Part shown: positions 1 to 64,000 of the stretch, one piece after another | Layout: each line of letters opens with the position of its first letter | Position numbering within the stretch: position 1 is the stretch's first letter | Virus record (IMG/VR): IMGVR_UViG_3300020248_000002 | Strand: one strand, 5' to 3' | Length of the DNA: 64,000 bases | Source: a virus | Notes under the pieces: model-generated | The model's input: the letters and a program-made list of their open reading frames with translations, nothing else | Databases searched by the model: none | Told to the model about the DNA's origin: nothing | Program-made: the position numbers and the translations under genes

Positions 1-62
1 CGAGAAACTACAATTTCCTAATGAGGGGTGCTTATACTAATAGCACCATTCTCAATAAGTGA

Positions 63-102
63 CACAGGTGAGAATGAAAACGATTATCATTTTCGCCTTG
101 TG
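63..102. promoter_or_regulatory. Imperfect inverted repeat (~15-bp stem) whose core AATGAAAAC-G-ATTATCATT (73-91) resembles a Fur box
   Basis: 66-77 pairs with 87-98 (two G-T pairs), and 63-65 with 100-102 after a 1-nt bulge. Core matches AATGATAAT-N-ATTATCATT at 16/18 positions. Confidence 0.45.
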
Positions 103-233
103 ACAGTTGGCAAAGTGGCATATTAAAAAATTCCATTTTGTCTAACCTACAAAAGTATAGGGTTTGCTATATTATCGAAAACGCATTTAAGGTACCCTGA
201 TATATAAAAAAAATCCCAAAAAAAATTTTACGT

Positions 234-653
234 ATGGACCATTTGCTAAAAAAGTACGAGGATGATTACTCCCCTTGGTTAGGTCGCCCTTGGAAACAGC
301 AAAGGGGTGGAGGGTGTTTCACACTCATCTATGATTATATGAAGGATACTGGAGTACAGGAGTTCTCTCAGGACTACTCTCTTACAGTTAGGGAATACAA
401 GTTAGAGGATATAGAAGGAGAGGGTTGGAGCATTATCTTCGAGAAAGAAGAAGGTGACTGTGAATTTGACTCAGGTATTTTGAAAAAGAACGACGTGATA
501 TGCTTCTCATTTGGGGGTGATAAAATAAAGCACGCAGCGATATATTTGGGTGATGGGTTAATACTTCAACACAAGTATGCGTACGTTAGTAATCTAGAAT
601 ACATAAAATCCTATATACCATTGATACGCTATATTTTACGAAAGAATGAGTAA
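234..653 (+). CDS. NlpC/P60 family (C40) cysteine peptidase-like protein
   Basis: GRPW...GGGCFTLIYDY (catalytic Cys), D(V)I(C)F, KHAAIYLGDGLILQH (His and third His); typical of phage tail-assembly K-like NlpC/P60 domains. Confidence 0.8.
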   Translation: MDHLLKKYEDDYSPWLGRPWKQQRGGGCFTLIYDYMKDTGVQEFSQDYSLTVREYKLEDIEGEGWSIIFEKEEGDCEFDSGILKKNDVICFSFGGDKIKHAAIYLGDGLILQHKYAYVSNLEYIKSYIPLIRYILRKNE

Positions 654-810
654 ACGATTTCTAGTTCCCATCGAGGAAGATGACTATGGTGAAATGACTT
701 TTAAGATACCAGATACGATAGTTGAAGAACTTGGATGGGGAGTAGGAGATATGTTACAATATGATATAGAGGACGATCATTTTATTATCCGTAAGGCAGA
801 TGACATTTAA
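646..810 (+). CDS. AbrB/MazE/SpoVT-like DNA-binding protein, 54 aa (not in ORF track)
   Basis: Hand translation MSKRFLVPIEEDDYGEMTFKIPDTIVEELGWGVGDMLQYDIEDDHFIIRKADDI; G-x3-IP-x4-LGW-x2-GD-x-L...I-I-R-K swapped-hairpin signature; overlaps upstream stop. Confidence 0.75.
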   Translation: MSKRFLVPIEEDDYGEMTFKIPDTIVEELGWGVGDMLQYDIEDDHFIIRKADDI

Positions 811-967
811 CTCAAAAGAACTTGGTTTAATCTACAAGGCAGTAGACTTGTATAAGAACTCACTGTCACAGTATCAGTCTGTGGAGTATGAAGATTGTGA
901 AGAAATATTAGATAGAATAACACCGAATGTGTCCAGATATAGGGGACACTATGTTTGTGACCACTAG
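800..967 (+). CDS. Small hypothetical protein, 55 aa (not in ORF track)
   Basis: MTFNSKELGLIYKAVDLYKNSLSQYQSVEYEDCEEILDRITPNVSRYRGHYVCDH; overlaps the previous ORF by 11 nt and fills the gap. Confidence 0.65.
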   Translation: MTFNSKELGLIYKAVDLYKNSLSQYQSVEYEDCEEILDRITPNVSRYRGHYVCDH

Positions 968-1033
968 AGAGGCATTTAGAGGGGTCTGACGTGAGAATCG
1001 TTACCCCCGCGTCGTCGTAACTATTCTGAAATC

Positions 1034-1573
1034 GTGATGAATTTTGAACTAATCGATAACTTCCTCCCCCCGAACGAATTTGAGGAGATCCAAGACTACT
1101 TTACGGGGCAAGACTTTCCGTGGTATGTAAACCAAGCGAAGGTAATGCACGTTGCCCGAATGGTAGATCCTGAGTTGCAAGCGAAAGAGATATATAACTG
1201 GCAAATGGTAAACTACGTATATGGAGGAGGACAACCTCTAGGACCTCAGTATGAGAAGGTATTACCTATAATAAACAGATTACAACCAAGAGCACTGATA
1301 CGTATAAAGGCAAACCTAAACCACCATACAGATAAACTACAGGAATATGACTTTCATACAGACTGTGGTGAGTATGGGTCTAATGAATTTGAAGGTGCTA
1401 CCACTGCAATATACTATCTAAATGACAATAATGGTTATACATACTTTCAAGACGGTACTAAAGTTGACAGTAAGGCAAATCGTTTGCTACAATTTAAGGT
1501 GAATACACCTCACGCAGGTACCAGTTGCACAGACCAAAAGTTCCGTGTAGTATTGAATTTTAATTATTTTTAA
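1034..1573 (+). CDS. 2OG-Fe(II) oxygenase superfamily protein
   Basis: IDNFL start, HTD (HxD), TAIYYLN, NRLLQF, distal His (PHAG), R-x-V-L-N-F-N C-terminus. Confidence 0.8.
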   Translation: MMNFELIDNFLPPNEFEEIQDYFTGQDFPWYVNQAKVMHVARMVDPELQAKEIYNWQMVNYVYGGGQPLGPQYEKVLPIINRLQPRALIRIKANLNHHTDKLQEYDFHTDCGEYGSNEFEGATTAIYYLNDNNGYTYFQDGTKVDSKANRLLQFKVNTPHAGTSCTDQKFRVVLNFNYF

Positions 1574-1857
1574 TGGAAAACCAAGAAGATCTAGTAATAC
1601 CTCAAGATATAGAGGTACCTAACTTTAAATCTATAGAGGAGGAGAACGAGTGGAGGTTTGAGATGATAGCAAAGACTGCTACTAACCTTGCTAACCGTAC
1701 TCAGCAGATAGAAGCATTTTTAAGTAGAGGTGCTGATATGATACAATATAAAGTTCCTGGAAACGATAATCACAGTAATCTACTACAGGTATTTGATACT
1801 ATTTTTGACAGACTAAATAAAATTGAAGAAACTCTAGCACAAATGGATGCCCGCTAA
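1573..1857 (+). CDS. Hypothetical helical protein
   Basis: 94-aa ORF coupled to upstream gene by TAATG overlap. Confidence 0.75.
   Translation: MENQEDLVIPQDIEVPNFKSIEEENEWRFEMIAKTATNLANRTQQIEAFLSRGADMIQYKVPGNDNHSNLLQVFDTIFDRLNKIEETLAQMDAR
1812..1819 (+). promoter_or_regulatory. T4-type late promoter variant (ACTAAATA)
   Basis: NNTAAATA box 27 nt upstream of the 1847 start. Confidence 0.55.
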
Positions 1858-4800
1858 GATTCTAGAAACAGGTCGTTCTTATATGAACCCTGTTGACTCT
1901 GAAGATTATACTAAGACATACACTGGAACTAATGTACCCGCAGGATACACTATACAGTTTCAAGGTGTAGGTCCTGGTGGGTACAAGTTTGGTAAAGATC
2001 AAGTATTTTACCTTGGTGAACCTACTGAGGTGTGTTTAGATAACTGTAATGCAGAGAGAACCACTATCTTTAGGTACTATAGTGGTAAGCAGCGTGATCA
2101 CGCATATACAAAGAGTGATGTTATGGAGGATACTCAGGAAGAGTTCCGTTCCTATAACAGAGAACCTCGTCAAAGGTCAGCAGCATACTTCTCTTTGATG
2201 AAAGATAGTCAAACAGGTACTTCCGCTGTGTACCGTAACTATGATTCCGTAAATAATGATACATATTTAACTACAGGAAGCGGAGGAGAGTTACTAGGGT
2301 ATATTTGGACATCTGAAAGTGCTGCTAACTCATCTGGTTTACTAAAAGGAGGAGAAAGTGTAACTCCTCTGTATGAATATAAGTTACCAAACGGAGTAAA
2401 CCGTGGTCCTGATACATTTTATACAATAAATCCCGTAACTGAGGTAAATTTAGAGGTAGGAGTTGCGGGAGTTCCTGATTGTTTGGATGCTAGACAGCAA
2501 CAATACGCATATGTGGGCATTTTTGGGTATGTAATGACCTCTACAGGTCCAAGAGGTAAGAAAAGAATAGAAAATTTAGGTGGACCGAGGAATACTGGGG
2601 AAATTTCCCGTGCAGGATGGTATAATTGGGATGAAGCGGGTAATTATGGGGAAAGAGACTACTTAGAATCGATGGATAACCCATCTCAGTCAGGTTGGGG
2701 TGGTTCTAACGTAGAAATATTGAGTACAGCAGCGTATTATGAGTGGTTTTACGGAAAAAACGGACCAGTAAAAGGTTCTGTACCAAAATCACTCAATTTT
2801 CACGATGCTTTTGAGGGACAATTCGTATATTACCTCTATGATACCTCATATCCGTGGAATGGACCCGTATATGGTATAAATTTCCTCACAACTAACGCTC
2901 CTTGTCTACAAAACTCTAATCAGCAACCTACTTATGAATATCATACCTTCAATTACACTATAAAAGAGAGTGCGTGGGTTACACAGAAGACTAGGATATA
3001 TGTTGATGCTCCTCAGAACCAAGTAGGTGCAAATGAGTCATTCTGGGGAACTTGCACTGATGAACACCGCATATTTTTTAGATATACCTCTAGCACTGGG
3101 TTTTTTGGAGTAGGAGAACGCATAAACAACTGGATGATTAGTGCGTGTCGCTATTTTGGTGATGAAATGAACTGCGGATATATGGAATTGACCCAAATAA
3201 ACAATGAAACCGCAGGAAATGCGTTCACATACAACCAATCTTTCACTTCAACCAATGGCGGGAGTATAAATGTACTAGCAGGATACGGTATAAAGGACAA
3301 AGCAGCGTTCTGGGGAGTGTATGAGTTCCCAAAAAGAGTATCTTATGTACCAGTTTCACTAAAAGAGGGTGCACTTATACCAGATCGTAACCTAGATGAG
3401 GCATTTTTAGAGGCAAGAATTGATGAATTAGGAAAAGTTGCGTCAATTAACATCATTAATAGCGGAAAAGACTACAAAGATCCCGATCTTGCGATAGAAT
3501 TTCCAGAAACATTGCGTGAACAAGGGTTTGCAGACGATATGAAGTTCCGTCAAGAGATATTTAAGAACGATACAGGTATAAATTTACAGTCAAAAGCGGT
3601 AGAAGACCCAGATTTTAAGGATGGAGAGCAAAGTTCCAAGGACGGAACAGCATCTATTCTTAATGAATCCTATAAAAACGAGTCTGGATTTAGAGGAACG
3701 TTAAGACAAGCACAGTTAAGAGCAGTTTTAGACGATCAAGGTAGTATTATAAACGTAATTATTGAAGATCCTGGTCAAGGATACAGTCCTGCGTCTCAAC
3801 CAAAGATATTAGTTGCAGAAAGATATGAGGAACAACTAGAAGAAAGGGGTACAGACAACCAAGTTCAAGATTTAGATTTACAATATAACTCAACTTTAAA
3901 GACTGGACAATTAGATCCTGAGATGCAAGAGCAGGTAAATGCCAATTTAGATAACTTTGAAGAAGATATTCCTGAGTATGATCAACCTAGAAGTGAAGGA
4001 ACAGTCACAAGTTACATTAATATGCCAGATGTTAACCCAGAAGAGATGAGTAAAGACTGTGAATCTACTCCAAAGAACTGTATTAACCTAGAAGTTGCAC
4101 CTGGATGGAGTGATATTAATAATATTTACGATACAGACACTACTTTTGCAAGTGTGCGGAGATATGCACCAGACTTTAACGAAAGAAACGCGGAAATATC
4201 GCAGATGTGGCAAATGTCCCGTGAAACATCTGATGAAGTTAACGCAGATACGGGTGGAATAGAGTCATTATATCCGCAAGGGTGTGAAGAATGGGAACAA
4301 CCAAACATATTTCACGTAAGAAGGTTCTTTGACATACCGTGTCCTTATGTAACACTAGATGCTGATGGTGAAAAGTCATTATTTGGGTTTATGCCTTACA
4401 AGTATTGTGCTAGTCAACAAGAGACTGCAAGGGTACGTGTATCTATGGAGATAGAAGGCGATGTAAGCGGTGCAGGAGCGTCTGTAAGCACTGCTTTTAA
4501 CAATTTCCTTAAAACACTACCTGCACCCACATTAACACGTCCTAGGAAGATTACAAACCTACCTAATGGAATAAAAGCACATCCTTGTTTCCAAGGAGAT
4601 GCAGAGGGTAGATGTTATCAAACCTCCGCAGGTCAATACGCATTTGTTCCTCTTGGCGGTGATGAAAATACATTTGATTACGGATTATCTGGAATGACGG
4701 AGTTAGGGCAACTACAAACGTGGATAGGAAACAATGTTAGCGGATATGGAGGAAGTACTAACTTCACTTACGGTTATAACACCGTATCAATCGCAGCGTG

Positions 4801-5155
4801 TAGCGGAGGAAAGTTACCTAATCCGTGTTGGCACAATTTTGTCACGGATGGAGTGCTAGATGTCAATAAGGGATATGATGGAGGTGGAAGTGCTCTTTCA
4901 CAAGCGGATTTGTGTAGTTCCTCACCATTACAAGCGTGTAGTGGTACAAACGGTAGTGCTCTGTACCAAGTAGTACACGCTGCTATATCCATAGATCCAA
5001 ACTTAGTCAACGCGGACAACTATATAGAGATGGGACCCTACGAGGGTACATTACTCTATCGTAATTATTCCGCAGCGAGCACAAAGTTACTAGATGACAC
5101 AATGAACAACTACGGAAACCCTTACTTTGATGAATGTGATTTAAGGTTCGACTAA
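1847..5155 (+). CDS. Large Cys-rich virion structural protein (possibly hub/spike-associated)
   Basis: 1102 aa; three N-terminal repeats (IFRYYS..DHAYT, VYRNYD..DTYLT, LYEYK..DTFYT); two I-x-I-x3-G-x-(G/D)Y-x2-P modules shared with gp7; near the PAAR gene and gp25. Confidence 0.65.
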   Translation: MPAKILETGRSYMNPVDSEDYTKTYTGTNVPAGYTIQFQGVGPGGYKFGKDQVFYLGEPTEVCLDNCNAERTTIFRYYSGKQRDHAYTKSDVMEDTQEEFRSYNREPRQRSAAYFSLMKDSQTGTSAVYRNYDSVNNDTYLTTGSGGELLGYIWTSESAANSSGLLKGGESVTPLYEYKLPNGVNRGPDTFYTINPVTEVNLEVGVAGVPDCLDARQQQYAYVGIFGYVMTSTGPRGKKRIENLGGPRNTGEISRAGWYNWDEAGNYGERDYLESMDNPSQSGWGGSNVEILSTAAYYEWFYGKNGPVKGSVPKSLNFHDAFEGQFVYYLYDTSYPWNGPVYGINFLTTNAPCLQNSNQQPTYEYHTFNYTIKESAWVTQKTRIYVDAPQNQVGANESFWGTCTDEHRIFFRYTSSTGFFGVGERINNWMISACRYFGDEMNCGYMELTQINNETAGNAFTYNQSFTSTNGGSINVLAGYGIKDKAAFWGVYEFPKRVSYVPVSLKEGALIPDRNLDEAFLEARIDELGKVASINIINSGKDYKDPDLAIEFPETLREQGFADDMKFRQEIFKNDTGINLQSKAVEDPDFKDGEQSSKDGTASILNESYKNESGFRGTLRQAQLRAVLDDQGSIINVIIEDPGQGYSPASQPKILVAERYEEQLEERGTDNQVQDLDLQYNSTLKTGQLDPEMQEQVNANLDNFEEDIPEYDQPRSEGTVTSYINMPDVNPEEMSKDCESTPKNCINLEVAPGWSDINNIYDTDTTFASVRRYAPDFNERNAEISQMWQMSRETSDEVNADTGGIESLYPQGCEEWEQPNIFHVRRFFDIPCPYVTLDADGEKSLFGFMPYKYCASQQETARVRVSMEIEGDVSGAGASVSTAFNNFLKTLPAPTLTRPRKITNLPNGIKAHPCFQGDAEGRCYQTSAGQYAFVPLGGDENTFDYGLSGMTELGQLQTWIGNNVSGYGGSTNFTYGYNTVSIAACSGGKLPNPCWHNFVTDGVLDVNKGYDGGGSALSQADLCSSSPLQACSGTNGSALYQVVHAAISIDPNLVNADNYIEMGPYEGTLLYRNYSAASTKLLDDTMNNYGNPYFDECDLRFD

Positions 5156-5325
5156 TGACTCCAACTTACCACATCTATCTAAACGAGAAGTGTTTATTCA
5201 AAAACTTAAACCAAGAAGAGTTTGATCTCATCTGGGGTAGGATATATAAGTCCTACTTTGCGGATGAACTCACATACTCTGCTGTTTTTGAAAAAGCAGA
5301 AGACTATTCAGACGCATCTTTCTAA
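5155..5325 (+). CDS. Small hypothetical protein, 56 aa (not in ORF track)
   Basis: MTPTYHIYLNEKCLFKNLNQEEFDLIWGRIYKSYFADELTYSAVFEKAEDYSDASF; TAATG coupling upstream, stop 1 nt before the PAAR ATG. Confidence 0.75.
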   Translation: MTPTYHIYLNEKCLFKNLNQEEFDLIWGRIYKSYFADELTYSAVFEKAEDYSDASF

Positions 5326-5326
5326 A

Positions 5327-5854
5327 ATGGGAAAACCAATGCCAGTTGCAAGTCATAATGGTCTACCTTGTAGTGGGCACGGGATTCCTATACCTTCAAC
5401 TATTCACGCTCAACAACCTTGCGGAAGTCCACCCATACCATTTACTATCGAGATAAAAGATAAAACTTGTTGGTGGCCACCCACTCCATTGATTCCTCTA
5501 ACTGGATTGACACCTGAGAGATCATTAGTATTAGTAAATAAACTTCCTATTATGTTGGAGATGGATGTTTTTACTCCGCACATATCTCCTACTACAAATA
5601 TCATAAATTATTTGTGTCCCTGCGGAAAAGCAATGTGTATTATTCCAACACCAATAATTTGCGGATTGTTGACTATAGAAGATAAAGGTGGTATTGGTCA
5701 CGAAAGAATTTTAAACGCTACTACATTTACAGTATTTGCCCTTAAGAGAAGAGTTGCCAGAATGCTAGACCCATTAGGTGCAGGATTACCAAAAGTATCC
5801 TGGCCGTGTAAATCGGTTGTTGCTTATGGTTCACCTACTGTTCTCTGTGGTTAA
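5327..5854 (+). CDS. PAAR-repeat spike tip protein (gp5.4-like), extended
   Basis: CSGHG, VLVNKLP..D..TPH, GHER, TVF..RVARMLDP, C-x-SVVAYGSPTV; likely true start ATG 5327 (175 aa). Confidence 0.75.
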   Translation: MGKPMPVASHNGLPCSGHGIPIPSTIHAQQPCGSPPIPFTIEIKDKTCWWPPTPLIPLTGLTPERSLVLVNKLPIMLEMDVFTPHISPTTNIINYLCPCGKAMCIIPTPIICGLLTIEDKGGIGHERILNATTFTVFALKRRVARMLDPLGAGLPKVSWPCKSVVAYGSPTVLCG

Positions 5855-5858
5855 TCCA

Positions 5859-5990
5859 ATGGAAAAGACTAAAACGAAAAGTTTTGACGAATGGATGAAG
5901 GAAATGTTAGAAGGGCAAGAAGAAGATTTGCCAGAGATTCCTGATGCGTCAGGAATAGATATAGATATAGATTATAGTCATTCACACTGA
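5859..5990 (+). CDS. Small acidic hypothetical protein, 43 aa
   Basis: MEKTKTKSFDEWMKEMLEGQEEDLPEIPDASGIDIDIDYSHSH; ATG 4 nt after the PAAR stop. Confidence 0.5.
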   Translation: MEKTKTKSFDEWMKEMLEGQEEDLPEIPDASGIDIDIDYSHSH

Positions 5991-6049
5991 GGGAGTACAA
6001 AAGATCTCCACTTAGAAGGAGTGCCCTCTTATAAAACTACATTATTACT

Positions 6050-6187
6050 ATGGCAAAAACTTTCAGTATGGGTCAAACTATTGAATCCAAACCTAAAAAA
6101 ACACGACAAGGCAGAGGACAACACAGTAAGTATTCTGCAACTTCTCGTAACAAAGCAAAAAAACGTTATCGAGGACAAGGTAAATGA
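6050..6187 (+). CDS. Small highly basic protein, 45 aa (not in ORF track)
   Basis: MAKTFSMGQTIESKPKKTRQGRGQHSKYSATSRNKAKKRYRGQGK; the RYRGQG C-terminus is one I recall in marine T4-like phages upstream of gp25. Confidence 0.75.
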   Translation: MAKTFSMGQTIESKPKKTRQGRGQHSKYSATSRNKAKKRYRGQGK

Positions 6188-6321
6188 TTCGAGTAGATAT
6201 GAGTGAAGATTTTATTAAAACTGGTGGATGGTTAGTAACTATGCCCGAACGTGATAAATACTTAAAACAAATGAAAGTTTTGAGTAATGGCGTACAAGTT
6301 CAGAGCAGAACGAACTCTTAG
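6184..6321 (+). CDS. Small hypothetical protein, 45 aa (not in ORF track)
   Basis: MIRVDMSEDFIKTGGWLVTMPERDKYLKQMKVLSNGVQVQSRTNS; ATGA overlap with upstream gene; overlaps the gp25 start. Confidence 0.5.
   Translation: MIRVDMSEDFIKTGGWLVTMPERDKYLKQMKVLSNGVQVQSRTNS
6253..6260 (+). promoter_or_regulatory. T4-type late promoter (GATAAATA)
   Basis: NATAAATA 26 nt upstream of gp25. Confidence 0.65.
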
Positions 6322-6700
6322 CAGACAATTCAAAGACTTCAGTATTCAGATGAGAGCAAATCCGAATACTGAAGATTTTACTGTGGTTAAGAATGAAAAC
6401 GCTATTAAGCAATCAGTACGTAATTTAGTATTAACTGGAATGGGTGAAAGACCATTTCAACCTAAGATTGGATCACGTTTGAGACAACTATTATTTGAAC
6501 CATATGATGTTTTTCTAGCACAAGACATAAAAGAAGAAATCATCAACGTCGTTAAAAGACTAGAACCAAGAATTAATGTTCGTCAAGTTAGAGTTTTTAA
6601 TGACCCAGAAGATGAAAACAATCTTCGTGTTGAATTTGACTATACTATTGTTGGTGAAACCTTGATACAAACTGTTGACTTCCTATTGGAGACAATATAA
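6287..6700 (+). CDS. gp25: Baseplate wedge subunit gp25
   Basis: AIKQSVRNLVLT..GERPFQP.IGS.L..LLFEP...EPRI (GPW/gp25 family). Confidence 0.95.
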   Translation: MAYKFRAERTLSRQFKDFSIQMRANPNTEDFTVVKNENAIKQSVRNLVLTGMGERPFQPKIGSRLRQLLFEPYDVFLAQDIKEEIINVVKRLEPRINVRQVRVFNDPEDENNLRVEFDYTIVGETLIQTVDFLLETI

Positions 6701-8794
6701 ATGCCCGCAATACCCTCAAATTTAACTTCTTTAGATTTTTCGGAAATAAAAGAATCTATCAAATCTTATATGAGAACTCGAACTGAGTTCACTGATTACG
6801 ATTTTGAAGGTTCTGCTGCTTCATATCTACTAGACGTACTAGCATATAATACATATTATTCTGCTTTCAACGCTAATATGGCGATGAACGAAGCATTTTT
6901 AGAGTCAGCAACAATAAGAGACAACGTAGTAAAGATAGCAAAACAGTTAAATTATACACCTAGATCAATAAAAGCAGCAAAAGCGTGTGTTGCTTTTTCT
7001 GTACAAACTACATTTGTTGGTGCTAGTACCACTTATCCATCTACTGTAACTATTCCTGCGGGTGATGTATTTGTTTCATCTGTTGATGGTCAAGCATTTA
7101 CATTTACTGTTCCAGAACAGATCACTCAAATGGTAGATCAACAGACTGGTATTGCATCTTTTAACAAAACAATCATATATCAAGGAAACTTACTTTCATA
7201 TGAGTATGATGTTGTTGATGTTAAAAAAAGAAAATATGAAATTCCTGTTGACAACATAGATACAGACTTACTTTATGTGTCTATTTCACCTAACGCTCAG
7301 AGTGAAGAGATTGACACTTATAACCAAATTACAAATATTGTTAATGTTGACGGAACAACTCGTGGATATTTCTTAGAAGAAACTGACGATTTAAGATATA
7401 CAATTATATTTGGTGATGGTGTTATTGGTAGAGAACTAATTGCAGGTGAGGTTATAAGACTGAAATATGTTAGAACAGATGGACCAGAAGCAAATGGTTG
7501 TAAGAAGTTTACTTTTATAGGTCAAGTAAGAGATAATACTGGTCGTGCTGTATCATCTGCTAACATCTCTCTAGCGACCGTAGATGCCTCTCAGGACGGT
7601 GAAATGGGAGAAGATGTTATATCCATCAAGTACAATGCTCCAAGGGCATTCAGTGCTCAAAACAGAGCAGTCACGGAGTCCGACTATGAATACATTACTA
7701 AACTGGTTTATCCTCAAGCAAAGTCTGTTACTGCATATGGTGGAGAAAGAATCTATCCACCAGTTTACGGAAAGGTCTTTGTTGCTGTAAAAACTAAGTC
7801 TGGTGCTGCATTAAACGCAACTACTAAGAAGCGTATTAAGAATGATTTGTTGAAATACTCTATGGCAGCGATCGAACCAGTTATTATCGATCCTACAACT
7901 CTATACATACGTCCTAAGACTTATGTGTTCTTTGATGGTACTTCAACAACACTTTCTAATAATGAACTTGCTTCTAGAGTTCTAGGTGCTATTGATGAGT
8001 ACAATACTCAAGGATCTGCAAATAGATTTAATGGAAGAATTGATAGATCTGCGTTCCAAACAATGATCGACCAGTCACAAAATTCCATAGTTGGTAATCA
8101 AACCACTATGACTCTTGGTTTAAATGTTACAGGATTCCCATTTGGAAGCACATTTACTCAGTGTGTAGACTTTGGTAACTCCATAGTTAATCCTGGTGAT
8201 ATTGGTGCAGGTAATCCTTCTGACTCATCTGGAGGAATAACTTGTAGTCCTAATTTCTCATCAGTAAAGACTGGTACATTCTACTCAACAGGTTATACAG
8301 AAAATTTACTAGATCTTGCTGTATCATCTCAACAACTAACTACAAACTCAGTATTGAGTATCAGTACATTTGTAGAAAATGATGCTAGTGCACTTTTACC
8401 AGTAAACGTAAGAGATGATGGTAGAGGTAGTTTGATAATGGTTACAAAACTTGATGAAAAAGAAGTTATTCTTAAATCTGGTGTTGGAACCGTAGATTAT
8501 AAAACTGGAGAAGTTTGTTTAGGTCCTATAGACGTAGCAAGTACTCCTGATGGAACAACACGTATTCCTGTTACAGTTCTGCTAGATAGTGGTAATGTAA
8601 ATATAGGAACTGGTGTAGATCCTACTATTTTCAACCCACAAGTAATTACTATAGATTACACCATTGATGGAACTAATATTCCAAACTTCGATCCGTTAGA
8701 CTTTACTCCAATTAACTTTGACGGAACCTCGATAAATATAATTGATTATCCAACCACGGTATTTGAATACCCTGAGTTTGACACTTGCTTCTAA
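6701..8794 (+). CDS. gp6: Baseplate wedge subunit gp6
   Basis: LDF..IK, FTDYDFEGS, LLDVLAYNTYY, EAFLESAT.R, FGDGVIG, AQNRAVT..DY. Confidence 0.95.
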   Translation: MPAIPSNLTSLDFSEIKESIKSYMRTRTEFTDYDFEGSAASYLLDVLAYNTYYSAFNANMAMNEAFLESATIRDNVVKIAKQLNYTPRSIKAAKACVAFSVQTTFVGASTTYPSTVTIPAGDVFVSSVDGQAFTFTVPEQITQMVDQQTGIASFNKTIIYQGNLLSYEYDVVDVKKRKYEIPVDNIDTDLLYVSISPNAQSEEIDTYNQITNIVNVDGTTRGYFLEETDDLRYTIIFGDGVIGRELIAGEVIRLKYVRTDGPEANGCKKFTFIGQVRDNTGRAVSSANISLATVDASQDGEMGEDVISIKYNAPRAFSAQNRAVTESDYEYITKLVYPQAKSVTAYGGERIYPPVYGKVFVAVKTKSGAALNATTKKRIKNDLLKYSMAAIEPVIIDPTTLYIRPKTYVFFDGTSTTLSNNELASRVLGAIDEYNTQGSANRFNGRIDRSAFQTMIDQSQNSIVGNQTTMTLGLNVTGFPFGSTFTQCVDFGNSIVNPGDIGAGNPSDSSGGITCSPNFSSVKTGTFYSTGYTENLLDLAVSSQQLTTNSVLSISTFVENDASALLPVNVRDDGRGSLIMVTKLDEKEVILKSGVGTVDYKTGEVCLGPIDVASTPDGTTRIPVTVLLDSGNVNIGTGVDPTIFNPQVITIDYTIDGTNIPNFDPLDFTPINFDGTSINIIDYPTTVFEYPEFDTCF
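8731..8738 (+). promoter_or_regulatory. Possible late promoter (GATAAATA) for gp7
   Basis: NATAAATA within the gp6 3' end, 75 nt upstream of gp7. Confidence 0.45.
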
Positions 8795-8813
8795 GCACCA
8801 AAAATAATAAGAG

Positions 8814-11800
8814 ATGAAGTCAGTTAAGGTATCCCAACGGTTACAGGACCAGATCCCTGCGTTTATAAAAGAAGAGGATCAGTCTTTTGTAGACTTGCTA
8901 GTACAATACTACAAGTCACAGGAGAAAAGTGGTAAACCGTATGATATTTTAAACAATATTTTAAGTTATACAGATATTTCAAGTGACGAATATGATCCTA
9001 ACTTTATTTCTTCATCATCTATTGTTTTAGATCGCATAGGTGCTACTGATCAAAATATTACTGTAGAAACTGTTGATAATTTTCTTGAGAAAGATGGAAC
9101 AATAAAGATTGATAATGAAATTATTTTTTATGAAGAAACAACTAAATCACCAGAGGTTGTATTTACTCCAGGTGTCAATAAGTTAGAATTTGATAAGAAA
9201 ATACAAGAGTTAGAAAATATAAGACCTCTATTTGATGGAACTGAAACAAGTTTCCAATTAAAACTACTTGGAACTCCAATTACACCAAGTTCTGTTGAGT
9301 ATTTACGTGTTATAATAAATGGTTTGCAGTTAGAACCTAATGTTGATTATTTTCTTGATGGATCAAACATTAGATTCCAAACTCCTCCTGCAAACCTTGC
9401 AGGATCAACTACAGTAACTAAGATTGAATATCTTATAGGTTATACAAGTGTTCCTGTTAGAGTTTTAGATGTAATTAATATAACTGACGACCTTGTAGGT
9501 GCAAAAATACTTCCATTAAGGTTAAACACTGTTGTATATACACCTTTATCTACAGTATCTTGTTTGATTGCTGTAAATGGAGTGGTTCAAGAACCATTTA
9601 CTGACTACACAGTTTATAATGATCATTTAATACTAAAAAAAGCAGTATCTTTAAATGATAAGATTACTGTAAGGTCTGTTGAACTAATTGCACCTCAATT
9701 TGGTAAAGGTGCTTCTGCTATTGCTAGAGTTAGTGATAATAAAGTTACAGATTTAATTGTAAAAAATGGTGGTCAAGATTATAGAATTAATTTCACACCA
9801 AAAGTAACTATTCTTACTCCAGAAGGTGTAACTGGTAAAGAAGCGACTGCTGAAGCACTTGTAAATGGTATTAAGAATGTACAATTAATTGATGGTGGTC
9901 AAGGTTATACTTCTGCTAACCCTCCTGTAGTTGTATTTGATACACCCGCAGATCCTTCTGGTTCTATAGCAAAAGCAACTGTAACTGTTGATGATGCTAC
10001 TGGTCAAGTCACAGGAATTAACGTACAATCATCTGGATCTGGATATGACACTATTCCATCCATTAGTTTTACAAATGCAGCAGGTGCAACTATTAGTGAT
10101 GCTCAAATTGACTCGGAAGGAAAGGTAGTTGATGGATCTATCCAAGTATTAACTAAAGGATTACATTATACAACTGCTCCAGAAGTCTATATTGATGCTC
10201 CTGTTGATCCTATTGGTATTAGAGCATCTGCCATAGCAGTTTTAGATGATCAGAGCAGAGTAGACAGGATTGAAATGATTTCTCCTGGTAGAGGATATGT
10301 AACTCCTCCTAGATGTCGTATTATTGATCCTATAGGTGCTCAAATACTTGATGTTAAGGTATCTGGTGGTAAATTAACTGATATTCAACTTTTAACTGGT
10401 GGATCTGGTTACAATGATGCACCATCTGTTTATATTGTTGATAATAGAAAGAATTTATCTGGTGAAGCAATAGGTGGAACTGGAGCAACTGCTGTTGCAA
10501 CAATATTCAATGGTGAAATTACTGATATTAATATAACAAGTTTTGGTGATGGATATTCTGATACTGAACCTCCACAAGTCTTTATCGCAAGTCCAAAAGC
10601 AGCAGCAGCGTCTTGTGATGTTGGATTTCAAGAAATAACTGGTTTTACAGTTCATTCACACGGTTCTGAATATCAACCATCACAATTTAAGAATTGTAAA
10701 AGAGGAGTTTCTGGTGTTTCTTCATATGATATTAGAGGAAACCAAGTATTTACTAATGAAGCACAAAGTATTCAATCTTCACACGAAGTTGGAACTTCTA
10801 TAGAAAATTTAGATTCTTTATTTGCAAAAACACTATATGAACGTTTTGTAAATCAATTCTTACCTGATGCTGATATTGATTACACTACAATCAACGCTCC
10901 ACAGATTGTTAAGACAATTAAAGACTTTTATGTCTCTAAAGGTACAAAAACTGCTACAGAATACTTATTTAAAATATTATTCTCTGAAAATGTTGATGTT
11001 TCATATCCAAAAGATGAATTAATCAAACCATCTGCTGCAACTTGGTCTGTTGACACTATTATTCGTGTTGAATTGATAAGTGGTAATCCAGTTGATATTT
11101 TAGACTCTCAATTATTCCAATATGCAGATGCTGTAGATACAACTGTTGGAAATGCTGTATGTTTAGTTGAAAACGTTATTGCAATCAACACTGGTGATAG
11201 AACAATCTATGAATTATCAATATCTGAGGAAACTTTAGAAGGTAAGTTCTCAATACCTTATAAAACCACTCTTGTAGAACCACTAACGACAACTGAGTCT
11301 ATTATAACTGTTGACTCTACTATTGGGTGGCCAGAAAGAAACGGTATCATCATTATGGGTGATAGTGAAAGAATACAATATAAAGAAAAATCATTAAACC
11401 AGTTTATTGAGTGTACACGTTCTAAAAATGGTATTGTAGAAGATTGGGATTCTGGTACTCCAATTTACTCTGATATTTTCTGTTATATCAATAGAGGACT
11501 AGATACTGAAGTAAAATTACGTGTTCTTGGTATTGCTGAAGCAACAGGAACAGTTCTTACTGATACTGGTTCATATTATCTTCCTAGTGACAAATTAAAC
11601 GTAGCATCTCTTGGTTCTTCATCTACAGATCAGAGAGTTACATCTTGGTTATATAATGTTAAAAAATTAATCTCTGTAAACAATATTGAACCAGGTGGTC
11701 TTAATAACCAGACTGCAACTGTTTACACTACAAATAATCACGGTCTTCTTGTTGGTGACTCTGTAACAATCTATGGTGCAAACCCAACGATATTTAACGG

Positions 11801-14800
11801 TACGTTTTCTGTAACTTCTCGTATTAGTGCTACTGTATTCTCATATCAAATATCTGCTCCTGCACCTAATTCACCTCAAGGTAACATTTTGATGTCTGTT
11901 GACCTTAATAAAGGTAAATCAGATGAAGAATCAATCAATAACTCTATCGCACAATTTACAACTAATGTACAAAATACGTTCTTCAACTCAAATTACTCTT
12001 ATATTGCTACAACAGGTATTCCAAACTATAAAGTTGGTCCGTTCATTGGGTCTGCTCTACTCCCAGGAAACCAAAGAAAGTTAAGTAGATTTCCTAGAAT
12101 TGTTGATACTGTATCACGTCGTGATGATTTATCATTTGGTCCTATTGGATGTTGGGTAAATGGTGTTGCTGTTTGGTCTTATAAGTCTCAAATTAAGACA
12201 AAATTTGGTGGAATTACAAGTTTTGATATTGTAGATGCAGGTGAAGGATATGACGCTGCTTCTAAACCATTAATTGAAATAAGTGGTGGTGGTGGATCTG
12301 GTGCTGCTGCTAGTGTTGTTGTAAATGGTTCTTTATTTAATGTTGATGTAACAGCAGGTGGTTCTGGATACACCTCATCTCCATTAGTTTCTATTGTTGG
12401 TGGAGGTGGATTTGGTGCTACTGCAACTGCTGTTATTACAAATGGAGTTGTAAGTAAAGTTCTTGTTGAAACACCTGGTCAAGGGTACACCTCAGCACCT
12501 ACTGTAAGCATCTCAGGAGGCAATGGAACAGGTGCAACTGCTACTGCCGAGGTAAGAGGTCCTATTCAATCTATTAGTGTAGATACAGCAGGATCAAGTT
12601 ATACAACTGCACCTAATATTAAATTAAATTCTGGTGAAGGTGCTGTTGCACAACCAATTATTATCAATGGTCGTATTGTATCAATCGCTATTATTAACTC
12701 AGGTAGTGGATATACATCTCCTCCTAATGTAATTATTAATGGTGATGGTTATGGTGCTATTGCAAAAGCAACCATAGGAACATTTGGTGAAGATAAAGGA
12801 CGTGTTTTAAGTATTACTGTTGAGAACAGAGGTATAGGATATTCAACTGGTCTTACAACTATTCGTTGTGAATCTATTGGTCAAGGTGCATCATTTACTG
12901 CAAATGTATTTGAGTGGACACAGAACTTAGAAACTGAACTATCAGGACTAATGGATCCTTCTCGTGGTTATGTATTTGCAGGATATAACACACAATATGG
13001 TGGTGAATATGCACATTTATCAGATCCTAAACAATTACGTTATGTTCTTGGTGATAATGTATTTAAAGATCCATCATCAGGAAATCTTAGAGAACTTTCA
13101 GCAGGACTAAGACACTCTCCTATTATTGGTTGGGCATTTGATGGAAACCCAATATACGGACCATATGGTTATATTGATGCTGCTGATCAGTCATCTGGTA
13201 TTAAGAGATGTGTATCTTCTTACAGAGTAAAACCTGCGTTATTATTTGACAGTGCAACCAATCCAAATCCAGTTCGTGCTGATGGACCACTATTATCAGA
13301 CAAACCCGCAGGAACTTATATAGAAGATTATGAGTATGTGTTCCAAGCAGGTGATTTAGATCAGTATAATGGTAGATATTGTAAGACACCTGAATATCCT
13401 GAAGGAACTTATGCTTATTTTGTTTCCATTGACGCATCAGAAGCAGGTTTACCTGTATTCCCATATGTCTGTGGACCACAATTATATTCAAGACCTGACG
13501 AATGGAACTATAGTCAAGATGCTGTACAAACCAATATTCCTCTTGATGTTGTTAGATTCCGTGATCCTTATGAAGATGTTGACATTGATATTCAACGTAC
13601 ACCTAACCAAGATACAGATACTCTTGTAACTGAGATAGGTGACGAGTTTATCTTTGAAATAGAAGATACTAACAGAGATGGTGTTATATCAACAGAAGAA
13701 GAAAACGAATTAAATTATATCTCAGAAGAACCTGTACTGCAATTATTTGATTACTACCCTAGTGTATCTACTAGATCACAGGTTGATATTGAGATTGATA
13801 CTACTACTAAATTTGAAGATGCTAAAATTAGTGGATTTGTAGTTGAAAACCCAGGTATATCATATAAAGTTAATGATAAGTTGTTCTTTGACGATACAGG
13901 AACTGGTGGATATGGTGCATCTGCTAAAGTAAATGCTGTAAAAGGTATTGATGTCAGTCAGTACACTTCATCTATGGTTAATGATTCACCGTTAGCAAAG
14001 ATTACAACTACTGGTGAACACGATTTAAGAGTTAATGATGAAATTATTGTTGATAGTATTCCTATTATTGATCAAACAAACAAAACATTTAGAGTAAAAG
14101 TTGTATCTGGTGTTGAAACAGTAAATATTAGTCAACAAGGTCTTGGATATAATGATGATATTCCACCAACTTACGAAATTGTTACAGGAACTGGTCAAGA
14201 TTTTAAATTAGAACTTGTACAACTTGAATCTGGTGCTGTTAATACAGTTAATATTATTAACTCTGGATCAGAATATACACCTAGCAATCCACCAGAAGTT
14301 AGAGTAAGTCATCCACAAAGATATAAAAAAGCAAATTATGCTCTTACATTATTAGATGAGAGTAGTGGTATTGAGAAAATAGTAAAACTTAAAGATATTG
14401 TTACTGCTGATGATAGAACATTCTATGTTGTCGGTGAAGCAGATGATGTTGATGGAGATTCAGCAGGATTACTTGCAAAATTCAATAGTGATGGTAGATT
14501 GTTGTGGACACGTACAATGGCACCACTACAACCTGCTGCGGGAGATAAACGTTGTGTATTTAACAGAATTTATCTTGAAAACACATCACCACATTCTATC
14601 TACGTTGTTGGTGAAACAATTCCTAATAATGTCAACTTATCATACAATCCAGACCTAGTTGTTGCCAAATATACCTCTGGATTTGATGCACAGAACAATC
14701 CTACTGCTGTTCCTGTATGGCAACGTGAAATTGCAGGTATATCTGGTTCTTCAAGAAGAGATTATATATCATCCTTAACTATAGATGATAACGGTCAAAT

Positions 14801-17800
14801 ATACGTTGGTGGTACAACAGATACTAACTCTCCAAATCCAGATGATATGTGGATTGCTTTGTTAGATGAACAGGGTGCTATTAAAGAAAAACGTAAGATA
14901 TGTACTGCATCAGGATCAGAACAATTAACAGACCTTAAATTTACAAGTGATAACACCTGTATATTTGTTGGTGTTAATGATCCTGCGGGAACGAGTGAAA
15001 TTATTATTGGTGAAACTAACTATGATAATGTAACTATTAACGTTTCTTGGAGTAGACAGTTTGGTAATACTGGATATAGATTCTCTAATCCTAAAATTAC
15101 TATTGATGACTATGGTTCTAGATACGTAACTGCAACTGCATACCAAATTTCTAATACCAAGAATACTGGTGTTTTGTATATGAAGTTTGCACCTAGTGAT
15201 TACAAAACTCCATCAGTTGTTAAATTACTTTCACCTACTGGTGTATTTGAAGATATACAATCAACTGGAGTTAAATTTGATATATTTGGTAATATTGATG
15301 TTGGTGCATACGTTAAATATGCTTTCAATGATCATAGAGCAATCATATTCAAGATTTCTTGGAATACAAGTAATATATTAACTGCTGCTTCTGTAAAACA
15401 GGTTAGTGGTATTGGTTTCCAACCAACTACAATTAGTAACGATAATTCTGGTGATACTATTATTGCAGGTAATAAAATTGAATCTAATGAATTAGCAATA
15501 CTCAATTTTGAATCAACTATAACTGGAGATGAAACATATAATAATACTTTAACAGCAGGATGGTCTGTAGATCCTACATTAGATACTTCTAAATGGAAAT
15601 ATGGTGCACAGTCAGCAAATATCAGTGCTGCTGCGAATAGACTATCGTTAGACTGGGGTGCTGATGTAGCAACAAATTATACTATTGAAGCGTGGATCGC
15701 TATTGGGCAAGCACAATACAATGCTCAAAGTTCTACACCAAATATTTTTGATGTTGCTCCTACTACAGGTGATAATGCAGTTGTAGAACTAGAAGGTGAT
15801 GCTACAAGTCCTGATTTTGGTAAAGTTCGTTTAAAGTTAGGTTCTAATACTTACCTATCTACAACCACAACTAACTGGACAACATTTAATAACGAAGCAT
15901 TTATACACGTTGCTCTTGTTAAGTCAACTCCTGGTGTTGGTACTTACGTTTATAAAGTATTCATCAATGGTGTTGAACAAATTGATGTAACAAGTACAAC
16001 TATAGATACACAACTTAAATCTATACTATTATTTGGTAAATCATCTCCTGTTGTCGCTAGTTCTATTGGTGGTTGGGTAGATAATATTTCTGTATCAGGT
16101 ATTGCAAAATATAGTGATACATTTACTCCTGCACAAGCAGTTGGTTCTAATAAAACAGTATCTGCTTTCTGCTACAAGTTAGATAGAGAACAAACTAAGA
16201 CTGGAACATATACATTAAACACCGTTCAAACTGGTATGCAGATTCAAGTCGCAGCCGCTGTGAACGACTTTACGTTTAATACCCAGGTGATTACTTCTGG
16301 AGATTGGACATTAGGTCCTGCGGGTCTACAAATACTTGATTATGCTGATGTTGTATCAAATAATGTTGAAGGAACTTACTCATTTACGTCTACAGATCAG
16401 ATATATGAGACTAGAACTGCTACTATCCCAACACCTCTTGGTAGAAAACTACTACTAAGCACTACTGTTATTCCTAAATTCTATATTCGTGATGCAATAT
16501 ATCAGTCTATTGATACTGTAAAGACAGTAACATTTAACCAAACAGCAAACTTTACTAAAGGTTCTATATTACAACAGTATTCAGTTATTGGTGGACAAGA
16601 TGTAGTCAGTGCATACGGTACTATTGTAAATGTTCGTGGAGCACAAGGACAGGTTGATATTGGTAATATTATTGGTAATTTTGATACTACTAAGAAATTA
16701 AAATCAACTGCAAATGATGTAAACCTTATTAATCAAACATTTTTAGTTGAAACAACTATACCTCAATGGTTTACAAACTTCAGTTATACAACTGGAGATG
16801 AAGTTTATAATGCAGGTAAGATCTATACAGCAGGTTCTACTGGAGTTTCTGGTGCTAGTGCTCCTATTCATACGATTGGTACAGTAACTGATGGAAATAT
16901 AAACTGGGTATATACTCGTGATGCAGGTAGTTTTAATATAGATCTTGCAAATACTTCATATTCTAGTGGAACATTAAATCAATTTGGTTCTTGGAGACCA
17001 TTTGTAGCAACAGATTACTCAATTAGAATTGAAGCAGTATATGAGGGATCAGCATTTATTAAAGGTGATAACATTGATGCTGACGCTGTTGGTCTTTCAG
17101 CAACATTCGATGCTACTGGAAAGATAATAACAATATCAGGTTTAGTTGGAGTTAAGAAATTCCATCTTACATCGAATCTTGATAAAGATATTATTCCAAC
17201 TGGTGCTCTAGCATTTACAGATTTAGTATTCTGTGTTTCTACAAGTAGGCATAATTTTACTCAAAACGAAATTATATTTGTTGAAGGATTTACAACAACT
17301 GAATATGGTGGATCATTCTTTGTAGAAGAGGTTCTTGATAGTAGAAGATTCTTATATCGTTTAAGATCAACTGCTGTACAAGATCCTTCATTTACAAGTT
17401 CTACTATTGCAAGTGTTAATATCTACGCTAAACATCCACAATTATTATTTGTTCGTAAACATCAATACATATTTGACCTTGATGATCCATCTAATTTTGG
17501 ATATTATATGTCGTTCTCTAAGGATAATCAATATAAATTAGAATATCCTTTTGTAAACATTGTTAGAGAGGGTATCCCAGGTTTAACTGACCAAACATCA
17601 CCTAAACCACTTGTTAAGTTTATTGTTGATGAAGATGTTACCAATATTTCATATTACTTCGATCCATCAAGAACTCTTCCAAGTAACTCTCCTGTAGGTG
17701 AAGCATCATTTATTGACGTTATAGAAACTCCTTATAAAGGAACATTTAATATTAATCAGATATTATCAGATACAGAATTTACATTCCCACTTCTTGTAGA

Positions 17801-20800
17801 ACCAGAAAAAACAACTGCTCCTTTAGGAACAACTGAAACAGGTCTTACAAGAGCATCTTATAGTACAACTTCTCTAAAAGCGATTGGTCCTATTGCAAGT
17901 ATCAAACTGGTAAACCCAGGTGGTTTCTATCAGAAATTACCTATTGTTACTGATATATCATCTGATAGAGAAATTGAGAAAATACGTATCATATCTGGTG
18001 GTACAGAATACATTAATGGCATCTATTATAATGTTCCTATTGCAGGAGATGGTGAAGGTGGTCTATGTAATATTACAGTTGCAGATGATGGTGAATTAAC
18101 AGGTGTTATTACTGCTGTTGAATTAACATCTCCAGGTAAAGGATATACTACTGCATCTATTGATATTGATACTATTCCAGGAATATTGGGATCACTATTA
18201 CAAGGTTCTGGTGGACAACTTGATGTTGTAATTCCTGCTGAGGGATCTGGTGCATCTGTGTTCTTACAAGGTACAAGTATTGGTAAGATTAAGAAACTTA
18301 AAAATAATGAATTTGGTTTCGGTTATTCTCACGATTATACACTAAGACCTGAGATTACATTCCCTGTAAACCTTCAGTTGTTTAATACTGCTATACTTTC
18401 TGAAATTAAGGTTACAGATCCTGGTTCTGGTTATACATCAATTCCTAGAGTTGTTATTGAAGGTGGTGGTGGATCAGGTGCTGAAGCAGAAGCGATTGTT
18501 AAAAATAATAGACTATCTGAAATAATAATTAAAAATCCTGGATCTGGATATAGTTCTGAACCATCAGTTACACTTAAGTCAGAATTTAACTATGTTGTAA
18601 ACCTTGATTTAGGATATTTACAGTTTAACTTCCCACACGGTATTACAACTGGTGCTGCTGTTCAACTTAGAGCAGAAGATTTAGGATCTACAGTTGGTGT
18701 TCTACCAAAACCAAGTTCAGCAGGTTTGGTTAGTTTAAGTTCTACAACCACTTACTATGCTATTGCAGGTGAGGCAAATTCACTTGAAGCAGACCAACTT
18801 AGAATAGCACTAACACAAGTTGATGCTGAGTCTGGTAACTTTATTACATTCTTAACTCAAGGTGATGGTCGTCAGATTCTTCTTACTGAAGTATTTGGTG
18901 GTCAAGCAACTGCTATTGTACAAACATCTCGTTTCTTAAAAGGAGAACTTGTATATCAAGGTTCATCCCTAGAAACTGCTACTGCAACAGGTTACGTTTC
19001 AGATAATGAAGGTTGGCAGATTGGTCCTCGTATATTAAAACTTGAAAACTATAACGGAAATTGGACTGTTGGAGAACGTGTAACTGCACAGGTATCTCGT
19101 GCATCTGGTTTGATTGATAACTTATCTATTGCTCGTGGTACATTGAATATAGACTCAATGACAACCACTACTGGTCAGTTTATTGATGACATTGGTAAAC
19201 CATCTGAAATTGTACAGAAAATTCAAGACTCTTACTTCTATCAGAACTTCTCTTACGTTATTAAATCACAAACTCCTATTAACGAATGGAGAAAGAGTAT
19301 TCTTGAAACCAATCACCCAGTTGGATTCAATATGTTTGGTGAATTGGCACTTGCAGCAGGTAAAGATATATCAGGAAGAAAGGTTGTATCTGATCTTGTT
19401 AAAGAAGTTAATATCTTTAGTGCTACTAATATTAATCAGATTACATCTTTTGCTAACTCACAACCAATATATACCGAGTTTAATAACACTGAAGTATTAT
19501 TCAGACAAAGAAGACTTACTAACTCTGAAGAAATCTTAACTTCTATTGTTAAAAAACTTGATAATATTGATAATGACTTTAATGGTGTTAAAACACAATT
19601 CCCATTGACTGTAGAAGGTGAATCTGTAACTGCAACTGATGATCAATTATTGATTCTTATTAACGGTGTTGCCCAGTCACCTGGAACTGCATTCACAACA
19701 TCTGGTCCATCTGTTGTATTCTCAGAACCACCTAAAGCACCATCAAGAATTAAGTTTAGAAATCTTACATTCTCTCAAATTAATATTATAAGATATACAT
19801 TTAGTACAACATCTGGTATTTTCCCACAAACAGGTAAACCTGTAAGGTCTTTACAGAACGAGGGAACTGCAACTGTCATTGATAGTGGTGTAGATTACAT
19901 TGATGTTATCGATGTAGAAGGTACTTTCCAGATTGGTGACAATGTTTTAGCGTCATCTAGTGGATTTGATGGTACATTAAGTGCTGTAACTGGTTTAACT
20001 AGCAAAACAATTTACGAACAAGGTGAAAGAATAACAAATTTACAAGGTGATTTTGCAATTATTGAAGAAAATAACCTTAGAGATGGTGTTGTAGACGCTA
20101 GATTGGTAGTTTCTCGTACATCTGGTACATCTGAATTTGAAACTGGTGACTTTAATATCAAATTTAACGACACAATATACTCTGCTGCATCTAAAATTGC
20201 TGCAAGAGTTACTGTAATTGCACCATATACAGACGATGTATCTCAACAAATCATTGATACTGTTGATTTATCACCTCCATCATCATTCTTTGGTCTAATT
20301 TTCCAACGTGTTCCTTCAATTACCTATCCAAATACTATCTTAGACAATATTTCTGAGACAGTTATCAATCCAGAAGAACTATATGAAGAGGGAACTGCTA
20401 ATAACCAAGACTTCTTAGACTTTGAAGAGGTAAGAAACCAAGAAATTAGATATAATTATCTGTCAGGATCACAATTTGTAGCAGGTGACTCAATACGTAA
20501 CAAACAAATCTACTATGATAACGCTTCATTAGTAGGTGTAGACGATCAACGTTCATTTGATGCTGCTGTATTGATAAGAAAGAATGCTAGATTCATTGCT
20601 GAAGAAGCAGTTGGATTAATGAAGGCATTTTTCCCATCATTTGTAGTTCCATCATTAGGTGGAGATAGAGATTGTGAAGATGATATTGTAGATATTTTAA
20701 ATATTGTTGCATATCAATTAGAAGTTGATGGTAACTCAGAAATCTGGGATGCTGCTAGTACATATGTACAGGGTAATGCAATATATCACGTTGATGGTGA

Positions 20801-23800
20801 AGTAGCACAAACAATATACGCATTTAACAAAGCACGTGATTTAGCGATACAGTGTATCCGCAATGAAGTTATTAATACAACTACCACTAATCTACCTCAA
20901 TATAGAGATCCTACTATCACAGAAGAGTTTGCTGTTATAAGCAATAGTCACGGTGATGCAAGAGATTTAATTCTTGCTAATAAATGGTTCATTGCATATG
21001 AAGCATTACATTATGCTAAAACACAAAATCCAGGATATAACGTATCAGGTGGAGATGTTCATTGTTTATCTGATATTGTTGATGTTCTTGAAGCGATGGT
21101 TTATAACTTAGCACACGGTGGTAATAACTTTGTATATAAAGCAACTAAGAAAACTCTACAGTATGGTGTAACATCTGGTGATAGAGATACTATTGTAGAT
21201 GCTTTTACTAAGGCAAGAGATATTGCTATTGAAGTAATGAGAAATAATGCTTGGACAAAAGCAGGATCTCATAACTGGAATCAAGTAACTGATACATCTA
21301 TAACCGCTGATCCTGCAAACCCAACTTGTCAGGCAGTTGCATCAGCAATTACTACACTAATGAATATTTTGATTACTAATCTTGGATCAACTGCATCTCC
21401 AGGAACAGTAGCAGCATTTGAAGCAGCAGTAACTGAGACTGCACCTTCTGGAGCGTATGCAGGATATACTAACAGTTGTGTTAATCAGGCAAATGCTATA
21501 ACATCCTATATGAGAATCATTACTGATACTCTAGAGGATCCTACAGGTGGCACTCCTGCAACATATCAGTGGGCAATTACTAATGTACCTCGTGTTCTTC
21601 CTCCTTATGCTTTTGTGGATGGAGAAACTTTACGTTGTGCTAAACACGCTTATAGAGATAAATCATCTGGTGGATTCTTTGTATTTGGTGATACTGTAAG
21701 AGCAGTTACATCAGGTGCAACATATGATGTTATTGGATCTAATGCAGGTAACAAGTGGATCTTCTCTAAACAGATTAGTGGTGTATTACAAGCAGGTGAG
21801 TACATAACCAACTCTAAACTTACATATGCAAACGTATCTCAAGATAAATTAACATTTAAAACTGATTCTGGTTCACTTAGATTTACTGGATCTGGTTCAT
21901 ATGCTACTTTCCCATCAAGTAATGCTGTATTATTTGGTGATGGAGCAGATGCTGCTACTGGTGACTATACAATGGAATTATGGATACGTCCTGCTTCTGT
22001 TACTGGCACACAGAGACTTATTGATCTTAGAGAGTCATCTTCTGACACTAAGTTAGGTATATTGATGTCTGGTCAGTCACTTCGCTTATCTATAGGTGCT
22101 AGTGATGTAATTACTGTTAGTTCTGCTATTACTACAATCAATAACTGGTATCATATTGCAGTATCTCGTTCTACAAGTGTTACTAAACTGTTTGTAAATG
22201 GTCAGCAGATGGGTACATACACTGATACAAACAATTATAATGCAAATAGTAAGATTACTGTTGGTGCAGGATGGAACAATGGTAATCCTTTCAATGGTTG
22301 GATTGATAATCTTATAATCCGCAAAGGAATTTCCCAGTACAATAGTAGTTTTACTCCCCCTATTATCTTTAACGATAGTACAGATGTATCATTCGCACTT
22401 CTTGGTGAAGCACCATTCCCTATGGAACAGAGTGCAGTATATGCAACATACGTTAATCATATAATATCTACTGCTACTGCTGATGAAGTTGAGCTATGGC
22501 GTTCTGAACTTACAACTGAAGGTGTTGATCTTAGTCGTGAAGAATATAGAATATGTGCTGAAGTTATACGTAAGAATATTGACTATATTGCTGAAGAAGC
22601 AGTTGGTCGTCTTAAGTATAGATACCCTGATTTTGTCATCCCTGGTGATGGTGGTATGAGTGGTTATGGATCTAATGTTTGTCTACGTGATACTAAATCA
22701 TATATTATTCCTGCTATAATTGACGATCTTATATCAGGTGGTAACTTCCAAACAACCATTGTTGGTCGTGCTTACATTGAAGGATCTGGTGCATTACAAC
22801 ATATTGGTGGTGAGCAATTACAATCAATCTATACTTGGAGAGAAGTTGCAAAACTTTGTATTGATGTAATTACATTAGATGAAGCAGATTTAGAAGGAAC
22901 TTATTCAACTAAAGTTCGTGTTCCTAATTATTTTGCATCTCCTGCATCTTCACAGATACAAACTGATATTATGACTCTTGTAGATGATCTATTAGATGTT
23001 ATAGGTCCTACAGGTCATAGATTTAGAGATGGTGCTGATTTAATTTACTTTAATAGAAAAGCAATCGCTGATGAAGCAGTATATTATATTGAAAACAAAT
23101 ATCAAGTACAAGTTGGTTTCTCAACAGTAAATAAACTAACAATACCTAATAGAGCAAAATGTGTAAGAGATATTAGAGATCATATACTTCCTGCTATTGC
23201 AGGTGACTTGGTTACAGGTGGTAACTTTGAAACTCAAGCAATGATTGATAGTTATCTCGATAATGAGACTAATATCAATTATATTGAAGATGAATTGCTT
23301 GCAATGATTGATGCGATTGAATATGCTAAGAAGTTAGCACAAAAAGCAATACAAGGTTTATTAATTGGTAGAAATGAGAACCCTGCTCAAGTCGCTGCTG
23401 ATTTCTCTGATTACTATCAGATGTTATACACAGATGAGTCTGTTTATCGTGACGATACTATTACAATAGATCCTAAAGCATATACTGGATCTGATAGAGA
23501 TCTTGACGCTGCAAATCTTTTACAGCAAAATGCTAAGACCATTGCAGGTGAAGCAGTTGATATTCTAACTAAAACATCGTTTGCACAATCTAAGAAGTTT
23601 AGAGTTCCAGGTGGTAAAGTTAACTGTGAAGATGATATTGTTGACATCATCGAATCTGTAGCACACGATTTACGTTTTGGTGGTAACAGCGAGACATATG
23701 ATGCTGCTGCTTTATACTTAAATACTGATTTAGCATTAAGTCACGTAACTAATCAATCTGATGAGACAATCTATGCGTTTAAGTTAGCAAGAGATATGTC

Positions 23801-26800
23801 AATCCTAACCATCAGAAACCGTTTAGGGTTTACTCCCTATGAGAGTGAGGCAGCAACAGGTGGATTAGGACAAGCAATACAGAGACCTGATTACTATAAT
23901 AATGCTACAACCAATGGTTACTATGATGCTGCAAATGAAATTGAAAATAATATAAGATTTATCGCTACAACTGCTGTTGGTCGTGGTATGTCTCAGTATC
24001 CTAATTTGGCATTCTCTGGTGGTTATAATTATCAGTCTTGTGTTGATGACGTTGTAGATTTACTTGAAGCATTAGTATTCAACTTAAAGCACGGTGGTAA
24101 CAACCGTATGTGGTATTCAAGTGAGTTCTATATTACAGTTGGAAATGCTATACAGCATATTAGTAACCAAGCAGCAGAAGTTAAATATATCTTTGAACAA
24201 GCAAGAGATATTGCAATACAAATAATGAGACAGCAGATTGTTACAATTAATGGTGTAACAGAAGGAAGTGCAATATATGATTCTAGTATTACTATTGATG
24301 GTACTAATACAACAGTTGGTAACTTAACTCCAACAAATGTAGAATACTTCCCAACTACAGGTAATTTAAGACTTACTGTTAATGGTCATAACTTAACTAC
24401 AAGTGATAGTATTCAACTTGCTCAAAACTCATTAACATTTACTTGTGATTTTGATGGTAATGCAACAAACCATACATATCCAAGACCATTAGATCCTTCT
24501 AGCGGTGCTTTATTACCAGTTACAGCATTTACTACAAATACATTTACAGTAAATGTAGGAACTACTGCTAACGGAACTCACGATGTTACTGATGCAATAT
24601 ATGAAGAAGCAACTGGTAATCTATTCTTAGATATTGGTACAAATAATCTTAATGTTGGAAGACATATTAAGTTCTCTCAAGATTATGCAATAACATTTAC
24701 TTGCACAAAAGATGGTAATACTACTAACCACGCATATCCTCGTCCTACTGACTATGCTAGTGGTAAATCATTAGAAGTTTTAGAAATTAGTGATTCTGCG
24801 TTTACAGCAACAGGAGCAACATATTCACCTACTACTGGTGCTATGACCCTGACTGTTCCTCAACACGGATTTAGTAATGGTGATCAGATAAGACTTGTTA
24901 ATAATTCATTGAACTTCACTTGTACAATGGATAACAACTATAGTGTACATTCTTATCCTCGTGCTAGTGATCCTGCATCAAACCAGTATCTAACAATCAG
25001 CAACGTTGCTACAAATACTTTTGATGTAAACGTTGGTTCTACAAATACTCTAAATTATACTCCATCAAATGTTGTTTACAGTCCTACTACAGGAGATATG
25101 GTTATCACAATCGGTAATCACAGTCTTGTTCCTGGATCACACATTAAGATTGCTGATAATTCATTAATATTTACTTGTTTAGAAGATAATAATGCTACTG
25201 AGCATTCATATCCTAGAACAACAACTACAATACATCAGAGCACTGCTGCTGTATATGAACCTACTACAGGTATGATGCAGTTGACTGTTCCTCAACACGG
25301 ATTTGCAAATGGTGATCAAATTAAGATTGCAACTGATTCTCTAACATTTACTTGTGGTCAAGATAACAATCAAACAAATCATACATATCCACGTGCTACT
25401 GACCCTGCTGCTAATTCTTGGTTAGAAATTTCAGATGTAACTGCAAATACATTTAAAGTTCAAGTTTTATTATCTACTGGAATACCTTCAACAAATACAA
25501 CACCACACACATATGTTTCTTCTGCTACAAATAATATTACTTGGAAGAAAGATAGAGCATATGATGTTCCTTTAGAAGTAAAAGCAGTTGGTCAAACAAC
25601 TATTACAGTTAATGTTTTAGCATCTGGAAGAATCCCATCTACTAACGTAACTACTCATACATTTGTAAATGCTGCAACAAATGCAATAAGTGCAGGTGGA
25701 AATTACACTCATACATTCATATCTGCTGCACCTGGAGGTGTTAGATTTAAGAATGGACGTATTAAGGTTAATGTAAACCCTGCACCTACAAACGAACAAT
25801 ATCCACATACATTTGTAAGTGCTGTTTCTGGTGCTGTATCTTATGGTGGTAATCATCCTCACAACTTTGTAAGTGCTAATACTAATGCTATAACCTTTAT
25901 TATTGGTGGTGGTGGAGTTCGTTGTGTAAATGAAGCAGCGTCTATAACAACATTAATGGGTATTCCTATCAATCTATTTGATAGTAGTAATACAAGTAAT
26001 CCTACAGCATATCTAAATGGAATTACGAGAACATTACCACTCGAATGGCCACTTACAGGTGAACGTGCTATTAGACGTGACGTTTCTATAACTTACGATT
26101 CAGCAGGTAACGGAAACTGCACCACACAGAGTTCAGCGATTAATACCCTTTGGGAGATACTTATTAATACTATTGATACTGCTGCTCAAGGAAATGGTAG
26201 TCATCTTGCAACTATAACCAGAACTGCACCTGTCACTAACAACACTGTATATAAAGGTGGAACTTGTTACGATGTCACATCTGCTGCACACGTACTATTC
26301 AAGACACTTCTTCACGGTCTTGGAAGTGGCACAGAGATGTATAAACAATCTGCAAGATTATTAATATACAATGACACATATACTCGATTAGAATCATATG
26401 AGAAAACTTTAAATCAATATCCTGGTTATGCAGGAGATGCTTCGTTTGCTGAACCAATACAAAAAGCGATTGTATATGACTTCATTACAAATGGTAATGC
26501 TAGGACTTTACAATTAGTTAACTCTTGGTTTGATGCTGATGGTAATTTCGTAGCATACCCAACACTCTTTAGAACTCGTCTTCTTTATCACGCAAGAATG
26601 ATTAAAGAGTTGATGGATCATATCTTAAAAGGAACTGCACCTGATCCTGGTGTAAATGCTAACCAACCTCTTTATTCACTTGATGGAACTAATCCTGATA
26701 GAGAATTACGTCCTACTGCGACTGCATCTCATAAGTTACATCAATTATTCCACTTAATATTAACTGCGTTACAATACTCACAATTCCCAACAACATACTT

Positions 26801-29800
26801 AAGAACACAATTTGACGCAGGTGTTGCTGTTTATGATGGAGTTATTAATGTTGCTAATAACTTTGAACCATATGATAGAGTTGCTTATATTGTTCTAGGA
26901 TCTAATATTCCAGAACTTGATGGAACAACCTATTATGTACATCCTAATTCAACATCTAATAAGATAGTTCTTACAGAATATATTGATGGAGAACCAATAT
27001 ATCTAAGTCCAGGTCTAGCATCACAGTTACATACACTCGCTGTTGAAGTAGATCCAGGTGTAGATCGTGTACCTACAACTTATGGAACACGTGATGTACC
27101 AACACCAATCAAAGCAGGTTTCAACCTTGCTGATGTTATCTACGGTGGAACATCTGGTGCTACTGCTCAGATAGTTCGTATGGAAGATAATTTAGCAGAT
27201 ATTATGTATCAGGCAAAATATATGACCTGTAATACATTCTCTGCACAAGGTGGTGGAACTGGAATCAAGATTCAGAATGGTGAGACAGTTGTTGTTCAAG
27301 GTGCTACTCAAAATACTGGTAAGGTTCTTGCTACTGATAACGAGACATATATTAAGTTGATTGATTACAATGGAACATTTACAGCAGGTGATACTATAGA
27401 AGGTGTTACATCTGGTGGTACTTGTACATTTGCTGATGAGCACGATAGACTTCTTGTTAATTTCCGTCAGGGTGAATTTATTGCAACTGATAAGTTCTTC
27501 TCTACAGATACTGGATCTAAAGCAACTGCTCTAATTGTTAGAAACAATAACGGTGCACTAATTGATAATCAGAGTGGTAGAATCACTTACGACATCACCA
27601 CAGTAACTGGAGAGTTTAAACCCCAAGATGTTATCTATGGATCTGTTACTGATCAAATTATTGAAATTGAATCTTTTGTTACTCTACCTAATTTTGGTGA
27701 GTATGTACACGGTAGACAAATTACAAGACTTACATATGTTCAGTTAATTACTGATACAGGTGTTACTGATACATTTAATGTTGGTGATGTATTACAGGTT
27801 CAATCTGGTGGTATTAGTATTGGTTGGACAGTGACTGTTACTGAGATTGATACAAATAATAATTACGTATTTGTTGCAAATGAAACTGGAACTCCAGAAG
27901 GTGTAACTATTTCTGATATTGCAAGTAATTCACAATATCAACTTGCTAAAGTACCAGTTGGAACTCTATTCCCATCCGTATATACAGGAGTTGCAGCAGT
28001 TACAATAACAGATACAACAGCATACGGTAAGATTGCTAAGATTACACAGTTTGGTACTCGTGCTGTTCTCCACTTAGAAGGAACAAGTGGAACATTCCAG
28101 AAGAACTCACAAATTATTGGAGACAATGGTTTCAAAGGTGCTTGTTCATCTGCTAGATCTTTAAGAGGTAGAGTACGTAGATTCTTTAGAGGATTTGATG
28201 GTGTACAAAAGGCATTTAAACTAACTCAAGGAAATGGTACACAATACTTCCCAGATCCCGCAGGACATATGATGATCTTTGTGAATGGTATCTTACAACC
28301 ACCTGGTGCTGACTACGCATTCACAGCATTCTCAGATAACATACAGTTTACTGAAGCACCTGCTATAGGATCAACTTTCCACGGTGTATATAAAGGTAAG
28401 TTAAGACAATTAGATGATATATCATTCGACTTTGATTCATTACGTAACTCATTCAACTTAAAGTTAAATGGAGTGTTCTACTCATTGACTTTAACTGATG
28501 GTGTACAATCAAATACAATCTTACCTGAGAACAATATTATTTGTCAGTTAAATGGTGTTATACAGGAACCTGGAATTGGTTTTGAAATTGTTGGTTCTAG
28601 AATTATCTTCTCTGAAGTTCCTCGTGCAGGTTCAACCTTCGTTGCATTCTCTTATGTTGGTTCTGATGTTGACGTTATTGCAGCAACAGTTGTACCACCT
28701 ATTGAAGCAGGTGATGAACTTATCATTGATGGTGAGGAAGAAACAAGAACAGTTGCTCTTATTGAATCATCTAACTCTCTAATTACATTTGAGTATGGTG
28801 GAGCAGTTAAAGGACGTAATGCTTCTGCACTTGCTGAAATTGAAAAAGGACGTATTACCAATGCGATATTAACAAACTCTGGTGATGGTTATAGTACAAG
28901 ACCACAAGTTGATGTTATATCTTCAACAGGATTTGGTGGACGTATTAAGGCACTTGTTGGTGTAGCAAGAATTGATGTTAAGAACGCAGGTCAAGGATAT
29001 TCATTACCTACTATTGTTGCAAATACAACTGTTGCAGATGATTTCTTAGGACCTACAGGACCTGCATTAAATGGTGGTATTGATATTTACGATCCTAACT
29101 TCATACCTGTAACAGGTGGTACTGGAGTCATAGAGAACTTTATAACAATAACTGAATCACCTAGAAATATTACTGTTAACCAAGGTCAGACTGCTACATT
29201 CCAAGTTGCAGCAAAAGTAACAATATCTAATGTTGTTGCTTATCAAATTAATGTTGCTGATAAGTCTGTTAACCATCCTTACTATGGTCAAGGATCTGGA
29301 AAAGGTTATAACTTTACTGGTGGTCAATTTAATTCAAGCACTGAAGCACCAACACTTGTATTTGTTCGTGGAGCAACATATCAGTTTAATCAAAACGATG
29401 TTACCAATGCTACTCACGCACTTTACTTTAGTGAAGATGCTACTGCTTATGGTGGCAATAGTAGATATGAGACTGGTGTTGTATATCGTCTTAACGGTAA
29501 TCAAGTTGCAGACTACGCAACATATGCTGCGGGATTTAATGCTGCTACAACACGTAGTGTTAGCATTACAGTCGCTGCTGATGCTCCTGCTACTCTTAAT
29601 TACGTATGTGGTAATCATCAGTATATGGGTTCAGCAATTAACGTTAACAACGGAACTCTTTCATATCAGTGGCAGAAAAAAGATTATGGAACATCAAGTT
29701 GGAACAATATCACTGGAGCAATTAGTTCTACATATACAACTGCTGCTACTACACAGGCAGATACAAATGATGAATATCGTGTTGGTATCACATCTAACGG

Positions 29801-29900
29801 TGCAATCCCTGTTCTATCAACTGCTGCTGTTCTTACCGTCAACATCGGTGCAACAACACTCAGTTCCTTCACACCTACCCAAATCTTTGACGACGACTAA
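8814..29900 (+). CDS. gp7: Giant baseplate wedge initiator gp7-like protein (7028 aa) with YHYH, beta-propeller, LamG, helical-repeat, nested beta-repeat, cupredoxin-like and Ig-like modules
   Basis: Position after gp6; QIPAFI.E...F...YY.SQE N-terminus; IKDFY.SKGT...LFKILF; IQDSYFYQNFSYVIKS...W......HPVGF gp7 core motifs. Confidence 0.85.
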   Translation: MKSVKVSQRLQDQIPAFIKEEDQSFVDLLVQYYKSQEKSGKPYDILNNILSYTDISSDEYDPNFISSSSIVLDRIGATDQNITVETVDNFLEKDGTIKIDNEIIFYEETTKSPEVVFTPGVNKLEFDKKIQELENIRPLFDGTETSFQLKLLGTPITPSSVEYLRVIINGLQLEPNVDYFLDGSNIRFQTPPANLAGSTTVTKIEYLIGYTSVPVRVLDVINITDDLVGAKILPLRLNTVVYTPLSTVSCLIAVNGVVQEPFTDYTVYNDHLILKKAVSLNDKITVRSVELIAPQFGKGASAIARVSDNKVTDLIVKNGGQDYRINFTPKVTILTPEGVTGKEATAEALVNGIKNVQLIDGGQGYTSANPPVVVFDTPADPSGSIAKATVTVDDATGQVTGINVQSSGSGYDTIPSISFTNAAGATISDAQIDSEGKVVDGSIQVLTKGLHYTTAPEVYIDAPVDPIGIRASAIAVLDDQSRVDRIEMISPGRGYVTPPRCRIIDPIGAQILDVKVSGGKLTDIQLLTGGSGYNDAPSVYIVDNRKNLSGEAIGGTGATAVATIFNGEITDINITSFGDGYSDTEPPQVFIASPKAAAASCDVGFQEITGFTVHSHGSEYQPSQFKNCKRGVSGVSSYDIRGNQVFTNEAQSIQSSHEVGTSIENLDSLFAKTLYERFVNQFLPDADIDYTTINAPQIVKTIKDFYVSKGTKTATEYLFKILFSENVDVSYPKDELIKPSAATWSVDTIIRVELISGNPVDILDSQLFQYADAVDTTVGNAVCLVENVIAINTGDRTIYELSISEETLEGKFSIPYKTTLVEPLTTTESIITVDSTIGWPERNGIIIMGDSERIQYKEKSLNQFIECTRSKNGIVEDWDSGTPIYSDIFCYINRGLDTEVKLRVLGIAEATGTVLTDTGSYYLPSDKLNVASLGSSSTDQRVTSWLYNVKKLISVNNIEPGGLNNQTATVYTTNNHGLLVGDSVTIYGANPTIFNGTFSVTSRISATVFSYQISAPAPNSPQGNILMSVDLNKGKSDEESINNSIAQFTTNVQNTFFNSNYSYIATTGIPNYKVGPFIGSALLPGNQRKLSRFPRIVDTVSRRDDLSFGPIGCWVNGVAVWSYKSQIKTKFGGITSFDIVDAGEGYDAASKPLIEISGGGGSGAAASVVVNGSLFNVDVTAGGSGYTSSPLVSIVGGGGFGATATAVITNGVVSKVLVETPGQGYTSAPTVSISGGNGTGATATAEVRGPIQSISVDTAGSSYTTAPNIKLNSGEGAVAQPIIINGRIVSIAIINSGSGYTSPPNVIINGDGYGAIAKATIGTFGEDKGRVLSITVENRGIGYSTGLTTIRCESIGQGASFTANVFEWTQNLETELSGLMDPSRGYVFAGYNTQYGGEYAHLSDPKQLRYVLGDNVFKDPSSGNLRELSAGLRHSPIIGWAFDGNPIYGPYGYIDAADQSSGIKRCVSSYRVKPALLFDSATNPNPVRADGPLLSDKPAGTYIEDYEYVFQAGDLDQYNGRYCKTPEYPEGTYAYFVSIDASEAGLPVFPYVCGPQLYSRPDEWNYSQDAVQTNIPLDVVRFRDPYEDVDIDIQRTPNQDTDTLVTEIGDEFIFEIEDTNRDGVISTEEENELNYISEEPVLQLFDYYPSVSTRSQVDIEIDTTTKFEDAKISGFVVENPGISYKVNDKLFFDDTGTGGYGASAKVNAVKGIDVSQYTSSMVNDSPLAKITTTGEHDLRVNDEIIVDSIPIIDQTNKTFRVKVVSGVETVNISQQGLGYNDDIPPTYEIVTGTGQDFKLELVQLESGAVNTVNIINSGSEYTPSNPPEVRVSHPQRYKKANYALTLLDESSGIEKIVKLKDIVTADDRTFYVVGEADDVDGDSAGLLAKFNSDGRLLWTRTMAPLQPAAGDKRCVFNRIYLENTSPHSIYVVGETIPNNVNLSYNPDLVVAKYTSGFDAQNNPTAVPVWQREIAGISGSSRRDYISSLTIDDNGQIYVGGTTDTNSPNPDDMWIALLDEQGAIKEKRKICTASGSEQLTDLKFTSDNTCIFVGVNDPAGTSEIIIGETNYDNVTINVSWSRQFGNTGYRFSNPKITIDDYGSRYVTATAYQISNTKNTGVLYMKFAPSDYKTPSVVKLLSPTGVFEDIQSTGVKFDIFGNIDVGAYVKYAFNDHRAIIFKISWNTSNILTAASVKQVSGIGFQPTTISNDNSGDTIIAGNKIESNELAILNFESTITGDETYNNTLTAGWSVDPTLDTSKWKYGAQSANISAAANRLSLDWGADVATNYTIEAWIAIGQAQYNAQSSTPNIFDVAPTTGDNAVVELEGDATSPDFGKVRLKLGSNTYLSTTTTNWTTFNNEAFIHVALVKSTPGVGTYVYKVFINGVEQIDVTSTTIDTQLKSILLFGKSSPVVASSIGGWVDNISVSGIAKYSDTFTPAQAVGSNKTVSAFCYKLDREQTKTGTYTLNTVQTGMQIQVAAAVNDFTFNTQVITSGDWTLGPAGLQILDYADVVSNNVEGTYSFTSTDQIYETRTATIPTPLGRKLLLSTTVIPKFYIRDAIYQSIDTVKTVTFNQTANFTKGSILQQYSVIGGQDVVSAYGTIVNVRGAQGQVDIGNIIGNFDTTKKLKSTANDVNLINQTFLVETTIPQWFTNFSYTTGDEVYNAGKIYTAGSTGVSGASAPIHTIGTVTDGNINWVYTRDAGSFNIDLANTSYSSGTLNQFGSWRPFVATDYSIRIEAVYEGSAFIKGDNIDADAVGLSATFDATGKIITISGLVGVKKFHLTSNLDKDIIPTGALAFTDLVFCVSTSRHNFTQNEIIFVEGFTTTEYGGSFFVEEVLDSRRFLYRLRSTAVQDPSFTSSTIASVNIYAKHPQLLFVRKHQYIFDLDDPSNFGYYMSFSKDNQYKLEYPFVNIVREGIPGLTDQTSPKPLVKFIVDEDVTNISYYFDPSRTLPSNSPVGEASFIDVIETPYKGTFNINQILSDTEFTFPLLVEPEKTTAPLGTTETGLTRASYSTTSLKAIGPIASIKLVNPGGFYQKLPIVTDISSDREIEKIRIISGGTEYINGIYYNVPIAGDGEGGLCNITVADDGELTGVITAVELTSPGKGYTTASIDIDTIPGILGSLLQGSGGQLDVVIPAEGSGASVFLQGTSIGKIKKLKNNEFGFGYSHDYTLRPEITFPVNLQLFNTAILSEIKVTDPGSGYTSIPRVVIEGGGGSGAEAEAIVKNNRLSEIIIKNPGSGYSSEPSVTLKSEFNYVVNLDLGYLQFNFPHGITTGAAVQLRAEDLGSTVGVLPKPSSAGLVSLSSTTTYYAIAGEANSLEADQLRIALTQVDAESGNFITFLTQGDGRQILLTEVFGGQATAIVQTSRFLKGELVYQGSSLETATATGYVSDNEGWQIGPRILKLENYNGNWTVGERVTAQVSRASGLIDNLSIARGTLNIDSMTTTTGQFIDDIGKPSEIVQKIQDSYFYQNFSYVIKSQTPINEWRKSILETNHPVGFNMFGELALAAGKDISGRKVVSDLVKEVNIFSATNINQITSFANSQPIYTEFNNTEVLFRQRRLTNSEEILTSIVKKLDNIDNDFNGVKTQFPLTVEGESVTATDDQLLILINGVAQSPGTAFTTSGPSVVFSEPPKAPSRIKFRNLTFSQINIIRYTFSTTSGIFPQTGKPVRSLQNEGTATVIDSGVDYIDVIDVEGTFQIGDNVLASSSGFDGTLSAVTGLTSKTIYEQGERITNLQGDFAIIEENNLRDGVVDARLVVSRTSGTSEFETGDFNIKFNDTIYSAASKIAARVTVIAPYTDDVSQQIIDTVDLSPPSSFFGLIFQRVPSITYPNTILDNISETVINPEELYEEGTANNQDFLDFEEVRNQEIRYNYLSGSQFVAGDSIRNKQIYYDNASLVGVDDQRSFDAAVLIRKNARFIAEEAVGLMKAFFPSFVVPSLGGDRDCEDDIVDILNIVAYQLEVDGNSEIWDAASTYVQGNAIYHVDGEVAQTIYAFNKARDLAIQCIRNEVINTTTTNLPQYRDPTITEEFAVISNSHGDARDLILANKWFIAYEALHYAKTQNPGYNVSGGDVHCLSDIVDVLEAMVYNLAHGGNNFVYKATKKTLQYGVTSGDRDTIVDAFTKARDIAIEVMRNNAWTKAGSHNWNQVTDTSITADPANPTCQAVASAITTLMNILITNLGSTASPGTVAAFEAAVTETAPSGAYAGYTNSCVNQANAITSYMRIITDTLEDPTGGTPATYQWAITNVPRVLPPYAFVDGETLRCAKHAYRDKSSGGFFVFGDTVRAVTSGATYDVIGSNAGNKWIFSKQISGVLQAGEYITNSKLTYANVSQDKLTFKTDSGSLRFTGSGSYATFPSSNAVLFGDGADAATGDYTMELWIRPASVTGTQRLIDLRESSSDTKLGILMSGQSLRLSIGASDVITVSSAITTINNWYHIAVSRSTSVTKLFVNGQQMGTYTDTNNYNANSKITVGAGWNNGNPFNGWIDNLIIRKGISQYNSSFTPPIIFNDSTDVSFALLGEAPFPMEQSAVYATYVNHIISTATADEVELWRSELTTEGVDLSREEYRICAEVIRKNIDYIAEEAVGRLKYRYPDFVIPGDGGMSGYGSNVCLRDTKSYIIPAIIDDLISGGNFQTTIVGRAYIEGSGALQHIGGEQLQSIYTWREVAKLCIDVITLDEADLEGTYSTKVRVPNYFASPASSQIQTDIMTLVDDLLDVIGPTGHRFRDGADLIYFNRKAIADEAVYYIENKYQVQVGFSTVNKLTIPNRAKCVRDIRDHILPAIAGDLVTGGNFETQAMIDSYLDNETNINYIEDELLAMIDAIEYAKKLAQKAIQGLLIGRNENPAQVAADFSDYYQMLYTDESVYRDDTITIDPKAYTGSDRDLDAANLLQQNAKTIAGEAVDILTKTSFAQSKKFRVPGGKVNCEDDIVDIIESVAHDLRFGGNSETYDAAALYLNTDLALSHVTNQSDETIYAFKLARDMSILTIRNRLGFTPYESEAATGGLGQAIQRPDYYNNATTNGYYDAANEIENNIRFIATTAVGRGMSQYPNLAFSGGYNYQSCVDDVVDLLEALVFNLKHGGNNRMWYSSEFYITVGNAIQHISNQAAEVKYIFEQARDIAIQIMRQQIVTINGVTEGSAIYDSSITIDGTNTTVGNLTPTNVEYFPTTGNLRLTVNGHNLTTSDSIQLAQNSLTFTCDFDGNATNHTYPRPLDPSSGALLPVTAFTTNTFTVNVGTTANGTHDVTDAIYEEATGNLFLDIGTNNLNVGRHIKFSQDYAITFTCTKDGNTTNHAYPRPTDYASGKSLEVLEISDSAFTATGATYSPTTGAMTLTVPQHGFSNGDQIRLVNNSLNFTCTMDNNYSVHSYPRASDPASNQYLTISNVATNTFDVNVGSTNTLNYTPSNVVYSPTTGDMVITIGNHSLVPGSHIKIADNSLIFTCLEDNNATEHSYPRTTTTIHQSTAAVYEPTTGMMQLTVPQHGFANGDQIKIATDSLTFTCGQDNNQTNHTYPRATDPAANSWLEISDVTANTFKVQVLLSTGIPSTNTTPHTYVSSATNNITWKKDRAYDVPLEVKAVGQTTITVNVLASGRIPSTNVTTHTFVNAATNAISAGGNYTHTFISAAPGGVRFKNGRIKVNVNPAPTNEQYPHTFVSAVSGAVSYGGNHPHNFVSANTNAITFIIGGGGVRCVNEAASITTLMGIPINLFDSSNTSNPTAYLNGITRTLPLEWPLTGERAIRRDVSITYDSAGNGNCTTQSSAINTLWEILINTIDTAAQGNGSHLATITRTAPVTNNTVYKGGTCYDVTSAAHVLFKTLLHGLGSGTEMYKQSARLLIYNDTYTRLESYEKTLNQYPGYAGDASFAEPIQKAIVYDFITNGNARTLQLVNSWFDADGNFVAYPTLFRTRLLYHARMIKELMDHILKGTAPDPGVNANQPLYSLDGTNPDRELRPTATASHKLHQLFHLILTALQYSQFPTTYLRTQFDAGVAVYDGVINVANNFEPYDRVAYIVLGSNIPELDGTTYYVHPNSTSNKIVLTEYIDGEPIYLSPGLASQLHTLAVEVDPGVDRVPTTYGTRDVPTPIKAGFNLADVIYGGTSGATAQIVRMEDNLADIMYQAKYMTCNTFSAQGGGTGIKIQNGETVVVQGATQNTGKVLATDNETYIKLIDYNGTFTAGDTIEGVTSGGTCTFADEHDRLLVNFRQGEFIATDKFFSTDTGSKATALIVRNNNGALIDNQSGRITYDITTVTGEFKPQDVIYGSVTDQIIEIESFVTLPNFGEYVHGRQITRLTYVQLITDTGVTDTFNVGDVLQVQSGGISIGWTVTVTEIDTNNNYVFVANETGTPEGVTISDIASNSQYQLAKVPVGTLFPSVYTGVAAVTITDTTAYGKIAKITQFGTRAVLHLEGTSGTFQKNSQIIGDNGFKGACSSARSLRGRVRRFFRGFDGVQKAFKLTQGNGTQYFPDPAGHMMIFVNGILQPPGADYAFTAFSDNIQFTEAPAIGSTFHGVYKGKLRQLDDISFDFDSLRNSFNLKLNGVFYSLTLTDGVQSNTILPENNIICQLNGVIQEPGIGFEIVGSRIIFSEVPRAGSTFVAFSYVGSDVDVIAATVVPPIEAGDELIIDGEEETRTVALIESSNSLITFEYGGAVKGRNASALAEIEKGRITNAILTNSGDGYSTRPQVDVISSTGFGGRIKALVGVARIDVKNAGQGYSLPTIVANTTVADDFLGPTGPALNGGIDIYDPNFIPVTGGTGVIENFITITESPRNITVNQGQTATFQVAAKVTISNVVAYQINVADKSVNHPYYGQGSGKGYNFTGGQFNSSTEAPTLVFVRGATYQFNQNDVTNATHALYFSEDATAYGGNSRYETGVVYRLNGNQVADYATYAAGFNAATTRSVSITVAADAPATLNYVCGNHQYMGSAINVNNGTLSYQWQKKDYGTSSWNNITGAISSTYTTAATTQADTNDEYRVGITSNGAIPVLSTAAVLTVNIGATTLSSFTPTQIFDDD
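24327..25898 (+). repeat. Five copies of a ~100-aa beta module (Y-x-P-TTG...FTC-x2-D-x5-H-x-YPR...HTFV) within gp7
   Basis: FTCDFDGNATNHTYPR, FTCTKDGNTTNHAYPR, FTCTMDNNYSVHSYPR, FTCLEDNNATEHSYPR, FTCGQDNNQTNHTYPR. Confidence 0.9.
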
Positions 29901-29903
29901 ATA
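29896..29903 (+). promoter_or_regulatory. T4-type late promoter variant (ACTAAATA) overlapping the gp7 stop
   Basis: Box ends 5 nt before ATG 29909. Confidence 0.55.
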
Positions 29904-29908
29904 CTCTT

Positions 29909-31276
29909 ATGGCAGCAAATGGATCCTATAATAGTAGCAATAATGTCCTAACAGTAACTGGCGATGGTTTGCCATCTCCAGTGAACTCAGGAACTTTTCC
30001 TAATGCTAACAATTCAAACACAATTACATCATATGCTTTCAACCACAACTTTGTTTACAGAGGTGGATCAAACACGTCTGATTCTGGGGTTGTCGGTTTG
30101 GGTGCTATTGGTATTGCTGCAAACGGTGTCGTCTTCTTTAATCCTAGTGCAGGAACTGATGGGTCGCCCCCGTCAGGATTTTCCTACGTGGCAGCGGGTA
30201 TTGGTTCTGCTGTTAATTATGGAGAAGATAGTTGTGGTGGGTATCCTGAGTCAAGTGGTCAGTACCGTTATAACGACAGCGACTTCATAGATTGTTGGAA
30301 TGCCAATCAAGTGATGGCAGGATATAATGATTACTATGGTTCATCTCAATATAATGGTGATAATATTAGACACCCTGATGGTCACTCTAAGATAATAGGT
30401 TATAGTTTTGATGGTTATCCTGTGTATGGTCCTTATGGATATACAGATGCTAATGATAACACTACACCTGTAATCAGAATGTCTTCTGGATGGACAGTAA
30501 GAACTCAAGAAGCACCTGGAAGACCTGCATATGATACAACATACCCCGCAGGTGTGTTTATGGAAGATTATGAATATACTGGTGGAACAGGAAAGTTAGA
30601 TACACATAACGGTAGACATTGTGTAACACCTGAGTATCCTAGTGGTACTTTTGCATACTTTCTTACTGAAGATAATTCTGGAAATCCAGTATTTCCTTTT
30701 ATGATGGGTTTGACCTCGAAAGAGGCAATGGTAGTACCTGCCAATGATGGTTTTACACAAACTGCACCACCTACTGATGATGGTGGCGATACTCCCGATC
30801 AACCCCCTACTCTTGTAATTACAAATCAACCAACAAACGCTACTATTCAAAGTGGAAACCTTCAACAGTTTAGTTTGTTAGCAGAAATACAACCACAAAA
30901 TGATACTATTGCATATCAGTGGCAAGTATCAACAGATGGTGGATTTGCTTGGTCTAACTTAACTGGTAATACATCAGCAACACTGAATATAAATGCTCAA
31001 CCATTTATGACAGGTTATCGTTATAGATGTGTGTTGACTGGTCCAGTTGGTGCATCTACTCAAGCACAAAACTCACCTTTAATAAGTAATTTGGCGATCC
31101 TTACTGTAACAGGTAGTGGAACGACTATAGATTATGCCAGTATCCTCAAATTTGACAGTGGTATTGGAAAATACGATATGACTCCAGTTAATTTTGACAG
31201 GGATAATAACAACCCTGACTTTACTATACAGAACTTTACACTGGATAATTCGACAACTTCCTTCGATATGACATAA
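29909..31276 (+). CDS. YHYH-domain virion protein with C-terminal Ig-like domain
   Basis: GAIGIAANGVVFFNP, HSKIIGYSFDGYPVYGPYGY, LDTHNGR.CVTPEYP.GTFAYF..FPF; ITNQP...YQWQ.S.DGG..W...YRYRC Ig module. Confidence 0.8.
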   Translation: MAANGSYNSSNNVLTVTGDGLPSPVNSGTFPNANNSNTITSYAFNHNFVYRGGSNTSDSGVVGLGAIGIAANGVVFFNPSAGTDGSPPSGFSYVAAGIGSAVNYGEDSCGGYPESSGQYRYNDSDFIDCWNANQVMAGYNDYYGSSQYNGDNIRHPDGHSKIIGYSFDGYPVYGPYGYTDANDNTTPVIRMSSGWTVRTQEAPGRPAYDTTYPAGVFMEDYEYTGGTGKLDTHNGRHCVTPEYPSGTFAYFLTEDNSGNPVFPFMMGLTSKEAMVVPANDGFTQTAPPTDDGGDTPDQPPTLVITNQPTNATIQSGNLQQFSLLAEIQPQNDTIAYQWQVSTDGGFAWSNLTGNTSATLNINAQPFMTGYRYRCVLTGPVGASTQAQNSPLISNLAILTVTGSGTTIDYASILKFDSGIGKYDMTPVNFDRDNNNPDFTIQNFTLDNSTTSFDMT

Positions 31277-31279
31277 ATA
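31272..31279 (+). promoter_or_regulatory. T4-type late promoter (CATAAATA)
   Basis: 24 nt upstream of the 31304 start. Confidence 0.7.
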
Positions 31280-31303
31280 AAACTGTAGAAAAAACCCCCT
31301 ACT

Positions 31304-32983
31304 ATGGCTAAGCAGAATGTAAACGTCGGTGTATCGGCAAATGATGGTACAGGAGATACCCTCAGAGACGGTGCTATAAAACTTAATAACGTAATTAACG
31401 AGTTATACACCCAACTTGGTGATAATACTAATTTGCAAGTTAGTATTGGATCACCATCAACAAACCAAGTCCTTAAATGGAATGGAACAGTATTTACAGA
31501 AGGAGATCTGGCATCATCTAATTTGACTGATGTTGACTTGACTGGTATTGGAAATGGTCAAGTACTAAAATGGAATACAGCAAACTCAAGATTCCAACCT
31601 GGTGATGACTTACAAGGTAGTGGTGGCGGTGGGGGCAATGCCATTACTAACTTGACTAACAATGGTTCTAATAACGTTGTTATCTCAACTCATTTTCTAC
31701 CAAACACCGACAACACATATGACTTAGGTAGTAACTCACTTAAGTTTAGGGATTTATATCTATCCAGTTCTACTATTTGGATGGATGATACAGGTATTTC
31801 TATAGGATCTGATCAAGAAATTACTCGTAGAAAGAGAAAAGCACATACTGTTCATAGTATAGACACAGGTGCTACTCGTACTATTACATCTAAATTAGCG
31901 TCAGAAAACTCTACAGAAGAAGAGGGTCTTCGTTTACGTTTTAGTGCGATGAAAGTAGGAACACCTCTAGAAATTGAGGATGTTAATGGTAATAAAATTG
32001 AAGCAACATTTGCATCATTTACTGCTGAAGCAGGTGCTACTCGTGGTACTGTTACAGTTAGTGCTACAGGAACTGCTAACCAAACACAAGAACTAGCAGT
32101 ATCTGGTGATATTAAGATTTCATCTAAAAATAAATTAATTACTGAACAAGAAGATGGTGCTGTAGATCTTGGTGCACAGAAACTAAAGTTTGGTTTTGGT
32201 GATATATCATTTGATACTGATGGTATTCTTGAACTTCCTGCTTCAAGTTCTATCCGTTTTGGTACTCCAGGTTCTGCTAAAGAACTTAAGTTTGATGGAA
32301 ACAACAATTTAGATTTACCTACAGGAACAGATATTCGTTTTGGTGGTGATGCTGCAAAGTCTATTAAGTTTGACGGATCTGGTAATTTAGAAGTTCCAGA
32401 AAACTCTGAGATAAGATTTGGTAGTGGTGGTACTAAAAAAATATCGCTTGATGGAAGTAACAACTTAGTTCTTCCTACAGGAACTGAAATTCATATTGGT
32501 ACCAAAAAAATTAAAATTGATACTAATGGTGAACTACAGGTTGCTAATGATGGTACAACTTTTGAAGACGTTGATAGAGGATTCAAACGTCAAGGTTCTA
32601 GTGCACCTGCGGGAGCAAGTGTTATTAAAGGATATAATAATGCAACTGTATATAAACCATCTCCAACAATTTTATATACATTCAGTGCAGTTGGACAATC
32701 AAACTATACAGTTAATGGACCTGGATTACCATCAGGAGGATCTACAGATCCTAATATAATTCTTTATCGTGGATTTACATACGATTTTAATAATACTACT
32801 GGATCATCTCATCCACTAAGAATACAGTCTACAACTGGTCTTTCAGGAACTCCATATACTACAGGTATTACTGGATCACAAACTGCTATGCAGTCATTTA
32901 CAGTTCCTTTTGATGCACCTACAACTTTATATTATCAATGCACAATCCACTCATCTATGAATGGAACTATAGAAATTAGGTAA
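31304..32983 (+). CDS. gp9: Baseplate protein with gp9/gp10-type N-terminus (tail fibre connector-like) and C-terminal cupredoxin-like domain
   Basis: MAKQ.VNVG..ANDGTGDTLRDG..KLN....ELY; NGQVLKWN repeats; LYRGFTY.F...HPLRI...VPFDAP.TLYYQCTIHSSM. Confidence 0.7.
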   Translation: MAKQNVNVGVSANDGTGDTLRDGAIKLNNVINELYTQLGDNTNLQVSIGSPSTNQVLKWNGTVFTEGDLASSNLTDVDLTGIGNGQVLKWNTANSRFQPGDDLQGSGGGGGNAITNLTNNGSNNVVISTHFLPNTDNTYDLGSNSLKFRDLYLSSSTIWMDDTGISIGSDQEITRRKRKAHTVHSIDTGATRTITSKLASENSTEEEGLRLRFSAMKVGTPLEIEDVNGNKIEATFASFTAEAGATRGTVTVSATGTANQTQELAVSGDIKISSKNKLITEQEDGAVDLGAQKLKFGFGDISFDTDGILELPASSSIRFGTPGSAKELKFDGNNNLDLPTGTDIRFGGDAAKSIKFDGSGNLEVPENSEIRFGSGGTKKISLDGSNNLVLPTGTEIHIGTKKIKIDTNGELQVANDGTTFEDVDRGFKRQGSSAPAGASVIKGYNNATVYKPSPTILYTFSAVGQSNYTVNGPGLPSGGSTDPNIILYRGFTYDFNNTTGSSHPLRIQSTTGLSGTPYTTGITGSQTAMQSFTVPFDAPTTLYYQCTIHSSMNGTIEIR

Positions 32984-34854
32984 TGGCAAGAACAGTCCCA
33001 GGATCAGGAGCAGTTATTGAACCCATTTTTAACAGTACGTTCGGTATCAAGGACGTATTTGTTAATGATGGGGGTACTGGCTATGTGGCAGGGGACCCTC
33101 CAGAATTAAAAGTTGGAAATTGTGGAACACCATTAAGAGAAGCAATACTTGAACCTGTAATTACTAATGGTCAAATTGCTGCTGTAAAAGTATTAGATCC
33201 AGGTGAAGGATATGATCCTCTCAGGATTAAGATAAACACAAGTGGTAATGGTTATGGTGCTGCTGCAAAAGCAATATTATGGGACGAAGATCAATATGCT
33301 CCTGATGGAACATTGACTGCACCCGCAGGTTCTCTTCAGTATATTCAGATGTTATCGAATGGGGATCAATATTTTAGTGATGCCACAACTGCTGAAATAG
33401 ATGGTGGAGGTGGTGCAGGTGCTGAACTTAGACCTGTTACTGGATTAATAACTGGTTTAGCATTAGAAGATACTGGATCTAACTATGAAAATGGTGATAT
33501 TAATATCATCGTATCTGGTGGAGGTGGACAAGGTGCTACTGGAGTTGCAGAGGTAGATGAATTTGGTATTGTTAAAGCAGTAAATATATCAAACGCAGGT
33601 GAATATTTCCAAACTCCTCCTGTTATATTACTCAACGGTGGTGGTGGAGGTGGTGCCAGAGCAATCGCTACTGTAGATTTAGGTTCAATAGTTTCTATTG
33701 ATGTTTTAGATCCTGGTGGTGGTTTCTCATCAGAACCCCAAGTTCTTTTTACTAGAAATACAGATTTAGTCAAAAGGTCTAGAAATAGACAAGCATTTAA
33801 CTCATTTTTATATAATTTAACTGGTCTTATTAATAATGTAAGTATTTCCGATCAAACAATATTTGTTGAGACTACTGCACCTTATCCTGGATCAGGAAAA
33901 ATATTAATTGGAAGTGAAGTTATCAGATATACTGGTAAAACTCCTACATCTTTTGTTGGTTGTGACCGTGCTGTTAATTTTAGATATGATCAAAAAGTAA
34001 CCCTAGATACTCTTGCTGATGATAATGATGGTGTTAGTCAATATAAATTTAATGTAGGTGATCGTGTTATAAGAACATCTGAAAGTTCAAGTAACAAAAT
34101 TGCTCGTGTATATGACTGGAGACCTGAGATTAATGCACTATATTTGGTATTTGAAGTTGATAAACTAGCATTCATTGATGGTGGATCATCAAATACTATA
34201 TCTCAAGTTATTGATTTTGTTGGTGGTGTTGCATCATCTAGTGCTACTGGTGTTGAACCACACGTATTAGTTGATTCTATAGGTGATACTATCGTTCAGT
34301 TAACAGATCCTATTGGTCTAATACAAGATAAAAAATTTGAAGATGATGACGAATTACAAGGAGCAGGAGATGGTATTCCTGATCTAGTAAATACTAATAC
34401 AGAATTTGCAAATGCTATCAGTCTTGATGGTGGTATTGCATCATCTCTATATGGTATTGAGGAAACATTAGGTGGACAAAACACTTCATTGTTCCAAGTT
34501 GGAGACCAAATGACAGATTCGTCTCTTCCTAATAGATCTCCTACTGTCTCAGTTGCAGGTGCTTTAGGTGATGGTGATTTGCATTTAGCAACTATTGAGT
34601 TTATCTTCCGTGTTATGAATAACACTAATGACTTTGTTCAAGGTGAAACCGTAACAGGAAGTTTAAGTGGAGTAACAGCAACAGTCCAATCTTGGGATGC
34701 GACTACAAAAAAACTTGTCTGTATAAATCCAGTTGCAAACTCAGGAAATTATCTTTGGAATAAGAATGAAAATATCACTGGAGGTACGTCAGGTGCTATA
34801 GGTGTTATCCAATTTATAAATTATCCATCCTACATCAGAAACGAACCTGACTAA
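32983..34854 (+). CDS. Virion structural (baseplate-associated) protein with Gly-rich G-x-G-Y repeats
   Basis: MARTVPGSGA.I.P.FN; repeated V-x3-G-x-GY...GGGG-x-GA modules as in gp7 and gp8. Confidence 0.75.
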   Translation: MARTVPGSGAVIEPIFNSTFGIKDVFVNDGGTGYVAGDPPELKVGNCGTPLREAILEPVITNGQIAAVKVLDPGEGYDPLRIKINTSGNGYGAAAKAILWDEDQYAPDGTLTAPAGSLQYIQMLSNGDQYFSDATTAEIDGGGGAGAELRPVTGLITGLALEDTGSNYENGDINIIVSGGGGQGATGVAEVDEFGIVKAVNISNAGEYFQTPPVILLNGGGGGGARAIATVDLGSIVSIDVLDPGGGFSSEPQVLFTRNTDLVKRSRNRQAFNSFLYNLTGLINNVSISDQTIFVETTAPYPGSGKILIGSEVIRYTGKTPTSFVGCDRAVNFRYDQKVTLDTLADDNDGVSQYKFNVGDRVIRTSESSSNKIARVYDWRPEINALYLVFEVDKLAFIDGGSSNTISQVIDFVGGVASSSATGVEPHVLVDSIGDTIVQLTDPIGLIQDKKFEDDDELQGAGDGIPDLVNTNTEFANAISLDGGIASSLYGIEETLGGQNTSLFQVGDQMTDSSLPNRSPTVSVAGALGDGDLHLATIEFIFRVMNNTNDFVQGETVTGSLSGVTATVQSWDATTKKLVCINPVANSGNYLWNKNENITGGTSGAIGVIQFINYPSYIRNEPD

Positions 34855-34859
34855 ACTAC

Positions 34860-34867
34860 TATAAATA
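34860..34867 (+). promoter_or_regulatory. T4 late promoter (TATAAATA)
   Basis: Perfect consensus, intergenic, upstream of gp8. Confidence 0.85.
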
Positions 34868-34889
34868 AAAGGAAGGTACATAGTATCCA

Positions 34890-36425
34890 ATGGCATTACT
34901 TACCGATCAATTTAGAATTTTCACCGCTGAAAAATTCATCAAATCACTTGAGGGACCAGATTCGACTCAGAGTGACATCGTTGCGGGTGCAAATCGTGAC
35001 CGTTTGTATGTTTTCATTGGTCGTCCTCAAGAATGGGATAACGAGAATAATCCTCCAACTCCTATAGACTCTTTCCAAGAGTTTTCAGACGCATATGACG
35101 ATATGATTTCTATGAAGCGTGTCCTTGCTAGTGACGCTATTCAAGTTGTACGTCGTATTGACTGGATACCCCCAGAACAAACTACTGGTGGTTTGGGTTA
35201 TGTTTACGATATGTATCGTAACGACTATTCATCTAGTAAGACTGCTTCTAGTGGTGCTACTAAACTATATGATGCTGATTTCTATGTTGTTAACAGTTCA
35301 TATCAAGTTTACAAATGTATCTACAATGGAACGTCACCCTCTGATCCGAACGGTAAACCTAGTACGATCGAACCCACTGGCACTTCTACTTCTATTATCA
35401 CCACTGCTGATGGTTATCGTTGGAAGTATATGTACACCATCCCAGTGGGGCAGGTTCTAAAATTCTTCTCAGCAGACTATATGCCTGTGTTAGTTGACAC
35501 TGCTGTTCAGTCAGATGCTGTAGGAGGAGAAATTGATACTGTTGTTATTCAATCATCTGGATCTGGATATAACAATGGTACATATGAAAACATCCCTCTA
35601 AGAGGAGATGGAACTGGTGGACGTATCTCTATCGTTGTAGATGGTGGTCGTATTGTTTCTGCAACAGTTACATCTGGAGGATCTAATTATTCCTTCGGTA
35701 AGATCATTGTTGATGAAGTTAATGGTATTGGTTCTGGTACAGGATCTGGTGGTGCTATTGACGTTATTATTCCACCTAAAGGTGGTCACGGATCTACTCC
35801 TGCTATTGAGTTAGGTGGTTTCCGAGTTATGATTAACACCAAATTTACATACTCAGAGGGATCTGGAGACTTCCCTACTGATAATGATTATCGTCGTATT
35901 GGTCTAGTTCTAAATCCATTTAAGTTTGGTACAGAAGAATTAGCAGATGCGATTACTTTGTCAGCATCAAACGCTGTAATATTTTCTCCTGATTTCACAG
36001 GATCATTTAATACTGATGAAATCATAACTCAAACTCGTACTGTGGGTGGACAACAAGTCACTGCTCGTGGTCGTGTAGTTTCTTGGAACTCCATAACTAA
36101 AGTTTTGAAATTTTATCAAAACAGAGTTGATGGTATATTCCCTGAGATTACTGGTAACAAAGTTGAGTTTTCTGGTGGTAACACCATAGTTGGTTCGGGT
36201 TCTGGTACATCTGTTGACCCTGACATCAACTTCCCTGTAGTTCCTGGTGAAGCAACACGTGTTATAAACAACACAGAATATGATTTAGGTATGTCATTTA
36301 CATCTGGTTACGCCAAACCAGAAGTGAAAAAGGACTCAGGAAAAGTGATCTACATAGACAATAGGAGAGCAATCTCAAGGGCGGGCGACCAAATTGAAGA
36401 CATCAAAATCGTTGTAGAGTTCTAA
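34890..36425 (+). CDS. gp8: Baseplate wedge subunit gp8
   Basis: TDQFRI, LYVFIGR...W, VVRRIDW, YQVYKCIYN, DGYRWKYMYTI, YIDNR..I.R...Q.EDIKIVVEF. Confidence 0.93.
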   Translation: MALLTDQFRIFTAEKFIKSLEGPDSTQSDIVAGANRDRLYVFIGRPQEWDNENNPPTPIDSFQEFSDAYDDMISMKRVLASDAIQVVRRIDWIPPEQTTGGLGYVYDMYRNDYSSSKTASSGATKLYDADFYVVNSSYQVYKCIYNGTSPSDPNGKPSTIEPTGTSTSIITTADGYRWKYMYTIPVGQVLKFFSADYMPVLVDTAVQSDAVGGEIDTVVIQSSGSGYNNGTYENIPLRGDGTGGRISIVVDGGRIVSATVTSGGSNYSFGKIIVDEVNGIGSGTGSGGAIDVIIPPKGGHGSTPAIELGGFRVMINTKFTYSEGSGDFPTDNDYRRIGLVLNPFKFGTEELADAITLSASNAVIFSPDFTGSFNTDEIITQTRTVGGQQVTARGRVVSWNSITKVLKFYQNRVDGIFPEITGNKVEFSGGNTIVGSGSGTSVDPDINFPVVPGEATRVINNTEYDLGMSFTSGYAKPEVKKDSGKVIYIDNRRAISRAGDQIEDIKIVVEF

Positions 36426-36428
36426 GAA

Positions 36429-39400
36429 ATGCCACAGAATACCAACCTCAATATCAGTCCTTATTACGACGACTTTAGTTCGGATAATAACTTTTACAAA
36501 GTTTTATTCCGTCCTGGGTATCCAATACAGGCAAGAGAATTAACCACGCTTCAATCACTGATGCAAAATCAGGTTGAGTCGATGGGAACTCATATGTTCA
36601 AGGATGGTGCAATGGTCATCCCTGGACAAATAGGTTATGACTTAGATGCTAAAGCAGTATTGCTACAAGCAAGTTTCTTGGGAACTAACGTAGAATTATA
36701 TCGTTCACAATTAGAAGGAAGAATAGTTACAGGTCTAACAACTGGTATCAAAGCAAAAGTTATATTCTCTATATCAGCAACAGAATCAGAACGTGGTTAT
36801 ATAACACTTTATCTAAAATATATTACATCTGGTGGAACAGACAGTAACACTAGAACTTTTACTGCTAATGAGCAGTTGGTTTGTGATGCTGAACTTACTT
36901 TTGGATCTACTCTAATTGAAGTTGGCACACCTTTTGCACAATTATTACCAACGACTGCAACTGCTGTTGGTTCTACTGCTACTGTTGCTAATGGTGTATA
37001 TTTTATACGTGGATATTTTGTTGATGTAAATGAGCAAACAATTATTCTTGATCAATATACAAACAATCCATCTTACAGAGTTGGTTTAGAAATATTTGAA
37101 TCTATTGTAACTCCAGAAGATGATCCATCATTGAATGACAATGCTACTGGAACATCAAACTATTCTGCACCTGGAGCACATAGATTTAGAATTCGTTGTT
37201 CATTAACTAAAAAAGTTATTGATGACGATACAGATAAAAACTTTGTAGAATTACTTCGTATTAATAATGCAAATGTAGAATCATTTGTAGATAGAACTCC
37301 ATATAATGAAATAGCAAGAGAACTTGCTCGTCGTACATTTGACGAGTCAGGTGACTATACTGTTAGAGCATTTGATTTAAGAGTCAGAGAACATCAGAAT
37401 GATGGTGAAAATAATGGTGTATATCTTCCAGGATCTACATCTCGTGGTAACGTAGCATCATCTCCTGCTTATTATGCTTTAGAAGTATCGCCAGGAAAAG
37501 CGTACGTCAGAGGATTTGAGATTGAAACCCTAGCACCTACTTTTGTAGATATAGCAAAACCAAGAGAAACAAAAGCATTACAGAACTCAATCATTCCATT
37601 TGAACTCGGCAACTATATGCTGATGAATAATGTAAAAGGATCACCTATTATAAACGGTAATAATATATCATCAAACTATCAGGTTCTTGAATTTAGAGAC
37701 ACAGCCCCAGGTGGATCATTAACCGCATCTGGAGAAGTTATAGCATACGCACGTTGTGCTGCATATGAGTATCACAATGGAACAACTGTAACATCAAGTT
37801 CTACAGTATTTAAAACATACATCTTTGATATTCAACCATTAACTACAGTTCAAATGTCTCAAGCAGTAACTGCGGGACAAGGTGCTGTTATTCGTGGTAG
37901 AACATCTAGAGCAAAAGCATTTGTTGTCGATGCTGTATCTGGACAAACTTTATTTAAAGTGTATCAAGTATTTGGTACATTCCGTGCAGGAGAAGTTATA
38001 GAGAAAGATGGTGTAGAAATAGGTACAATGGATGCTAATTTTGCTTTCCAGATAACAGACGCTAAAGGTGTAACAGGTAAAGATCCAGATACTAATGCTA
38101 TTATATTTGCAGGTGATTTAGTTCTTGATAATGAAACTACTATTAGTGGTGTTAACTTTAATATTAATAACACTACCATAACAGGTACAAGTTCAAACTT
38201 TGCTCTTGATTTACGTCCAGGAGACGTTTTAACACCAAATGGAACAGATACTTATACTATTGATAGAATTTATCCTATAGGTGGAGGAACTATAACATCA
38301 CCAATAACAAACTCTCTAACAGCAGCAGGTACTGCGAGTGGTTTATCTAATGGTGACTATTCATTTATGGTTCGTCGTAGAGCACAAGTATATGATAAAG
38401 AAACTGCGGATCTTCTTATTGAGATGCCTAAAGATTCTATCAAGAGTATTACTGACGAATCAGCAATAGTTGCAAGAACATTTGATGATATTACCGTTAC
38501 AGGTTCTAATGACTTTACAATATCTCTTCCTGCTGATGAACAATTCCTTGCTTATGATAAAGATCATTATGCTTTAGTAGAACTAGCACCAACAGCAGGT
38601 ACTTTAATTGATATTGAACCTAATCTAACATTTAACAGCACTGGTACTCCTAGAACATCTTTAACAGTTTCTGGTTTAACAGGTATTACATCTTGTCGTT
38701 TAATTACTTCTGTATCTAAAAACCAAGCAGAGAAGAAGTTGAAGAACGCTACAGAAATGGAAGTAATGAAGATTGAGAAAACAAATATATCTTCTGACGC
38801 TCCTAAGTATGGTCTTGCTTATGGTTCACTGTATGGTACACGAATTGAAGACGAAGAAATATCTCTGGGCTCTTCTGATGTTTATAAAGTGCACGCAGTA
38901 TATGAATCATTAGATGATAATTCTGCTAAAGTTCCTTTCATTACAATGCAGGATGCTACTATCTTCCAGAAAGGTACAATCATTGAAGGTGTAACATCTA
39001 AGGCAAAGGCAAGAGTTGTGAACTTTAACTCAGTGTCTTATGTTTGCCACTTTGTATATGAGAACGATAAGTTCTTCCAACTTGGTGAAAGTGTAACTGG
39101 TTTCAATGCAAACAACGTTGTAATTACTGGTATTATAAATGACGCTGATGGTTCTATAGATGATGGTAGTAAAAATATAACATCTTCATTCTTCCTTGAT
39201 ACTAACCAACAAGGACATTATTATGATATTTCAAAATTAGTTCGTTTTGCACAATCTACTAAACCATTAAGAAAACTTAAAGTTGTATTTAACAGGTTTG
39301 TTCACGAAGCAACTGGTGACTATTTTGCTGCTGAATCTTATGTTGGTGTAGATTATGATGATATTCCTGCATTCCATCAAGATGGTGTAAGCAAGCAACT

Positions 39401-42400
39401 TAGAGATGTTCTTGATTTCCGTCCAGGTGTAACTCCTGTATTATCAGGATCAGGAACCGTTGGTTCACCATACTTTGTAAACTGTGCATCATTAGACTTC
39501 AAAGACCGTAGTTTCGCATCAGGAGGCGTATCTAACAATGCTACTATTATCGATATTCCTAAACCAGAATCTGATTTCCGTTGTGACTATGATTTCTATC
39601 TTGGCAGAGTAGATAAAGTATTCTTAACAGATCAACAAGAATTTAAAGTTGTTACAGGTATATCTGGAGAACAGCAAGAGATTCCTGCAAATATTGATAA
39701 TGCAATGTTACTTGCAACAATGTTCCATAAACCATATGGTTACAGTCCTGCTGATGTAAGTATTGCTCGTGAGAATAATCGTAGATTTACAATGCGTGAT
39801 ATTGGTGCAATAGAGAAACGTGTTGACCAATTAGAATATTATACTTCTCTTAATATGCTTGAGTTGGAAACTAATACACTACCTATTAAAGATAGTGATG
39901 GTTTCGATAAATTCAAGAATGGTTTCTTAGTAGATAACTTTACAAGTTTCGATTCTGCTGATACTACCCACGAAGATTTTGGTGTATCATTAGATTTCCA
40001 AGAAGGTGTATTACGTCCTTCACATTACACAACTAACGTATCCTTAGAATTTAGTACAACACAATCTACTGGTGTAACTCTTCACGAAACAGGAACAGTT
40101 ACTAGACCATATACAGAAACTAGATTCATTGTTCAACCATATGCTTCTAGAGTTGAGAATGTAAACCCATTTAACGTGTTTGCATATATTGGTAGATTAG
40201 ATTTATTCCCATCATCAGATGACTGGGTAGATACACGTCGTGCTCCTGATCAAGTTGTAAATATTGAAGGTGACTTTAATGCCACTTTGCTACGTTTAGG
40301 TGCTGATGCTAACAGTGGTTTTGCTCCTACACAATGGAATGCTTGGAGAACTAACTGGTCTGCAACTACAACTGCATCAAACACAGTGTTTATGCGTGGA
40401 CCTGGTATTAGATTTATTACTACAACTACAACTAATACTACAAGTTCACAAACTAGATCTGGTTTAAGAACTCGTGTTGTTCCTAGAATTGACCGTCAGT
40501 CATTAGGTGATCGTGTTATTGAAAGAACTATTGTTCCATTTATTAGATCTAGAAATATTGCGTTTAAGATTCAACGTTTAAAACCTAACACAAGATTCTA
40601 TTCTTTCATTGATAATGTAGATGTAAACTTCTACACATCACCAAAACTTCTTGAAGTTATCAAGAATACTGTTGAAGATATTCGTACCAACGATACACCT
40701 TTTGTTGTTGGTGAAACAGTTGTTGGTCAGACATCAGGTTGTCGTTTAAAACTTGTTGATGCTAATGATGGTTTTACTGATGGTTTATCACCTTATGATC
40801 AAAGTGAATTACCATCATCTTACGCATCTACTACTCCATATCTGAACATTGATACTAGAACAATGTCAGACACAGTTATGGGTTCATTCTATGGAAACCC
40901 ATTAGAAGGTGAGATTCTTGTAGGTGCTACATCTGGTGCTCGTGCTGTTGTAAAACCAAAACGTATGGTCTCAAATACTAACGGTGATATGGAAGGAATT
41001 ATGTGGATTCCTAATCCTGCTGTTAGCACCAACCCACGTTTTGCTACTGGTACTCGTGTTATACGTATGACTACATCACCAACTGACTCTAGAGTTCCTG
41101 GTGAAGTTGATTCTGCTGCACAACATAACTACGTTGCTTCTGGTGTTATTGAAACTCAACAACAAACAATTCTTGCAGTTAGAAATGCTGATCTTGTAAG
41201 AGATACAGTATCTCAAGATCGTACAGTTAATACTACAACAACAAGTGTTAGAGATACTGGATGGTATGACCCTCTTGCTCAATCATTCTTAGTTGAATCT
41301 AAGGGTGGTGCGTTCTTAACAAGTATTGATCTATACTTTAGAACTCGTGATGAAAGAATTCCTGTATCAGTACAGATAAGAGAGATGGCAAATGGTTATC
41401 CAACCACTAAAGTTCTTGCATTCTCTGATGTTACTTTACTTCCATCTGATATTAACTTATCTGAAAACGGTACTATTGCAACTAAATTTACATTCCCATC
41501 ACCTGTATATGTGACTGAGAATAGAGACTATTGTGCAGTTGTATTATCTGACTCTAATGAATATAAACTTTGGATCTCAAGAATGGGTGAAGATGATGTT
41601 ACATCTGATAGAACCATATCTGAACAACCATATGCAGGTGTGTTATTCAAATCACAGAACGCATCTACTTGGACTGCCGATCAGTATGAGGATCTTAAAT
41701 TTGTATTATATAAAGCACAGTTTGATACTAGCGGATCAGGTCTTGCTTGGTTTAATAATGCAGAACTTGCAGAAGGTAACTTTGGTATATCAAGACTAAG
41801 ATTAGATGCTATTGAGACTACAAAACCTGAGATTAAAGTAATACTTGCAGACCACGTTGCTAACTTTACAATCGGTGCTGAGATTACACAGACTGATGTA
41901 TCTCCTGCTCCATCTGCTATTGTTCGTGAAGTAGTTCAAGGTGTACAAGGATCATCTAACGCATACTTAATACTTGATGATGTTGTAGGAACATTTAGAG
42001 AAGGTGTTGCATCTGGTGCTAGTTACATCTATAGACTTGTATCTTCAAGATCTACTGGTACTATTACGTTGACTGGTGTAGCAGGAACATTTGCTACTGG
42101 TACAGCAATAACAAACGGTACTGGTGCATCTGCAATGGTTACTGATTGGAATGCAGGAACTGGAGTTGTTACAGTCAAATCAATTACAGGAACATTTGCT
42201 GACGGAGATGCAATTACACAGGTAATTAACTCTGCTACTACTGGTTCTGGTACTATTGGAACAAGTGGAACATCATTTGGTGGAGATGATATTAATGATT
42301 ATCCATCTGCTCCTATATCTTACTTCAACCAAGCAACTGAAATTAAAGTTCGTCACGCAAATCATTGTATGCACGATGGTGCTAACTCAGTACAACTTAG

Positions 42401-43622
42401 CGGTGTTAAGTCTGAAGTCCCACCAACATTATTAGATTCTGCATATCATACAAATGGTATTACAGCAAGTGATGGTGTAACAGGTTCATTCCAATTACAC
42501 GTTATAGATGGTAGTGCATTCCATACTATTATTAATGGTGCTGTAGTAAGTACATCTAACAAAGGATTTATTCTTATTCGTGATCCAGAAATTCCTACTC
42601 AGCATTTTGAGATTATTGAATATACTGGTATTTCTGGTGACGGTAAGATCTTTACTTTACCATCTGGTTCTCGTGGACAAGCAGGAACTGCTGCATTAGC
42701 ACATAGTGCTAATAGTATTGTTGAATGTTATAACCTTGATGGTATTCCATTAACGGAAGTTAATAAATTACACACTGCTATTGGTGAACCTACTCTTGAT
42801 ACATATAAACTTGCGGTTACATCTGTTTCTACAGCAGGAATTGTAAGTGGTGGACACGAGATAGTTGCTACACAAAACATACAGTTTGATCAGGTTTATC
42901 CTCAAATTCAATCTACTGTATATCCAGAAACTGAAGTTGTACCTAGACTTAATGCAGTATCTGGTACATCAATCCAAGATGGTAATAATGTTACTGAAGC
43001 ATCATTTATTAATGATGGCATCTACTACGATATGATTGCTAATGAAGATAATTATCTTGATAAACCTAAGTTAGTTTGTTCACAAGTAAATGAAGATGCT
43101 AAACTTTCTGGTTCTAAGTCATTGAACGTTCAAATGGTAATGACAACATTCAATGCTAATATTTCACCTGTAATTGATACAGATCGTTGTTCTTTAATTA
43201 CAACTATGAACAGGGTTAATGACCTTGCGATTGGTAGTAATGATGCAGAGAAACCTACTGGTGATCTTGATACAGCGGTTTATGTAACTAAAGTGATGAA
43301 CCTACTGAATCCTGCTAACTCATTGAAAGTTAGGTTTGAAGGATGGAGACATCCTAGCACAGAAATTAAGGTTATGTATAAGATTCTCCCTGTTGGAACA
43401 TCAATCCCAATGAGTGAAATAGGATATACATACTTTAATGGTAATGGTCTTGAAGATAAATCAATCCAAAAGACTGAGAGTCTTCTTTACAGAGACTTTG
43501 AGTACACCTTTGAGGGAACTGAATTTACCATAGCACAGGTTAAAATTATTCTTACTTCGTCTAACCAGTGCTTTGTACCACAAGTTAAAAACCTTAGAGT
43601 CCTTGCATTAAGCGATTTATAA
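36429..43622 (+). CDS. VrlC-like / DUF4815 large virion structural protein (2397 aa)
   Basis: NLNISPYYDDF...FYKVLFRPG.PIQARELTTLQS; APGAHR; ARRTFDESGDY; RFTMRDIG.IEKR...LEYYTSL; DPLAQSF; LFKSQNASTW. Confidence 0.85.
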   Translation: MPQNTNLNISPYYDDFSSDNNFYKVLFRPGYPIQARELTTLQSLMQNQVESMGTHMFKDGAMVIPGQIGYDLDAKAVLLQASFLGTNVELYRSQLEGRIVTGLTTGIKAKVIFSISATESERGYITLYLKYITSGGTDSNTRTFTANEQLVCDAELTFGSTLIEVGTPFAQLLPTTATAVGSTATVANGVYFIRGYFVDVNEQTIILDQYTNNPSYRVGLEIFESIVTPEDDPSLNDNATGTSNYSAPGAHRFRIRCSLTKKVIDDDTDKNFVELLRINNANVESFVDRTPYNEIARELARRTFDESGDYTVRAFDLRVREHQNDGENNGVYLPGSTSRGNVASSPAYYALEVSPGKAYVRGFEIETLAPTFVDIAKPRETKALQNSIIPFELGNYMLMNNVKGSPIINGNNISSNYQVLEFRDTAPGGSLTASGEVIAYARCAAYEYHNGTTVTSSSTVFKTYIFDIQPLTTVQMSQAVTAGQGAVIRGRTSRAKAFVVDAVSGQTLFKVYQVFGTFRAGEVIEKDGVEIGTMDANFAFQITDAKGVTGKDPDTNAIIFAGDLVLDNETTISGVNFNINNTTITGTSSNFALDLRPGDVLTPNGTDTYTIDRIYPIGGGTITSPITNSLTAAGTASGLSNGDYSFMVRRRAQVYDKETADLLIEMPKDSIKSITDESAIVARTFDDITVTGSNDFTISLPADEQFLAYDKDHYALVELAPTAGTLIDIEPNLTFNSTGTPRTSLTVSGLTGITSCRLITSVSKNQAEKKLKNATEMEVMKIEKTNISSDAPKYGLAYGSLYGTRIEDEEISLGSSDVYKVHAVYESLDDNSAKVPFITMQDATIFQKGTIIEGVTSKAKARVVNFNSVSYVCHFVYENDKFFQLGESVTGFNANNVVITGIINDADGSIDDGSKNITSSFFLDTNQQGHYYDISKLVRFAQSTKPLRKLKVVFNRFVHEATGDYFAAESYVGVDYDDIPAFHQDGVSKQLRDVLDFRPGVTPVLSGSGTVGSPYFVNCASLDFKDRSFASGGVSNNATIIDIPKPESDFRCDYDFYLGRVDKVFLTDQQEFKVVTGISGEQQEIPANIDNAMLLATMFHKPYGYSPADVSIARENNRRFTMRDIGAIEKRVDQLEYYTSLNMLELETNTLPIKDSDGFDKFKNGFLVDNFTSFDSADTTHEDFGVSLDFQEGVLRPSHYTTNVSLEFSTTQSTGVTLHETGTVTRPYTETRFIVQPYASRVENVNPFNVFAYIGRLDLFPSSDDWVDTRRAPDQVVNIEGDFNATLLRLGADANSGFAPTQWNAWRTNWSATTTASNTVFMRGPGIRFITTTTTNTTSSQTRSGLRTRVVPRIDRQSLGDRVIERTIVPFIRSRNIAFKIQRLKPNTRFYSFIDNVDVNFYTSPKLLEVIKNTVEDIRTNDTPFVVGETVVGQTSGCRLKLVDANDGFTDGLSPYDQSELPSSYASTTPYLNIDTRTMSDTVMGSFYGNPLEGEILVGATSGARAVVKPKRMVSNTNGDMEGIMWIPNPAVSTNPRFATGTRVIRMTTSPTDSRVPGEVDSAAQHNYVASGVIETQQQTILAVRNADLVRDTVSQDRTVNTTTTSVRDTGWYDPLAQSFLVESKGGAFLTSIDLYFRTRDERIPVSVQIREMANGYPTTKVLAFSDVTLLPSDINLSENGTIATKFTFPSPVYVTENRDYCAVVLSDSNEYKLWISRMGEDDVTSDRTISEQPYAGVLFKSQNASTWTADQYEDLKFVLYKAQFDTSGSGLAWFNNAELAEGNFGISRLRLDAIETTKPEIKVILADHVANFTIGAEITQTDVSPAPSAIVREVVQGVQGSSNAYLILDDVVGTFREGVASGASYIYRLVSSRSTGTITLTGVAGTFATGTAITNGTGASAMVTDWNAGTGVVTVKSITGTFADGDAITQVINSATTGSGTIGTSGTSFGGDDINDYPSAPISYFNQATEIKVRHANHCMHDGANSVQLSGVKSEVPPTLLDSAYHTNGITASDGVTGSFQLHVIDGSAFHTIINGAVVSTSNKGFILIRDPEIPTQHFEIIEYTGISGDGKIFTLPSGSRGQAGTAALAHSANSIVECYNLDGIPLTEVNKLHTAIGEPTLDTYKLAVTSVSTAGIVSGGHEIVATQNIQFDQVYPQIQSTVYPETEVVPRLNAVSGTSIQDGNNVTEASFINDGIYYDMIANEDNYLDKPKLVCSQVNEDAKLSGSKSLNVQMVMTTFNANISPVIDTDRCSLITTMNRVNDLAIGSNDAEKPTGDLDTAVYVTKVMNLLNPANSLKVRFEGWRHPSTEIKVMYKILPVGTSIPMSEIGYTYFNGNGLEDKSIQKTESLLYRDFEYTFEGTEFTIAQVKIILTSSNQCFVPQVKNLRVLALSDL

Positions 43623-43843
43623 TGAAACCAAGATACCAAGAGGTTAGAGGACACCCTAATTTAGTTCGAGATACCTCTTCTGGTGCTGTGCTAAATATTA
43701 ATGCAACTAGCGGTAGTGCAGCAAAAAAACGTAAGAAAAAAGAGAAGGAAGTTTCCGACTTACAAACTGACGTTTCTGTGCTAAAATCTGAATTGACCGA
43801 GATCAAATCTCTACTAAAATCATTCCTGGAGAAACAACAATGA
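43622..43843 (+). CDS. Small conserved protein with C-terminal coiled coil
   Basis: V.GHPNLVRD..SGAVLN; LKSEL.EIKSLL. Confidence 0.75.
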   Translation: MKPRYQEVRGHPNLVRDTSSGAVLNINATSGSAAKKRKKKEKEVSDLQTDVSVLKSELTEIKSLLKSFLEKQQ

Positions 43844-44043
43844 CTGTAGACACACCTGAGACAATGGACGAGAAAGAACTTCTCGACGATTTTAAAAGCA
43901 GGTACACAAAACTACGTGATGAAAACCAACAACTCGTAGCAAAGGTAAAAGAAAATGAGACTCAAATGCTCAAATTACAAGGTGCTATTGAGACTCTAGA
44001 ATACCTAAAAACTAATACGGTAGACGAAGTAATTGCAGAATAA
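43840..44043 (+). CDS. Small coiled-coil protein
   Basis: LKLQGAIETLEYL motif; ATGA overlap. Confidence 0.75.
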   Translation: MTVDTPETMDEKELLDDFKSRYTKLRDENQQLVAKVKENETQMLKLQGAIETLEYLKTNTVDEVIAE

Positions 44044-44048
44044 TCGTT

Positions 44049-44074
44049 AGGGACCGTCGGTCCCTTTCTATTTT
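44049..44074 (+). terminator. Rho-independent terminator
   Basis: AGGGACC-GTC-GGTCCCT perfect 7-bp stem followed by TTCTATTTT, 5 nt after the stop. Confidence 0.75.
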
Positions 44075-44077
44075 GCT

Positions 44078-44085
44078 TATAAATA
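44078..44085 (+). promoter_or_regulatory. T4 late promoter (TATAAATA)
   Basis: Perfect consensus just after the terminator, upstream of the fibre gene. Confidence 0.85.
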
Positions 44086-44115
44086 TCAAAGAGGCGATAG
44101 TGTCCTTAATAAACA

Positions 44116-47100
44116 ATGGCAAATAGACTCCAATTAAGACGTGATGGTGCTCAACAGTGGGCAAACATCAACCCTATACTTGCTCAAGGTGAACTGGGAA
44201 TCGAGATCGATACTTCACGTATCAAGATCGGAGACGGTGTTACACCTTGGAACTCTCTGCGTTATGAGAGACCGATAGAAACTGAATCAAATGCTGCTAA
44301 CACTCTTGTTAAACGAGATGCTGACGGTAACTTTGAAGCGGGTGCTATTAGTGCGACTTTAATTGGAAATGCTTCTACTTCTACGAGACTTGCATCTGCA
44401 AGACAAATTCAGTTAACTGGTTCTATAACTGGATCTGGATCTTTTGACGGTTCGTCAAACTTGAACCTTGCCACAAACTTAGAATTAGTTACATCTCTTC
44501 CACATTATAATCCTAATGATCCTGATGCAACTGCTCTATATTCTAGAGTTCAAGTTGACTCAAGAGGTAGGGTTGTTGGTGCTAGTTTGGCATCTACTCT
44601 TGCAGAGTATGGTATTACTGACGCACAAGGATTAGATAGTGACTTAACAGCATTAGCAAACTTAACTACCTTTGGTTTATTAACTAGAACTGCTACAGGA
44701 CAGATTACAACTAGAAACCTAACTGGTGGTGCAGGTAGAGTTATATTTACTACACCTGATGGTGTAGCATCCAACCCATTTATTGACCTTGCTGATACTG
44801 CGGTTGTTGTGGGTTCATATAACGTTGAATCATTAACATCTGTATCTACTAACGGTGCTAATGGTGAACCATTCGGAACAGAAACTGTAAACGCATCTAA
44901 GTTTTCCGTTGATAGATATGGAAGAATTACACAAGCAACCAATGTACCGATTGCCACTGCAACTGAAGGTTCAAAGTATGCAACCTATAATGCAGGTTCA
45001 ACATATAATAGATACGATATTATTGAGAATGCAAGCAAAGTATATCAGGCGATAACAAATATTGGTGCAGGACAAGGAGCACCTACTCATACAAGTGGTG
45101 ATGTAAGTAATTGGAGATACCTCGCTGCTGCTGCTACAGAACAAAAAGGTTTAGCATCATTTGCTCAAGAAGATTTTGATGTAGATGCAAATGGTCACGT
45201 TACTATTGCACCACTTGCAGTTGATAACACTCAGATGCAAAACACTAGAGTGGGATTTGCTGATGGTAATAATATAGAAACTTTTGAGTTAGATCAAGAA
45301 TTAACAGCGACAACTGGATATAGAGGATTTAATTATCTTAATTATGTTACTGTAAATGATACCAGTGGAAACTTATTATTTACTGCTAACAATGTAGATA
45401 ATACTGGTGCAGGTGGAGTAGACATTAACGTTGATACTCATATTAGTGGTGCACTTATAAAACTTGACAGACCTGGAAACACACCTCTACAAACAATAGA
45501 ACGTTCAGCAGGTTCTCTTTTAATTCATCATAACGTAAACTCTTCTGTAAATAGAACTCTTGACATTACCTCAAATAATGCAGGATCAGGAACAGCAAAG
45601 ATAAACGTAACATCAGATGATGGTATTGTTATCACAGCAACTAATGTTGCTTCAAAAGTTCAAGTAGAAGATTTCTACTTACAGCAGAATACTATCGGAA
45701 CCAGTGATGCCACTATGGTATTAGATCCAGGTGACGATGATGCTGCAACAGGTTTAGTACAAGTACGTGGTAATCTACAAGTAGACGGAACTACAACCAC
45801 AGTAAATAGTACAACAATATCGGTAGATGACCCCATCATTACTCTTGGTGGAGACACTGCCCCCGTTGCTGACGATAATAAAGATCGTGGTGTTGAGATT
45901 AAATACTACGATAGTCAGGCACGTGTTGGATTCTTTGGTTGGGATGAAGACTATACTAATGCAAATATCTGGACAGGCACAGGTGGGTATAGATTCCTTT
46001 ATAATGCAACTAATACTTCAGAAGTATTTTCTGGAACTGATGCTCCTTTAATAGCAGGTAACTTAGCACTTACAACTAATACAGGTTCTACATCAACAAC
46101 TACAGGTACTTTAGTAGTAACTGGTGGTTTCGGACTTTCCGAGAACGCACATATTGGTGGAACTGTTACTATTGCAGGTCAATCAGAAATCAACAATAAT
46201 GTAATTATCAAAGCAGATAATAAAGAGTTTGCAATACAAACTGCTGCGGGTGTAGATAAGTTTACTGTTGATACTGATAATGGCAATACTATTATTGAAG
46301 GTACATTAGATGTTCAGTTAGAAACTGAGATCACAGACAATCTAATTGTTACTGCCGATGCAAAAGAATTCAAAATACGCACTGCTAGTAATGTTGATAA
46401 GTTTACGGTTGACACTGATAACGGTAATACAGTTATCGAAGGAACACTCAACACGAAACAAGCAGTAGACTTTGATCAAACTCTAAATGTAGATGGTGAC
46501 GTTACTCTTAATGCAACACTTGATGTTGATGACGATGTAACTCTTCATAATGACTTCTTAATGGATACTACTGGTAAGACATTTACTCTTACTAATGGTA
46601 GTACACAAAAATTTCAAATCAGTACCACAAATGGTAATACAGATATAGAAGGAACTCTAAATTTAGGTAACTTCTTCCATCACGAGGATACTGACACACC
46701 AACTATAGGTACTAATGCTCAAGACGATTTCATCATATCTAGTGGAGATTACGGGTCTTTCCGTTTTGATGGTGGTGGTTACATTGAAGGTGACACTCTG
46801 TTTAACTCAGATCTATACATTAATGGTGCTATTAACCAAAAAGACTTAGGAACAACAGAAACATTCAGTACACAAAACTACTTACGTGTAAGATATAAAT
46901 TACGTGCAGGATCAACAGTTGCTTATACACCTTCATACGCTACAGATAATAATTCAAACTTAAGAGTTTATGGTGGTGCAGGTATCGCTACTGACCTTCA
47001 TATTGGTGATGACCTCTATATCGGTAAACTTAACTCTGGAGATACAACAGAATTTACAGTTCTTGGAGAATCTGGTAATACAACAATAGGTAGAACTGGA

Positions 47101-50100
47101 CAAGGTTCAGCAACAGCAGGAACACTTACCGTCCACGGAGATGTTACTTTAAATAGAGACGTTACTTTAAATGGTGCACAGAATACCATTGGTGACGCAT
47201 CTGGTGACGCATTAACAGTAAATGCTACTACTCAATTCACAGCCCCAGTTACCCTGAGTTCAGGACAAGATCTTAATGTTGGTGGTAATGCCATAGTTGA
47301 TGGTAACTTAACAGTTCACGGTAGCACAACTACAGTAAACAGTACTACTATTACTGTGGACGATCCTATCATTACATTAGGTGGTGATACTGCTCCTGGT
47401 TCTGATGACGCAAAAGATCGTGGTGTAGAGTTCCGATATTACGATTCATCTGCTAAAATAGGATTCTTCGGGTGGGACGATTCAGCACTTAGGTTTGCTT
47501 TCTATCACAATGCAACTAATAGTTCTGAAGTATTTACTGGTACTAGATCTGGTTTAGACGCAGGTTCCATCAAATTATTTGATACTACAAATGCAACGAA
47601 TTCTTCTACAGGTGCTCTCATTGTTGGTGGTGGTGCGGGTATTGGACTTGATCTATATGTCGGTGACGACCTCACAGTCAATGACGATGGATCGTTTGGT
47701 GGAAATGTCAGCATTGATGGCACGCTCGATGTAACAAATGACTTTAGAGTCAACACAAATAAATTTACAGTTGCTAATGCTACAGGTAATACATTAGTTG
47801 CAGGAACATTTAGAGCAGACGGAGTATCTACTTTAAATTCATCTGTAAATATTGTTGGAGCAAGTTCTAATCTAAGCGTTGGTGGTACTTTGGGTGTCAC
47901 AAGCAATACAACCCTCTCAGGGACGCTTGGAGTGACGTTAGGAACGACATTAGGTAATACCTTGGATGTATCAGGTGCTACCAATGTTACTAATACTTTA
48001 GGTGTAACTGGAGTAACAACTCTTACAAATGCTACTAATGCAACTCTTGGTGGAACTTGGTCATCTAGTGGTGCGTTAAGAGTATCCGCAGGTGGTGCAA
48101 CTATCTCAGGTAATACTGGTATTGGTGGAAACTTAAAGGTATATACAAACAGTACATTAGATGGAACTCTTGGTGTTGGTGGTATCGTAACATTCGATGA
48201 GAAACTAAGAGCAAATTCTACTGCACAGGCAACCGCTGCAAACAATAACGGTGCTGCAATATTTACAGCAGGTGGTTTAGCAGTTACTAAGAAGGCATAT
48301 ATTGGAGATGACTTTGATATTGGTGGAGGTAACTTTACTGTAGACGGACCTACAGGTAACACAGTTGTTGGTGGAACACTTGATGTAACAGGTGGAACAA
48401 CAACTATATCCTCACTGATTGCTACTTCTACAGCAAACTTACAGTCAACCTTAAACGTTGGTGGTTCATTTAACATCAACACTAATAAATTTAACGTTGC
48501 AGGTCCAAGTGGTAATACTGATATTGCAGGTACACTTGATGTAGTAGGTGGAGTTGACTTAGATTCAACTTTAAATGTAGATGGTAACGCAGACTTTAAT
48601 TCTGGTATAGATGTAACATCAGGTAATGCTACATTCGCAGGTCTTGTACAAGCAAATAACGTAACAGATTCTTCTGCATATAATGACTCTGCTGCTTCTG
48701 TACATACAGATGGTGGTTTATCAGTTAAGAAGAAAGCATTTGTTGGTGATGATTTATCAGTAGGTGGAGCAGCAGGAGTTAAATTTATTGTTGATGGACC
48801 TACAGGTAACACTGATATTACTGGAACTCTTAATGTTCAAGATGGTGTAACTTTACAAAGCACACTTGGAGTTACAGGTCAGATTACTGGTAACGTAACA
48901 GGTGACTTGACTGGTAATGCTGATACTGCATCTCTAGTTGATGTAACAAATACCACAGGTTCTAACCTTACATTCTTCCCAACATTTGTTTCTGCTACAA
49001 CTGGAAACACTGAAATAAGAACTGACTCAGATAACTTTAAATATGTTCCTAGTACAAACACTTTATCTGTAAGTAACTTTGTTTGTTCTACAAACTTTGA
49101 GATTCAAGGTAACTTAAACATCACTGGAACTATCACGTTCCAACAGTCACAGGTTGGTAGTATTGCTAACCACGACACAGATGCTCTTACTGAAGGATCT
49201 ACAAACCTATATTTCACTGATGAGAGAGTTGATGATCGTGTTGCTGCATTGATCACAGGTGGTACTGGTATTTCTGCTACTTACGATGATGCAGGTAACT
49301 TACTAACTCTATCTGCTGACTTTGGTGAGTTTGACACAGATAGTATTGTAGAAGGATCTACAAATTTATTTACGACTGCTGCTAGAACAAGAACTCACTT
49401 TACATATGGAACTGGTATTGAACTAAGTGGAGCAGGTCAATTATCTGTAACACAGGCAGATATTAATACTGATAATGTAACTGAAGGATCAACTAACCTA
49501 TTCACTACTGCTGCCAGAACAAGATCACACTTTACATATGGCACAGGAATTACACACGATGGTTCTGGTGGTTTATCTGTTACTCAGGCAGACATCAATA
49601 CTGATAATATTACTGAGGGTTCAACAAATATATTCTATACCAATGCTAGGTTTGATACCCAGTTAGCAACTAAGGATACAGATGATATATCTGAAGGATC
49701 TAACCAGTACTTCACAACTGCACGTGCTCGTCAATCAATTCAAGCAACACAAAACATCACCTACAATAGTAGCACTGGTGTTATTACTGGACCTTCTCTT
49801 GCTACTGTTGCAGGAACTGGTGCTTATAGTGATTTGACTGGAACTCCATCTCTTGCTACTGTTGCAACATCTGGTGCTTACAGTGACTTGAGTGGTACAC
49901 CATCACTAGCAACTGTTGCTACATCAGGTGCTTACAGTGACTTGAGTGGACTACCTTCATTATTCTCTGGTAATTATAATGACTTAAGCAACAAACCTAC
50001 ATTAGGTACTGCTGCTGCAACTGCCTCATCTGATTATGCTACTGCTGCACAAGGTGTTAAAGCAGACTCTGCGTTACAGGCAGAAACGATTGATCTTGCA

Positions 50101-50169
50101 ACTCTTAAGACAACCGTTGCAAACTCAGCAACATTTGCTGCATTTAAAATAGCAATCGCTGCATTATGA
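44116..50169 (+). CDS. Long tail fibre protein (Mtd_N/hyaluronidase-type N-terminal domain)
   Basis: RLQLRRD....W...NPILAQGELGIE.DT..IKIGDG.T.WN.L; VDSRGRV/VDRYGRIT repeats; G/T/V-rich beta-helix repeats. Confidence 0.88.
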   Translation: MANRLQLRRDGAQQWANINPILAQGELGIEIDTSRIKIGDGVTPWNSLRYERPIETESNAANTLVKRDADGNFEAGAISATLIGNASTSTRLASARQIQLTGSITGSGSFDGSSNLNLATNLELVTSLPHYNPNDPDATALYSRVQVDSRGRVVGASLASTLAEYGITDAQGLDSDLTALANLTTFGLLTRTATGQITTRNLTGGAGRVIFTTPDGVASNPFIDLADTAVVVGSYNVESLTSVSTNGANGEPFGTETVNASKFSVDRYGRITQATNVPIATATEGSKYATYNAGSTYNRYDIIENASKVYQAITNIGAGQGAPTHTSGDVSNWRYLAAAATEQKGLASFAQEDFDVDANGHVTIAPLAVDNTQMQNTRVGFADGNNIETFELDQELTATTGYRGFNYLNYVTVNDTSGNLLFTANNVDNTGAGGVDINVDTHISGALIKLDRPGNTPLQTIERSAGSLLIHHNVNSSVNRTLDITSNNAGSGTAKINVTSDDGIVITATNVASKVQVEDFYLQQNTIGTSDATMVLDPGDDDAATGLVQVRGNLQVDGTTTTVNSTTISVDDPIITLGGDTAPVADDNKDRGVEIKYYDSQARVGFFGWDEDYTNANIWTGTGGYRFLYNATNTSEVFSGTDAPLIAGNLALTTNTGSTSTTTGTLVVTGGFGLSENAHIGGTVTIAGQSEINNNVIIKADNKEFAIQTAAGVDKFTVDTDNGNTIIEGTLDVQLETEITDNLIVTADAKEFKIRTASNVDKFTVDTDNGNTVIEGTLNTKQAVDFDQTLNVDGDVTLNATLDVDDDVTLHNDFLMDTTGKTFTLTNGSTQKFQISTTNGNTDIEGTLNLGNFFHHEDTDTPTIGTNAQDDFIISSGDYGSFRFDGGGYIEGDTLFNSDLYINGAINQKDLGTTETFSTQNYLRVRYKLRAGSTVAYTPSYATDNNSNLRVYGGAGIATDLHIGDDLYIGKLNSGDTTEFTVLGESGNTTIGRTGQGSATAGTLTVHGDVTLNRDVTLNGAQNTIGDASGDALTVNATTQFTAPVTLSSGQDLNVGGNAIVDGNLTVHGSTTTVNSTTITVDDPIITLGGDTAPGSDDAKDRGVEFRYYDSSAKIGFFGWDDSALRFAFYHNATNSSEVFTGTRSGLDAGSIKLFDTTNATNSSTGALIVGGGAGIGLDLYVGDDLTVNDDGSFGGNVSIDGTLDVTNDFRVNTNKFTVANATGNTLVAGTFRADGVSTLNSSVNIVGASSNLSVGGTLGVTSNTTLSGTLGVTLGTTLGNTLDVSGATNVTNTLGVTGVTTLTNATNATLGGTWSSSGALRVSAGGATISGNTGIGGNLKVYTNSTLDGTLGVGGIVTFDEKLRANSTAQATAANNNGAAIFTAGGLAVTKKAYIGDDFDIGGGNFTVDGPTGNTVVGGTLDVTGGTTTISSLIATSTANLQSTLNVGGSFNINTNKFNVAGPSGNTDIAGTLDVVGGVDLDSTLNVDGNADFNSGIDVTSGNATFAGLVQANNVTDSSAYNDSAASVHTDGGLSVKKKAFVGDDLSVGGAAGVKFIVDGPTGNTDITGTLNVQDGVTLQSTLGVTGQITGNVTGDLTGNADTASLVDVTNTTGSNLTFFPTFVSATTGNTEIRTDSDNFKYVPSTNTLSVSNFVCSTNFEIQGNLNITGTITFQQSQVGSIANHDTDALTEGSTNLYFTDERVDDRVAALITGGTGISATYDDAGNLLTLSADFGEFDTDSIVEGSTNLFTTAARTRTHFTYGTGIELSGAGQLSVTQADINTDNVTEGSTNLFTTAARTRSHFTYGTGITHDGSGGLSVTQADINTDNITEGSTNIFYTNARFDTQLATKDTDDISEGSNQYFTTARARQSIQATQNITYNSSTGVITGPSLATVAGTGAYSDLTGTPSLATVATSGAYSDLSGTPSLATVATSGAYSDLSGLPSLFSGNYNDLSNKPTLGTAAATASSDYATAAQGVKADSALQAETIDLATLKTTVANSATFAAFKIAIAAL
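49174..49731 (+). repeat. TD-x3-EGS-x-N-x-(F/Y)-x-T repeats, five copies; three spaced exactly 132 nt
   Basis: Copies near 49189, 49348, 49480, 49612, 49690. Confidence 0.85.
49792..50004 (+). repeat. 54-nt (18-aa) tandem repeat PSLATVATSGAYSDLSGT x3 plus a degenerate fourth copy
   Basis: CTTGCTACTGTTGCA at 49798 and 49852; third copy near 49906. Confidence 0.9.
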
Positions 50170-50429
50170 TTTTCTTCTCTTTTATCATTTCATTATTTGC
50201 AAATCACTTACCAGTGATGTATGTGCAAGTACCTCAGTGGGCAGACGATTGGGCAGTGTGTGCTGTTGATATACCTGACGCTAAATGTCATTGGTATGTT
50301 ATGGCACCCGACAATACTTTTGGTGAAGGATTTGACTGGGAGACTGCTCCTTGGTTCGATGCTAATGGATTAAATGATGTCGCTCCTATGCAAAAGGAGA
50401 CTGTAATGGTTAAGTTACAAAACAACTAA
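50166..50429 (+). CDS. Small Trp-rich hypothetical protein with hydrophobic N-terminus
   Basis: 87 aa; ATGA overlap with the fibre stop. Confidence 0.7.
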   Translation: MIFFSFIISLFANHLPVMYVQVPQWADDWAVCAVDIPDAKCHWYVMAPDNTFGEGFDWETAPWFDANGLNDVAPMQKETVMVKLQNN

Positions 50430-50430
50430 T

Positions 50431-51225
50431 ATGGCAACTCCAACCTCTAAAGCAACACTAAAAGAATACGCACTTCGCAGATTAGGTAAACCTGTATTAG
50501 AAGTCAACGTTTCTGATGATCAAATAGATGATGCTATCGATTACACTATCGAGAAGTTTCACATTTATCATTACGGTGGTTCAGAAAAAGTTTACCTAAA
50601 GCATCAAATGACTGCTGCTGAAGTCGCTGCATTTCAAGCAGACACTACAGAAACTGTAGGTAGTACAGAATTTAAGACGCAAAATAATTTTTTAACTTTA
50701 CCTGATTTTATAACGTCTGTTAATGGTATCTTTACTTTCCAAGACAAAGGTACTGCAAATATGTTTGACATTCGTTATCAGTTAAGATTGAATGATCTGT
50801 TTGATTTTACATCAACACAGTTTTATCATTACTATATGATTCAGACACATCTTGAGACAATAAATTTCTTATTAGAAGGAATGAAACCTACAAGATTTAC
50901 TCATACATCTGGTCGTTTATATATTGACTTTGACACTAATACTGATGTTCGTGAAGGTGAGTATATTGTTATTGATTGTGTTCGTGCATTAGATCCAGTT
51001 AACTTTACAAAAATCTATAATGAGATGTGGGTTAAGGATTATGCTACATCTTTGATTAAAAAATATTGGGGAACAAATTTAACTAAGTTCCAAAACGTTC
51101 AACTCCCTGGTGGTGTTACTCTAAATGGTGAGAAAATTTATAGTGATGCTGTAGAGGAACTAGAAAAACTAGATGAGCAGTTAAGAACCACATATGAAAC
51201 ACCACCTATGGATATGATAGGATAA
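50431..51225 (+). CDS. gp13: Neck protein gp13
   Basis: LKEYALRRLGKPVLEVNV..DQI.D.ID; WVKDYA...IK..WG.NL.KF..VQLPGGVTLNG. Confidence 0.95.
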   Translation: MATPTSKATLKEYALRRLGKPVLEVNVSDDQIDDAIDYTIEKFHIYHYGGSEKVYLKHQMTAAEVAAFQADTTETVGSTEFKTQNNFLTLPDFITSVNGIFTFQDKGTANMFDIRYQLRLNDLFDFTSTQFYHYYMIQTHLETINFLLEGMKPTRFTHTSGRLYIDFDTNTDVREGEYIVIDCVRALDPVNFTKIYNEMWVKDYATSLIKKYWGTNLTKFQNVQLPGGVTLNGEKIYSDAVEELEKLDEQLRTTYETPPMDMIG

Positions 51226-52091
51226 TGGCAACTAACTCTTACTTTACACAAGGCACAACTGGTGAACAAGATCTTATAGAGAATCTTGTTATAGAACAGA
51301 TAAAGATGTTTGGAAAGAATGTCTTTTATATGCCTAGAACTTTAGTAAATGAAGATACAACATTTACTGAAGATGCTTTGTCTAAGTTTGATGATGCCTA
51401 CGAAATAGAAGCATATATTGAAGATCCAACTGGATTTACTGGTGACGGTGATCTCTTTACTAAGTTTGGTGTAAGGATTTCTGATCAAGTTACATTTATA
51501 ATATCAAGAAAAAGATTTACAGAAGCAGTTGATGACAATGCACAACTGATTGTGGAAGGAAGACCTAACGAAGGAGACTTGGTTTACTTCCCTATGGCAA
51601 ATAAAATATTTAAAATTATGTTCGTTGAGCACGAACAACCTTTCTATCAGTTAGGTAAGATCCACGTATGGGGTCTTAAGTGTGAACTCTTCGAGTTCAG
51701 CGACGAGCAGTTCGATACAGGAGTTACTGCAATCGATCAAATCGAACAGGACTTCTCAGTATCCATCACTATCAACTTTGCCACAGGTGGCACTGGAGAC
51801 TTTACAGTCGGTGAAGTGGTGGCAGGTGGAACCTCTAATATTACAGCAGAGGTTAAGTCTTGGGATTCTACTAATAGACAATTACAAGTCTTTAATAGAA
51901 CTGGAATATTTACAATTCCAGAGACTATAACAGGGCAGTCATCAAGTGCTGCTTGGACAACTGCATCATATAATACACTAAATAATACATCGAGCGAATA
52001 CGATTCAAATAGTTCGTTTGAAACCCTTGCTGATTCAATTATTGATTTTTCAGAAGGGAATCCATTTGGTGATTTTGGAGGTGCTAATTAA
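51225..52091 (+). CDS. gp14: Neck protein gp14
   Basis: EQ.LIE.LV.EQIKMFG..V.Y.PR; KFG; RPNEGDLVYFP; FVEHE.PFYQLGK; DFSE.NPFG. Confidence 0.95.
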   Translation: MATNSYFTQGTTGEQDLIENLVIEQIKMFGKNVFYMPRTLVNEDTTFTEDALSKFDDAYEIEAYIEDPTGFTGDGDLFTKFGVRISDQVTFIISRKRFTEAVDDNAQLIVEGRPNEGDLVYFPMANKIFKIMFVEHEQPFYQLGKIHVWGLKCELFEFSDEQFDTGVTAIDQIEQDFSVSITINFATGGTGDFTVGEVVAGGTSNITAEVKSWDSTNRQLQVFNRTGIFTIPETITGQSSSAAWTTASYNTLNNTSSEYDSNSSFETLADSIIDFSEGNPFGDFGGAN

Positions 52092-52888
52092 TGTTAGGTA
52101 CATATACATACAATGAAATATTCCGAAAGTCAGTTATTGCTTTTGGTACTTTGTTTAATAACATAGAAATTCGTAGAAAGAAAAATGCTACGGAATATGA
52201 GTATATGAAAGTGCCTTTGGCATATGGACCTAAACAAAAGTTTTTAGCAAGACTTCAACAAGTAGGAGATTTAACTAGGAAAGATGCGACTCAAATTACG
52301 CTTCCTAGGATTTCGTTTGAGATTTCTGGTTTCAATTACGACGCAACAAGAAAGGTCTCCCCAACACAGAGAGTTAGGACTGCTGTTGGAACTGACCTAC
52401 AAAAAGCGTTTATGCCAGTACCGTACAACGTTGACTTTGAGTTAGCAATTCTTTCAAAGAATCAAGATGACGGTTTACAAATCTTAGAACAAATACTTCC
52501 ATACTTCCAACCCACATTTAATATCACTGTACAACTGAACGATCAGTTACAGGAGAAAAAAGATTTTCCAGTAGTTTTAAATACAATATCTTATGATGAT
52601 GATTATGAAGGTGATTATACAACAAGAAGAACTCTCATATATACAATAACTTTCACTTGCAAAACATATATCTACGGTCCTGTTCTTGACGGTGAGAAAG
52701 AACTTATCCGTAAGGCAATCGTTGATACTGCAACTGATAATAAAACAAGTGCACCTCGTGAGATGAGATACACGGTCGAACCAGACCCAATCACTTCTGA
52801 TCCAGATGATGATTTTGGTTTTAATGAATTATTCAGTACTTTTAATGATGGAAAATCAAGAAATCCAGTCACAGGAAACGACGAGTAA
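52091..52888 (+). CDS. gp15: Tail sheath stabiliser / tail terminator gp15
   Basis: IAFGTLFNNI; VPLAYGPKQKFL; LPRISFE; PVPYN; QILEQILPYFQP. Confidence 0.95.
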   Translation: MLGTYTYNEIFRKSVIAFGTLFNNIEIRRKKNATEYEYMKVPLAYGPKQKFLARLQQVGDLTRKDATQITLPRISFEISGFNYDATRKVSPTQRVRTAVGTDLQKAFMPVPYNVDFELAILSKNQDDGLQILEQILPYFQPTFNITVQLNDQLQEKKDFPVVLNTISYDDDYEGDYTTRRTLIYTITFTCKTYIYGPVLDGEKELIRKAIVDTATDNKTSAPREMRYTVEPDPITSDPDDDFGFNELFSTFNDGKSRNPVTGNDE

Positions 52889-53306
52889 ATTCGACGGTAT
52901 TGAAGACGCTCTTGATGTAGAAACATCCATCGTTAAAGATGAGAAACCTGCATTAGAGAGAGTAGAAGATACACCTGTAAAACAAAACGAAGCAATTAAA
53001 AAAGACTACGAATATACTCGTGGCAATTTGTATTCGTTAATTGACAAGGGACAGGAAGCGGTAGACGGAATCCTAGAACTATCACAACAAACAGATTCAC
53101 CACGTGCCTATGAGGTAGCAGGTAATCTTATTAAGAACGTGGCAGATGCCACGGATAAACTAATAGACCTTCAGAAAAAAATGCAAGAATTAGAAGAAGG
53201 TCCAAAAGGTGCTGTAACAGGTAACGTTACTAACAACACAATGTTTGTTGGTAGCACTGCTGATCTTGCGAAATTCCTCAAACAGAAACAGAAAGAGGAT
53301 AAATAG
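52845..53306 (+). CDS. gp16: Terminase small subunit gp16
   Basis: DYEYTRGNL, SPRAYEV, L.DLQKK, NNTMFVGSTADL; start probably 52845 or 52848. Confidence 0.92.
   Translation: MMENQEIQSQETTSKFDGIEDALDVETSIVKDEKPALERVEDTPVKQNEAIKKDYEYTRGNLYSLIDKGQEAVDGILELSQQTDSPRAYEVAGNLIKNVADATDKLIDLQKKMQELEEGPKGAVTGNVTNNTMFVGSTADLAKFLKQKQKEDK
53298..53305 (+). promoter_or_regulatory. T4-type late promoter (GATAAATA)
   Basis: Overlaps the gp16 end, 28 nt upstream of 53334. Confidence 0.7.
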
Positions 53307-53333
53307 TAAAAACAATCTTGTGTCAAAAAGTCG

Positions 53334-53882
53334 ATGTCTGTATTAAATGTCTTAGATACTACGACAGTGAGTGGTTCAGGTACTGCTTACATCGTCGTTA
53401 AAAGTGGAGTTGTACGTGCATATGCTGCATCTGCATCAACCATAAAATTTGATAGCGGTCCTGCTATTACACTTGCAGCAGGGGAAGCAGTTTTGCTTTC
53501 AGTAGGTAAATCAAAAAATATTAGTATTACTGGTGCAACTAATGCTAACGGTTCAGTATTTACTGTTGCAGGTGGTGGACACGGTACAGGAGCAGGTGGT
53601 CGTCACAGTTTTGCTGTAGGAGATTTTGTTCAGACTATAGATGGTGGTGACACAGGTTTTGGAACAGACTTTGAATCTGCTGCATCAGCAGGTAAGAAAG
53701 TGACAGCAGTTACTGACATAACAATTACTACAGACATTGATGCGTCAGGTGCAGGTTCTGCATATTCAATCAGTGATGCTGATGTAATCGCTAACACCGT
53801 TCCTATGTTACAAAGAACTGTTAAGTTAACAGCAGGTTCTGCGGACGTAGTTGTAGAACAAGTACAAGTTGTCGGAGGTTGA
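53334..53882 (+). CDS. Hypothetical beta-rich (probably virion) protein
   Basis: 182 aa, rich in A/G/T/S/V; late promoter upstream. Confidence 0.7.
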   Translation: MSVLNVLDTTTVSGSGTAYIVVKSGVVRAYAASASTIKFDSGPAITLAAGEAVLLSVGKSKNISITGATNANGSVFTVAGGGHGTGAGGRHSFAVGDFVQTIDGGDTGFGTDFESAASAGKKVTAVTDITITTDIDASGAGSAYSISDADVIANTVPMLQRTVKLTAGSADVVVEQVQVVGG

Positions 53883-53885
53883 TCC

Positions 53886-54029
53886 GTGGCGATACAAGAT
53901 ATTAATGGTCAATGGGTATGTGCATATTGTGGATTGAAGTCTCCTAAAGGACATTGGAGACCTAAAACGTGGATTGAAAAACACGAAAAAAATTGTCCTA
54001 GACACCCATCTAATAATCAAGTAGCATAA
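53886..54029 (+). CDS. Small C2HC zinc-finger-like protein, 47 aa (GTG start; not in ORF track)
   Basis: MAIQDINGQWVCAYCGLKSPKGHWRPKTWIEKHEKNCPRHPSNNQVA; GGAGG SD upstream; TAATG coupling to the next gene. Confidence 0.7.
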   Translation: MAIQDINGQWVCAYCGLKSPKGHWRPKTWIEKHEKNCPRHPSNNQVA

Positions 54030-55927
54030 TGAACAATCTTCAATCATTTTCTAACTTTACTGAACACTGTGGTTGCGATCATAGTGAAGACAAAAAGAAA
54101 AAATCTAAAGTTACTAAAGAAGAGATCATAAAAGAATATGGTGATCCTACAGTTAGTAAGAGATTGAGAGTTGCTCGTGCGATTGATTCAACGTTTAGAG
54201 GTAAAGCACCAAAGTACAATAGTAAGCGTGCTAAAATTTCTAATGCTTTGAAGATGTCATCAATAAAAGCAGAGACAAAAAAAAGAAAGGCAAAAGAAAA
54301 TCCATATTCAGCAGGTAAAAAATTAAAAGCAGCTCTTGGAATAAACAGTGAAGGTTATCTTCCAGAAGAGGGATATGATATTGCAAGAGATATGGGAATG
54401 GTAAAACCATCTAAAGATAAGAAAGATGCAACTACTGCTAACCATACAAGAGAAACTGAGACTGATGCTCAAAGAAAATTACGTATGCTAAAGCAGCAGA
54501 AGAATACTGCTAGAGCAGTTGAGAATGTTAAACAAAGACTTAGAGATAAGTATGGTAAGAATGCCATAATGGATGTAGGTAAGAAAAATGAAGAAGTAGA
54601 ACATCTTGATGAATTAAGTAAGACAACTACTGCGAACTATCTCTACCACGCAAAGGTAGATAAAAATTATGTTCACGGTGGCAAGATGGGTAAGTATGCA
54701 AAAGCGAGAGACAAAGGAATACAAAGAGCAGAGAAAAAACTAGGAAAAAAAGTTAGTGATAGAGTTAACTATGTTGCAGATACTGATACTCGCTCGATGA
54801 GACAAGATTCAAGTACATCAGCATACCCTAGAAAAATTAAGGTAAAAGAAGAAGTACAGTTAGAGAAAGTTAATCTAAGAGATAAGTCTACTCAGTATGC
54901 TAGAAGCACTAAAGAGGTAGATACTGCAATGACAGATCACGTCAATAGAACAAAAGGTAGACACTATGGTAAAGATGGTAAGGTCACAGAAGTTGGTCGT
55001 TATCGTAGACCAAGTAAGAGAGAAGCAAGAAATGAATTGATTGATTTGTATAAAGAAAGTTATGGTAGAGGTAGACTTACTAGCACTAATGATATGCAGA
55101 GTAAGTTATACGCTAAGAATAATAGTATGGGTAAACCAAGAACTGATGATGAGATCAGGAAAGAAAAAGGTGGACAAGCATTTCTTGATAGAATCAAAGC
55201 AGCAAAATCAAAAATGAAAAGTGAAGGAACTTCTTATGGTCTCTACAAGGGAACTGGTAAACCATCAGGTCCTATGGCAGCGTTTGCTAAGAAAACTAAG
55301 AAGAAAAAAGAAGTAAAAGAAGAAATGGGTAATATAGCACATACTAAAACTAAAAAAGGTGGAAAGACAATTATAAATGTAAATAAAAATGATGAGGCAG
55401 ATGCACAGAAAGCAATGAAGAATGATCCAAAATACATTCTTGGTAAGACTAGAGTGCAGTCATATAAAGAAGAATTTTATCAAAAAAGATATACTAGCAG
55501 TGGTTATAAACCTGTTGGTAAAAATAAGAGAATGGATCAGTCAAACAAAAGATCTGGTGATAGTAAAGCACAGTATAGAGACTTACATAAAGATCTTGCT
55601 AAGTATGGTCACGTTAAAACAGGTAAAGCAAGTAACCTTAAAAGTGGTTTGAAGAGTTTCAAGGAATCTGCGTGGCAACGTAAAGAAGGAAAGAACCCTA
55701 GTGGTGGGTTAAATGAAAAGGGAAGAAAGTCTTATGAAAGAGAAAATCCTGGTTCAGATCTCAAAGCACCTGTAACAGGTAGTCCAAAACCAGGTAGTAA
55801 GGCAGATAAAAGGCAAAACAATTTTTGCAAAAGAATGGGTGGAATGAGAGGACCTATGAAAGATGAGAAAGGTAGACCAACTCGTAAAGCATTAGCACTT
55901 AAAAAATGGAACTGTCGTAGTTCCTAG
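54029..55927 (+). CDS. Lys/Arg-rich modular protein, putative internal head protein; C-terminal AWQRKEGKNP.GGLN (DUF6321-like) module
   Basis: Basic blocks separated by Glu-rich hydrophobic-x-E linkers; N-terminal SFSNFTE. Confidence 0.65.
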   Translation: MNNLQSFSNFTEHCGCDHSEDKKKKSKVTKEEIIKEYGDPTVSKRLRVARAIDSTFRGKAPKYNSKRAKISNALKMSSIKAETKKRKAKENPYSAGKKLKAALGINSEGYLPEEGYDIARDMGMVKPSKDKKDATTANHTRETETDAQRKLRMLKQQKNTARAVENVKQRLRDKYGKNAIMDVGKKNEEVEHLDELSKTTTANYLYHAKVDKNYVHGGKMGKYAKARDKGIQRAEKKLGKKVSDRVNYVADTDTRSMRQDSSTSAYPRKIKVKEEVQLEKVNLRDKSTQYARSTKEVDTAMTDHVNRTKGRHYGKDGKVTEVGRYRRPSKREARNELIDLYKESYGRGRLTSTNDMQSKLYAKNNSMGKPRTDDEIRKEKGGQAFLDRIKAAKSKMKSEGTSYGLYKGTGKPSGPMAAFAKKTKKKKEVKEEMGNIAHTKTKKGGKTIINVNKNDEADAQKAMKNDPKYILGKTRVQSYKEEFYQKRYTSSGYKPVGKNKRMDQSNKRSGDSKAQYRDLHKDLAKYGHVKTGKASNLKSGLKSFKESAWQRKEGKNPSGGLNEKGRKSYERENPGSDLKAPVTGSPKPGSKADKRQNNFCKRMGGMRGPMKDEKGRPTRKALALKKWNCRSS

Positions 55928-55949
55928 ATAGTGTAACAGAAACTTTATT

Positions 55950-56567
55950 ATGCAACCTGACGTTATTGATTTATTTCCATCCACAGTTCTAAGATTCAGA
56001 CACGATGACTCTGAGATAAGGGATGAACTTGAAAAAGTTATTAGTGATGTACAAGAGAAAGAACAATTAATTCTTCACTTCGGTGATGATCCTTCCAAGC
56101 AAGATCATTGGAGGGATTTTTTTCGTGCGTATGAAATGCCAAACTTAGAATCATATATTGCAGAGTGTGTTATTAAATATGTTGGTCACGATAATTGGAA
56201 TATACCTGAGTCTTGGTTAAATATATACCCAACAGGTGCTAATCAGAATCAACATATGCACCCAGGATTTGAGTTGTCAGGATGTTATTATCATAAGACA
56301 AGTCCAGAACAAGGATTAATTAATTTTCATAGTCCACTTGTACAAGCAAGAATGAGTTGTTTTGCTACTTATCAAGAGATGGCAGTAGAAACATTCCCTG
56401 ATACTTTGATATTATTTCCATCTTGGTTGGAACATTCTACTACACAGAACTATTCAAGAGATCAAAAATATTCAATAGGATTTAATGTAAAGGTAAATAA
56501 AACAGGAGACTTTCCATTACACGGACAGTGGTATGGAAACCATACAATAGTACACAATAAGAACTAA
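55950..56567 (+). CDS. Putative 2OG-Fe(II) oxygenase (TIGR02466-like)
   Basis: LFPS, SWLN, HMHP (HxH), LSGCYY, LILFPSWLEH, SIGFN. Confidence 0.85.
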   Translation: MQPDVIDLFPSTVLRFRHDDSEIRDELEKVISDVQEKEQLILHFGDDPSKQDHWRDFFRAYEMPNLESYIAECVIKYVGHDNWNIPESWLNIYPTGANQNQHMHPGFELSGCYYHKTSPEQGLINFHSPLVQARMSCFATYQEMAVETFPDTLILFPSWLEHSTTQNYSRDQKYSIGFNVKVNKTGDFPLHGQWYGNHTIVHNKN

Positions 56568-56740
56568 TGGTTGTCTGGGGTGTTGTTATTATGATTGCAA
56601 TACTTGTTGTAATAGTTACTTGGTATATCGTCTATATACTAAGGACTGCATATATGGAGATGAACGATGGGAGCAATGGTTCCACCAAGCAGGAAGAGTT
56701 GCTACAACTTCCGAGTGACAGAGATAAACAGGGTAGTTGA
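56567..56740 (+). CDS. Small single-pass membrane protein, 57 aa (not in ORF track)
   Basis: MVVWGVVIMIAILVVIVTWYIVYILRTAYMEMNDGSNGSTKQEELLQLPSDRDKQGS; TAATG coupling. Confidence 0.65.
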   Translation: MVVWGVVIMIAILVVIVTWYIVYILRTAYMEMNDGSNGSTKQEELLQLPSDRDKQGS

Positions 56741-57131
56741 TGGTGACACTATTGACGTTACTATCGATCTAGGTTTTGATCTATACAAAAAAGAAAGGGT
56801 GAGAGTAGCAGGAGTCGATACTCCTGAGAAACGCACCCGTGACTTGGAAGAGAAAGCATTAGGTATAGATGCTACTAATTGGATAAAAGAAAAATTGGAG
56901 GGTGCTATTGATGGAGAGTCTGAACTTACTATACGAACTGAACTCAAGGGAGGGATGGGTAAGTATGGTCGTTTGCTTGGTTGGTTATATGTTGGTGATG
57001 AAGATGTATCTCTCAACGAGCAAATGATAACCGAAGGATATGCGTGGTCTTATGATGGTGGTACAAAGAAAAAAGACTTTGAGGAACTACGCGAAATTCG
57101 TCGTTCATATGGTACACTTGTAGCAGGTTAA
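56667..57131 (+). CDS. SNase-like (thermonuclease family) nuclease
   Basis: RVVDGDTIDV.IDLGF, RVRVAGVDTPE, GKYGRLLG, LNE.MI.EGYA..YDGG. Confidence 0.9.
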   Translation: MGAMVPPSRKSCYNFRVTEINRVVDGDTIDVTIDLGFDLYKKERVRVAGVDTPEKRTRDLEEKALGIDATNWIKEKLEGAIDGESELTIRTELKGGMGKYGRLLGWLYVGDEDVSLNEQMITEGYAWSYDGGTKKKDFEELREIRRSYGTLVAG

Positions 57132-57133
57132 CT

Positions 57134-57823
57134 GTGACAAATCTTTGTGATGAGTTAGCGGATCTTATTCGCAGGAACATTAGTGATTTGCCTGACCTTG
57201 AGGTTATGGAATCGGATCATAGTGTTATAGAGCACGAGAAAGTGACTATACACAATGAGATGTGGAAGTGCAAAGGACTCAGAAAATTACATATTGAAAG
57301 AGCGAATACTGACAAGATAGAGATCATCCACTGTGTTCTTTATCCAGATCCAGAATATCGTTTACCTATTTTTGGTTGTGACATTATCCAAACAACTTCA
57401 ACTATTACTGCTGCTATTGTTGATGTGTCTCCTGTACACGGGGTGGATCTCAATCCTCAGTTATCAGTAGTTAGTGAAAAATATAAATTTAAAGACAAGA
57501 GACCTCTTCCTATATGGGCAGAGGATATATTCTCGAACCATTGTAAATTTGCTAGATTGAAAGATCAAAAAGCAAGAGATGATTTCTATACTGTAGTTCA
57601 GAAATATTTACTAATATATTGTAATGCTGTGAGACACGCTAAGAAAGATCCACATTCTCCTTTTATACCAATAATGAAAAGATTAGATGATCAGTGTTGG
57701 TACTGTGTGTCTCAAAGAAAAAATCAAAAAACTAAAGCAGTATTGTCACAGTGGTTTGATCCCCTCTGGGCAGATAAATACATAAACAATGTCTTATTTG
57801 ACAAACCTTGGAGTAAAGATTAA
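57134..57823 (+). CDS. pcyA: Phycocyanobilin:ferredoxin oxidoreductase (ferredoxin-dependent bilin reductase)
   Basis: LRKLHIE (Glu76-equivalent), IHCVLYPDP.Y.LPIFGCD (His88, Asp105), AAIVDVSP, RPLP.W..IFS, Q..YC..Q.KN.KT..VL, WA.KYI..VLFD. Confidence 0.9.
   Translation: MTNLCDELADLIRRNISDLPDLEVMESDHSVIEHEKVTIHNEMWKCKGLRKLHIERANTDKIEIIHCVLYPDPEYRLPIFGCDIIQTTSTITAAIVDVSPVHGVDLNPQLSVVSEKYKFKDKRPLPIWAEDIFSNHCKFARLKDQKARDDFYTVVQKYLLIYCNAVRHAKKDPHSPFIPIMKRLDDQCWYCVSQRKNQKTKAVLSQWFDPLWADKYINNVLFDKPWSKD
57773..57780 (+). promoter_or_regulatory. T4-type late promoter (GATAAATA) inside the pcyA 3' end
   Basis: 42 nt upstream of gp17. Confidence 0.6.
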
Positions 57824-59472
57824 TGGCAGAAAATCAGATATACTTAGGCAACCCCAATCTTAAGAAAGCAAACGTTGCAACTAACTTCTCACCAGAACAG
57901 GTAAGAGAGTTTGTTAAATGTAGTAGAGATCCTGCATATTTTATTCGTAATTATATTAGGATCGTATCTCTTGATGAAGGTGTTATACCTTTTAATATGT
58001 ACGATTTCCAAGAGGAGATGGTAAAAAGTTTTCACGAGAATAGATTTAATATTGCTAAATTACCTAGACAGTCTGGTAAGTCAACTATTGTAACATCATA
58101 TCTATTATGGTATGTAATTTTTAACGATAACGTCAATGTCGCAATCCTCGCAAACAAAGCCCCAACTGCTAGAGAAATGTTGGGACGCTTACAGTTATCT
58201 TATGAGAACCTTCCTAAATGGATGCAGCAAGGTATTGTTGGTTGGAACAAGGGGTCAGTCGAATTGGAGAACGGATCTCGTCTCCTTGCTTCATCTACTT
58301 CTGCTTCTGCTGTTCGTGGGATGTCCTTTAATATTATCTTCCTTGATGAGTTTGCGTTCGTTCCAAATAATATTGCTGAACAGTTCTTTGCTTCTGTTTA
58401 TCCTACTATCTCATCTGGTAAATCTACAAAAGTTATTATCATATCTACCCCACACGGGATGAATATGTATTATAAGATATGGCACGATGCAGAAAGAAAT
58501 AAGAATGAATATGTTAATACAGAAGTGCACTGGTCACAGGTTCCAGGTAGAGATCAGAAGTGGAAAGAGCAAACTATAGCAAACACATCAGAAGCACAGT
58601 TCAGAGTTGAGTTTGAATGTGAGTTTCTAGGATCTGTAGATACACTAATTTCCGCAAGTAAATTAAGATTGATGGTTTATGAAGATCCTCTACACTCCAG
58701 TGTAGGACTGGATGTTTATGAAGATCCGATTGACGGACACACTTATACAATGACTGTAGACGTAGCACGCGGAGTAGATGGTGACTATAGTGCATTTTGT
58801 ATATTTGATACTACAGAACCTCCGTATAAATTAGTAGCAAAATATAGAAGTAATACAGTTAAACCCCTTTTATTCCCAGATATTATAGTCAAGACTGCAA
58901 GTGCATACAACCACGCTTTTGTATTAGTAGAAGTAAATGACGTTGGTGCACAGGTAGCAGACATCATACAGTATGATCTTGAGTATGACAATCTATTAAT
59001 GTCTGCTATGCGTGGTAGAGCAGGACAAGTTATAGGACAAGGATTCTCTGGTGGTAAAGTACAACTTGGTGTAAAGATGTCTAGTGCTGTAAAGAAAGTT
59101 GGTTGTTCTAACTTAAAACAATTAATAGAAGATGATAAGATGACTCTATGTGATTATGATATTATCTCAGAACTAACTACGTTTATTCAGAAAGGACAGT
59201 CGTGGCAAGCAGAAGAAGGATGTAATGATGACCTTGCTATGTGTTTAGTTATCTTTGCTTGGTTAGCAGTGCAACCATATTTCAAAGAGATACACGATAA
59301 TGATGTTCGTGTAAAGATGTATGAAGAACAAAGAGAAGCAATAGAAGCAGATATGGCACCATTTGGTTTTGTTGATAATGGTATAGAAGATACAACATTT
59401 ATTGATGAAGATGGTAACGTCTGGAACTCTGATCCTTATGGTGAAAGAACCTATATGTGGGAATATAGATGA
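57823..59472 (+). CDS. gp17: Terminase large subunit gp17
   Basis: YLGNPNLK, PRQSGKST Walker A, IFLDEFAF Walker B, ISTPHG, VDVARG, NDDLAM. Confidence 0.97.
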   Translation: MAENQIYLGNPNLKKANVATNFSPEQVREFVKCSRDPAYFIRNYIRIVSLDEGVIPFNMYDFQEEMVKSFHENRFNIAKLPRQSGKSTIVTSYLLWYVIFNDNVNVAILANKAPTAREMLGRLQLSYENLPKWMQQGIVGWNKGSVELENGSRLLASSTSASAVRGMSFNIIFLDEFAFVPNNIAEQFFASVYPTISSGKSTKVIIISTPHGMNMYYKIWHDAERNKNEYVNTEVHWSQVPGRDQKWKEQTIANTSEAQFRVEFECEFLGSVDTLISASKLRLMVYEDPLHSSVGLDVYEDPIDGHTYTMTVDVARGVDGDYSAFCIFDTTEPPYKLVAKYRSNTVKPLLFPDIIVKTASAYNHAFVLVEVNDVGAQVADIIQYDLEYDNLLMSAMRGRAGQVIGQGFSGGKVQLGVKMSSAVKKVGCSNLKQLIEDDKMTLCDYDIISELTTFIQKGQSWQAEEGCNDDLAMCLVIFAWLAVQPYFKEIHDNDVRVKMYEEQREAIEADMAPFGFVDNGIEDTTFIDEDGNVWNSDPYGERTYMWEYR

Positions 59473-59699
59473 ACCTAGAGGACGAGTTAGAATTAGAACA
59501 CCTGTTATTAGAAGATAGAAGGTGTCGTAAATGTCTTGTCACAAAAAATTTATTATCAGATTTTTACAAAACTAGAAAGGATAGAGGTAACTATCCATCT
59601 GCATTTGCGTATGAGTGTAAAGAATGTACTAAGAAGCGTGTTCAAGTACGTAGAAGAAATAAAAAGAGTCGTAAATGGTGTGACTATCCTGACTGGTAA
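59469..59699 (+). CDS. Small CxxC...CxxC zinc-binding protein
   Basis: CRKC...K....FY.......YECKEC; ATGA overlap with gp17. Confidence 0.7.
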   Translation: MNLEDELELEHLLLEDRRCRKCLVTKNLLSDFYKTRKDRGNYPSAFAYECKECTKKRVQVRRRNKKSRKWCDYPDW

Positions 59700-59739
59700 A
59701 CAGTTCACGTTTTGTTTCCCCATCAGAAAGATCGGTATT

Positions 59740-59747
59740 AATAAATA
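59740..59747 (+). promoter_or_regulatory. T4-type late promoter (AATAAATA)
   Basis: Intergenic, upstream of gp18; AGGAG SD follows. Confidence 0.8.
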
Positions 59748-59789
59748 ATTCTAGTAAAATTGGAAGCATTTTTCAAGGAGAATTAAACA

Positions 59790-62573
59790 ATGGCATCCAC
59801 CCAACTTTCACCAGGGGTCGTTGTACTTGAGAAGGATCTGACAACAGTTGCAAATGCAACTTTAGATAATGTGGCAGTGATTGTTGGTTCCTTTGAAAAG
59901 GGTCCTGTTAACAAGATTGTTGACATTACAAGCGAGAAAGAATTACTTTCTATCTTTGGTAGACCTAATGATTATAACTACGAATACTGGTTTAGTGCAT
60001 CACAGTTCCTACTCTATGGCGGTACATTAAAAGTTATTAGAGCAGAAGCAAGTGCACTTAAAAACGCAATAGATACAGCACAAACAACTCAGACTGTATT
60101 TTCTGGTTCAGACACAACTCTTACAGTTCAAAACAGTACAGACTTTGCTCAGAACGATTTCATATTAATCGACGCTGAAATTCTACAAGTAACTGCTGTT
60201 AACAGTAATGACCTTACAGTTCTACGTGGACAGTTAGCATCTGCTGCTACTTCACACGCTGCGGGATCTGCGGTCACATTAATTGAAGCAGCAGGAACTT
60301 CAACCACTATAAACGAAGGTGGAACACTTAGTGCTGCTGATACAACAATTACTGTTTCTGACGCAGGTACTCTTGGCGTACAGTTAAATGACTACTTAAA
60401 GATTGAAGATGAGATAGTACGTGCATCTGCAATCGTTGGAAACAACATAACAGTAACACGTGGAGAACTAAGCACAACCGCTGCATCTCATACAGACGGT
60501 GTTGCTATTAGTCGTCTAACAGTTACAGTCGGTAAGACATCTATCAACGAAGTAACAACAACTGGTGTTACTGCACCTCTTATCAAAAACATTGAGCAGT
60601 ATGAAACAACTGTTGAAACTGCTGCTAATGCTTGGAAGTGGGGTTCAAGATTCCCTGGAATCTATGGTAACTCTATAAGAGTTGTAATGACAGATGCAGG
60701 TCCAGATCAAATCTTATCACTTGCAGAACCAACATCTGCTGAGTGGGACTTTTCAGATATAATTACAAACTCAACTAATGTAGTTTACAACTTAGGAAAC
60801 TCACAGGCAAAAGTATTTTCCTACACAATGGTCGTAACATTTGATGCAACTACAATCAATGGTGACTTCAAAAAAGATGAATACTGGAGAGCAGAGAGTT
60901 CTACAGGATCATCCGTTGACGTTCTTGGTCAAGTTGTAGCATACGATCCTGTAACAAGAAAGATTGAACTTAGCGTAGACTACGCCCAGTCATCTGACTT
61001 CTTACAAATAGGTGACGTTATTGCACTATGGGATGCAGCATCAGGTGGTAACAGAACTGGTGACAAAGCAACAGTACAAAGTGTTGAGCGTCAATTACGT
61101 GTTGTAAACGCAGCAGGTTCAGAAAACTTTGCAGCAAACTACACAATAGATGATGACAACACTTCTGGTGGTGGTATTCAAATCTTAAGTGTACGTTCAG
61201 ATTACGAAGAGCGTTACTATGGTGGTGAGCAAAAATGGATCAACATTGCTCCACGTCCTACAACTTCTCCTTGGGTTTCAGATCGTGGTGGTGACAACGA
61301 CCAGATGCACATCCTTGTACTTGATGGAGACGGAAAACTAACAGGAACTCCTGGATCACTTCTTGAGAAATTCCTATTTGTTTCTAAGTCCACAGATGCT
61401 AAAGGTGTACAGGGCGAAACACTATACTACAAAGACGTTATTAAAGCAAACTCAGCATACATTTACTGGGGTAGTCACGAAGGATCATCTATAATGGATG
61501 TTGACGGTGCTGCTAATGGTGGATTTGGTTTATCAGGTGTGTCTCGTTCATTCGATCTTATCAAATACGGAACACCTCTTAAGACTAAAGAAACAAATTT
61601 AGGTCGCGAAATCATTGGTACAACTAACGGATCAACTGTTAAGTACACACTACAAGGTGGTGTTGACGGATATACAGTTGCTCGTTCTGACATCCTTGGA
61701 GGTTATGACCTCGTAGGTGATAAGGAAACAGTTGATGTAGATTACATCTTAATGGGTCCATCAATGGCAAGCACTAATGATACTGTTGCTAAAGCACAGA
61801 AGATCATTGACATTGCTGCAACTCGTAAAGATTGTATCGCATTTGTTTCTCCATCACGCGGAGACATTATTGGTCAGTCTGACACAAATGTAATTGTGAA
61901 CAAGACTATCGATATGTACGAGCAATTAGGTAGTACATCTTACGCGGTATTCGATAACAACTACAAATACATCTATGACAAGTATAACGATCAATATCGT
62001 TACATTCCTTGTAACGCAGACGTTGCAGGTCTTGTACTAGGTGCAACATTAAATTCAGAAGCGTGGTTCTCACCCGCAGGATTTAACAGAGGACAGTTAC
62101 GTAACGCAATCAAACTTGCTTACTCTCCTCTAAAAGATCATAGAGACAAACTCTATGCTGCAAGAGTCAACCCAATCGTATCATTCCCAGGTCAGGGTAT
62201 TGTACTATTCGGTGACAAGACTGCACTTTCATATCAATCAGCATTCGATAGAATTAACGTTCGTCGCTTGTTCTTGGTACTAGAAGATGCAATCTCAGAC
62301 GCAGCGAAAACACAACTATTTGAACTCAATGATGAGTTTACACGTTCTTCATTCAAGAACATTGTAGAACCATTCTTGCGTTCCATACAATCTCGTCGCG
62401 GAATCGTTGATTTCTTGGTCGTTTGCGATACGAGCAATAACCCACCTGAGGCTATAGATAGAGGAGAGTTCTTCGCGGAGATATTCGTGAAACCAACACG
62501 CTCTATTAACTACATTACATTAACCTTCACTGCAACTAGAACTGGTTCTAGTTTCTCTGAAGTAACTAACTAA
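59790..62573 (+). CDS. gp18: Tail sheath protein gp18 (enlarged, 927 aa)
   Basis: LSPGVVV.E.DLT, F.KGP, WFSPAGFNRG, LFGDKT, AFDRINVRRLF, FELNDEFTR, F.KP.RSINYI.L.F.ATRTG. Confidence 0.97.
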   Translation: MASTQLSPGVVVLEKDLTTVANATLDNVAVIVGSFEKGPVNKIVDITSEKELLSIFGRPNDYNYEYWFSASQFLLYGGTLKVIRAEASALKNAIDTAQTTQTVFSGSDTTLTVQNSTDFAQNDFILIDAEILQVTAVNSNDLTVLRGQLASAATSHAAGSAVTLIEAAGTSTTINEGGTLSAADTTITVSDAGTLGVQLNDYLKIEDEIVRASAIVGNNITVTRGELSTTAASHTDGVAISRLTVTVGKTSINEVTTTGVTAPLIKNIEQYETTVETAANAWKWGSRFPGIYGNSIRVVMTDAGPDQILSLAEPTSAEWDFSDIITNSTNVVYNLGNSQAKVFSYTMVVTFDATTINGDFKKDEYWRAESSTGSSVDVLGQVVAYDPVTRKIELSVDYAQSSDFLQIGDVIALWDAASGGNRTGDKATVQSVERQLRVVNAAGSENFAANYTIDDDNTSGGGIQILSVRSDYEERYYGGEQKWINIAPRPTTSPWVSDRGGDNDQMHILVLDGDGKLTGTPGSLLEKFLFVSKSTDAKGVQGETLYYKDVIKANSAYIYWGSHEGSSIMDVDGAANGGFGLSGVSRSFDLIKYGTPLKTKETNLGREIIGTTNGSTVKYTLQGGVDGYTVARSDILGGYDLVGDKETVDVDYILMGPSMASTNDTVAKAQKIIDIAATRKDCIAFVSPSRGDIIGQSDTNVIVNKTIDMYEQLGSTSYAVFDNNYKYIYDKYNDQYRYIPCNADVAGLVLGATLNSEAWFSPAGFNRGQLRNAIKLAYSPLKDHRDKLYAARVNPIVSFPGQGIVLFGDKTALSYQSAFDRINVRRLFLVLEDAISDAAKTQLFELNDEFTRSSFKNIVEPFLRSIQSRRGIVDFLVVCDTSNNPPEAIDRGEFFAEIFVKPTRSINYITLTFTATRTGSSFSEVTN

Positions 62574-62587
62574 TCAAGAGACTAACA

Positions 62588-63259
62588 ATGGCAGAAGCAC
62601 AACCAGGACAGGTACAAGGTGCAAATATAAAAGCACCTATCTTTACCTTCCGAGATAACGTAAAGGACTTTGCACGTCCTAATCTGTTCCAAGTTGAAGT
62701 GTTTGCACCTCCTGTTTTACAGGATGCAATTACACCCCAACCTGGTGGAGTAAGTGGATCAACCGCAGAAGTTTTAGAAACATCAGCGGGTGGTTCACAA
62801 TTAAACGCAGCATCAGCAAATGCGTTTGGTACATTCCTTGTAAAGGCAGCAAACATTCCTGCATCAGTTGTAGGAGTTGTTAACGTTCCTTACAGAGGAA
62901 GACAATTAAAAATTGCAGGTGATAGAACCTTTGAACCTTGGACAGTAACTGTACTTAATGATCAGTCATTTAAGTTCAGAGCATTCTTCGAGGCGTGGTC
63001 ATCTAACATCCAAGCACTACAACAAAACTTCCAAAACTCAAATACTATTGCAGACTATCAGTCTACAGCAAAAGTTCGTCAGATGGATCGTAAAGGAAAC
63101 ATCATCAGAACTTATAGATTTGAAGGTATCTGGCCAAGCAACATTAGTGCTATCGAACTTGACTGGGGAACAAATGACACTCCAGAAGAGTACACTGTAG
63201 AGTTCCAAGTACAATACTGGACATACGATACAGACGTAGATAGCGGAAACCAGTCATAA
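62588..63259 (+). CDS. gp19: Tail tube protein gp19
   Basis: ARPNLFQV, KAANIPAS.VG...VPYRGR.LKIAGDRTFEPWTVTV.ND, WP.NIS.IELDW. Confidence 0.97.
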   Translation: MAEAQPGQVQGANIKAPIFTFRDNVKDFARPNLFQVEVFAPPVLQDAITPQPGGVSGSTAEVLETSAGGSQLNAASANAFGTFLVKAANIPASVVGVVNVPYRGRQLKIAGDRTFEPWTVTVLNDQSFKFRAFFEAWSSNIQALQQNFQNSNTIADYQSTAKVRQMDRKGNIIRTYRFEGIWPSNISAIELDWGTNDTPEEYTVEFQVQYWTYDTDVDSGNQS

Positions 63260-63277
63260 AAGGCGGTTTCTTACCTC

Positions 63278-63285
63278 GCTAAATA
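63278..63285 (+). promoter_or_regulatory. T4-type late promoter variant (GCTAAATA)
   Basis: Intergenic, 25 nt upstream of the gp20 ATG. Confidence 0.7.
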
Positions 63286-63310
63286 GTTACGTAGAACAGG
63301 TACATAGTTA

Positions 63311-64000
63311 ATGTCTCAACTTTTTGGTTATTCTCTTGAGCGTGCGAAGAAGGGTCAGAGTAATGGTCCTTCTTTTGTGCGTAAAGAATCTGATGATGCT
63401 GCAACTCCCGTAGCAGGTGGTGGTTATTTTGGAACCGCTATTGACTTAGATGGTAGTTATAAAGACGAATCAGATCTTATTAGACGATATAGAGAAATGT
63501 CCATTCACCCAGAGTGTGATAGGGCAGTGGATGATGTTGTCAATGAGGCAATCGCAGGTGACAGAGATGATAGTCCCGTAGATGTAGACCTAGCAAACCT
63601 AGAAGTAAGTGCAGCGATACGCAAAAAAATCAGAGATGAGTTTCATAACGTTCTCAGATTACTAGATTTTGATAAGAAAGCATACGATATATTCCGCAGA
63701 TGGTACATAGATGGAAAGTTATATTATCATAAGGTCATTGATACTAAAAATCCTCGTCGTGGTATTACAGAGTTAAGGTACATTGACCCCCGTAAGATTC
63801 GTAAAGTAATAGAATTTGAAGCAAAGAAAGATAGACAGTTTGTAGATCCACGCACAATGGAATCTTTGACTGCACCTAGATCAGCAGAATATTACGTTTA
63901 CAATCAAAAAGGTTTACGTGGTCTTGAAACTACAGGGATCAAGATTGCATCTGATGCTATTGCTTTCTGCCACAGTGGTTTGAAAGATATGAATAAGAAT
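63311..64000 (+). CDS. gp20: Portal protein gp20 (5' part, truncated by window end)
   Basis: Hand translation MSQLFGYSL...LIRRYREMSIHPECDRAVDDVVNEAI...FRRWYIDGKLYYHKVID...ELRYIDPRKIRKV. Confidence 0.95.
   Translation, partial: MSQLFGYSLERAKKGQSNGPSFVRKESDDAATPVAGGGYFGTAIDLDGSYKDESDLIRRYREMSIHPECDRAVDDVVNEAIAGDRDDSPVDVDLANLEVSAAIRKKIRDEFHNVLRLLDFDKKAYDIFRRWYIDGKLYYHKVIDTKNPRRGITELRYIDPRKIRKVIEFEAKKDRQFVDPRTMESLTAPRSAEYYVYNQKGLRGLETTGIKIASDAIAFCHSGLKDMNKN

What the first reader, a model, noticed from the sequence alone, without database searches (positions are those of the whole stretch)
23019..26324. The nested beta cassette itself sits at the tip of three nested helical repeats (eight levels in total)
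Seen: a helical module D(A/G)A-x-L-x3-N-x2-I-A-x-EAV...C-x2-D...L-x2-GGN...AR-D...(R)D-x2-IT-x-D...C-x6/7-I-x2-L opens three times (RFRDGADLIYFN, DLDAANLLQQN, YYDAANEIENN) before any closing helix. Three closing segments then follow the beta cassette: RCVNEAASITTLM, RRDVSITYD..NCTTQSSAINTLW and TCYDVTSAAHVLF. The second head lacks the RD-x2-IT-x-D segment and the second tail supplies it, as nesting predicts. Inference: head and tail Cys could form a disulfide that clamps each level.
Basis: partly seen in the sequence, partly recalled or inferred. Interest (0 to 1): 0.75.

Follow-up and report, generated by a model that had tools for sequence, protein, structure and literature searches.

The report
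Nested pigment-protein-fold domains in cyanophage baseplate
A giant baseplate protein of a marine cyanobacterial virus holds three copies of the host's light-harvesting (phycobiliprotein) fold inserted one inside another, with a five-deep nest of small beta domains at the tip; the conserved cysteines match pigment-attachment sites rather than a disulfide clamp.

Summary
Every quoted motif is at the stated place in a 7,028-aa gp7-like baseplate protein (ORF 8814-29900) of a T4-like cyanophage. Own profiles find three ~110-aa heads, a 549-aa beta cassette, then three ~40-aa tails.

The nesting is supported.
- In an AlphaFold2 model (pLDDT 81), solved phycobiliproteins align across head F plus the first tail, and globin sensor domains across head E plus the second tail. 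That is reverse order. Level D follows only by elimination.
- Orthologues 57-70% identical over the region carry 0, 124, 549, 2,224 or 2,548 aa at the same point, just before the tail cysteine.
- Where the innermost head gained a helix-1 Cys, the first tail after the insert lost its Cys.
- The beta cassette also looks nested (levels 1, 3 and 5 seen), so eight levels is plausible.

The disulfide clamp is not supported. The module is phycobiliprotein-like. The head Cys-x2-Asp aligns with bilin site Cys82/Asp85, and the tail Cys aligns, weakly by sequence, with beta-Cys153. These lie in separate pockets in known structures. One relative keeps the head Cys with no partner. Cys-Cys distances could not be measured.

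This scan found the same nested fold in other cyanophage genomes. I found no paper describing it.

The parts
8814..29900 (+). Giant gp7-like baseplate wedge protein, 7,028 aa (P0001), host of all parts below
   Evidence: Single ORF. It lies between a gp6-like gene (phrog_219) and other baseplate wedge genes. DNA matches to cyanophage genes annotated gp7 / virion structural protein. A 98%-identical homologue has the same length.
23016..23363 (+). Head D (aa 4735-4850): helices A to G of the outermost phycobiliprotein-like domain; Cys4783 in KCVRD
   Evidence: Head profile E 3e-32. Helices 6-117 in the model.
23445..23471 (+). G-H loop strand of level D (YRDDTITID, aa 4878-4886), just before head E starts
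   Evidence: Matches the phycobiliprotein beta segment D-x-x-G-I-T-x-G-D in the weak second alignment.
23496..23822 (+). Head E (aa 4895-5003); Cys4938 in NCEDD; no RD-IT strand on the head side
   Evidence: Head profile E 5e-36. Globin sensor domains align to model 159/161..1061/1067, which is head E plus the second tail.
23916..24239 (+). Head F (aa 5035-5142); Cys5076 in SCVDD
   Evidence: Head profile E 2e-35. Phycobiliprotein chains align to model 301..994-1003, which is head F plus the first tail.
24273..24299 (+). G-H loop strand of level F (IYDSSITID, aa 5154-5162), followed by the cargo insertion point
   Evidence: Orthologues without an insert run from this strand straight into the tail Cys.
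24321..25910 (+). Beta cassette (aa 5170-5699): five E1-FCCH-like beta units with five openers (..FTC..H-x-YPR) and five closers (H-T-F-V-S-A..), themselves nested
   Evidence: Openers and closers located. Structural matches span model 435..972, 598..918 and 742..849 with only 77-85 aligned residues each. PHROG tail-fibre and virion families match.
25911..25994 (+). Tail F (aa 5700-5727): helix H of level F; Cys5704
   Evidence: Tail profile E 6e-9. Model helix 976-992, pLDDT about 90. It is the last aligned part of the phycobiliprotein matches.
26073..26189 (+). Tail E (aa 5754-5792): RRDVSITYD strand plus helix H of level E; Cys5769
   Evidence: Tail profile E 6e-16. Model helix 1041-1062. 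It is the end of the globin-domain matches.
26217..26333 (+). Tail D (aa 5802-5840): helix H assigned to level D by elimination; Cys5818
   Evidence: Tail profile E 5e-12. Model helix 1090-1107. No structural match spans level D.
20550..21548 (+). Separate two-level nest A/B (aa 3913-4245): head A, complete inner module B, tail A
   Evidence: AlphaFold2 pLDDT 84, pTM 0.75. Phycoerythrin beta 5aqd_M gives Z 15.9 with 149 residues aligned over model 1..335 (outer domain A). ApcE 4xxi_A gives Z 14.0 over 136..291 (inner domain B).
22542..23018 (+). Uninterrupted module C (aa 4577-4735): helix-1 Cys4581 present, tail Cys absent
   Evidence: Pfam PF00502 18.9 bits on this module alone.
26337..26633 (+). 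Seventh, divergent head (aa 5842-5940) lacking the head Cys; its tail is not detected by the profile
   Evidence: Head profile E 7e-18. Column 40 is Phe.

Best explanation
Residues 4735-5840 of the gp7-like baseplate protein form a recursively nested array of domain insertions. The helical module is a phycobiliprotein-like globin domain without the N-terminal X and Y helices. The 'head' is helices A, B, E, F and G, and the 'tail' is helix H.

Each of three such domains (D, E, F) is interrupted in its G-H loop, within a few residues of the tail cysteine, by the next domain. The innermost one (F) carries a 549-aa cargo of five FCCH-like beta units that are nested in the same way. The chain then returns through helices H of F, E and D in that order, closing each domain.

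Inferred function: a there-and-back stalk on the baseplate wedge that holds an exchangeable cargo at its tip while the chain continues into the last ~1,200 residues of the protein. Cargo length differs widely between close orthologues (0 to about 3,400 aa), as expected for a host-contact part.

The conserved cysteines are the counterparts of the two bilin-attachment sites of phycobiliprotein beta subunits (Cys82 with Asp85; Cys153 beside Asp39). They are not a disulfide pair.
For: Shown:
1. Heads and tails are real repeats, in the order (((cargo))).
2. An AlphaFold2 model of aa 4730-5845 built with a 65-row alignment has pLDDT 81.2, and the tail helices score about 80-95.
3. VIA-align against 48,161 solved chains puts phycobiliproteins at ranks 1-8. 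5aqd_M has Z 15.2. ApcE 4xxi_A has Z 14.0, rmsd 1.9 A and 116 aligned residues over model 301..997. Chains 1b8d_A and 8imk_G align to their own C-terminal ends. This equals head F plus the first tail, skipping about 550 residues.
4. Globin sensor domains (4zva_A Z 10.6, 133 aligned; 4uiq_A, 8h17_A, 5ohe_A, 2w31_B) span model 159-161..1061-1066. This equals head E plus the second tail.
5. The separate A/B nest gives the same result for an outer level. 5aqd_M has Z 15.9, rmsd 2.6 A and 149 aligned residues over 1..335, while the inner module occupies 136..291.
6. Natural experiment: orthologues 57-70% identical over the region have an uninterrupted level F (P0025, P0037, P0048) or inserts of 124, 549, 2,224 or 2,548 aa at the same point, between the D-x-x-IT-x-D strand and the tail Cys.
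7. Marker: in P0020, P0011 and P0076 the last head has gained a helix-1 Cys, and the first tail after the insert (2,751 aa in P0020) has lost its Cys. The second and third tails keep theirs. The same swap occurs independently in the uninterrupted module C.
8. Fold identity: a profile of 43 uninterrupted modules hits only phycobiliproteins among the 60 best solved-chain matches shown, best E 1e-5. The head Cys and Asp align to K-C-L-R-D of phycoerythrin and phycocyanin alpha. PF00502 is the only Pfam family hit, in 8 of 43 modules, and scores 31.7 bits on the whole C-terminal part against a cut-off of 22.2.
9. In the 43-module alignment the only invariant residues are the head Cys, the Asp three residues after it, one Gly and one tail Leu.

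Inferred: the stalk and cargo-display function.
Against: - The 3D evidence is a prediction. The aligner reports only the first and last aligned residue, and no coordinates are available.
- Level D is paired with the third tail only by elimination. No structural match spans it, and no relative has an uninterrupted D-type module.
- Z values of 10-16 are within reach of unrelated helical bundles, according to the tool's own note. The phycobiliprotein assignment therefore rests on structure and sequence profile together.
- Single modules score below Pfam's cut-off.
- The alignment of the tail Cys with beta-Cys153 is weak by sequence alone (0.1 bits).
- My tail profile misses divergent tails, so many homologues look unbalanced.
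- Nothing shows what the cargo binds.
Confidence: 0.8

Rival explanations
1. Disulfide clamp: the head Cys and the tail Cys of each level form a disulfide that locks the closing helix onto its head.
For: Typical modules have exactly two conserved Cys. Among 84 non-redundant pairs whose head carries the head Cys, exactly one of helix-1 Cys or tail Cys is present in 82. That could be read as a disulfide partner that moved. Virions sit in oxidising seawater (general knowledge).
Against: - The head Cys aligns with phycobiliprotein Cys82/84 on helix E. The tail Cys aligns, weakly by sequence, with beta-Cys153 in the G-H loop, and the fold matches at rmsd 1.9-2.6 A.
- In solved phycocyanins these two sites hold separate bilins in separate pockets, about 34 A apart centre to centre. 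This figure is from my own memory; I could not find it in the papers read.
- The position of the helix-1 Cys aligns with beta-Ala40, next to Asp39. From memory, Asp39 lines the Cys153 pocket, not the Cys82 pocket.
- P0062 has 17 heads, each with one Cys (K-C-x-R-D), and the tail stretches I read contain no Cys.
- The Asp three residues after the head Cys is as conserved as the Cys itself. A disulfide does not explain that.
Confidence: 0.1
2. No nesting: the heads are self-sufficient helical domains in tandem, and the three tails form a separate small bundle, pair with heads in the same order, or complement heads of a neighbouring subunit.
For: Sequence alone fixes only the counts, not the pairing. 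The RD-IT argument concerns the middle level and fits both orders. The split-chain test of head D with tail D gave no answer (not evidence either way).
Against: - Uninterrupted modules always have head plus tail as one ~155-aa unit.
- Orthologues show level F closed by the first tail whether or not an insert is present.
- The Cys-swap marker links the last head to the first tail.
- Structural alignments need the distant helix to complete a globin or phycobiliprotein fold for levels F, E and A.
Confidence: 0.06
3. The module is only a generic globin-like helical bundle. Its likeness to phycobiliproteins is convergent or too remote to carry meaning for the cysteines.
For: Single modules fall below Pfam's cut-off. 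A single module finds no phycobiliprotein in the solved-structure sequences. Level E matches haem-globin sensors better than phycobiliproteins. The X and Y helices are missing.
Against: The profile search hits only phycobiliproteins among the 60 best matches shown. The invariant Cys-x2-Asp sits exactly on their attachment motif, and D-A sits on beta Asp39-Ala40. PF00502 is the only family found. Phycobiliproteins fill the top eight structural ranks for two independent models. The host range (cyanobacteria) offers a source for the fold.
Confidence: 0.12

Closest known systems
Phycobiliproteins (Pfam PF00502), especially beta subunits (CpeB/CpcB) and the bilin-binding domain of ApcE
   Same: Globin-like fold: Z 14-16, rmsd 1.9-2.6 A over 116-149 residues. 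The C-x-(R)-D motif sits at the Cys82/84 position, D-A at beta 39-40, G-G-(N/T) at the end of helix E, and D-x-x-IT-x-D...C-x6-I-x2-(L/Y) at the G-H loop and helix H. From memory, ApcE also tolerates a large loop insertion between helices B and E. Relatives P0076 and P0085 have inserts in that same loop.
   Different: There are no X and Y helices, so no alpha-beta dimer or ring is expected. The domains are parts of a 7,028-aa virion protein, are inserted in one another at the G-H loop, and are only 9-18% identical to solved chains. Pigment binding is untested.
Si3 insertion of cyanobacterial RNA polymerase, cited as six-level nested domains in a survey of 2.7 million classified domains (PMC13114784)
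   Same: Recursive insertion of like domains into like domains, so that the chain runs out and back.
   Different: A different fold, in a cellular enzyme. Here two unrelated folds are nested in series (3 helical plus 5 beta, 8 levels if the model holds), and the innermost cargo varies from 0 to about 3,400 aa between close relatives.
T4 gp7 baseplate wedge protein
   Same: Gene position after the gp6-like gene and among wedge genes. Relatives are annotated gp7 in cyanophage records. There is a weak Baseplate_wedge match near the N-terminus.
   Different: About seven times longer than T4 gp7 by my recollection. The region studied has no counterpart I know of in T4 gp7. The Pfam match is below the cut-off (21.1 against 27 bits).
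E1 FCCH-type small beta barrels and phage fibre beta modules
   Same: The beta units match 4p22_B and 2v31 (E1 FCCH; Z 8.1 and 6.7, 77-78 residues aligned), an N4 tail protein and the phi92 endosialidase. PF16190 matches the inserts of orthologues.
   Different: Here the units are inserted one inside another rather than standing in a row.

Membership tests
Phycobiliprotein family (PF00502) | Sequence match above the curated cut-off | tested here: inconclusive
   Summed over the repeats, the score is 31.7 bits against a cut-off of 22.2. The best single module scores 18.9 bits. Eight of 43 modules match at E <= 0.01, and no other family matches. A profile of the modules against solved chains gives E 1e-5, with only phycobiliproteins among the 60 best matches shown.
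Phycobiliprotein family (PF00502) | Globin-like core of helices A, B, E, F, G and H | tested here: met
   Phycobiliprotein chains hold ranks 1-8 for two models, with Z 12-16 and rmsd 1.9-3.2 A for the core-only matches (two full-length matches have rmsd 4.1-4.7 A). These are predicted models, not solved structures.
Phycobiliprotein family (PF00502) | N-terminal X and Y helices that make the alpha-beta monomer | tested here: not met
   Modules start at the helix aligned to residue ~33-39. Chain ranges of most matches start at residues 26-50. Only ~10-30 residues separate one module from the next.
Phycobiliprotein family (PF00502) | Attachment Cys82/84 with Asp85/87 on helix E | tested here: met
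   Cys and Asp are invariant in 43 diverse modules and are aligned to K-C-L-R-D and K-C-A-R-D. They occur in 110 and 115 of 128 non-redundant heads.
Phycobiliprotein family (PF00502) | Covalently bound bilin | not testable with these tools
   This needs spectroscopy or mass spectrometry of virions or of expressed modules.
Nested domain insertion (A1-B-A2, recursive) | Host domain split in sequence but one compact fold in space, with the guest wholly inside the gap, repeated level by level | tested here: met
   Levels F, E and A appear as discontinuous domains in the predicted models. Beta levels 1, 3 and 5 do likewise. Orthologues with and without the guest exist. Level D is assigned by elimination only.
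T4 gp7-type baseplate wedge protein | Homology to the gp7 core and a place in the wedge gene cluster | tested here: inconclusive
   The gene cluster context is met. PF23786 scores 21.1 bits, below the 27-bit cut-off. Relatives are annotated gp7 by depositors.
Disulfide-stapled domain | Two cysteines that always occur together and lie within bonding distance | tested here: inconclusive
   Co-occurrence fails in P0062, which has the head Cys only, and in module C, which has no tail Cys. The distance could not be measured, and mapping onto phycobiliproteins argues against proximity (own knowledge).

The most novel reading that the evidence does not exclude
The nested domains are working bilin-binding sites. 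The virion's baseplate arms would carry covalently attached bilins at the Cys82-type and Cys153-type positions, made by the phage's own bilin reductase (a PF05996 gene lies in this window at 57134-57823). In related phages a CpeT-type lyase might attach them; from memory, its known target is the Cys153 site.

This would give a purpose to cyanophage pebS/pcyA/ho1/cpeT genes, whose role is called a mystery or unresolved (PMC3037559). It could also make the particle light-responsive.

The paired shift of Cys and Asp in the second site fits a ligand pocket better than a structural role. Heads with a helix-1 Cys have C-x-D in 5 of 5 cases, against D at the usual position in 77 of 123 other heads.
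Probability: 0.3. Interest if true: 0.92.

Novelty: new variant of a known kind. Interest (0 to 1): 0.72.

Why it matters
If the model holds, eight levels is deeper than the six-level nest that a survey of 2.7 million domains cites as its example of complex nesting (PMC13114784). It also combines two unrelated folds in one nest.

It shows a simple rule by which giant phage proteins can grow. The rule is to insert a domain whose ends lie close together into a tolerant loop, then repeat.

It also gives a natural scaffold that tolerates 0 to about 3,400 residues of cargo at one point. That is of interest for understanding how cyanophage host-contact parts diversify, and for protein design.

Separately, a host light-harvesting fold with its pigment-site residues intact in a virion protein makes an old question directly testable. 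The question is why cyanophages carry bilin-synthesis genes and bilin-lyase-like genes.

Tried and rejected
- Foldseek of the whole 1,116-residue model against the PDB gave only meaningless long alignments with TM about 0.06.
- A single module searched by sequence against solved structures found no phycobiliprotein. Only the profile did.
- Complex prediction with head D and tail D as separate chains gave no answer (score 0.02), which is not evidence either way.
- I compared the A/B nest with relatives that have two tandem modules at the same place, to see which tail belongs to which head. The modules were too divergent to decide.
- I searched for a relative with an uninterrupted D-type module. 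There was none, because D always hosts E.
- Further iteration of my head profile on the second protein set drifted or over-reached, giving long runs of heads without tails. I therefore used the earlier profiles. The imbalance in P0062 comes from divergent Cys-less tails that my tail profile misses, and possibly from a truncated record.
- Three papers were read for the Cys82-Cys153 or bilin-bilin distance. The number was not found, so it stands on my own memory.
- Literature searches for a phycobiliprotein-like domain in a cyanophage structural protein, or for nested insertion in phage fibres, found nothing relevant.
- CpeT (PF06206) was not found in the 112-kb record. The record is only 63% complete, so this shows nothing.
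- The ESM Atlas shape search added only modest support. A 160-aa cluster partly labelled PF00502 matched at TM 0.66.


Full report
**Setting.** The window is a late-gene region of a T4-like cyanomyovirus.
- The finding's DNA matches Prochlorococcus and Synechococcus phage genes annotated gp7 or virion structural protein.
- The neighbouring genes are baseplate wedge genes.
- The finding lies in one 7,028-aa ORF, 8814-29900 (+).
- The record is a 112-kb viral contig, estimated 63% complete.

**Observation.**
- I aligned the six obvious heads and six tails of the protein, built profiles and iterated them on 120 giant homologues.
- In the window's protein the profiles find heads at aa 3913, 4044, 4577, 4735, 4895, 5035 and 5842 (E 7e-18 to 4e-40).
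- They find tails at aa 4158, 4207, 4698, 5690, 5755 and 5802 (E 6e-9 to 6e-16).
- They find nothing in any other gene of the window.
- The order is () -334- (((-549-))) (. The three heads do open before any tail, and three tails follow the beta cassette.

**What the module is.**
- Pfam gives one family for this part of the protein, PF00502 Phycobilisome. It scores 31.7 bits summed over the repeats, but at most 18.9 bits for one module.
- A profile of 43 diverse uninterrupted modules (alignment A1) was searched against all solved-structure sequences. All 60 best matches shown are phycobiliproteins, best E 1e-5.
- In that alignment the module's first helix lies on residues ~35-62, with D-A on beta Asp39-Ala40.
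- The invariant Cys-x2-Asp lies on K-C-L-R-D, the Cys82/84 attachment site with Asp85/87.
- A weak second piece puts D-x-x-IT-x-D...Cys on beta N-D-P-N-G-I-T-x-G-D-Cys153 and helix H.
- PF00502 is the only family that individual modules hit, in 8 of 43.
- So the head is helices A, B, E, F and G, the tail is helix H, and the X and Y helices are absent.

**Test of the nesting by structure.**
- I aligned aa 4730-5845 with orthologues and partial relatives (A2, 65 rows) and ran AlphaFold2. The model has mean pLDDT 81.2 and pTM 0.60, and the three tail helices lie at model 976-992, 1041-1062 and 1090-1107.
- Foldseek on the whole model was useless.
- VIA-align against 48,161 representative chains put phycobiliproteins at ranks 1-8.
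  - 5aqd_M has Z 15.2. 8or7_A has Z 14.2. ApcE 4xxi_A has Z 14.0 with rmsd 1.9 A over 116 residues. 8imk_G and 1b8d_A also match.
  - Their model ranges run from 301-303 to 994-1003, and their own ranges run to their C-terminal ends.
  - Model residue i is protein residue 4729+i. The match is therefore head F plus the first tail, with about 550 residues skipped.
- Haem-globin sensor domains (4zva_A Z 10.6 with 133 aligned; 4uiq_A, 8h17_A, 5ohe_A, 2w31_B, 2bnl_A, 3zta_A) span 159-173 to 1061-1067. That is head E plus the second tail.
- No row spans level D, so its pairing with the third tail rests on elimination.

**An outer level seen directly.**
- I folded the separate two-level nest at aa 3907-4249 (A3). 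The model has pLDDT 84.3 and pTM 0.75.
- Phycoerythrin beta 5aqd_M aligns 149 residues at rmsd 2.6 A (Z 15.9) over model 1..335.
- ApcE and other chains align to 136..291-295.
- So domain A is residues 1-~125 plus helix 317-335, wrapped around a complete domain B.

**Test by comparison of relatives.**
- Among the 120 homologues the bracket strings are nearly all valid nestings, apart from tails my profile misses.
- The orthologous three-level nest occurs with an innermost gap of 14-16 aa, meaning no insert (P0025, P0027, P0030, P0037, P0039, P0043, P0048, P0050, P0054).
- It also occurs with inserts of 124 aa (P0019, P0021, P0022), 548-558 aa (the window's group and P0015-18), 2,224 aa (P0012) and 2,548 aa (P0003). 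P0011 has about 3,400 aa.
- The junctions show one exact insertion point, between the D-x-x-IT-x-D strand and the residue or two before the tail Cys. Both flanks are conserved.

**The cysteine-swap marker.**
- A second, independent marker gives the order.
- In uninterrupted module C and its orthologues, the tail Cys is missing and a Cys replaces the Ala of D-A in helix 1.
- The same swap has happened at level F in P0020, P0011 and P0076. There the head with the helix-1 Cys is the last head.
- The Cys-less tail is the first tail after the insert (2,751 aa in P0020). The next two tails keep their Cys.
- Same-order pairing would put the Cys-less tail third.

**Beta cassette and the count of eight.**
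- The cassette has five openers (F-T-C at model 480, 566, 639, 724, 783) and five closers (H-T-F-V-S-type at 836, 886, 904, 936, 954).
- Small beta-barrel structures align with only 77-85 residues over three model ranges.
  - 435..972 corresponds to opener 1 with closer 5.
  - 598..918 corresponds to opener 3 with closer 3 (E1 FCCH 4p22_B, Z 8.1).
  - 742..849 corresponds to the uninterrupted fifth unit.
- P0019's 124-aa insert is one complete unit.
- Five beta levels on three helical levels is therefore plausible. Levels 2 and 4 are inferred, and I did not pursue this part further.

**The cysteines.** The tools return no coordinates, so I could not measure distances. The evidence is indirect but points one way.
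- (a) The head Cys is the Cys82/84 counterpart and the tail Cys is the beta-Cys153 counterpart. The fold matches at about 2-2.6 A.
- In phycocyanin these two sites hold different bilins, one facing the inside of the ring and one the outside, about 34 A apart. This is from my own memory and was not found in the papers read.
- (b) The Asp three residues after the head Cys is as invariant as the Cys. This fits the bilin-site pair and is not explained by a disulfide.
- (c) The alternative Cys sits at the position aligned with beta-40, next to Asp39. From memory, Asp39 belongs to the Cys153 pocket. The swap therefore keeps a Cys in the second pocket and does not bring a partner to the first.
- Heads with the helix-1 Cys have Asp two residues later in 5 of 5 non-redundant cases, while the usual Asp is kept in 1 of 5 (small numbers).
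- (d) P0062 has 17 heads, each with the head Cys as its only Cys, and the tail stretches I read contain no Cys.
- (e) Among 84 non-redundant pairs whose head carries the head Cys, 82 have exactly one of helix-1 Cys or tail Cys. A moving disulfide partner would also give this pattern, so I keep the clamp at about 10%.

**How it most likely works.**
- Shown or predicted: each phycobiliprotein-like domain is a host interrupted in its G-H loop, and the chain goes out through three heads, through the beta nest, and back through three H helices.
- Inferred: the array is a stalk on the baseplate wedge that presents an exchangeable cargo at its far end.
- The large variation in cargo between orthologues that are 57-70% identical over the region fits a host-contact part. 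The cargo's likeness to fibre and spike beta modules fits too.
- Relatives also carry inserts in the loop between helices B and E (P0076, P0085). From memory, ApcE carries its own loop insertion there.

**Comparison with what is known.**
- Domain insertion is common, and recursive nesting is rare.
- A 2026 survey of 2.7 million classified domains names six-level nesting in cyanobacterial RNA polymerase as its example of a complex nest (PMC13114784).
- I found no paper on phycobiliprotein-like domains in cyanophage structural proteins or on nested fibres.
- Notes of this scan report the same nested fold in gp7-like and fibre proteins of other cyanophage genomes. Three notes on this same stretch raise the phycobiliprotein reading, the two-level nest and the beta nest.
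- I reached the Pfam match before reading them, and I tested the A/B nest and part of the beta nest myself.

**Pigment question.**
- The window carries a ferredoxin-dependent bilin reductase gene at 57134-57823, just upstream of the large terminase gene.
- Sullivan et al. 2010 call the role of phage pcyA and pebS a mystery. They found cpeT in 12 of 16 cyanomyovirus genomes, with its role unresolved (PMC3037559).
- Intact site residues in a virion protein make pigment binding a fair hypothesis, at about 30%. Nothing here shows it.

**Verdict.**
- The nesting is supported: strongly for levels F, E and the A/B pair, and by elimination for D.
- The total of eight levels is plausible.
- The disulfide clamp is not supported.

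Noticed in passing
window 57134-57823 (+): A ferredoxin-dependent bilin reductase gene (PF05996, 165 bits) lies directly upstream of the large terminase gene (57823-59472). It follows a 2OG-Fe(II) oxygenase gene (55950-56567) and an SNase-like nuclease gene (56667-57131). A pigment-synthesis gene thus lies among late structural genes, 27 kb from the phycobiliprotein-like domains.
   Followed up: partly
window 26337-26633 (aa 5842-5940) and downstream to about aa 6010: A seventh phycobiliprotein-like head follows the nest. It has Phe in place of the head Cys and no tail that the profile detects. A Cys-less helix further on (H-K-L-H-Q-L-F-H-L-I-L-T-A-L, its position not located) may be its tail. 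Orthologues share this Cys-less copy.
   Followed up: partly
homologues P0076 (aa 5373-5802) and P0085 (aa 5575 onward): In these relatives one head is itself split after the P-x-L-x-I-N-G-G loop by inserts of about 100-314 aa. This is a second permissive insertion point, between helices B and E. From memory, it is the same place as the loop insertion of ApcE.
   Followed up: no
homologue P0062 (5,098 aa): Runs of 3, 5, 3 and 6 consecutive heads (S-S-S-W-S...K-C-x-R-D type) stand only 10-18 aa apart. They are followed by Cys-less tails of the form S-S-F-x-x-I-x-D-I-I-x-x-G-T-x-S-L-P, which my tail profile misses. The nests appear deeper than in the window's protein and have one Cys per module.
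   Followed up: partly
window about 21918-22313 (aa 4369-4500): A Laminin_G_3 / concanavalin-like lectin domain (PF13385, 71-75 bits) lies in the 334-aa gap between the A/B nest and module C. A YHYH domain (PF14240, 106 bits) lies at aa 1393-1540.
   Followed up: no
window 20550-21548 (aa 3913-4245): The outer domain A of the two-level nest carries an extra Cys in helix G (L-A-I-Q-C-I-R-N). The same column holds Cys in 17% of all heads, including module C (K-L-C-I-D-V).
   Followed up: no

What the first reader, a model, noticed from the sequence alone, without database searches (positions are those of the whole stretch)
24327..25898. Five-level Matryoshka (self-nested) repeat inside giant gp7
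Seen: five homologous modules open in order 1-2-3-4-5 and their C-terminal parts close in reverse order 5-4-3-2-1. Only unit 5 is contiguous (AAVYEPTTG...HTYPRATDP...LEISDVTANTFKVQV...PHTYVSSATNNI). Unit 4 breaks after HSYPR and resumes with the missing DRAYDVPLEVKAVGQTTITVNV...THTFVNAATNAI. Unit 3 breaks after TFDVNVG and resumes with THTFISAAPGGV. Unit 2 breaks after LEVLEISD and resumes with GRIKVNVN...PHTFVSAVSGAV. Unit 1 breaks after TFTVNVG and resumes with PHNFVSANTNAI. Each resumption supplies exactly the part missing at its break point. Inference: the chain goes out and returns, building a monomeric stalk of domains each inserted in a loop of the previous one. This would extend a baseplate appendage without trimerisation, growing by recursive insertion rather than tandem duplication.
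Basis: partly seen in the sequence, partly recalled or inferred. Interest (0 to 1): 0.85.

Follow-up and report, generated by a model that had tools for sequence, protein, structure and literature searches.

The report
Self-nested beta-barrels in cyanophage baseplate protein
A 7,028-residue baseplate protein of a marine cyanophage carries five copies of one small beta-barrel domain, each inserted into a loop of the one before and finished in reverse order as the chain comes back, a build known from cyanobacterial RNA polymerase that I found no paper describing for a phage particle.

Summary
Observation confirmed. In ORF 8814-29900 (gp7 position), a profile built only from intact copies found elsewhere parses aa 5170-5694 as four unfinished units, one whole unit and four closers, each resuming where its partner broke, in reverse order. 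AlphaFold2 gives a confident single-chain model (pLDDT 90, pTM 0.70). Solved FCCH/RIFT-type barrels superpose on discontinuous ranges joining units 4, 3 and 1 to their own closers. Across 47 non-redundant proteins, breaks fall at four fixed loops and close last-in-first-out (72% against 34% shuffled). Residue coupling favours the nested partner in 91 of 101 triples. Relatives range from one unit to branched trees at least seven deep; circular permutants exist. The cassette itself sits inside three nested helical repeats. Stalk shape, monomer state and function are inferred, not shown. Self-nesting is known from RNA polymerase SI3 (PMC13114784), so this is a new variant. This scan already reported the module on other genomes.

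The parts
8814..29900 (+). Host gene: 7,028-aa giant virion protein at the gp7 position (after gp25 and gp6)
   Evidence: (PHROG 701, E 0)
24321..24563 (+). Unit 1 N-part (aa 5170-5250), model positions 1-80, breaks at site d (loop before the last strands)
24576..24794 (+). Unit 2 N-part (aa 5255-5327), breaks at site c (hairpin at model position about 70)
24798..25040 (+). Unit 3 N-part (aa 5329-5409), breaks at site d
25053..25217 (+). Unit 4 N-part (aa 5414-5468), breaks at site b (after YPR, model position 55)
25230..25541 (+). Unit 5, intact innermost barrel (aa 5473-5576)
   Evidence: model residues 301-411 match single barrels
25548..25691 (+). Closer of unit 4 (aa 5579-5626), model positions 56-102
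   Evidence: range 244-459
25695..25745 (+). Closer of unit 3 (aa 5628-5644), last strands
   Evidence: range 158-480
25749..25841 (+). Closer of unit 2 (aa 5646-5676), model positions about 71-102
   Evidence: continuous strands 151-161 and 474-484
25845..25895 (+). Closer of unit 1 (aa 5678-5694), last strands
   Evidence: range 1-526, one row
23028..24299 (+). Three unfinished helical repeats (aa 4739-4855, 4898-5004, 5038-5162); the beta cassette is inserted in the third
25923..26336 (+). Three helical closers (aa 5704-5717, 5756-5791, 5808-5841) after the cassette
   Evidence: E 0.034, 1.9e-10, 0.0019

Best explanation
A 102-residue beta-barrel module (FCCH/RIFT-like core plus an extra hairpin) has paired N- and C-termini and four loops that tolerate a chain break. 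A whole module therefore fits into a loop of another module. Here this has happened four times over: 1[2[3[4[5]]]]. The chain lays down the first parts of barrels 1-4, folds barrel 5, then returns and completes 4, 3, 2, 1, so neighbouring barrels are tied by two chain segments. SHOWN by sequence, covariation and a confident model: the nested fold. INFERRED: the cassette is a fairly rigid side arm budding from a helical repeat of the gp7-position protein, projecting from the baseplate and adding reach and host-contact surface while the main chain continues (about 0.6). INFERRED: trees grow and shrink by recombination, because any balanced cassette begins and ends with the same conserved strands as a single unit, so a double crossover swaps a leaf for a subtree and keeps the brackets balanced (about 0.55).
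For: Blind parse of the window. Break and resumption positions cluster at about 25/26, 55/56, 70 and 80/90 across 111 ORFs. In 47 non-redundant proteins: last-in-first-out matches 262 of 362 (72%), first-in-first-out 38%, 2,000 shuffles 34.4 +/- 2.3% (max 42.5%); around a single intact insert the classes match in 113 of 125 cases. Coupling learned from 223 unrelated intact units favours nested over swapped partners in 91 of 101 triples (15 pairs) and in all four classes. Termini covary (pairs 4-100, 3-100, 1-102). AlphaFold2, 48 natural rows: mean pLDDT 90.3, pTM 0.70, no segment under 50, every closer a strand. Single solved barrels align to model ranges 301-411, 244-459, 158-480 and 1-526. 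Thirteen isolated last-strand-first (circularly permuted) units exist. Cultured phages carry 1 unit (S-RIM8), a 3-deep nest (ACG-2014d) or branched sets of a dozen or more (Syn30, P-SSM3) in the gp7-position giant, in four of five cases ending at the same point of the helical repeat. Host units group by break site (nearest neighbour in the same class 85 of 101, 61 of 101 below 60% identity, 28 expected).
Against: No experimental structure. The alignment given to AlphaFold2 was chosen for matching architecture, and units 1 and 2 had only 9 rows at 69-99% identity; with 2 rows the model failed (pLDDT 41.6). No structural row cleanly spans unit 2 and its closer. The window's own coupling score prefers swapping closers 1 and 3 (-13.3 vs -23.2). 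28% of resumptions mismatch in the automated test; those I traced were missed short pieces or permuted units, but I did not trace all. Triples come from related phages and are not independent. Best fold matches are middling (Z 7.5-7.8). Nothing tests shape, rigidity or role.
Confidence: 0.82

Rival explanations
1. Same nested fold, but the barrels are the working parts: repeated low-affinity binding modules for host surface glycans or pili, nested to pack many sites on one chain (avidity), not mainly a spacer.
For: Best structural match is the barrel of phage phi92 endosialidase (Z 7.8, rmsd 2.5, 84 aligned); from my own knowledge the equivalent barrel of K1F endosialidase binds sialic acid. 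Unit number varies from 1 to about 30. The tip is a plain barrel with no other ligand-binding domain. Split domains project ligand-binding domains in RTX adhesins (PMC12077191).
Against: The invariant residues (C42, G14, P54, H91, D58, Y53) look structural; no binding site was identified; Z under 8 shows no function.
Confidence: 0.35
2. The pieces are real but pair differently: crossed or domain-swapped inside the chain (for example closers 1 and 3 exchanged) or between neighbouring copies of the protein in the baseplate.
For: Closers 1 and 3 tie in alignment score; the window's own coupling prefers the swap; all five last strands share one motif.
Against: Paired termini and 1-5 residue linkers place each closer at its own host loop; model ranges 158-480 and 1-526; 5 of 6 other orthologues favour nesting; 91 of 101 triples favour nesting.
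Confidence: 0.07
3. Each nesting level arose by a fresh insertion or local self-duplication, not by exchange of pre-formed blocks.
For: At least four sites are used in many combinations; some first insertion must have created each junction.
Against: Inner units are not closer to their own host (41.5% vs 40.2%, maximum 57%); DNA repeats in the window are only 60-75% alike over their longer copies; junction linkers are stereotyped per site; the same 4-deep cassette recurs in different proteins and six times in one.
Confidence: 0.25
4. The closers form a separate small domain of tandem short repeats and the N-parts are stable as truncated domains.
For: The closers lie in a row and share a motif (family D3).
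Against: Closer lengths match the missing parts exactly; break and resumption counts balance (a 102/102, b 60/57, d 203/190); solved barrels need N-part plus closer.
Confidence: 0.02

Closest known systems
SI3 insertion of cyanobacterial RNA polymerase beta' (RpoC2): recursively inserted sandwich-barrel hybrid motifs (PMC10895346, PMC13114784)
   Same: Homologous small beta domains inserted inside each other; the chain folds back so several domains are discontinuous; elongated single-chain body (150 A long in the crystal structure); six levels, the most complex case that survey presents.
   Different: Different module (FCCH/RIFT-like barrel), an extracellular phage structural protein, four or more usable loops, architecture varying from one unit to branched trees at least seven deep, circular permutants, and spread over several genes. 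SI3 holds 8-10 domains in the representatives surveyed.
Contractile tail sheath proteins, 'Russian doll' domains I-IV (PMC6088184, citing Aksyuk 2009, 2011)
   Same: Phage tail proteins whose domains are insertions of one another.
   Different: Up to four domains, which to my knowledge are not homologous copies; here the nested domains are copies of one module.
Split domains of RTX adhesins (PMC12077191)
   Same: A domain is interrupted, projects an inserted domain with adjacent termini away from the main axis, and is completed on return.
   Different: One to two levels, host and insert of different folds, insert is a ligand-binding domain.
FCCH domain of ubiquitin-activating enzyme E1 and the endosialidase beta-barrel (RIFT-type barrels)
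   Same: Fold of the core: Z 7.6 (4p22, 76 aligned, rmsd 2.6) and Z 7.8 (4hiz, 84 aligned, rmsd 2.5); nearest named Atlas cluster is E1_FCCH at 0.92. From my own knowledge both are themselves inserted domains.
   Different: 12-18% identity, no Pfam hit, an extra Cys-containing hairpin, and self-nesting.

Membership tests
Recursive self-insertion architecture (SI3 type) | Repeated domains are homologous | tested here: met
   32-53% identity among spliced units; one HMM covers all five
Recursive self-insertion architecture (SI3 type) | Host domains are discontinuous and are completed after the insert, in reverse order | tested here: met
   predicted, not experimental
SI3 / SBHM (HABAS) family itself | Module is a sandwich-barrel hybrid motif | tested here: inconclusive
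   No hybrid-motif chain among the 50 best structural matches, which are mostly RIFT-type barrels; an unlisted family is not excluded
SI3 / SBHM (HABAS) family itself | Located in the trigger loop of RNA polymerase beta' | tested here: not met
   Host is a PHROG 701 virion protein in a baseplate gene cluster
FCCH / RIFT-type beta-barrels | Small closed beta-barrel superposing on solved members | tested here: met
   Z 7.5-7.8, rmsd 2.5-3.0, 76-84 residues; most of the 43 chains at Z>=5 are this fold. Z under 8 is middling
FCCH / RIFT-type beta-barrels | Sequence match to PF16190 or PF12195 | tested here: inconclusive
   No Pfam hit for unit 5; Atlas feature score 0.92 to an E1_FCCH cluster
T4-type gp7 baseplate wedge initiator | Gene follows gp25 and gp6 and precedes gp9-like and gp8 genes | tested here: met
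   same order in P-RSM4 and P-SSM3
T4-type gp7 baseplate wedge initiator | Sequence similarity to proteins annotated gp7 | tested here: met
   aa 651-840 match P-HM1 'gp7' (36.5%, E 3e-32) and several 'baseplate wedge initiator' genes; orthologues noted 'similar to gp7'. These are annotations
T4-type gp7 baseplate wedge initiator | Direct similarity to the solved T4 gp7 | tested here: inconclusive
   No PDB sequence hit for aa 1-900; PF23786 at 26.9 bits against a cut-off of 27
T4-type gp7 baseplate wedge initiator | One copy per wedge, bound to a gp6 dimer | not testable with these tools
   Known for T4 from my own knowledge; needs cryo-EM here

The most novel reading that the evidence does not exclude
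Cyanomyovirus virion proteins are built by a bracket grammar: two module types (a beta-barrel and a helical repeat) nest in themselves and in each other, recombination swaps leaves for subtrees, and the resulting branched single-chain arms are a tunable host-contact apparatus. In this window that gives eight nested levels (three helical, five barrel), more than the six of the most complex case in the 2026 survey.
Probability: 0.45. Interest if true: 0.8.

Novelty: new variant of a known kind. Interest (0 to 1): 0.62.

Why it matters
Deep domain insertion is rare, and the most complex case presented by a survey of 2.7 million domains is a six-level nest in RNA polymerase; that paper does not mention phages. 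Here the same principle runs through structural proteins of abundant marine viruses (325 phage records hold the module), with variable depth, branching and circular permutation. It gives the unexplained 6,000-8,500-residue cyanophage baseplate proteins a readable architecture, a natural series for studying how a chain folds when four domains must wait for their last strands, and a barrel with four validated insertion loops for building branched single-chain scaffolds.

Tried and rejected
AlphaFold2 with 2 rows failed (pLDDT 41.6). Foldseek of the whole model against the PDB gave nothing meaningful (TM about 0.1); BFVD returned cyanophage and other phage proteins with high rmsd, as expected for differing architectures; the Atlas gave TM under 0.5. 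No PDB sequence hit for the module or for aa 1-900; no Pfam family for unit 5. A three-copy complex of units 4 and 5 returned no verdict; it is no evidence either way on trimerisation. A coupling test of all five last strands was inconclusive for the window (nested rank 21 of 120; rank 1 in 3 of the 6 other orthologues). A full grammar fit explained 72% of split fragments against 56% for shuffles, a weaker test because many loci are cut off. Recent DNA duplication or an assembly artefact rejected: repeats are 60-75% alike and independent contigs at 69-99% protein identity have the same layout. First-in-first-out closing rejected (38%). Literature searches for nested repeats in phage virion proteins found no description; the library lacks most subscription journals.

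Full report
Setting. The region lies in ORF 8814-29900 (+, 7,028 aa). It matches PHROG 701, a giant virion structural protein, along its length. It follows gp25- and gp6-type genes and precedes gp9-like and gp8-like genes. Residues 651-840 match the protein annotated gp7 in P-HM1 (36.5%, E 3e-32), and orthologues in Syn30 and P-SSM3 are noted 'similar to gp7'. There is no direct hit to the solved T4 gp7, so gp7 is a positional and annotation-based label. The module's hits among annotated phages are cyanophages and marine viruses.

Observation. Spliced units align over full length with unit 5. To avoid circularity I built a 102-position HMM from 261 non-redundant contiguous units in related loci and ran a Viterbi parser that may enter and leave the model anywhere. 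For the window it returned 2-80, 2-75, 3-80, 2-55, 2-102, 56-102, 90-102, 74-102, 91-102: four openers, one whole unit, four closers in reverse order. Unit 4 and its closer are exactly complementary (55, then 56). Closers 1 and 3 are of the same type, and sequence alone cannot order them.

More than chance. Across 111 ORFs, breaks and resumptions cluster at four loops: a (about 25/26), b (55/56), c (about 70) and d (80/90). In 47 non-redundant proteins, resumptions match the most recently opened unit in 262 of 362 cases (72%). A queue gives 38% and shuffles 34.4 +/- 2.3%, maximum 42.5%. Around a single intact insert the classes agree in 113 of 125 cases. Mismatches that I traced by eye in L003 and L051 came from missed short pieces or from a circularly permuted unit at a fifth site near position 44. 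Pair couplings learned from 223 unrelated intact units favour outer-N plus outer-C over the swapped pairing in 83-91 of 101 triples, in all four classes. The triples are related by descent, so the p-values overstate the case.

Structure. With 2 sequences AlphaFold2 failed. With 48 natural, architecture-matched rows it gave mean pLDDT 90.3 and pTM 0.70 for aa 5170-5695, with no segment under 50 and every closer modelled as strands. Two long strands run across the unit 2/unit 3 junctions (model residues 151-161 and 474-484). An exhaustive structural search found single FCCH/RIFT-type barrels (best: phi92 endosialidase barrel Z 7.8, E1 FCCH Z 7.6) aligned to model ranges 301-411 (unit 5), 244-459 (unit 4 plus closer), 158-480 (unit 3 plus closer 3) and, in one row, 1-526 (unit 1 plus closer 1). 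Ranges give only first and last residues, but the unit 4 matches align 69-75 residues, more than its 55-residue N-part holds. No row cleanly spans unit 2; its closure rests on sequence, model confidence and the class c coupling (11 of 12). Covariation in intact units pairs the termini (4-100, 3-100, 1-102) and pairs the returning strand with the hairpin at 43-50. With linkers of 1-5 residues this leaves only the nested order. Thirteen isolated last-strand-first units confirm that the ends are adjacent and that loop d can be open.

Surroundings. The cassette is itself an insert in a helical repeat. Three such repeats open at aa 4739, 4898 and 5038 without their last helix, and three helical closers follow the cassette at aa 5704, 5756 and 5808 (E 0.034, 1.9e-10, 0.0019). 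That gives eight levels in all; the helical part is less firmly shown and was not modelled.

Family. Depth varies among cultured phages: one intact unit in S-RIM8, a three-deep nest in ACG-2014d, branched sets in P-RSM4, Syn30 and P-SSM3, 21 hits in P-RSM6. L083 parses without error at seven levels and L075 at six. The module also nests in other large proteins; one 4-deep cassette occurs six times in P0001 and again in several others. A profile search of 1.84 billion representatives found 732 proteins at E<=0.001.

Mechanism. Shown: a barrel with paired ends and four permissive loops, nested five deep. Inferred: double connections make a fairly rigid side arm that buds from the helical scaffold at the baseplate rim. 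T4 gp7 is one chain per wedge (own knowledge), which fits a single-chain arm, but the oligomer state here is untested. Whether the barrels are spacers or weak adhesins is open; I favour arm and scaffold first, adhesion second. Origin (inferred): inserts are not copies of their hosts, the DNA repeats are old, linkers are stereotyped per site and hosts group by site (partly orthology). This suggests few founding insertions followed by exchange of balanced blocks through recombination at the conserved first and last strands.

Comparison. Recursive self-insertion is known from the SI3 region of cyanobacterial RNA polymerase: eight hybrid motifs, four of them discontinuous (PMC10895346), six levels, the most complex case in a 2026 survey that does not mention phages (PMC13114784). 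Tail sheaths are Russian dolls of up to four domains (PMC6088184), and RTX adhesins use split domains (PMC12077191). This works like SI3 but is not SI3. I found no paper describing it in a phage virion protein. This scan has reported the same module on several other genomes; those notes gave me the literature leads and are not independent support.

Verdict. Real, well supported as an architecture, a new variant of a known kind; function unproven. Interest 0.62.

Noticed in passing
window 23028-26336: Three helical repeats open before the beta cassette and three helical closers follow it, giving eight nested levels in all.
   Followed up: partly
window 20559-21542 (aa 3916-4243): A second, two-level helical nest: an unfinished repeat, a whole repeat, then a weakly scoring closer.
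   Followed up: partly
P0100, P0129, P0049, L055, L092, L098 and others: Circularly permuted form of the barrel (last strands first, opened at loop d), 13 isolated cases.
   Followed up: partly
L051:1448-20302, aa 1865-2385: A fifth insertion site near model position 44 appears to hold a circularly permuted subtree; with it the first half of this protein parses to about nine levels by eye.
   Followed up: partly
module positions 42 and 91: Cys42 (100%) and His91 (99%) of 223 intact units lie opposite each other by the covariation register (43-90, 44-89), so each closer returns a His to its own unit's Cys. Packing, hydrogen bond or metal site unknown.
   Followed up: partly
P0001: Six copies of one four-deep cassette in a 4,764-aa protein; the same cassette occurs in P0013, P0019, P0024, P0059 and S-H9-2.
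   Followed up: no
P0015: A 725-aa protein whose start looks like a tail sheath (my recall, untested) carries nested copies of the module.
   Followed up: no
window 22554-22706 (aa 4581-4631): Helical repeat region scores on Pfam Phycobilisome PF00502 (E 7e-5, 23.3 bits, cut-off 22.2). Possibly a globin-like helical fold; bilin binding not tested.
   Followed up: no
L106 (P-RSM6) aa 5745-5778 and about aa 6885-6949: Closers with no opener that my parser recognised; a longer-range nest through other domains or diverged openers are both possible.
   Followed up: no
L008, L009: The module occurs in small adjacent ORFs (about 330 and 900-1,090 aa), not only in giants.
   Followed up: no

Follow-up and report, generated by a model that had tools for sequence, protein, structure and literature searches.

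A modular basic polyprotein of the T4-GC119/DUF6321 family in a T4-like cyanophage, a candidate variant of the T4 internal-protein system

Introduction

T4-like cyanophages rank among the ocean's most abundant viruses. Our literature search found no paper defining internal head proteins for such cyanophages, none linking cyanophage proteins to a capsid-targeting sequence and none mentioning DUF6321. In T4 itself, internal proteins carry a capsid-targeting tag (sequence given in PMC8442874) in which residues 4 and 7 are used for targeting and residues 8 and 10 for processing, the two functions being separable, and the prohead protease gp21 cleaves at L/I-X-E, processing being abolished by Asp at P1 (PMC9026906). 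The cyanophage family T4-GC119, characterized by a C-terminal DUF6321 domain, is annotated to date only as a hypothetical or structural protein. In S-SM1, T4-GC119 was detected in purified virions by mass spectrometry with 13 peptide counts (PMC3037559 Table S8), and GC403 with 60 peptide counts (PMC3037559). Here we describe a gene encoding a member of this family in a 64,000-nucleotide stretch of viral DNA (IMGVR_UViG_3300020248_000002), referred to as the window, which a preliminary description had interpreted as encoding a capsid-packaged polyprotein.

Results

Genomic setting and family membership

The polyprotein gene is an ORF of 632 aa (54029..55927, + strand) located between g16 (52806-53306) and g17 (57823-59472). 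The product has a pI of 10.06 and is mostly disordered, with a K+R content of 24.8%, a D+E content of 12.3% and a net charge of +79. Three elements precede it:

53298..53305, + strand: late-promoter-like GATAAATA, ∼28 nt upstream of the DUF7243 gene, matching the NATAAATA consensus
53334..53882, + strand: DUF7243 gene (Pfam PF23891, E = 5.7e-49), a conserved upstream neighbour
53886..54029, + strand: 47-aa ORF with a C-x2-C...H-x3-C pattern, its TAA stop overlapping the polyprotein ATG (TAATG)

The late promoter consensus of S-PM2 is NATAAATA (PMC2984593), and the GATAAATA core occurs in eight copies in the window, all on the + strand (8/8). The copy at 53298..53305 probably drives an operon containing the polyprotein gene. 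As no + strand terminator was found after this element, earlier assignment of the polyprotein to a late gene in the g16-g17 island is supported.

Residues 554-627 match Pfam PF19846 (DUF6321) with 84.8 bits against a cut-off of 28.5, the same family scoring 90.4 bits in the genome search, and PHROGs and Pfam searches with the polyprotein returned only DUF6321-type families of unknown function. DUF6321 is the only part common to the whole family, which forms 3239 clusters at 50% identity. Positional orthologues follow g16 in S-E7, ACG-2014f and S-SM1, and the order observed here, g16, DUF7243, 47-aa ORF, polyprotein, is the g16-GC403/DUF7243-GC119 order of S-SM1 and S-E7. By position, the DUF7243 gene corresponds to T4-GC403, a structural protein of the virion; its S-SM1 counterpart, SSM1_114, precedes T4-GC119. 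The polyprotein thus belongs to the cyanophage T4-GC119/DUF6321 family. Presence in virions, proposed as a test of the packaging model, is established for a family member, T4-GC119 of S-SM1, by data that do not give the site within the particle; the phage described here is known as an uncultured contig. In addition, the DUF6321 protein of S-SCSM1 bears the BFVD name "Virion protein", and the virion proteome of this phage was measured (PMC9602691).

An AF2 model of DUF6321 consists of three helices with a mean pLDDT of 76. Foldseek comparison of the model with the PDB gave no fold match, the best hits, staphylococcal nuclease variants at E 4.4, being rejected as noise, and a BFVD search returned family members only. 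In some DUF6321 proteins elsewhere, the name given includes an AAA or ferritin/DPS domain.

Position in the g13-g18 block, among neck genes, terS and terL, could indicate a neck, tail or packaging accessory protein having a role in packaging or head completion, a reading with which virion proteomics is compatible, as it gives no location in the particle. We consider this highly improbable, as the DUF6321 gene of podoviruses lies between the scaffold and capsid genes, a disordered, highly basic chain is unlike known neck or tail parts, and the T4-like tags described below point to the prohead core.

A leader and ten basic blocks

Division of the chain at the Glu linkers yields an acidic 12-residue leader and ten blocks of 24-86 aa (2.8-9.6 kDa), all of which are net positive, from +1 to +15:

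54029..54064, + strand: acidic leader, residues 1-12, without K or R, ending in F-T-E; a weak T4 capsid-targeting look-alike
54065..54136, + strand: first block, residues 13-36, with an H-C-G-C-D-H motif, a Lys run and the linker EEIIKE at its end
54137..54370, + strand: basic block B, residues 37-114, net +13, ending in Y-L-P-E-E
54371..54613, + strand: basic block C, residues 115-195, net +4, ending in EEVEHLDE
54614..54865, + strand: mobile cassette D, residues 196-279, net +10
54866..55057, + strand: basic block E, residues 280-343, net +7, ending in L-Y-K-E
55058..55225, + strand: basic block F, residues 344-399, net +7, ending in M-K-S-E
55226..55324, + strand: basic block G, residues 400-432, net +6, ending in E-V-K-E-E
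55325..55474, + strand: basic block H, residues 433-482, net +5, ending in S-Y-K-E-E
55475..55666, + strand: basic block I, residues 483-546, net +12, ending in S-F-K-E
55667..55927, + strand: C-terminal DUF6321 domain and stop codon, residues 547-632, net +15, with two conserved Cys

Block-to-block BLASTP within the polyprotein detected no significant similarity (best E = 0.018), confirming that a leader is followed by mutually unrelated K/R-rich blocks with Glu linkers. The leader is kept in close relatives, and relatives with a similar Cys module after the leader carry clear T4-like tags.

Stand-alone DUF6321 proteins without a leader are common, and in T7-like podoviruses DUF6321 occurred as a leaderless stand-alone protein in all five cases examined. 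To our knowledge, T7-like phages have no prohead protease, suggesting that the DUF6321 domain as such needs no processing. The contrast between virus types covers five Autographiviridae and a handful of Kyanoviridae; in IMG/VR, loci of leaderless and tagged forms, inspected using marker tblastn and PHROGs, had contexts too mixed for classification by virus type.

The leaderless podovirus proteins, working as single domains without processing, favour the alternative that the polyprotein is an uncleaved, disordered, polycationic virion protein whose DNA-binding modules neutralise or organise packaged DNA, the joints being flexible spacers and recombination hot-spots. The AF2 model of the whole polyprotein, isolated helices with a mean pLDDT of 44 and unusable for fold search, is also in keeping with such a chain. 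We regard this alternative as rather unlikely, for reasons that lie in the composition of the joints and in the tag-like elements.

Shuffling of modules at the Glu linkers

The polyprotein is not collinear with its homologues. Among ∼120 close relatives, 38 block architectures were observed, with blocks lost, substituted, relocated or placed in a different order, and the proposal that modules are swapped with boundaries at Glu linkers is borne out in these relatives. Recurrent indel junctions in close relatives are found at 187/188, 273/274, 342/343, 394-398 and 479/480, all at Glu linkers, and four of the five lie no more than 2 residues from a hydrophobic-x-E or EE site, although such sites cover 10.8% of the chain (binomial p ∼6e-4, hand arithmetic). 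The commonest cassette boundary is 187/188, residues 188-273 being deleted in 70 relatives with GAAGAAGTA microhomology at both ends of the deletion. This microhomology could by itself explain the recombination sites, as an uncleaved chain would predict.

Cassette D is absent in 42 relatives, moved in 20, in place in 12, or replaced; three other cassettes can occupy its position, or D is placed between H and I, the insertion point lying directly after residue 479. Block F is absent exactly at the linkers (343-398 deleted) in two relatives, inserts of 35-36 residues follow residues 394-398 in others, and the P0106 relative has a different cassette at the position of block I. In eight proteins, belonging to more distant relatives, block E follows block G, giving the order F-G-E. 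The block H module, with V-K-E linkers on both sides, is also found in an unrelated 232-aa protein of P-RSM4 and S-TIM4, encoded elsewhere in these genomes, with a DNA identity of 86% over 107 nt.

Composition of the joints

Within the polyprotein alone, the strict T4 motif [LI]-x-E is observed 4 times versus 3.06 in shuffled sequences (p 0.36); this count, being at chance, was dropped as evidence and agrees with an uncleaved chain. Hydrophobic-x-E is observed 11 times versus 8.3 (p 0.18), EE 6 versus 2.6 (p 0.04) and, in a post hoc count, hydrophobic-K-E 6 versus 1.4 (p 0.003). Most of the joints are V/Y/F/I-K-E, and the M-K-S-E joint is without a hydrophobic residue at P3. These statistics indicate that the protease-like sites noted in the preliminary description are weakly above chance in the single sequence; it is the family-wide joint motif, together with the junctions, that upholds them.

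In 122 of 143 internal copies of DUF6321, a hydrophobic-x-E ends 2-4 residues before the DUF6321 Trp, against a background of 6.2%. When 141 diverse copies were scored, Glu was present at P1 before DUF6321 in 131 of the 131 with an acidic residue there and Asp in none, whereas other acidic linker residues are divided E 158 : D 108 (Fisher p = 1.6e-23), and P3 is L, V, I or M in 111 of the 131 Glu-P1 copies. Stand-alone forms start directly at the domain without the Glu, indicating that the joint motif is not part of the DUF6321 fold, and joints of this kind also stand in front of other recurrent modules. Across the family, [LI]-x-E occurs at 1.69 times the shuffled value and the controls are not raised (hydrophobic-x-D, 1.09; hydrophobic-E, 0.89; hydrophobic-x-x-E, 1.05). 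However, E-x-hydrophobic is also raised, 1.31 times, so some of the enrichment is due to clustering of acidic and hydrophobic residues in linkers, and the family z-scores overstate independence, as the representatives share modules.

The [LVIM]-x-E joint, with its selection of Glu over Asp (131:0), is consistent with the predicted cleavage. A spacer in an uncleaved chain would require neither Glu rather than Asp at a fixed position, in a ratio of 131:0 where other positions give 158:108, nor L, V, I or M two residues before it.

T4-like tags and the prohead protease

In the family, 19 of 146 N-termini score at least 25 against the T4 tag, versus 1 of 1215 control ORFs, the best being identical at 8 of 10 positions. 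Tag-like elements also occur inside the chains, 47 versus 17 in shuffled sequences, directly before modules. A spacer role does not explain the resemblance to the T4 tag at N-termini and inside chains, which again speaks against the uncleaved chain. A T4-type tag comprises some 10 residues, in which positions 4 and 7 are hydrophobic or aromatic and positions 8-10 hold L/I-x-E. The leader of the polyprotein itself matches the T4 tag only at L4, Q5 and F7, with F-T-E at positions 10-12, placing the Glu two residues later, and a BLOSUM62 score of ∼8 when anchored at Met1 (calculated by hand). Within the chain, the EEIIKE linker comes closest to the T4 tag, with a score of 18. No other ORF of the 112-kb contig was found to share the leader, by leader pattern or T4-tag score. 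Thus the targeting leader of the preliminary description holds for leaders and linkers of the family, which match the T4 tag and the gp21 rule, and less well for that of the polyprotein, which is weakly T4-like. An N-terminal tag is absent from the cyanophage orthologues of P-SSM2, ACG-2014f, S-E7 and S-SM1, suggesting that the C-terminal DUF6321 domain or internal tag-like linkers may be the real loading signal.

Internal tag-like elements, and the separability in T4 of targeting (4, 7) from processing (8, 10), also allow that the joints and tag-like elements are solely loading signals that bind the scaffolding core, with avidity arising from repetition, the chain being left uncut or losing the leader alone, as in the once-cut T4 internal proteins. 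This we judge improbable: the most conserved joint features are the processing positions, the P3 hydrophobic residue and the P1 Glu, rather than the targeting half, and most joints of the polyprotein are too short for a full tag.

The phage encodes a gp21 homologue 43% identical to T4 gp21 over 147 aa, for which we infer Glu specificity. Its gp23 carries I-L-T-E|A-A, compared with F-L-T-E|A-E in T4 gp23. BLASTP alignment of the two gp23 proteins does not place the L-T-E sites in the same column; the sites may nevertheless be equivalent, judging from motif identity and a similar distance to a conserved downstream segment.

Discussion

Combined, the observations on this locus partly support the interpretation in the preliminary description: a late gene, a family member in virions, shuffling, tags and joints in the family and a gp21 homologue with a gp23 site are in its favour, whereas the leader of the polyprotein is weaker than claimed. 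We think it fairly probable that the polyprotein, an array of basic modules belonging to the GC119/DUF6321 family, is put into the head and, as predicted from its joints, cut at the Glu residues by the gp21-type protease. Loading and cutting would probably proceed in the manner of T4 internal proteins. The chain, made late, would enter the prohead core through the tag-like leader and linkers, through DUF6321, or both; the gp21-type protease would then cut after the Glu of at least some hydrophobic-x-Glu joints, and basic pieces of 3-10 kDa would remain with the packaged DNA, much like T4 IPI, IPII and IPIII. The joints double as recombination points, through which phages acquire, lose, relocate and trade modules. 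Fusion, in frame, of internal-protein genes that each had a tag of their own is the most likely origin of the array.

More tentatively, marine T4-like phages may keep a recombining library of small basic peptides in the form of polyproteins, in which each joint combines a loading signal, a Glu protease site and a recombination point and from which each lineage injects its own mix for DNA condensation, host takeover or blocking of defence. Such a library would correspond, in combinatorial form, to the hypervariable T4 internal-protein locus. If such polyproteins are cut and injected, this would account for the widespread orphan family DUF6321 and for the "structural proteins of unknown function" of cyanophage virion proteomes, extend the T4 capsid-targeting/gp21 system far beyond enterobacterial phages and bring to light a shuffled collection of candidate peptides for host takeover or anti-defence. 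The [LVIM]-x-Glu joint rule is a concrete prediction for mass spectrometry.

Comparison with known systems

Adenovirus core-protein precursors (pVII, pX/mu) are cut inside the capsid by the viral protease, releasing basic DNA-condensing peptides; the similarity is one of analogy only, virus, protease and sequences being unrelated. The polyvalent proteins that Iyer, Burroughs and Aravind are said to have described in 2017 reportedly chain enzymatic or anti-defence domains delivered with the DNA. The polyprotein does not belong with these, as Pfam and PHROGs revealed no enzymatic domain in it. In phiKZ and SPN3US, a diverged gp21-like protease likewise cleaves many internal or ejected head proteins on the C-terminal side of Glu, following a short motif (PMC9026906), but most of these are large proteins encoded separately and trimmed at a single site or a few, rather than shuffled arrays of tiny basic modules. 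T4-GC119 (Sullivan et al. 2010, PMC3037559) shares the position after g16 and GC403, the C-terminal domain and the modular build.

The T4 internal proteins IPI, IPII, IPIII and Alt resemble the predicted pieces in being small and basic, the IPs being ∼8, 10 and 20 kDa (PMC9026906) compared with 2.8-9.6 kDa here. Further likenesses are an acidic N-terminal tag with a hydrophobic-x-Glu end, a gp21 homologue in the genome, varied cargo in which the tag alone is conserved (PMC3012670) and, in some DUF6321 family members, near-identical tags (8/10). However, the T4 proteins are encoded by separate genes and cut once, whereas here many modules are joined in one gene by tag-like or minimal Glu joints, the constant C-terminal domain is absent from T4 and the leader of the polyprotein has diverged. 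Pfam, in which DUF6321 alone was matched, gave no sign of homology to the T4 IPs. The relation appears to be a resemblance of mechanism and not membership, and we view the polyprotein as a probable variant of the T4 internal-protein system not described before.

Gene context and composition of the putative polyprotein

The putative polyprotein is encoded by an ORF of 632 residues (54029..55927, + strand) on a 112 kb IMG/VR contig of a T4-like cyanomyovirus with an estimated completeness of 63%. It is preceded by g13, g14, g15, g16, a DUF7243 gene and a 47-aa Cys/His ORF, and followed by a 2OG-Fe(II) oxygenase, a staphylococcal-nuclease homologue, a bilin reductase, g17 (57823) and g18.

Features around the polyprotein gene
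52806-53306: g16
53298-53305: late-promoter-like GATAAATA, upstream of the DUF7243 gene
53334-53882: DUF7243 gene
53886-54029, + strand: 47-aa Cys/His ORF with GTG start and a C-x2-C ... H-x3-C pattern
56567-57131, + strand: staphylococcal-nuclease homologue (154 aa, PF00565) and the preceding ORF
6254, 8732, 31273, 34861, 44079, 53299, 57774, 59741, + strand: ATAAATA sites in the window

The TAA stop of the 47-aa ORF overlaps the polyprotein ATG (TAATG), which suggests that the two are translationally coupled, and no + strand terminator-like site was found between GATAAATA at 53298-53305 and the polyprotein ORF. The S-PM2 late promoter consensus is NATAAATA (PMC2984593). The late-promoter core ATAAATA occurs in 8 copies in the whole window versus 26.7 expected, all on the + strand. 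At least four of them lie just 5' of a gene on that strand (the genes beginning at 44116 and 53334, g17 and g18); elsewhere in the window the motif seems to be avoided. The pattern of the 47-aa ORF resembles a small zinc finger. A hydrophobic 57-aa ORF precedes and overlaps the staphylococcal-nuclease homologue in the same island; nuclease of this type has been loaded into T4 heads via tag fusion in T4 experiments.

Lysine and arginine make up 24.8% of the polyprotein (net charge +79, pI 10.06). The preliminary description of a leader with mutually unrelated basic blocks was borne out, as cutting at the Glu linkers yields a 12-residue acidic leader followed by ten pieces of net positive charge (blocks A-J, 2.8–9.6 kDa), none significantly similar to another in pairwise comparison. 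AlphaFold2 predicts isolated helices and disorder (mean pLDDT 44), with the C-terminal domain alone at ~80. As for the proposed prohead-protease-like sites, [LI]-x-E, the strict motif of T4, occurs in the polyprotein about as often as chance would give (4 versus 3.06), while hydrophobic-K-E, a motif picked post hoc, occurs 6 times versus 1.4 expected and EE also stands out, no other motif doing so. With [LI]-x-E at chance in one sequence, such sites cannot be judged from the polyprotein alone.

Module shuffling among relatives

A word-index search recovered ~120 close metagenomic relatives, whose alignment revealed entire blocks lost, swapped, added or relocated. Recurrent junctions were mapped by pairwise alignment.

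Recurrent junctions (polyprotein residues)
187/188 and 273/274: deletion of 188-273, 70 relatives
342/343 and 398/399: one block lost exactly, 2 relatives
394-398: inserts of 35-36 residues, 11 relatives
479/480: gain of an 86-88-residue block found at 196-279 in the polyprotein, 29 relatives

Of the five junctions, four have hydrophobic-x-E or EE no more than 2 residues away, sites that occupy 10.8% of the chain, and the DNA at 187 and 273 has GAAGAAGTA in common. With blocks set by the linkers first described, 38 architectures are present.

Block architectures
A-B-C-E-F-G-H-I-J: 42 proteins
As above, but with D relocated between H and I: 20 proteins
The polyprotein's own order: 12 proteins

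Others carry different cassettes in place of D or lack F, and eight more distant proteins have the order F-G-E, also with S-SM1-type modules. Block H, flanked by V-K-E joints, is present at another genome position in an unrelated 232-aa protein of P-RSM4 (PRSM4_198, T4-GC657; L005:3593-4291) and S-TIM4 (ORF_191). Collinear homologues without shuffling were looked for among the ~120 relatives; the 38 architectures and the occurrence of block H elsewhere rule out collinearity as a description, and the proposed swapping of modules between phages, with boundaries at Glu linkers, is upheld.

PRSM4_198 carries the annotation "major head protein" but is not a capsid protein. A short gp23-like start is followed by basic modules including block H. 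This start is a short copy of G-P-V-A-G-F-D-P-V, a segment near the N-terminus of mature gp23; the protein may mimic a capsid arm in order to be incorporated, or may be what recombination left behind.

Joints ahead of modules

The sole Pfam match in the polyprotein is DUF6321 (residues 554-627; block J). In diverse proteins, hydrophobic-x-E ends 2–4 residues ahead of the conserved Trp in 122 of 143 internal DUF6321 copies, against a background of 6.2%. Among 141 copies scored, 131 have an acidic residue before the domain and the last one is Glu in all 131, never Asp, versus E 158 : D 108 for the remaining acidic linker residues (Fisher p = 1.6e-23). Counts at P3 are L 40, V 35, I 24 and M 12, and P1' is occupied by S, A, T, V, K or G. 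Stand-alone DUF6321 forms open right at the domain and lack the Glu, indicating that hydrophobic-x-E is a feature of the junction, outside the fold. The same type of joint precedes three other recurrent modules. Over 45,624 residues with DUF6321 masked, [LI]-x-E reaches 1.69 times its shuffled value and the controls are not raised (hydrophobic-x-D 1.09, hydrophobic-E 0.89, hydrophobic-x-x-E 1.05); E-x-hydrophobic is raised too (1.31), so linker composition accounts for part of the signal. The main alternative is rather unlikely: a polycationic virion protein that stays uncleaved, with joints acting as spacers and recombination sites only. It leaves the absolute preference for Glu over Asp unexplained.

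Distribution of DUF6321 and virion detection

A domain scan of 1.84 billion representatives placed DUF6321 in 3239 clusters, mostly C-terminal, at times first or internal. Five T7-like podoviruses (pelagiphages Eistla and HTVC131P; cyanophages S-RIP1, S-SBP1 and S-CBP4) encode it as a stand-alone, leaderless protein of 80–93 residues, and in all five its gene is flanked by those for scaffold and capsid. The domain model (pLDDT 76) matched no PDB fold. A large group of 92-93-aa stand-alone DUF6321 proteins that open right at the domain (M-A-K-T-P-A-W...) occurs in IMG/VR loci (L012-L091), in varied, largely unclassifiable phage contexts; a few control ORFs there also have T4-tag-like N-termini and are possibly further cargo genes. 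BFVD matches include uncultured-phage proteins named AAA-domain (A0A6J5R4H4, 1143 aa) and ferritin/DPS-domain (A0A6J5N5R9, 679 aa) proteins, and thus DUF6321 may carry enzymes as cargo too.

Positional orthologues lie downstream of g16 in ACG-2014f, S-SM1 and S-E7, where the annotation reads "structural protein, T4 GC0119"; the P-SSM2 copy sits immediately before g16. These match the polyprotein in the C-terminal domain only, the remainder being chains of other small Cys-containing modules. T4-GC119 genes range from 276 to 2985 bp among the cyanophages carrying them, and purified virions of S-SM1 yielded 13 peptide counts for the product (Sullivan et al. 2010, Table S8, PMC3037559); the S-SM1 gene, SSM1_115, has the same synteny as the polyprotein gene. 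One S-SCSM1 DUF6321 protein is named "Virion protein" in BFVD, and the virion proteome of that phage was determined (PMC9602691). Our literature search found no paper dealing with DUF6321 and none describing cyanophage capsid-targeting sequences.

Comparison with the T4 internal-protein system

The T4 tag, or capsid-targeting sequence, is an N-terminal peptide of ten residues (PMC8442874), of which 4 and 7 function in targeting and 8 and 10 in processing, which fails when position 10 is Asp; gp21 cleaves after L/I-X-E (PMC9026906). When family (T4-GC119/DUF6321) N-termini were scored against this tag, anchored at Met1, 19 of 146 representatives reached the threshold of 25 versus 1 of 1215 control ORFs of the same loci, the top leader being identical at 8/10 positions. 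The polyprotein leader is a weak, shifted version, and inside the chain it is the EEIIKE joint that matches the tag best. Across the family, 47 internal tag-like elements were counted versus 17.1 in shuffles, the best lying directly ahead of modules. The same module types are found behind N-terminal tags and behind internal tag-like joints, which fits an origin of the arrays by fusion of separately tagged genes.

An uncleaved chain also leaves this resemblance to the T4 tag unexplained. We consider it probable that the polyprotein is a head-cargo polyprotein, in which many tagged cargo modules of the T4 internal-protein type would have come together in a single gene by fusion, with the joints retained as putative Glu-specific cut sites. 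Genes for gp21, gp22 and gp23 are present on the contig, and its gp21 shares 43% identity with that of T4. Its gp23 carries I-L-T-E|A-A, which has the motif of the T4 cleavage site, F-L-T-E|A-E, and lies at a distance from a conserved downstream segment similar to that in T4; we infer that the two sites are equivalent.
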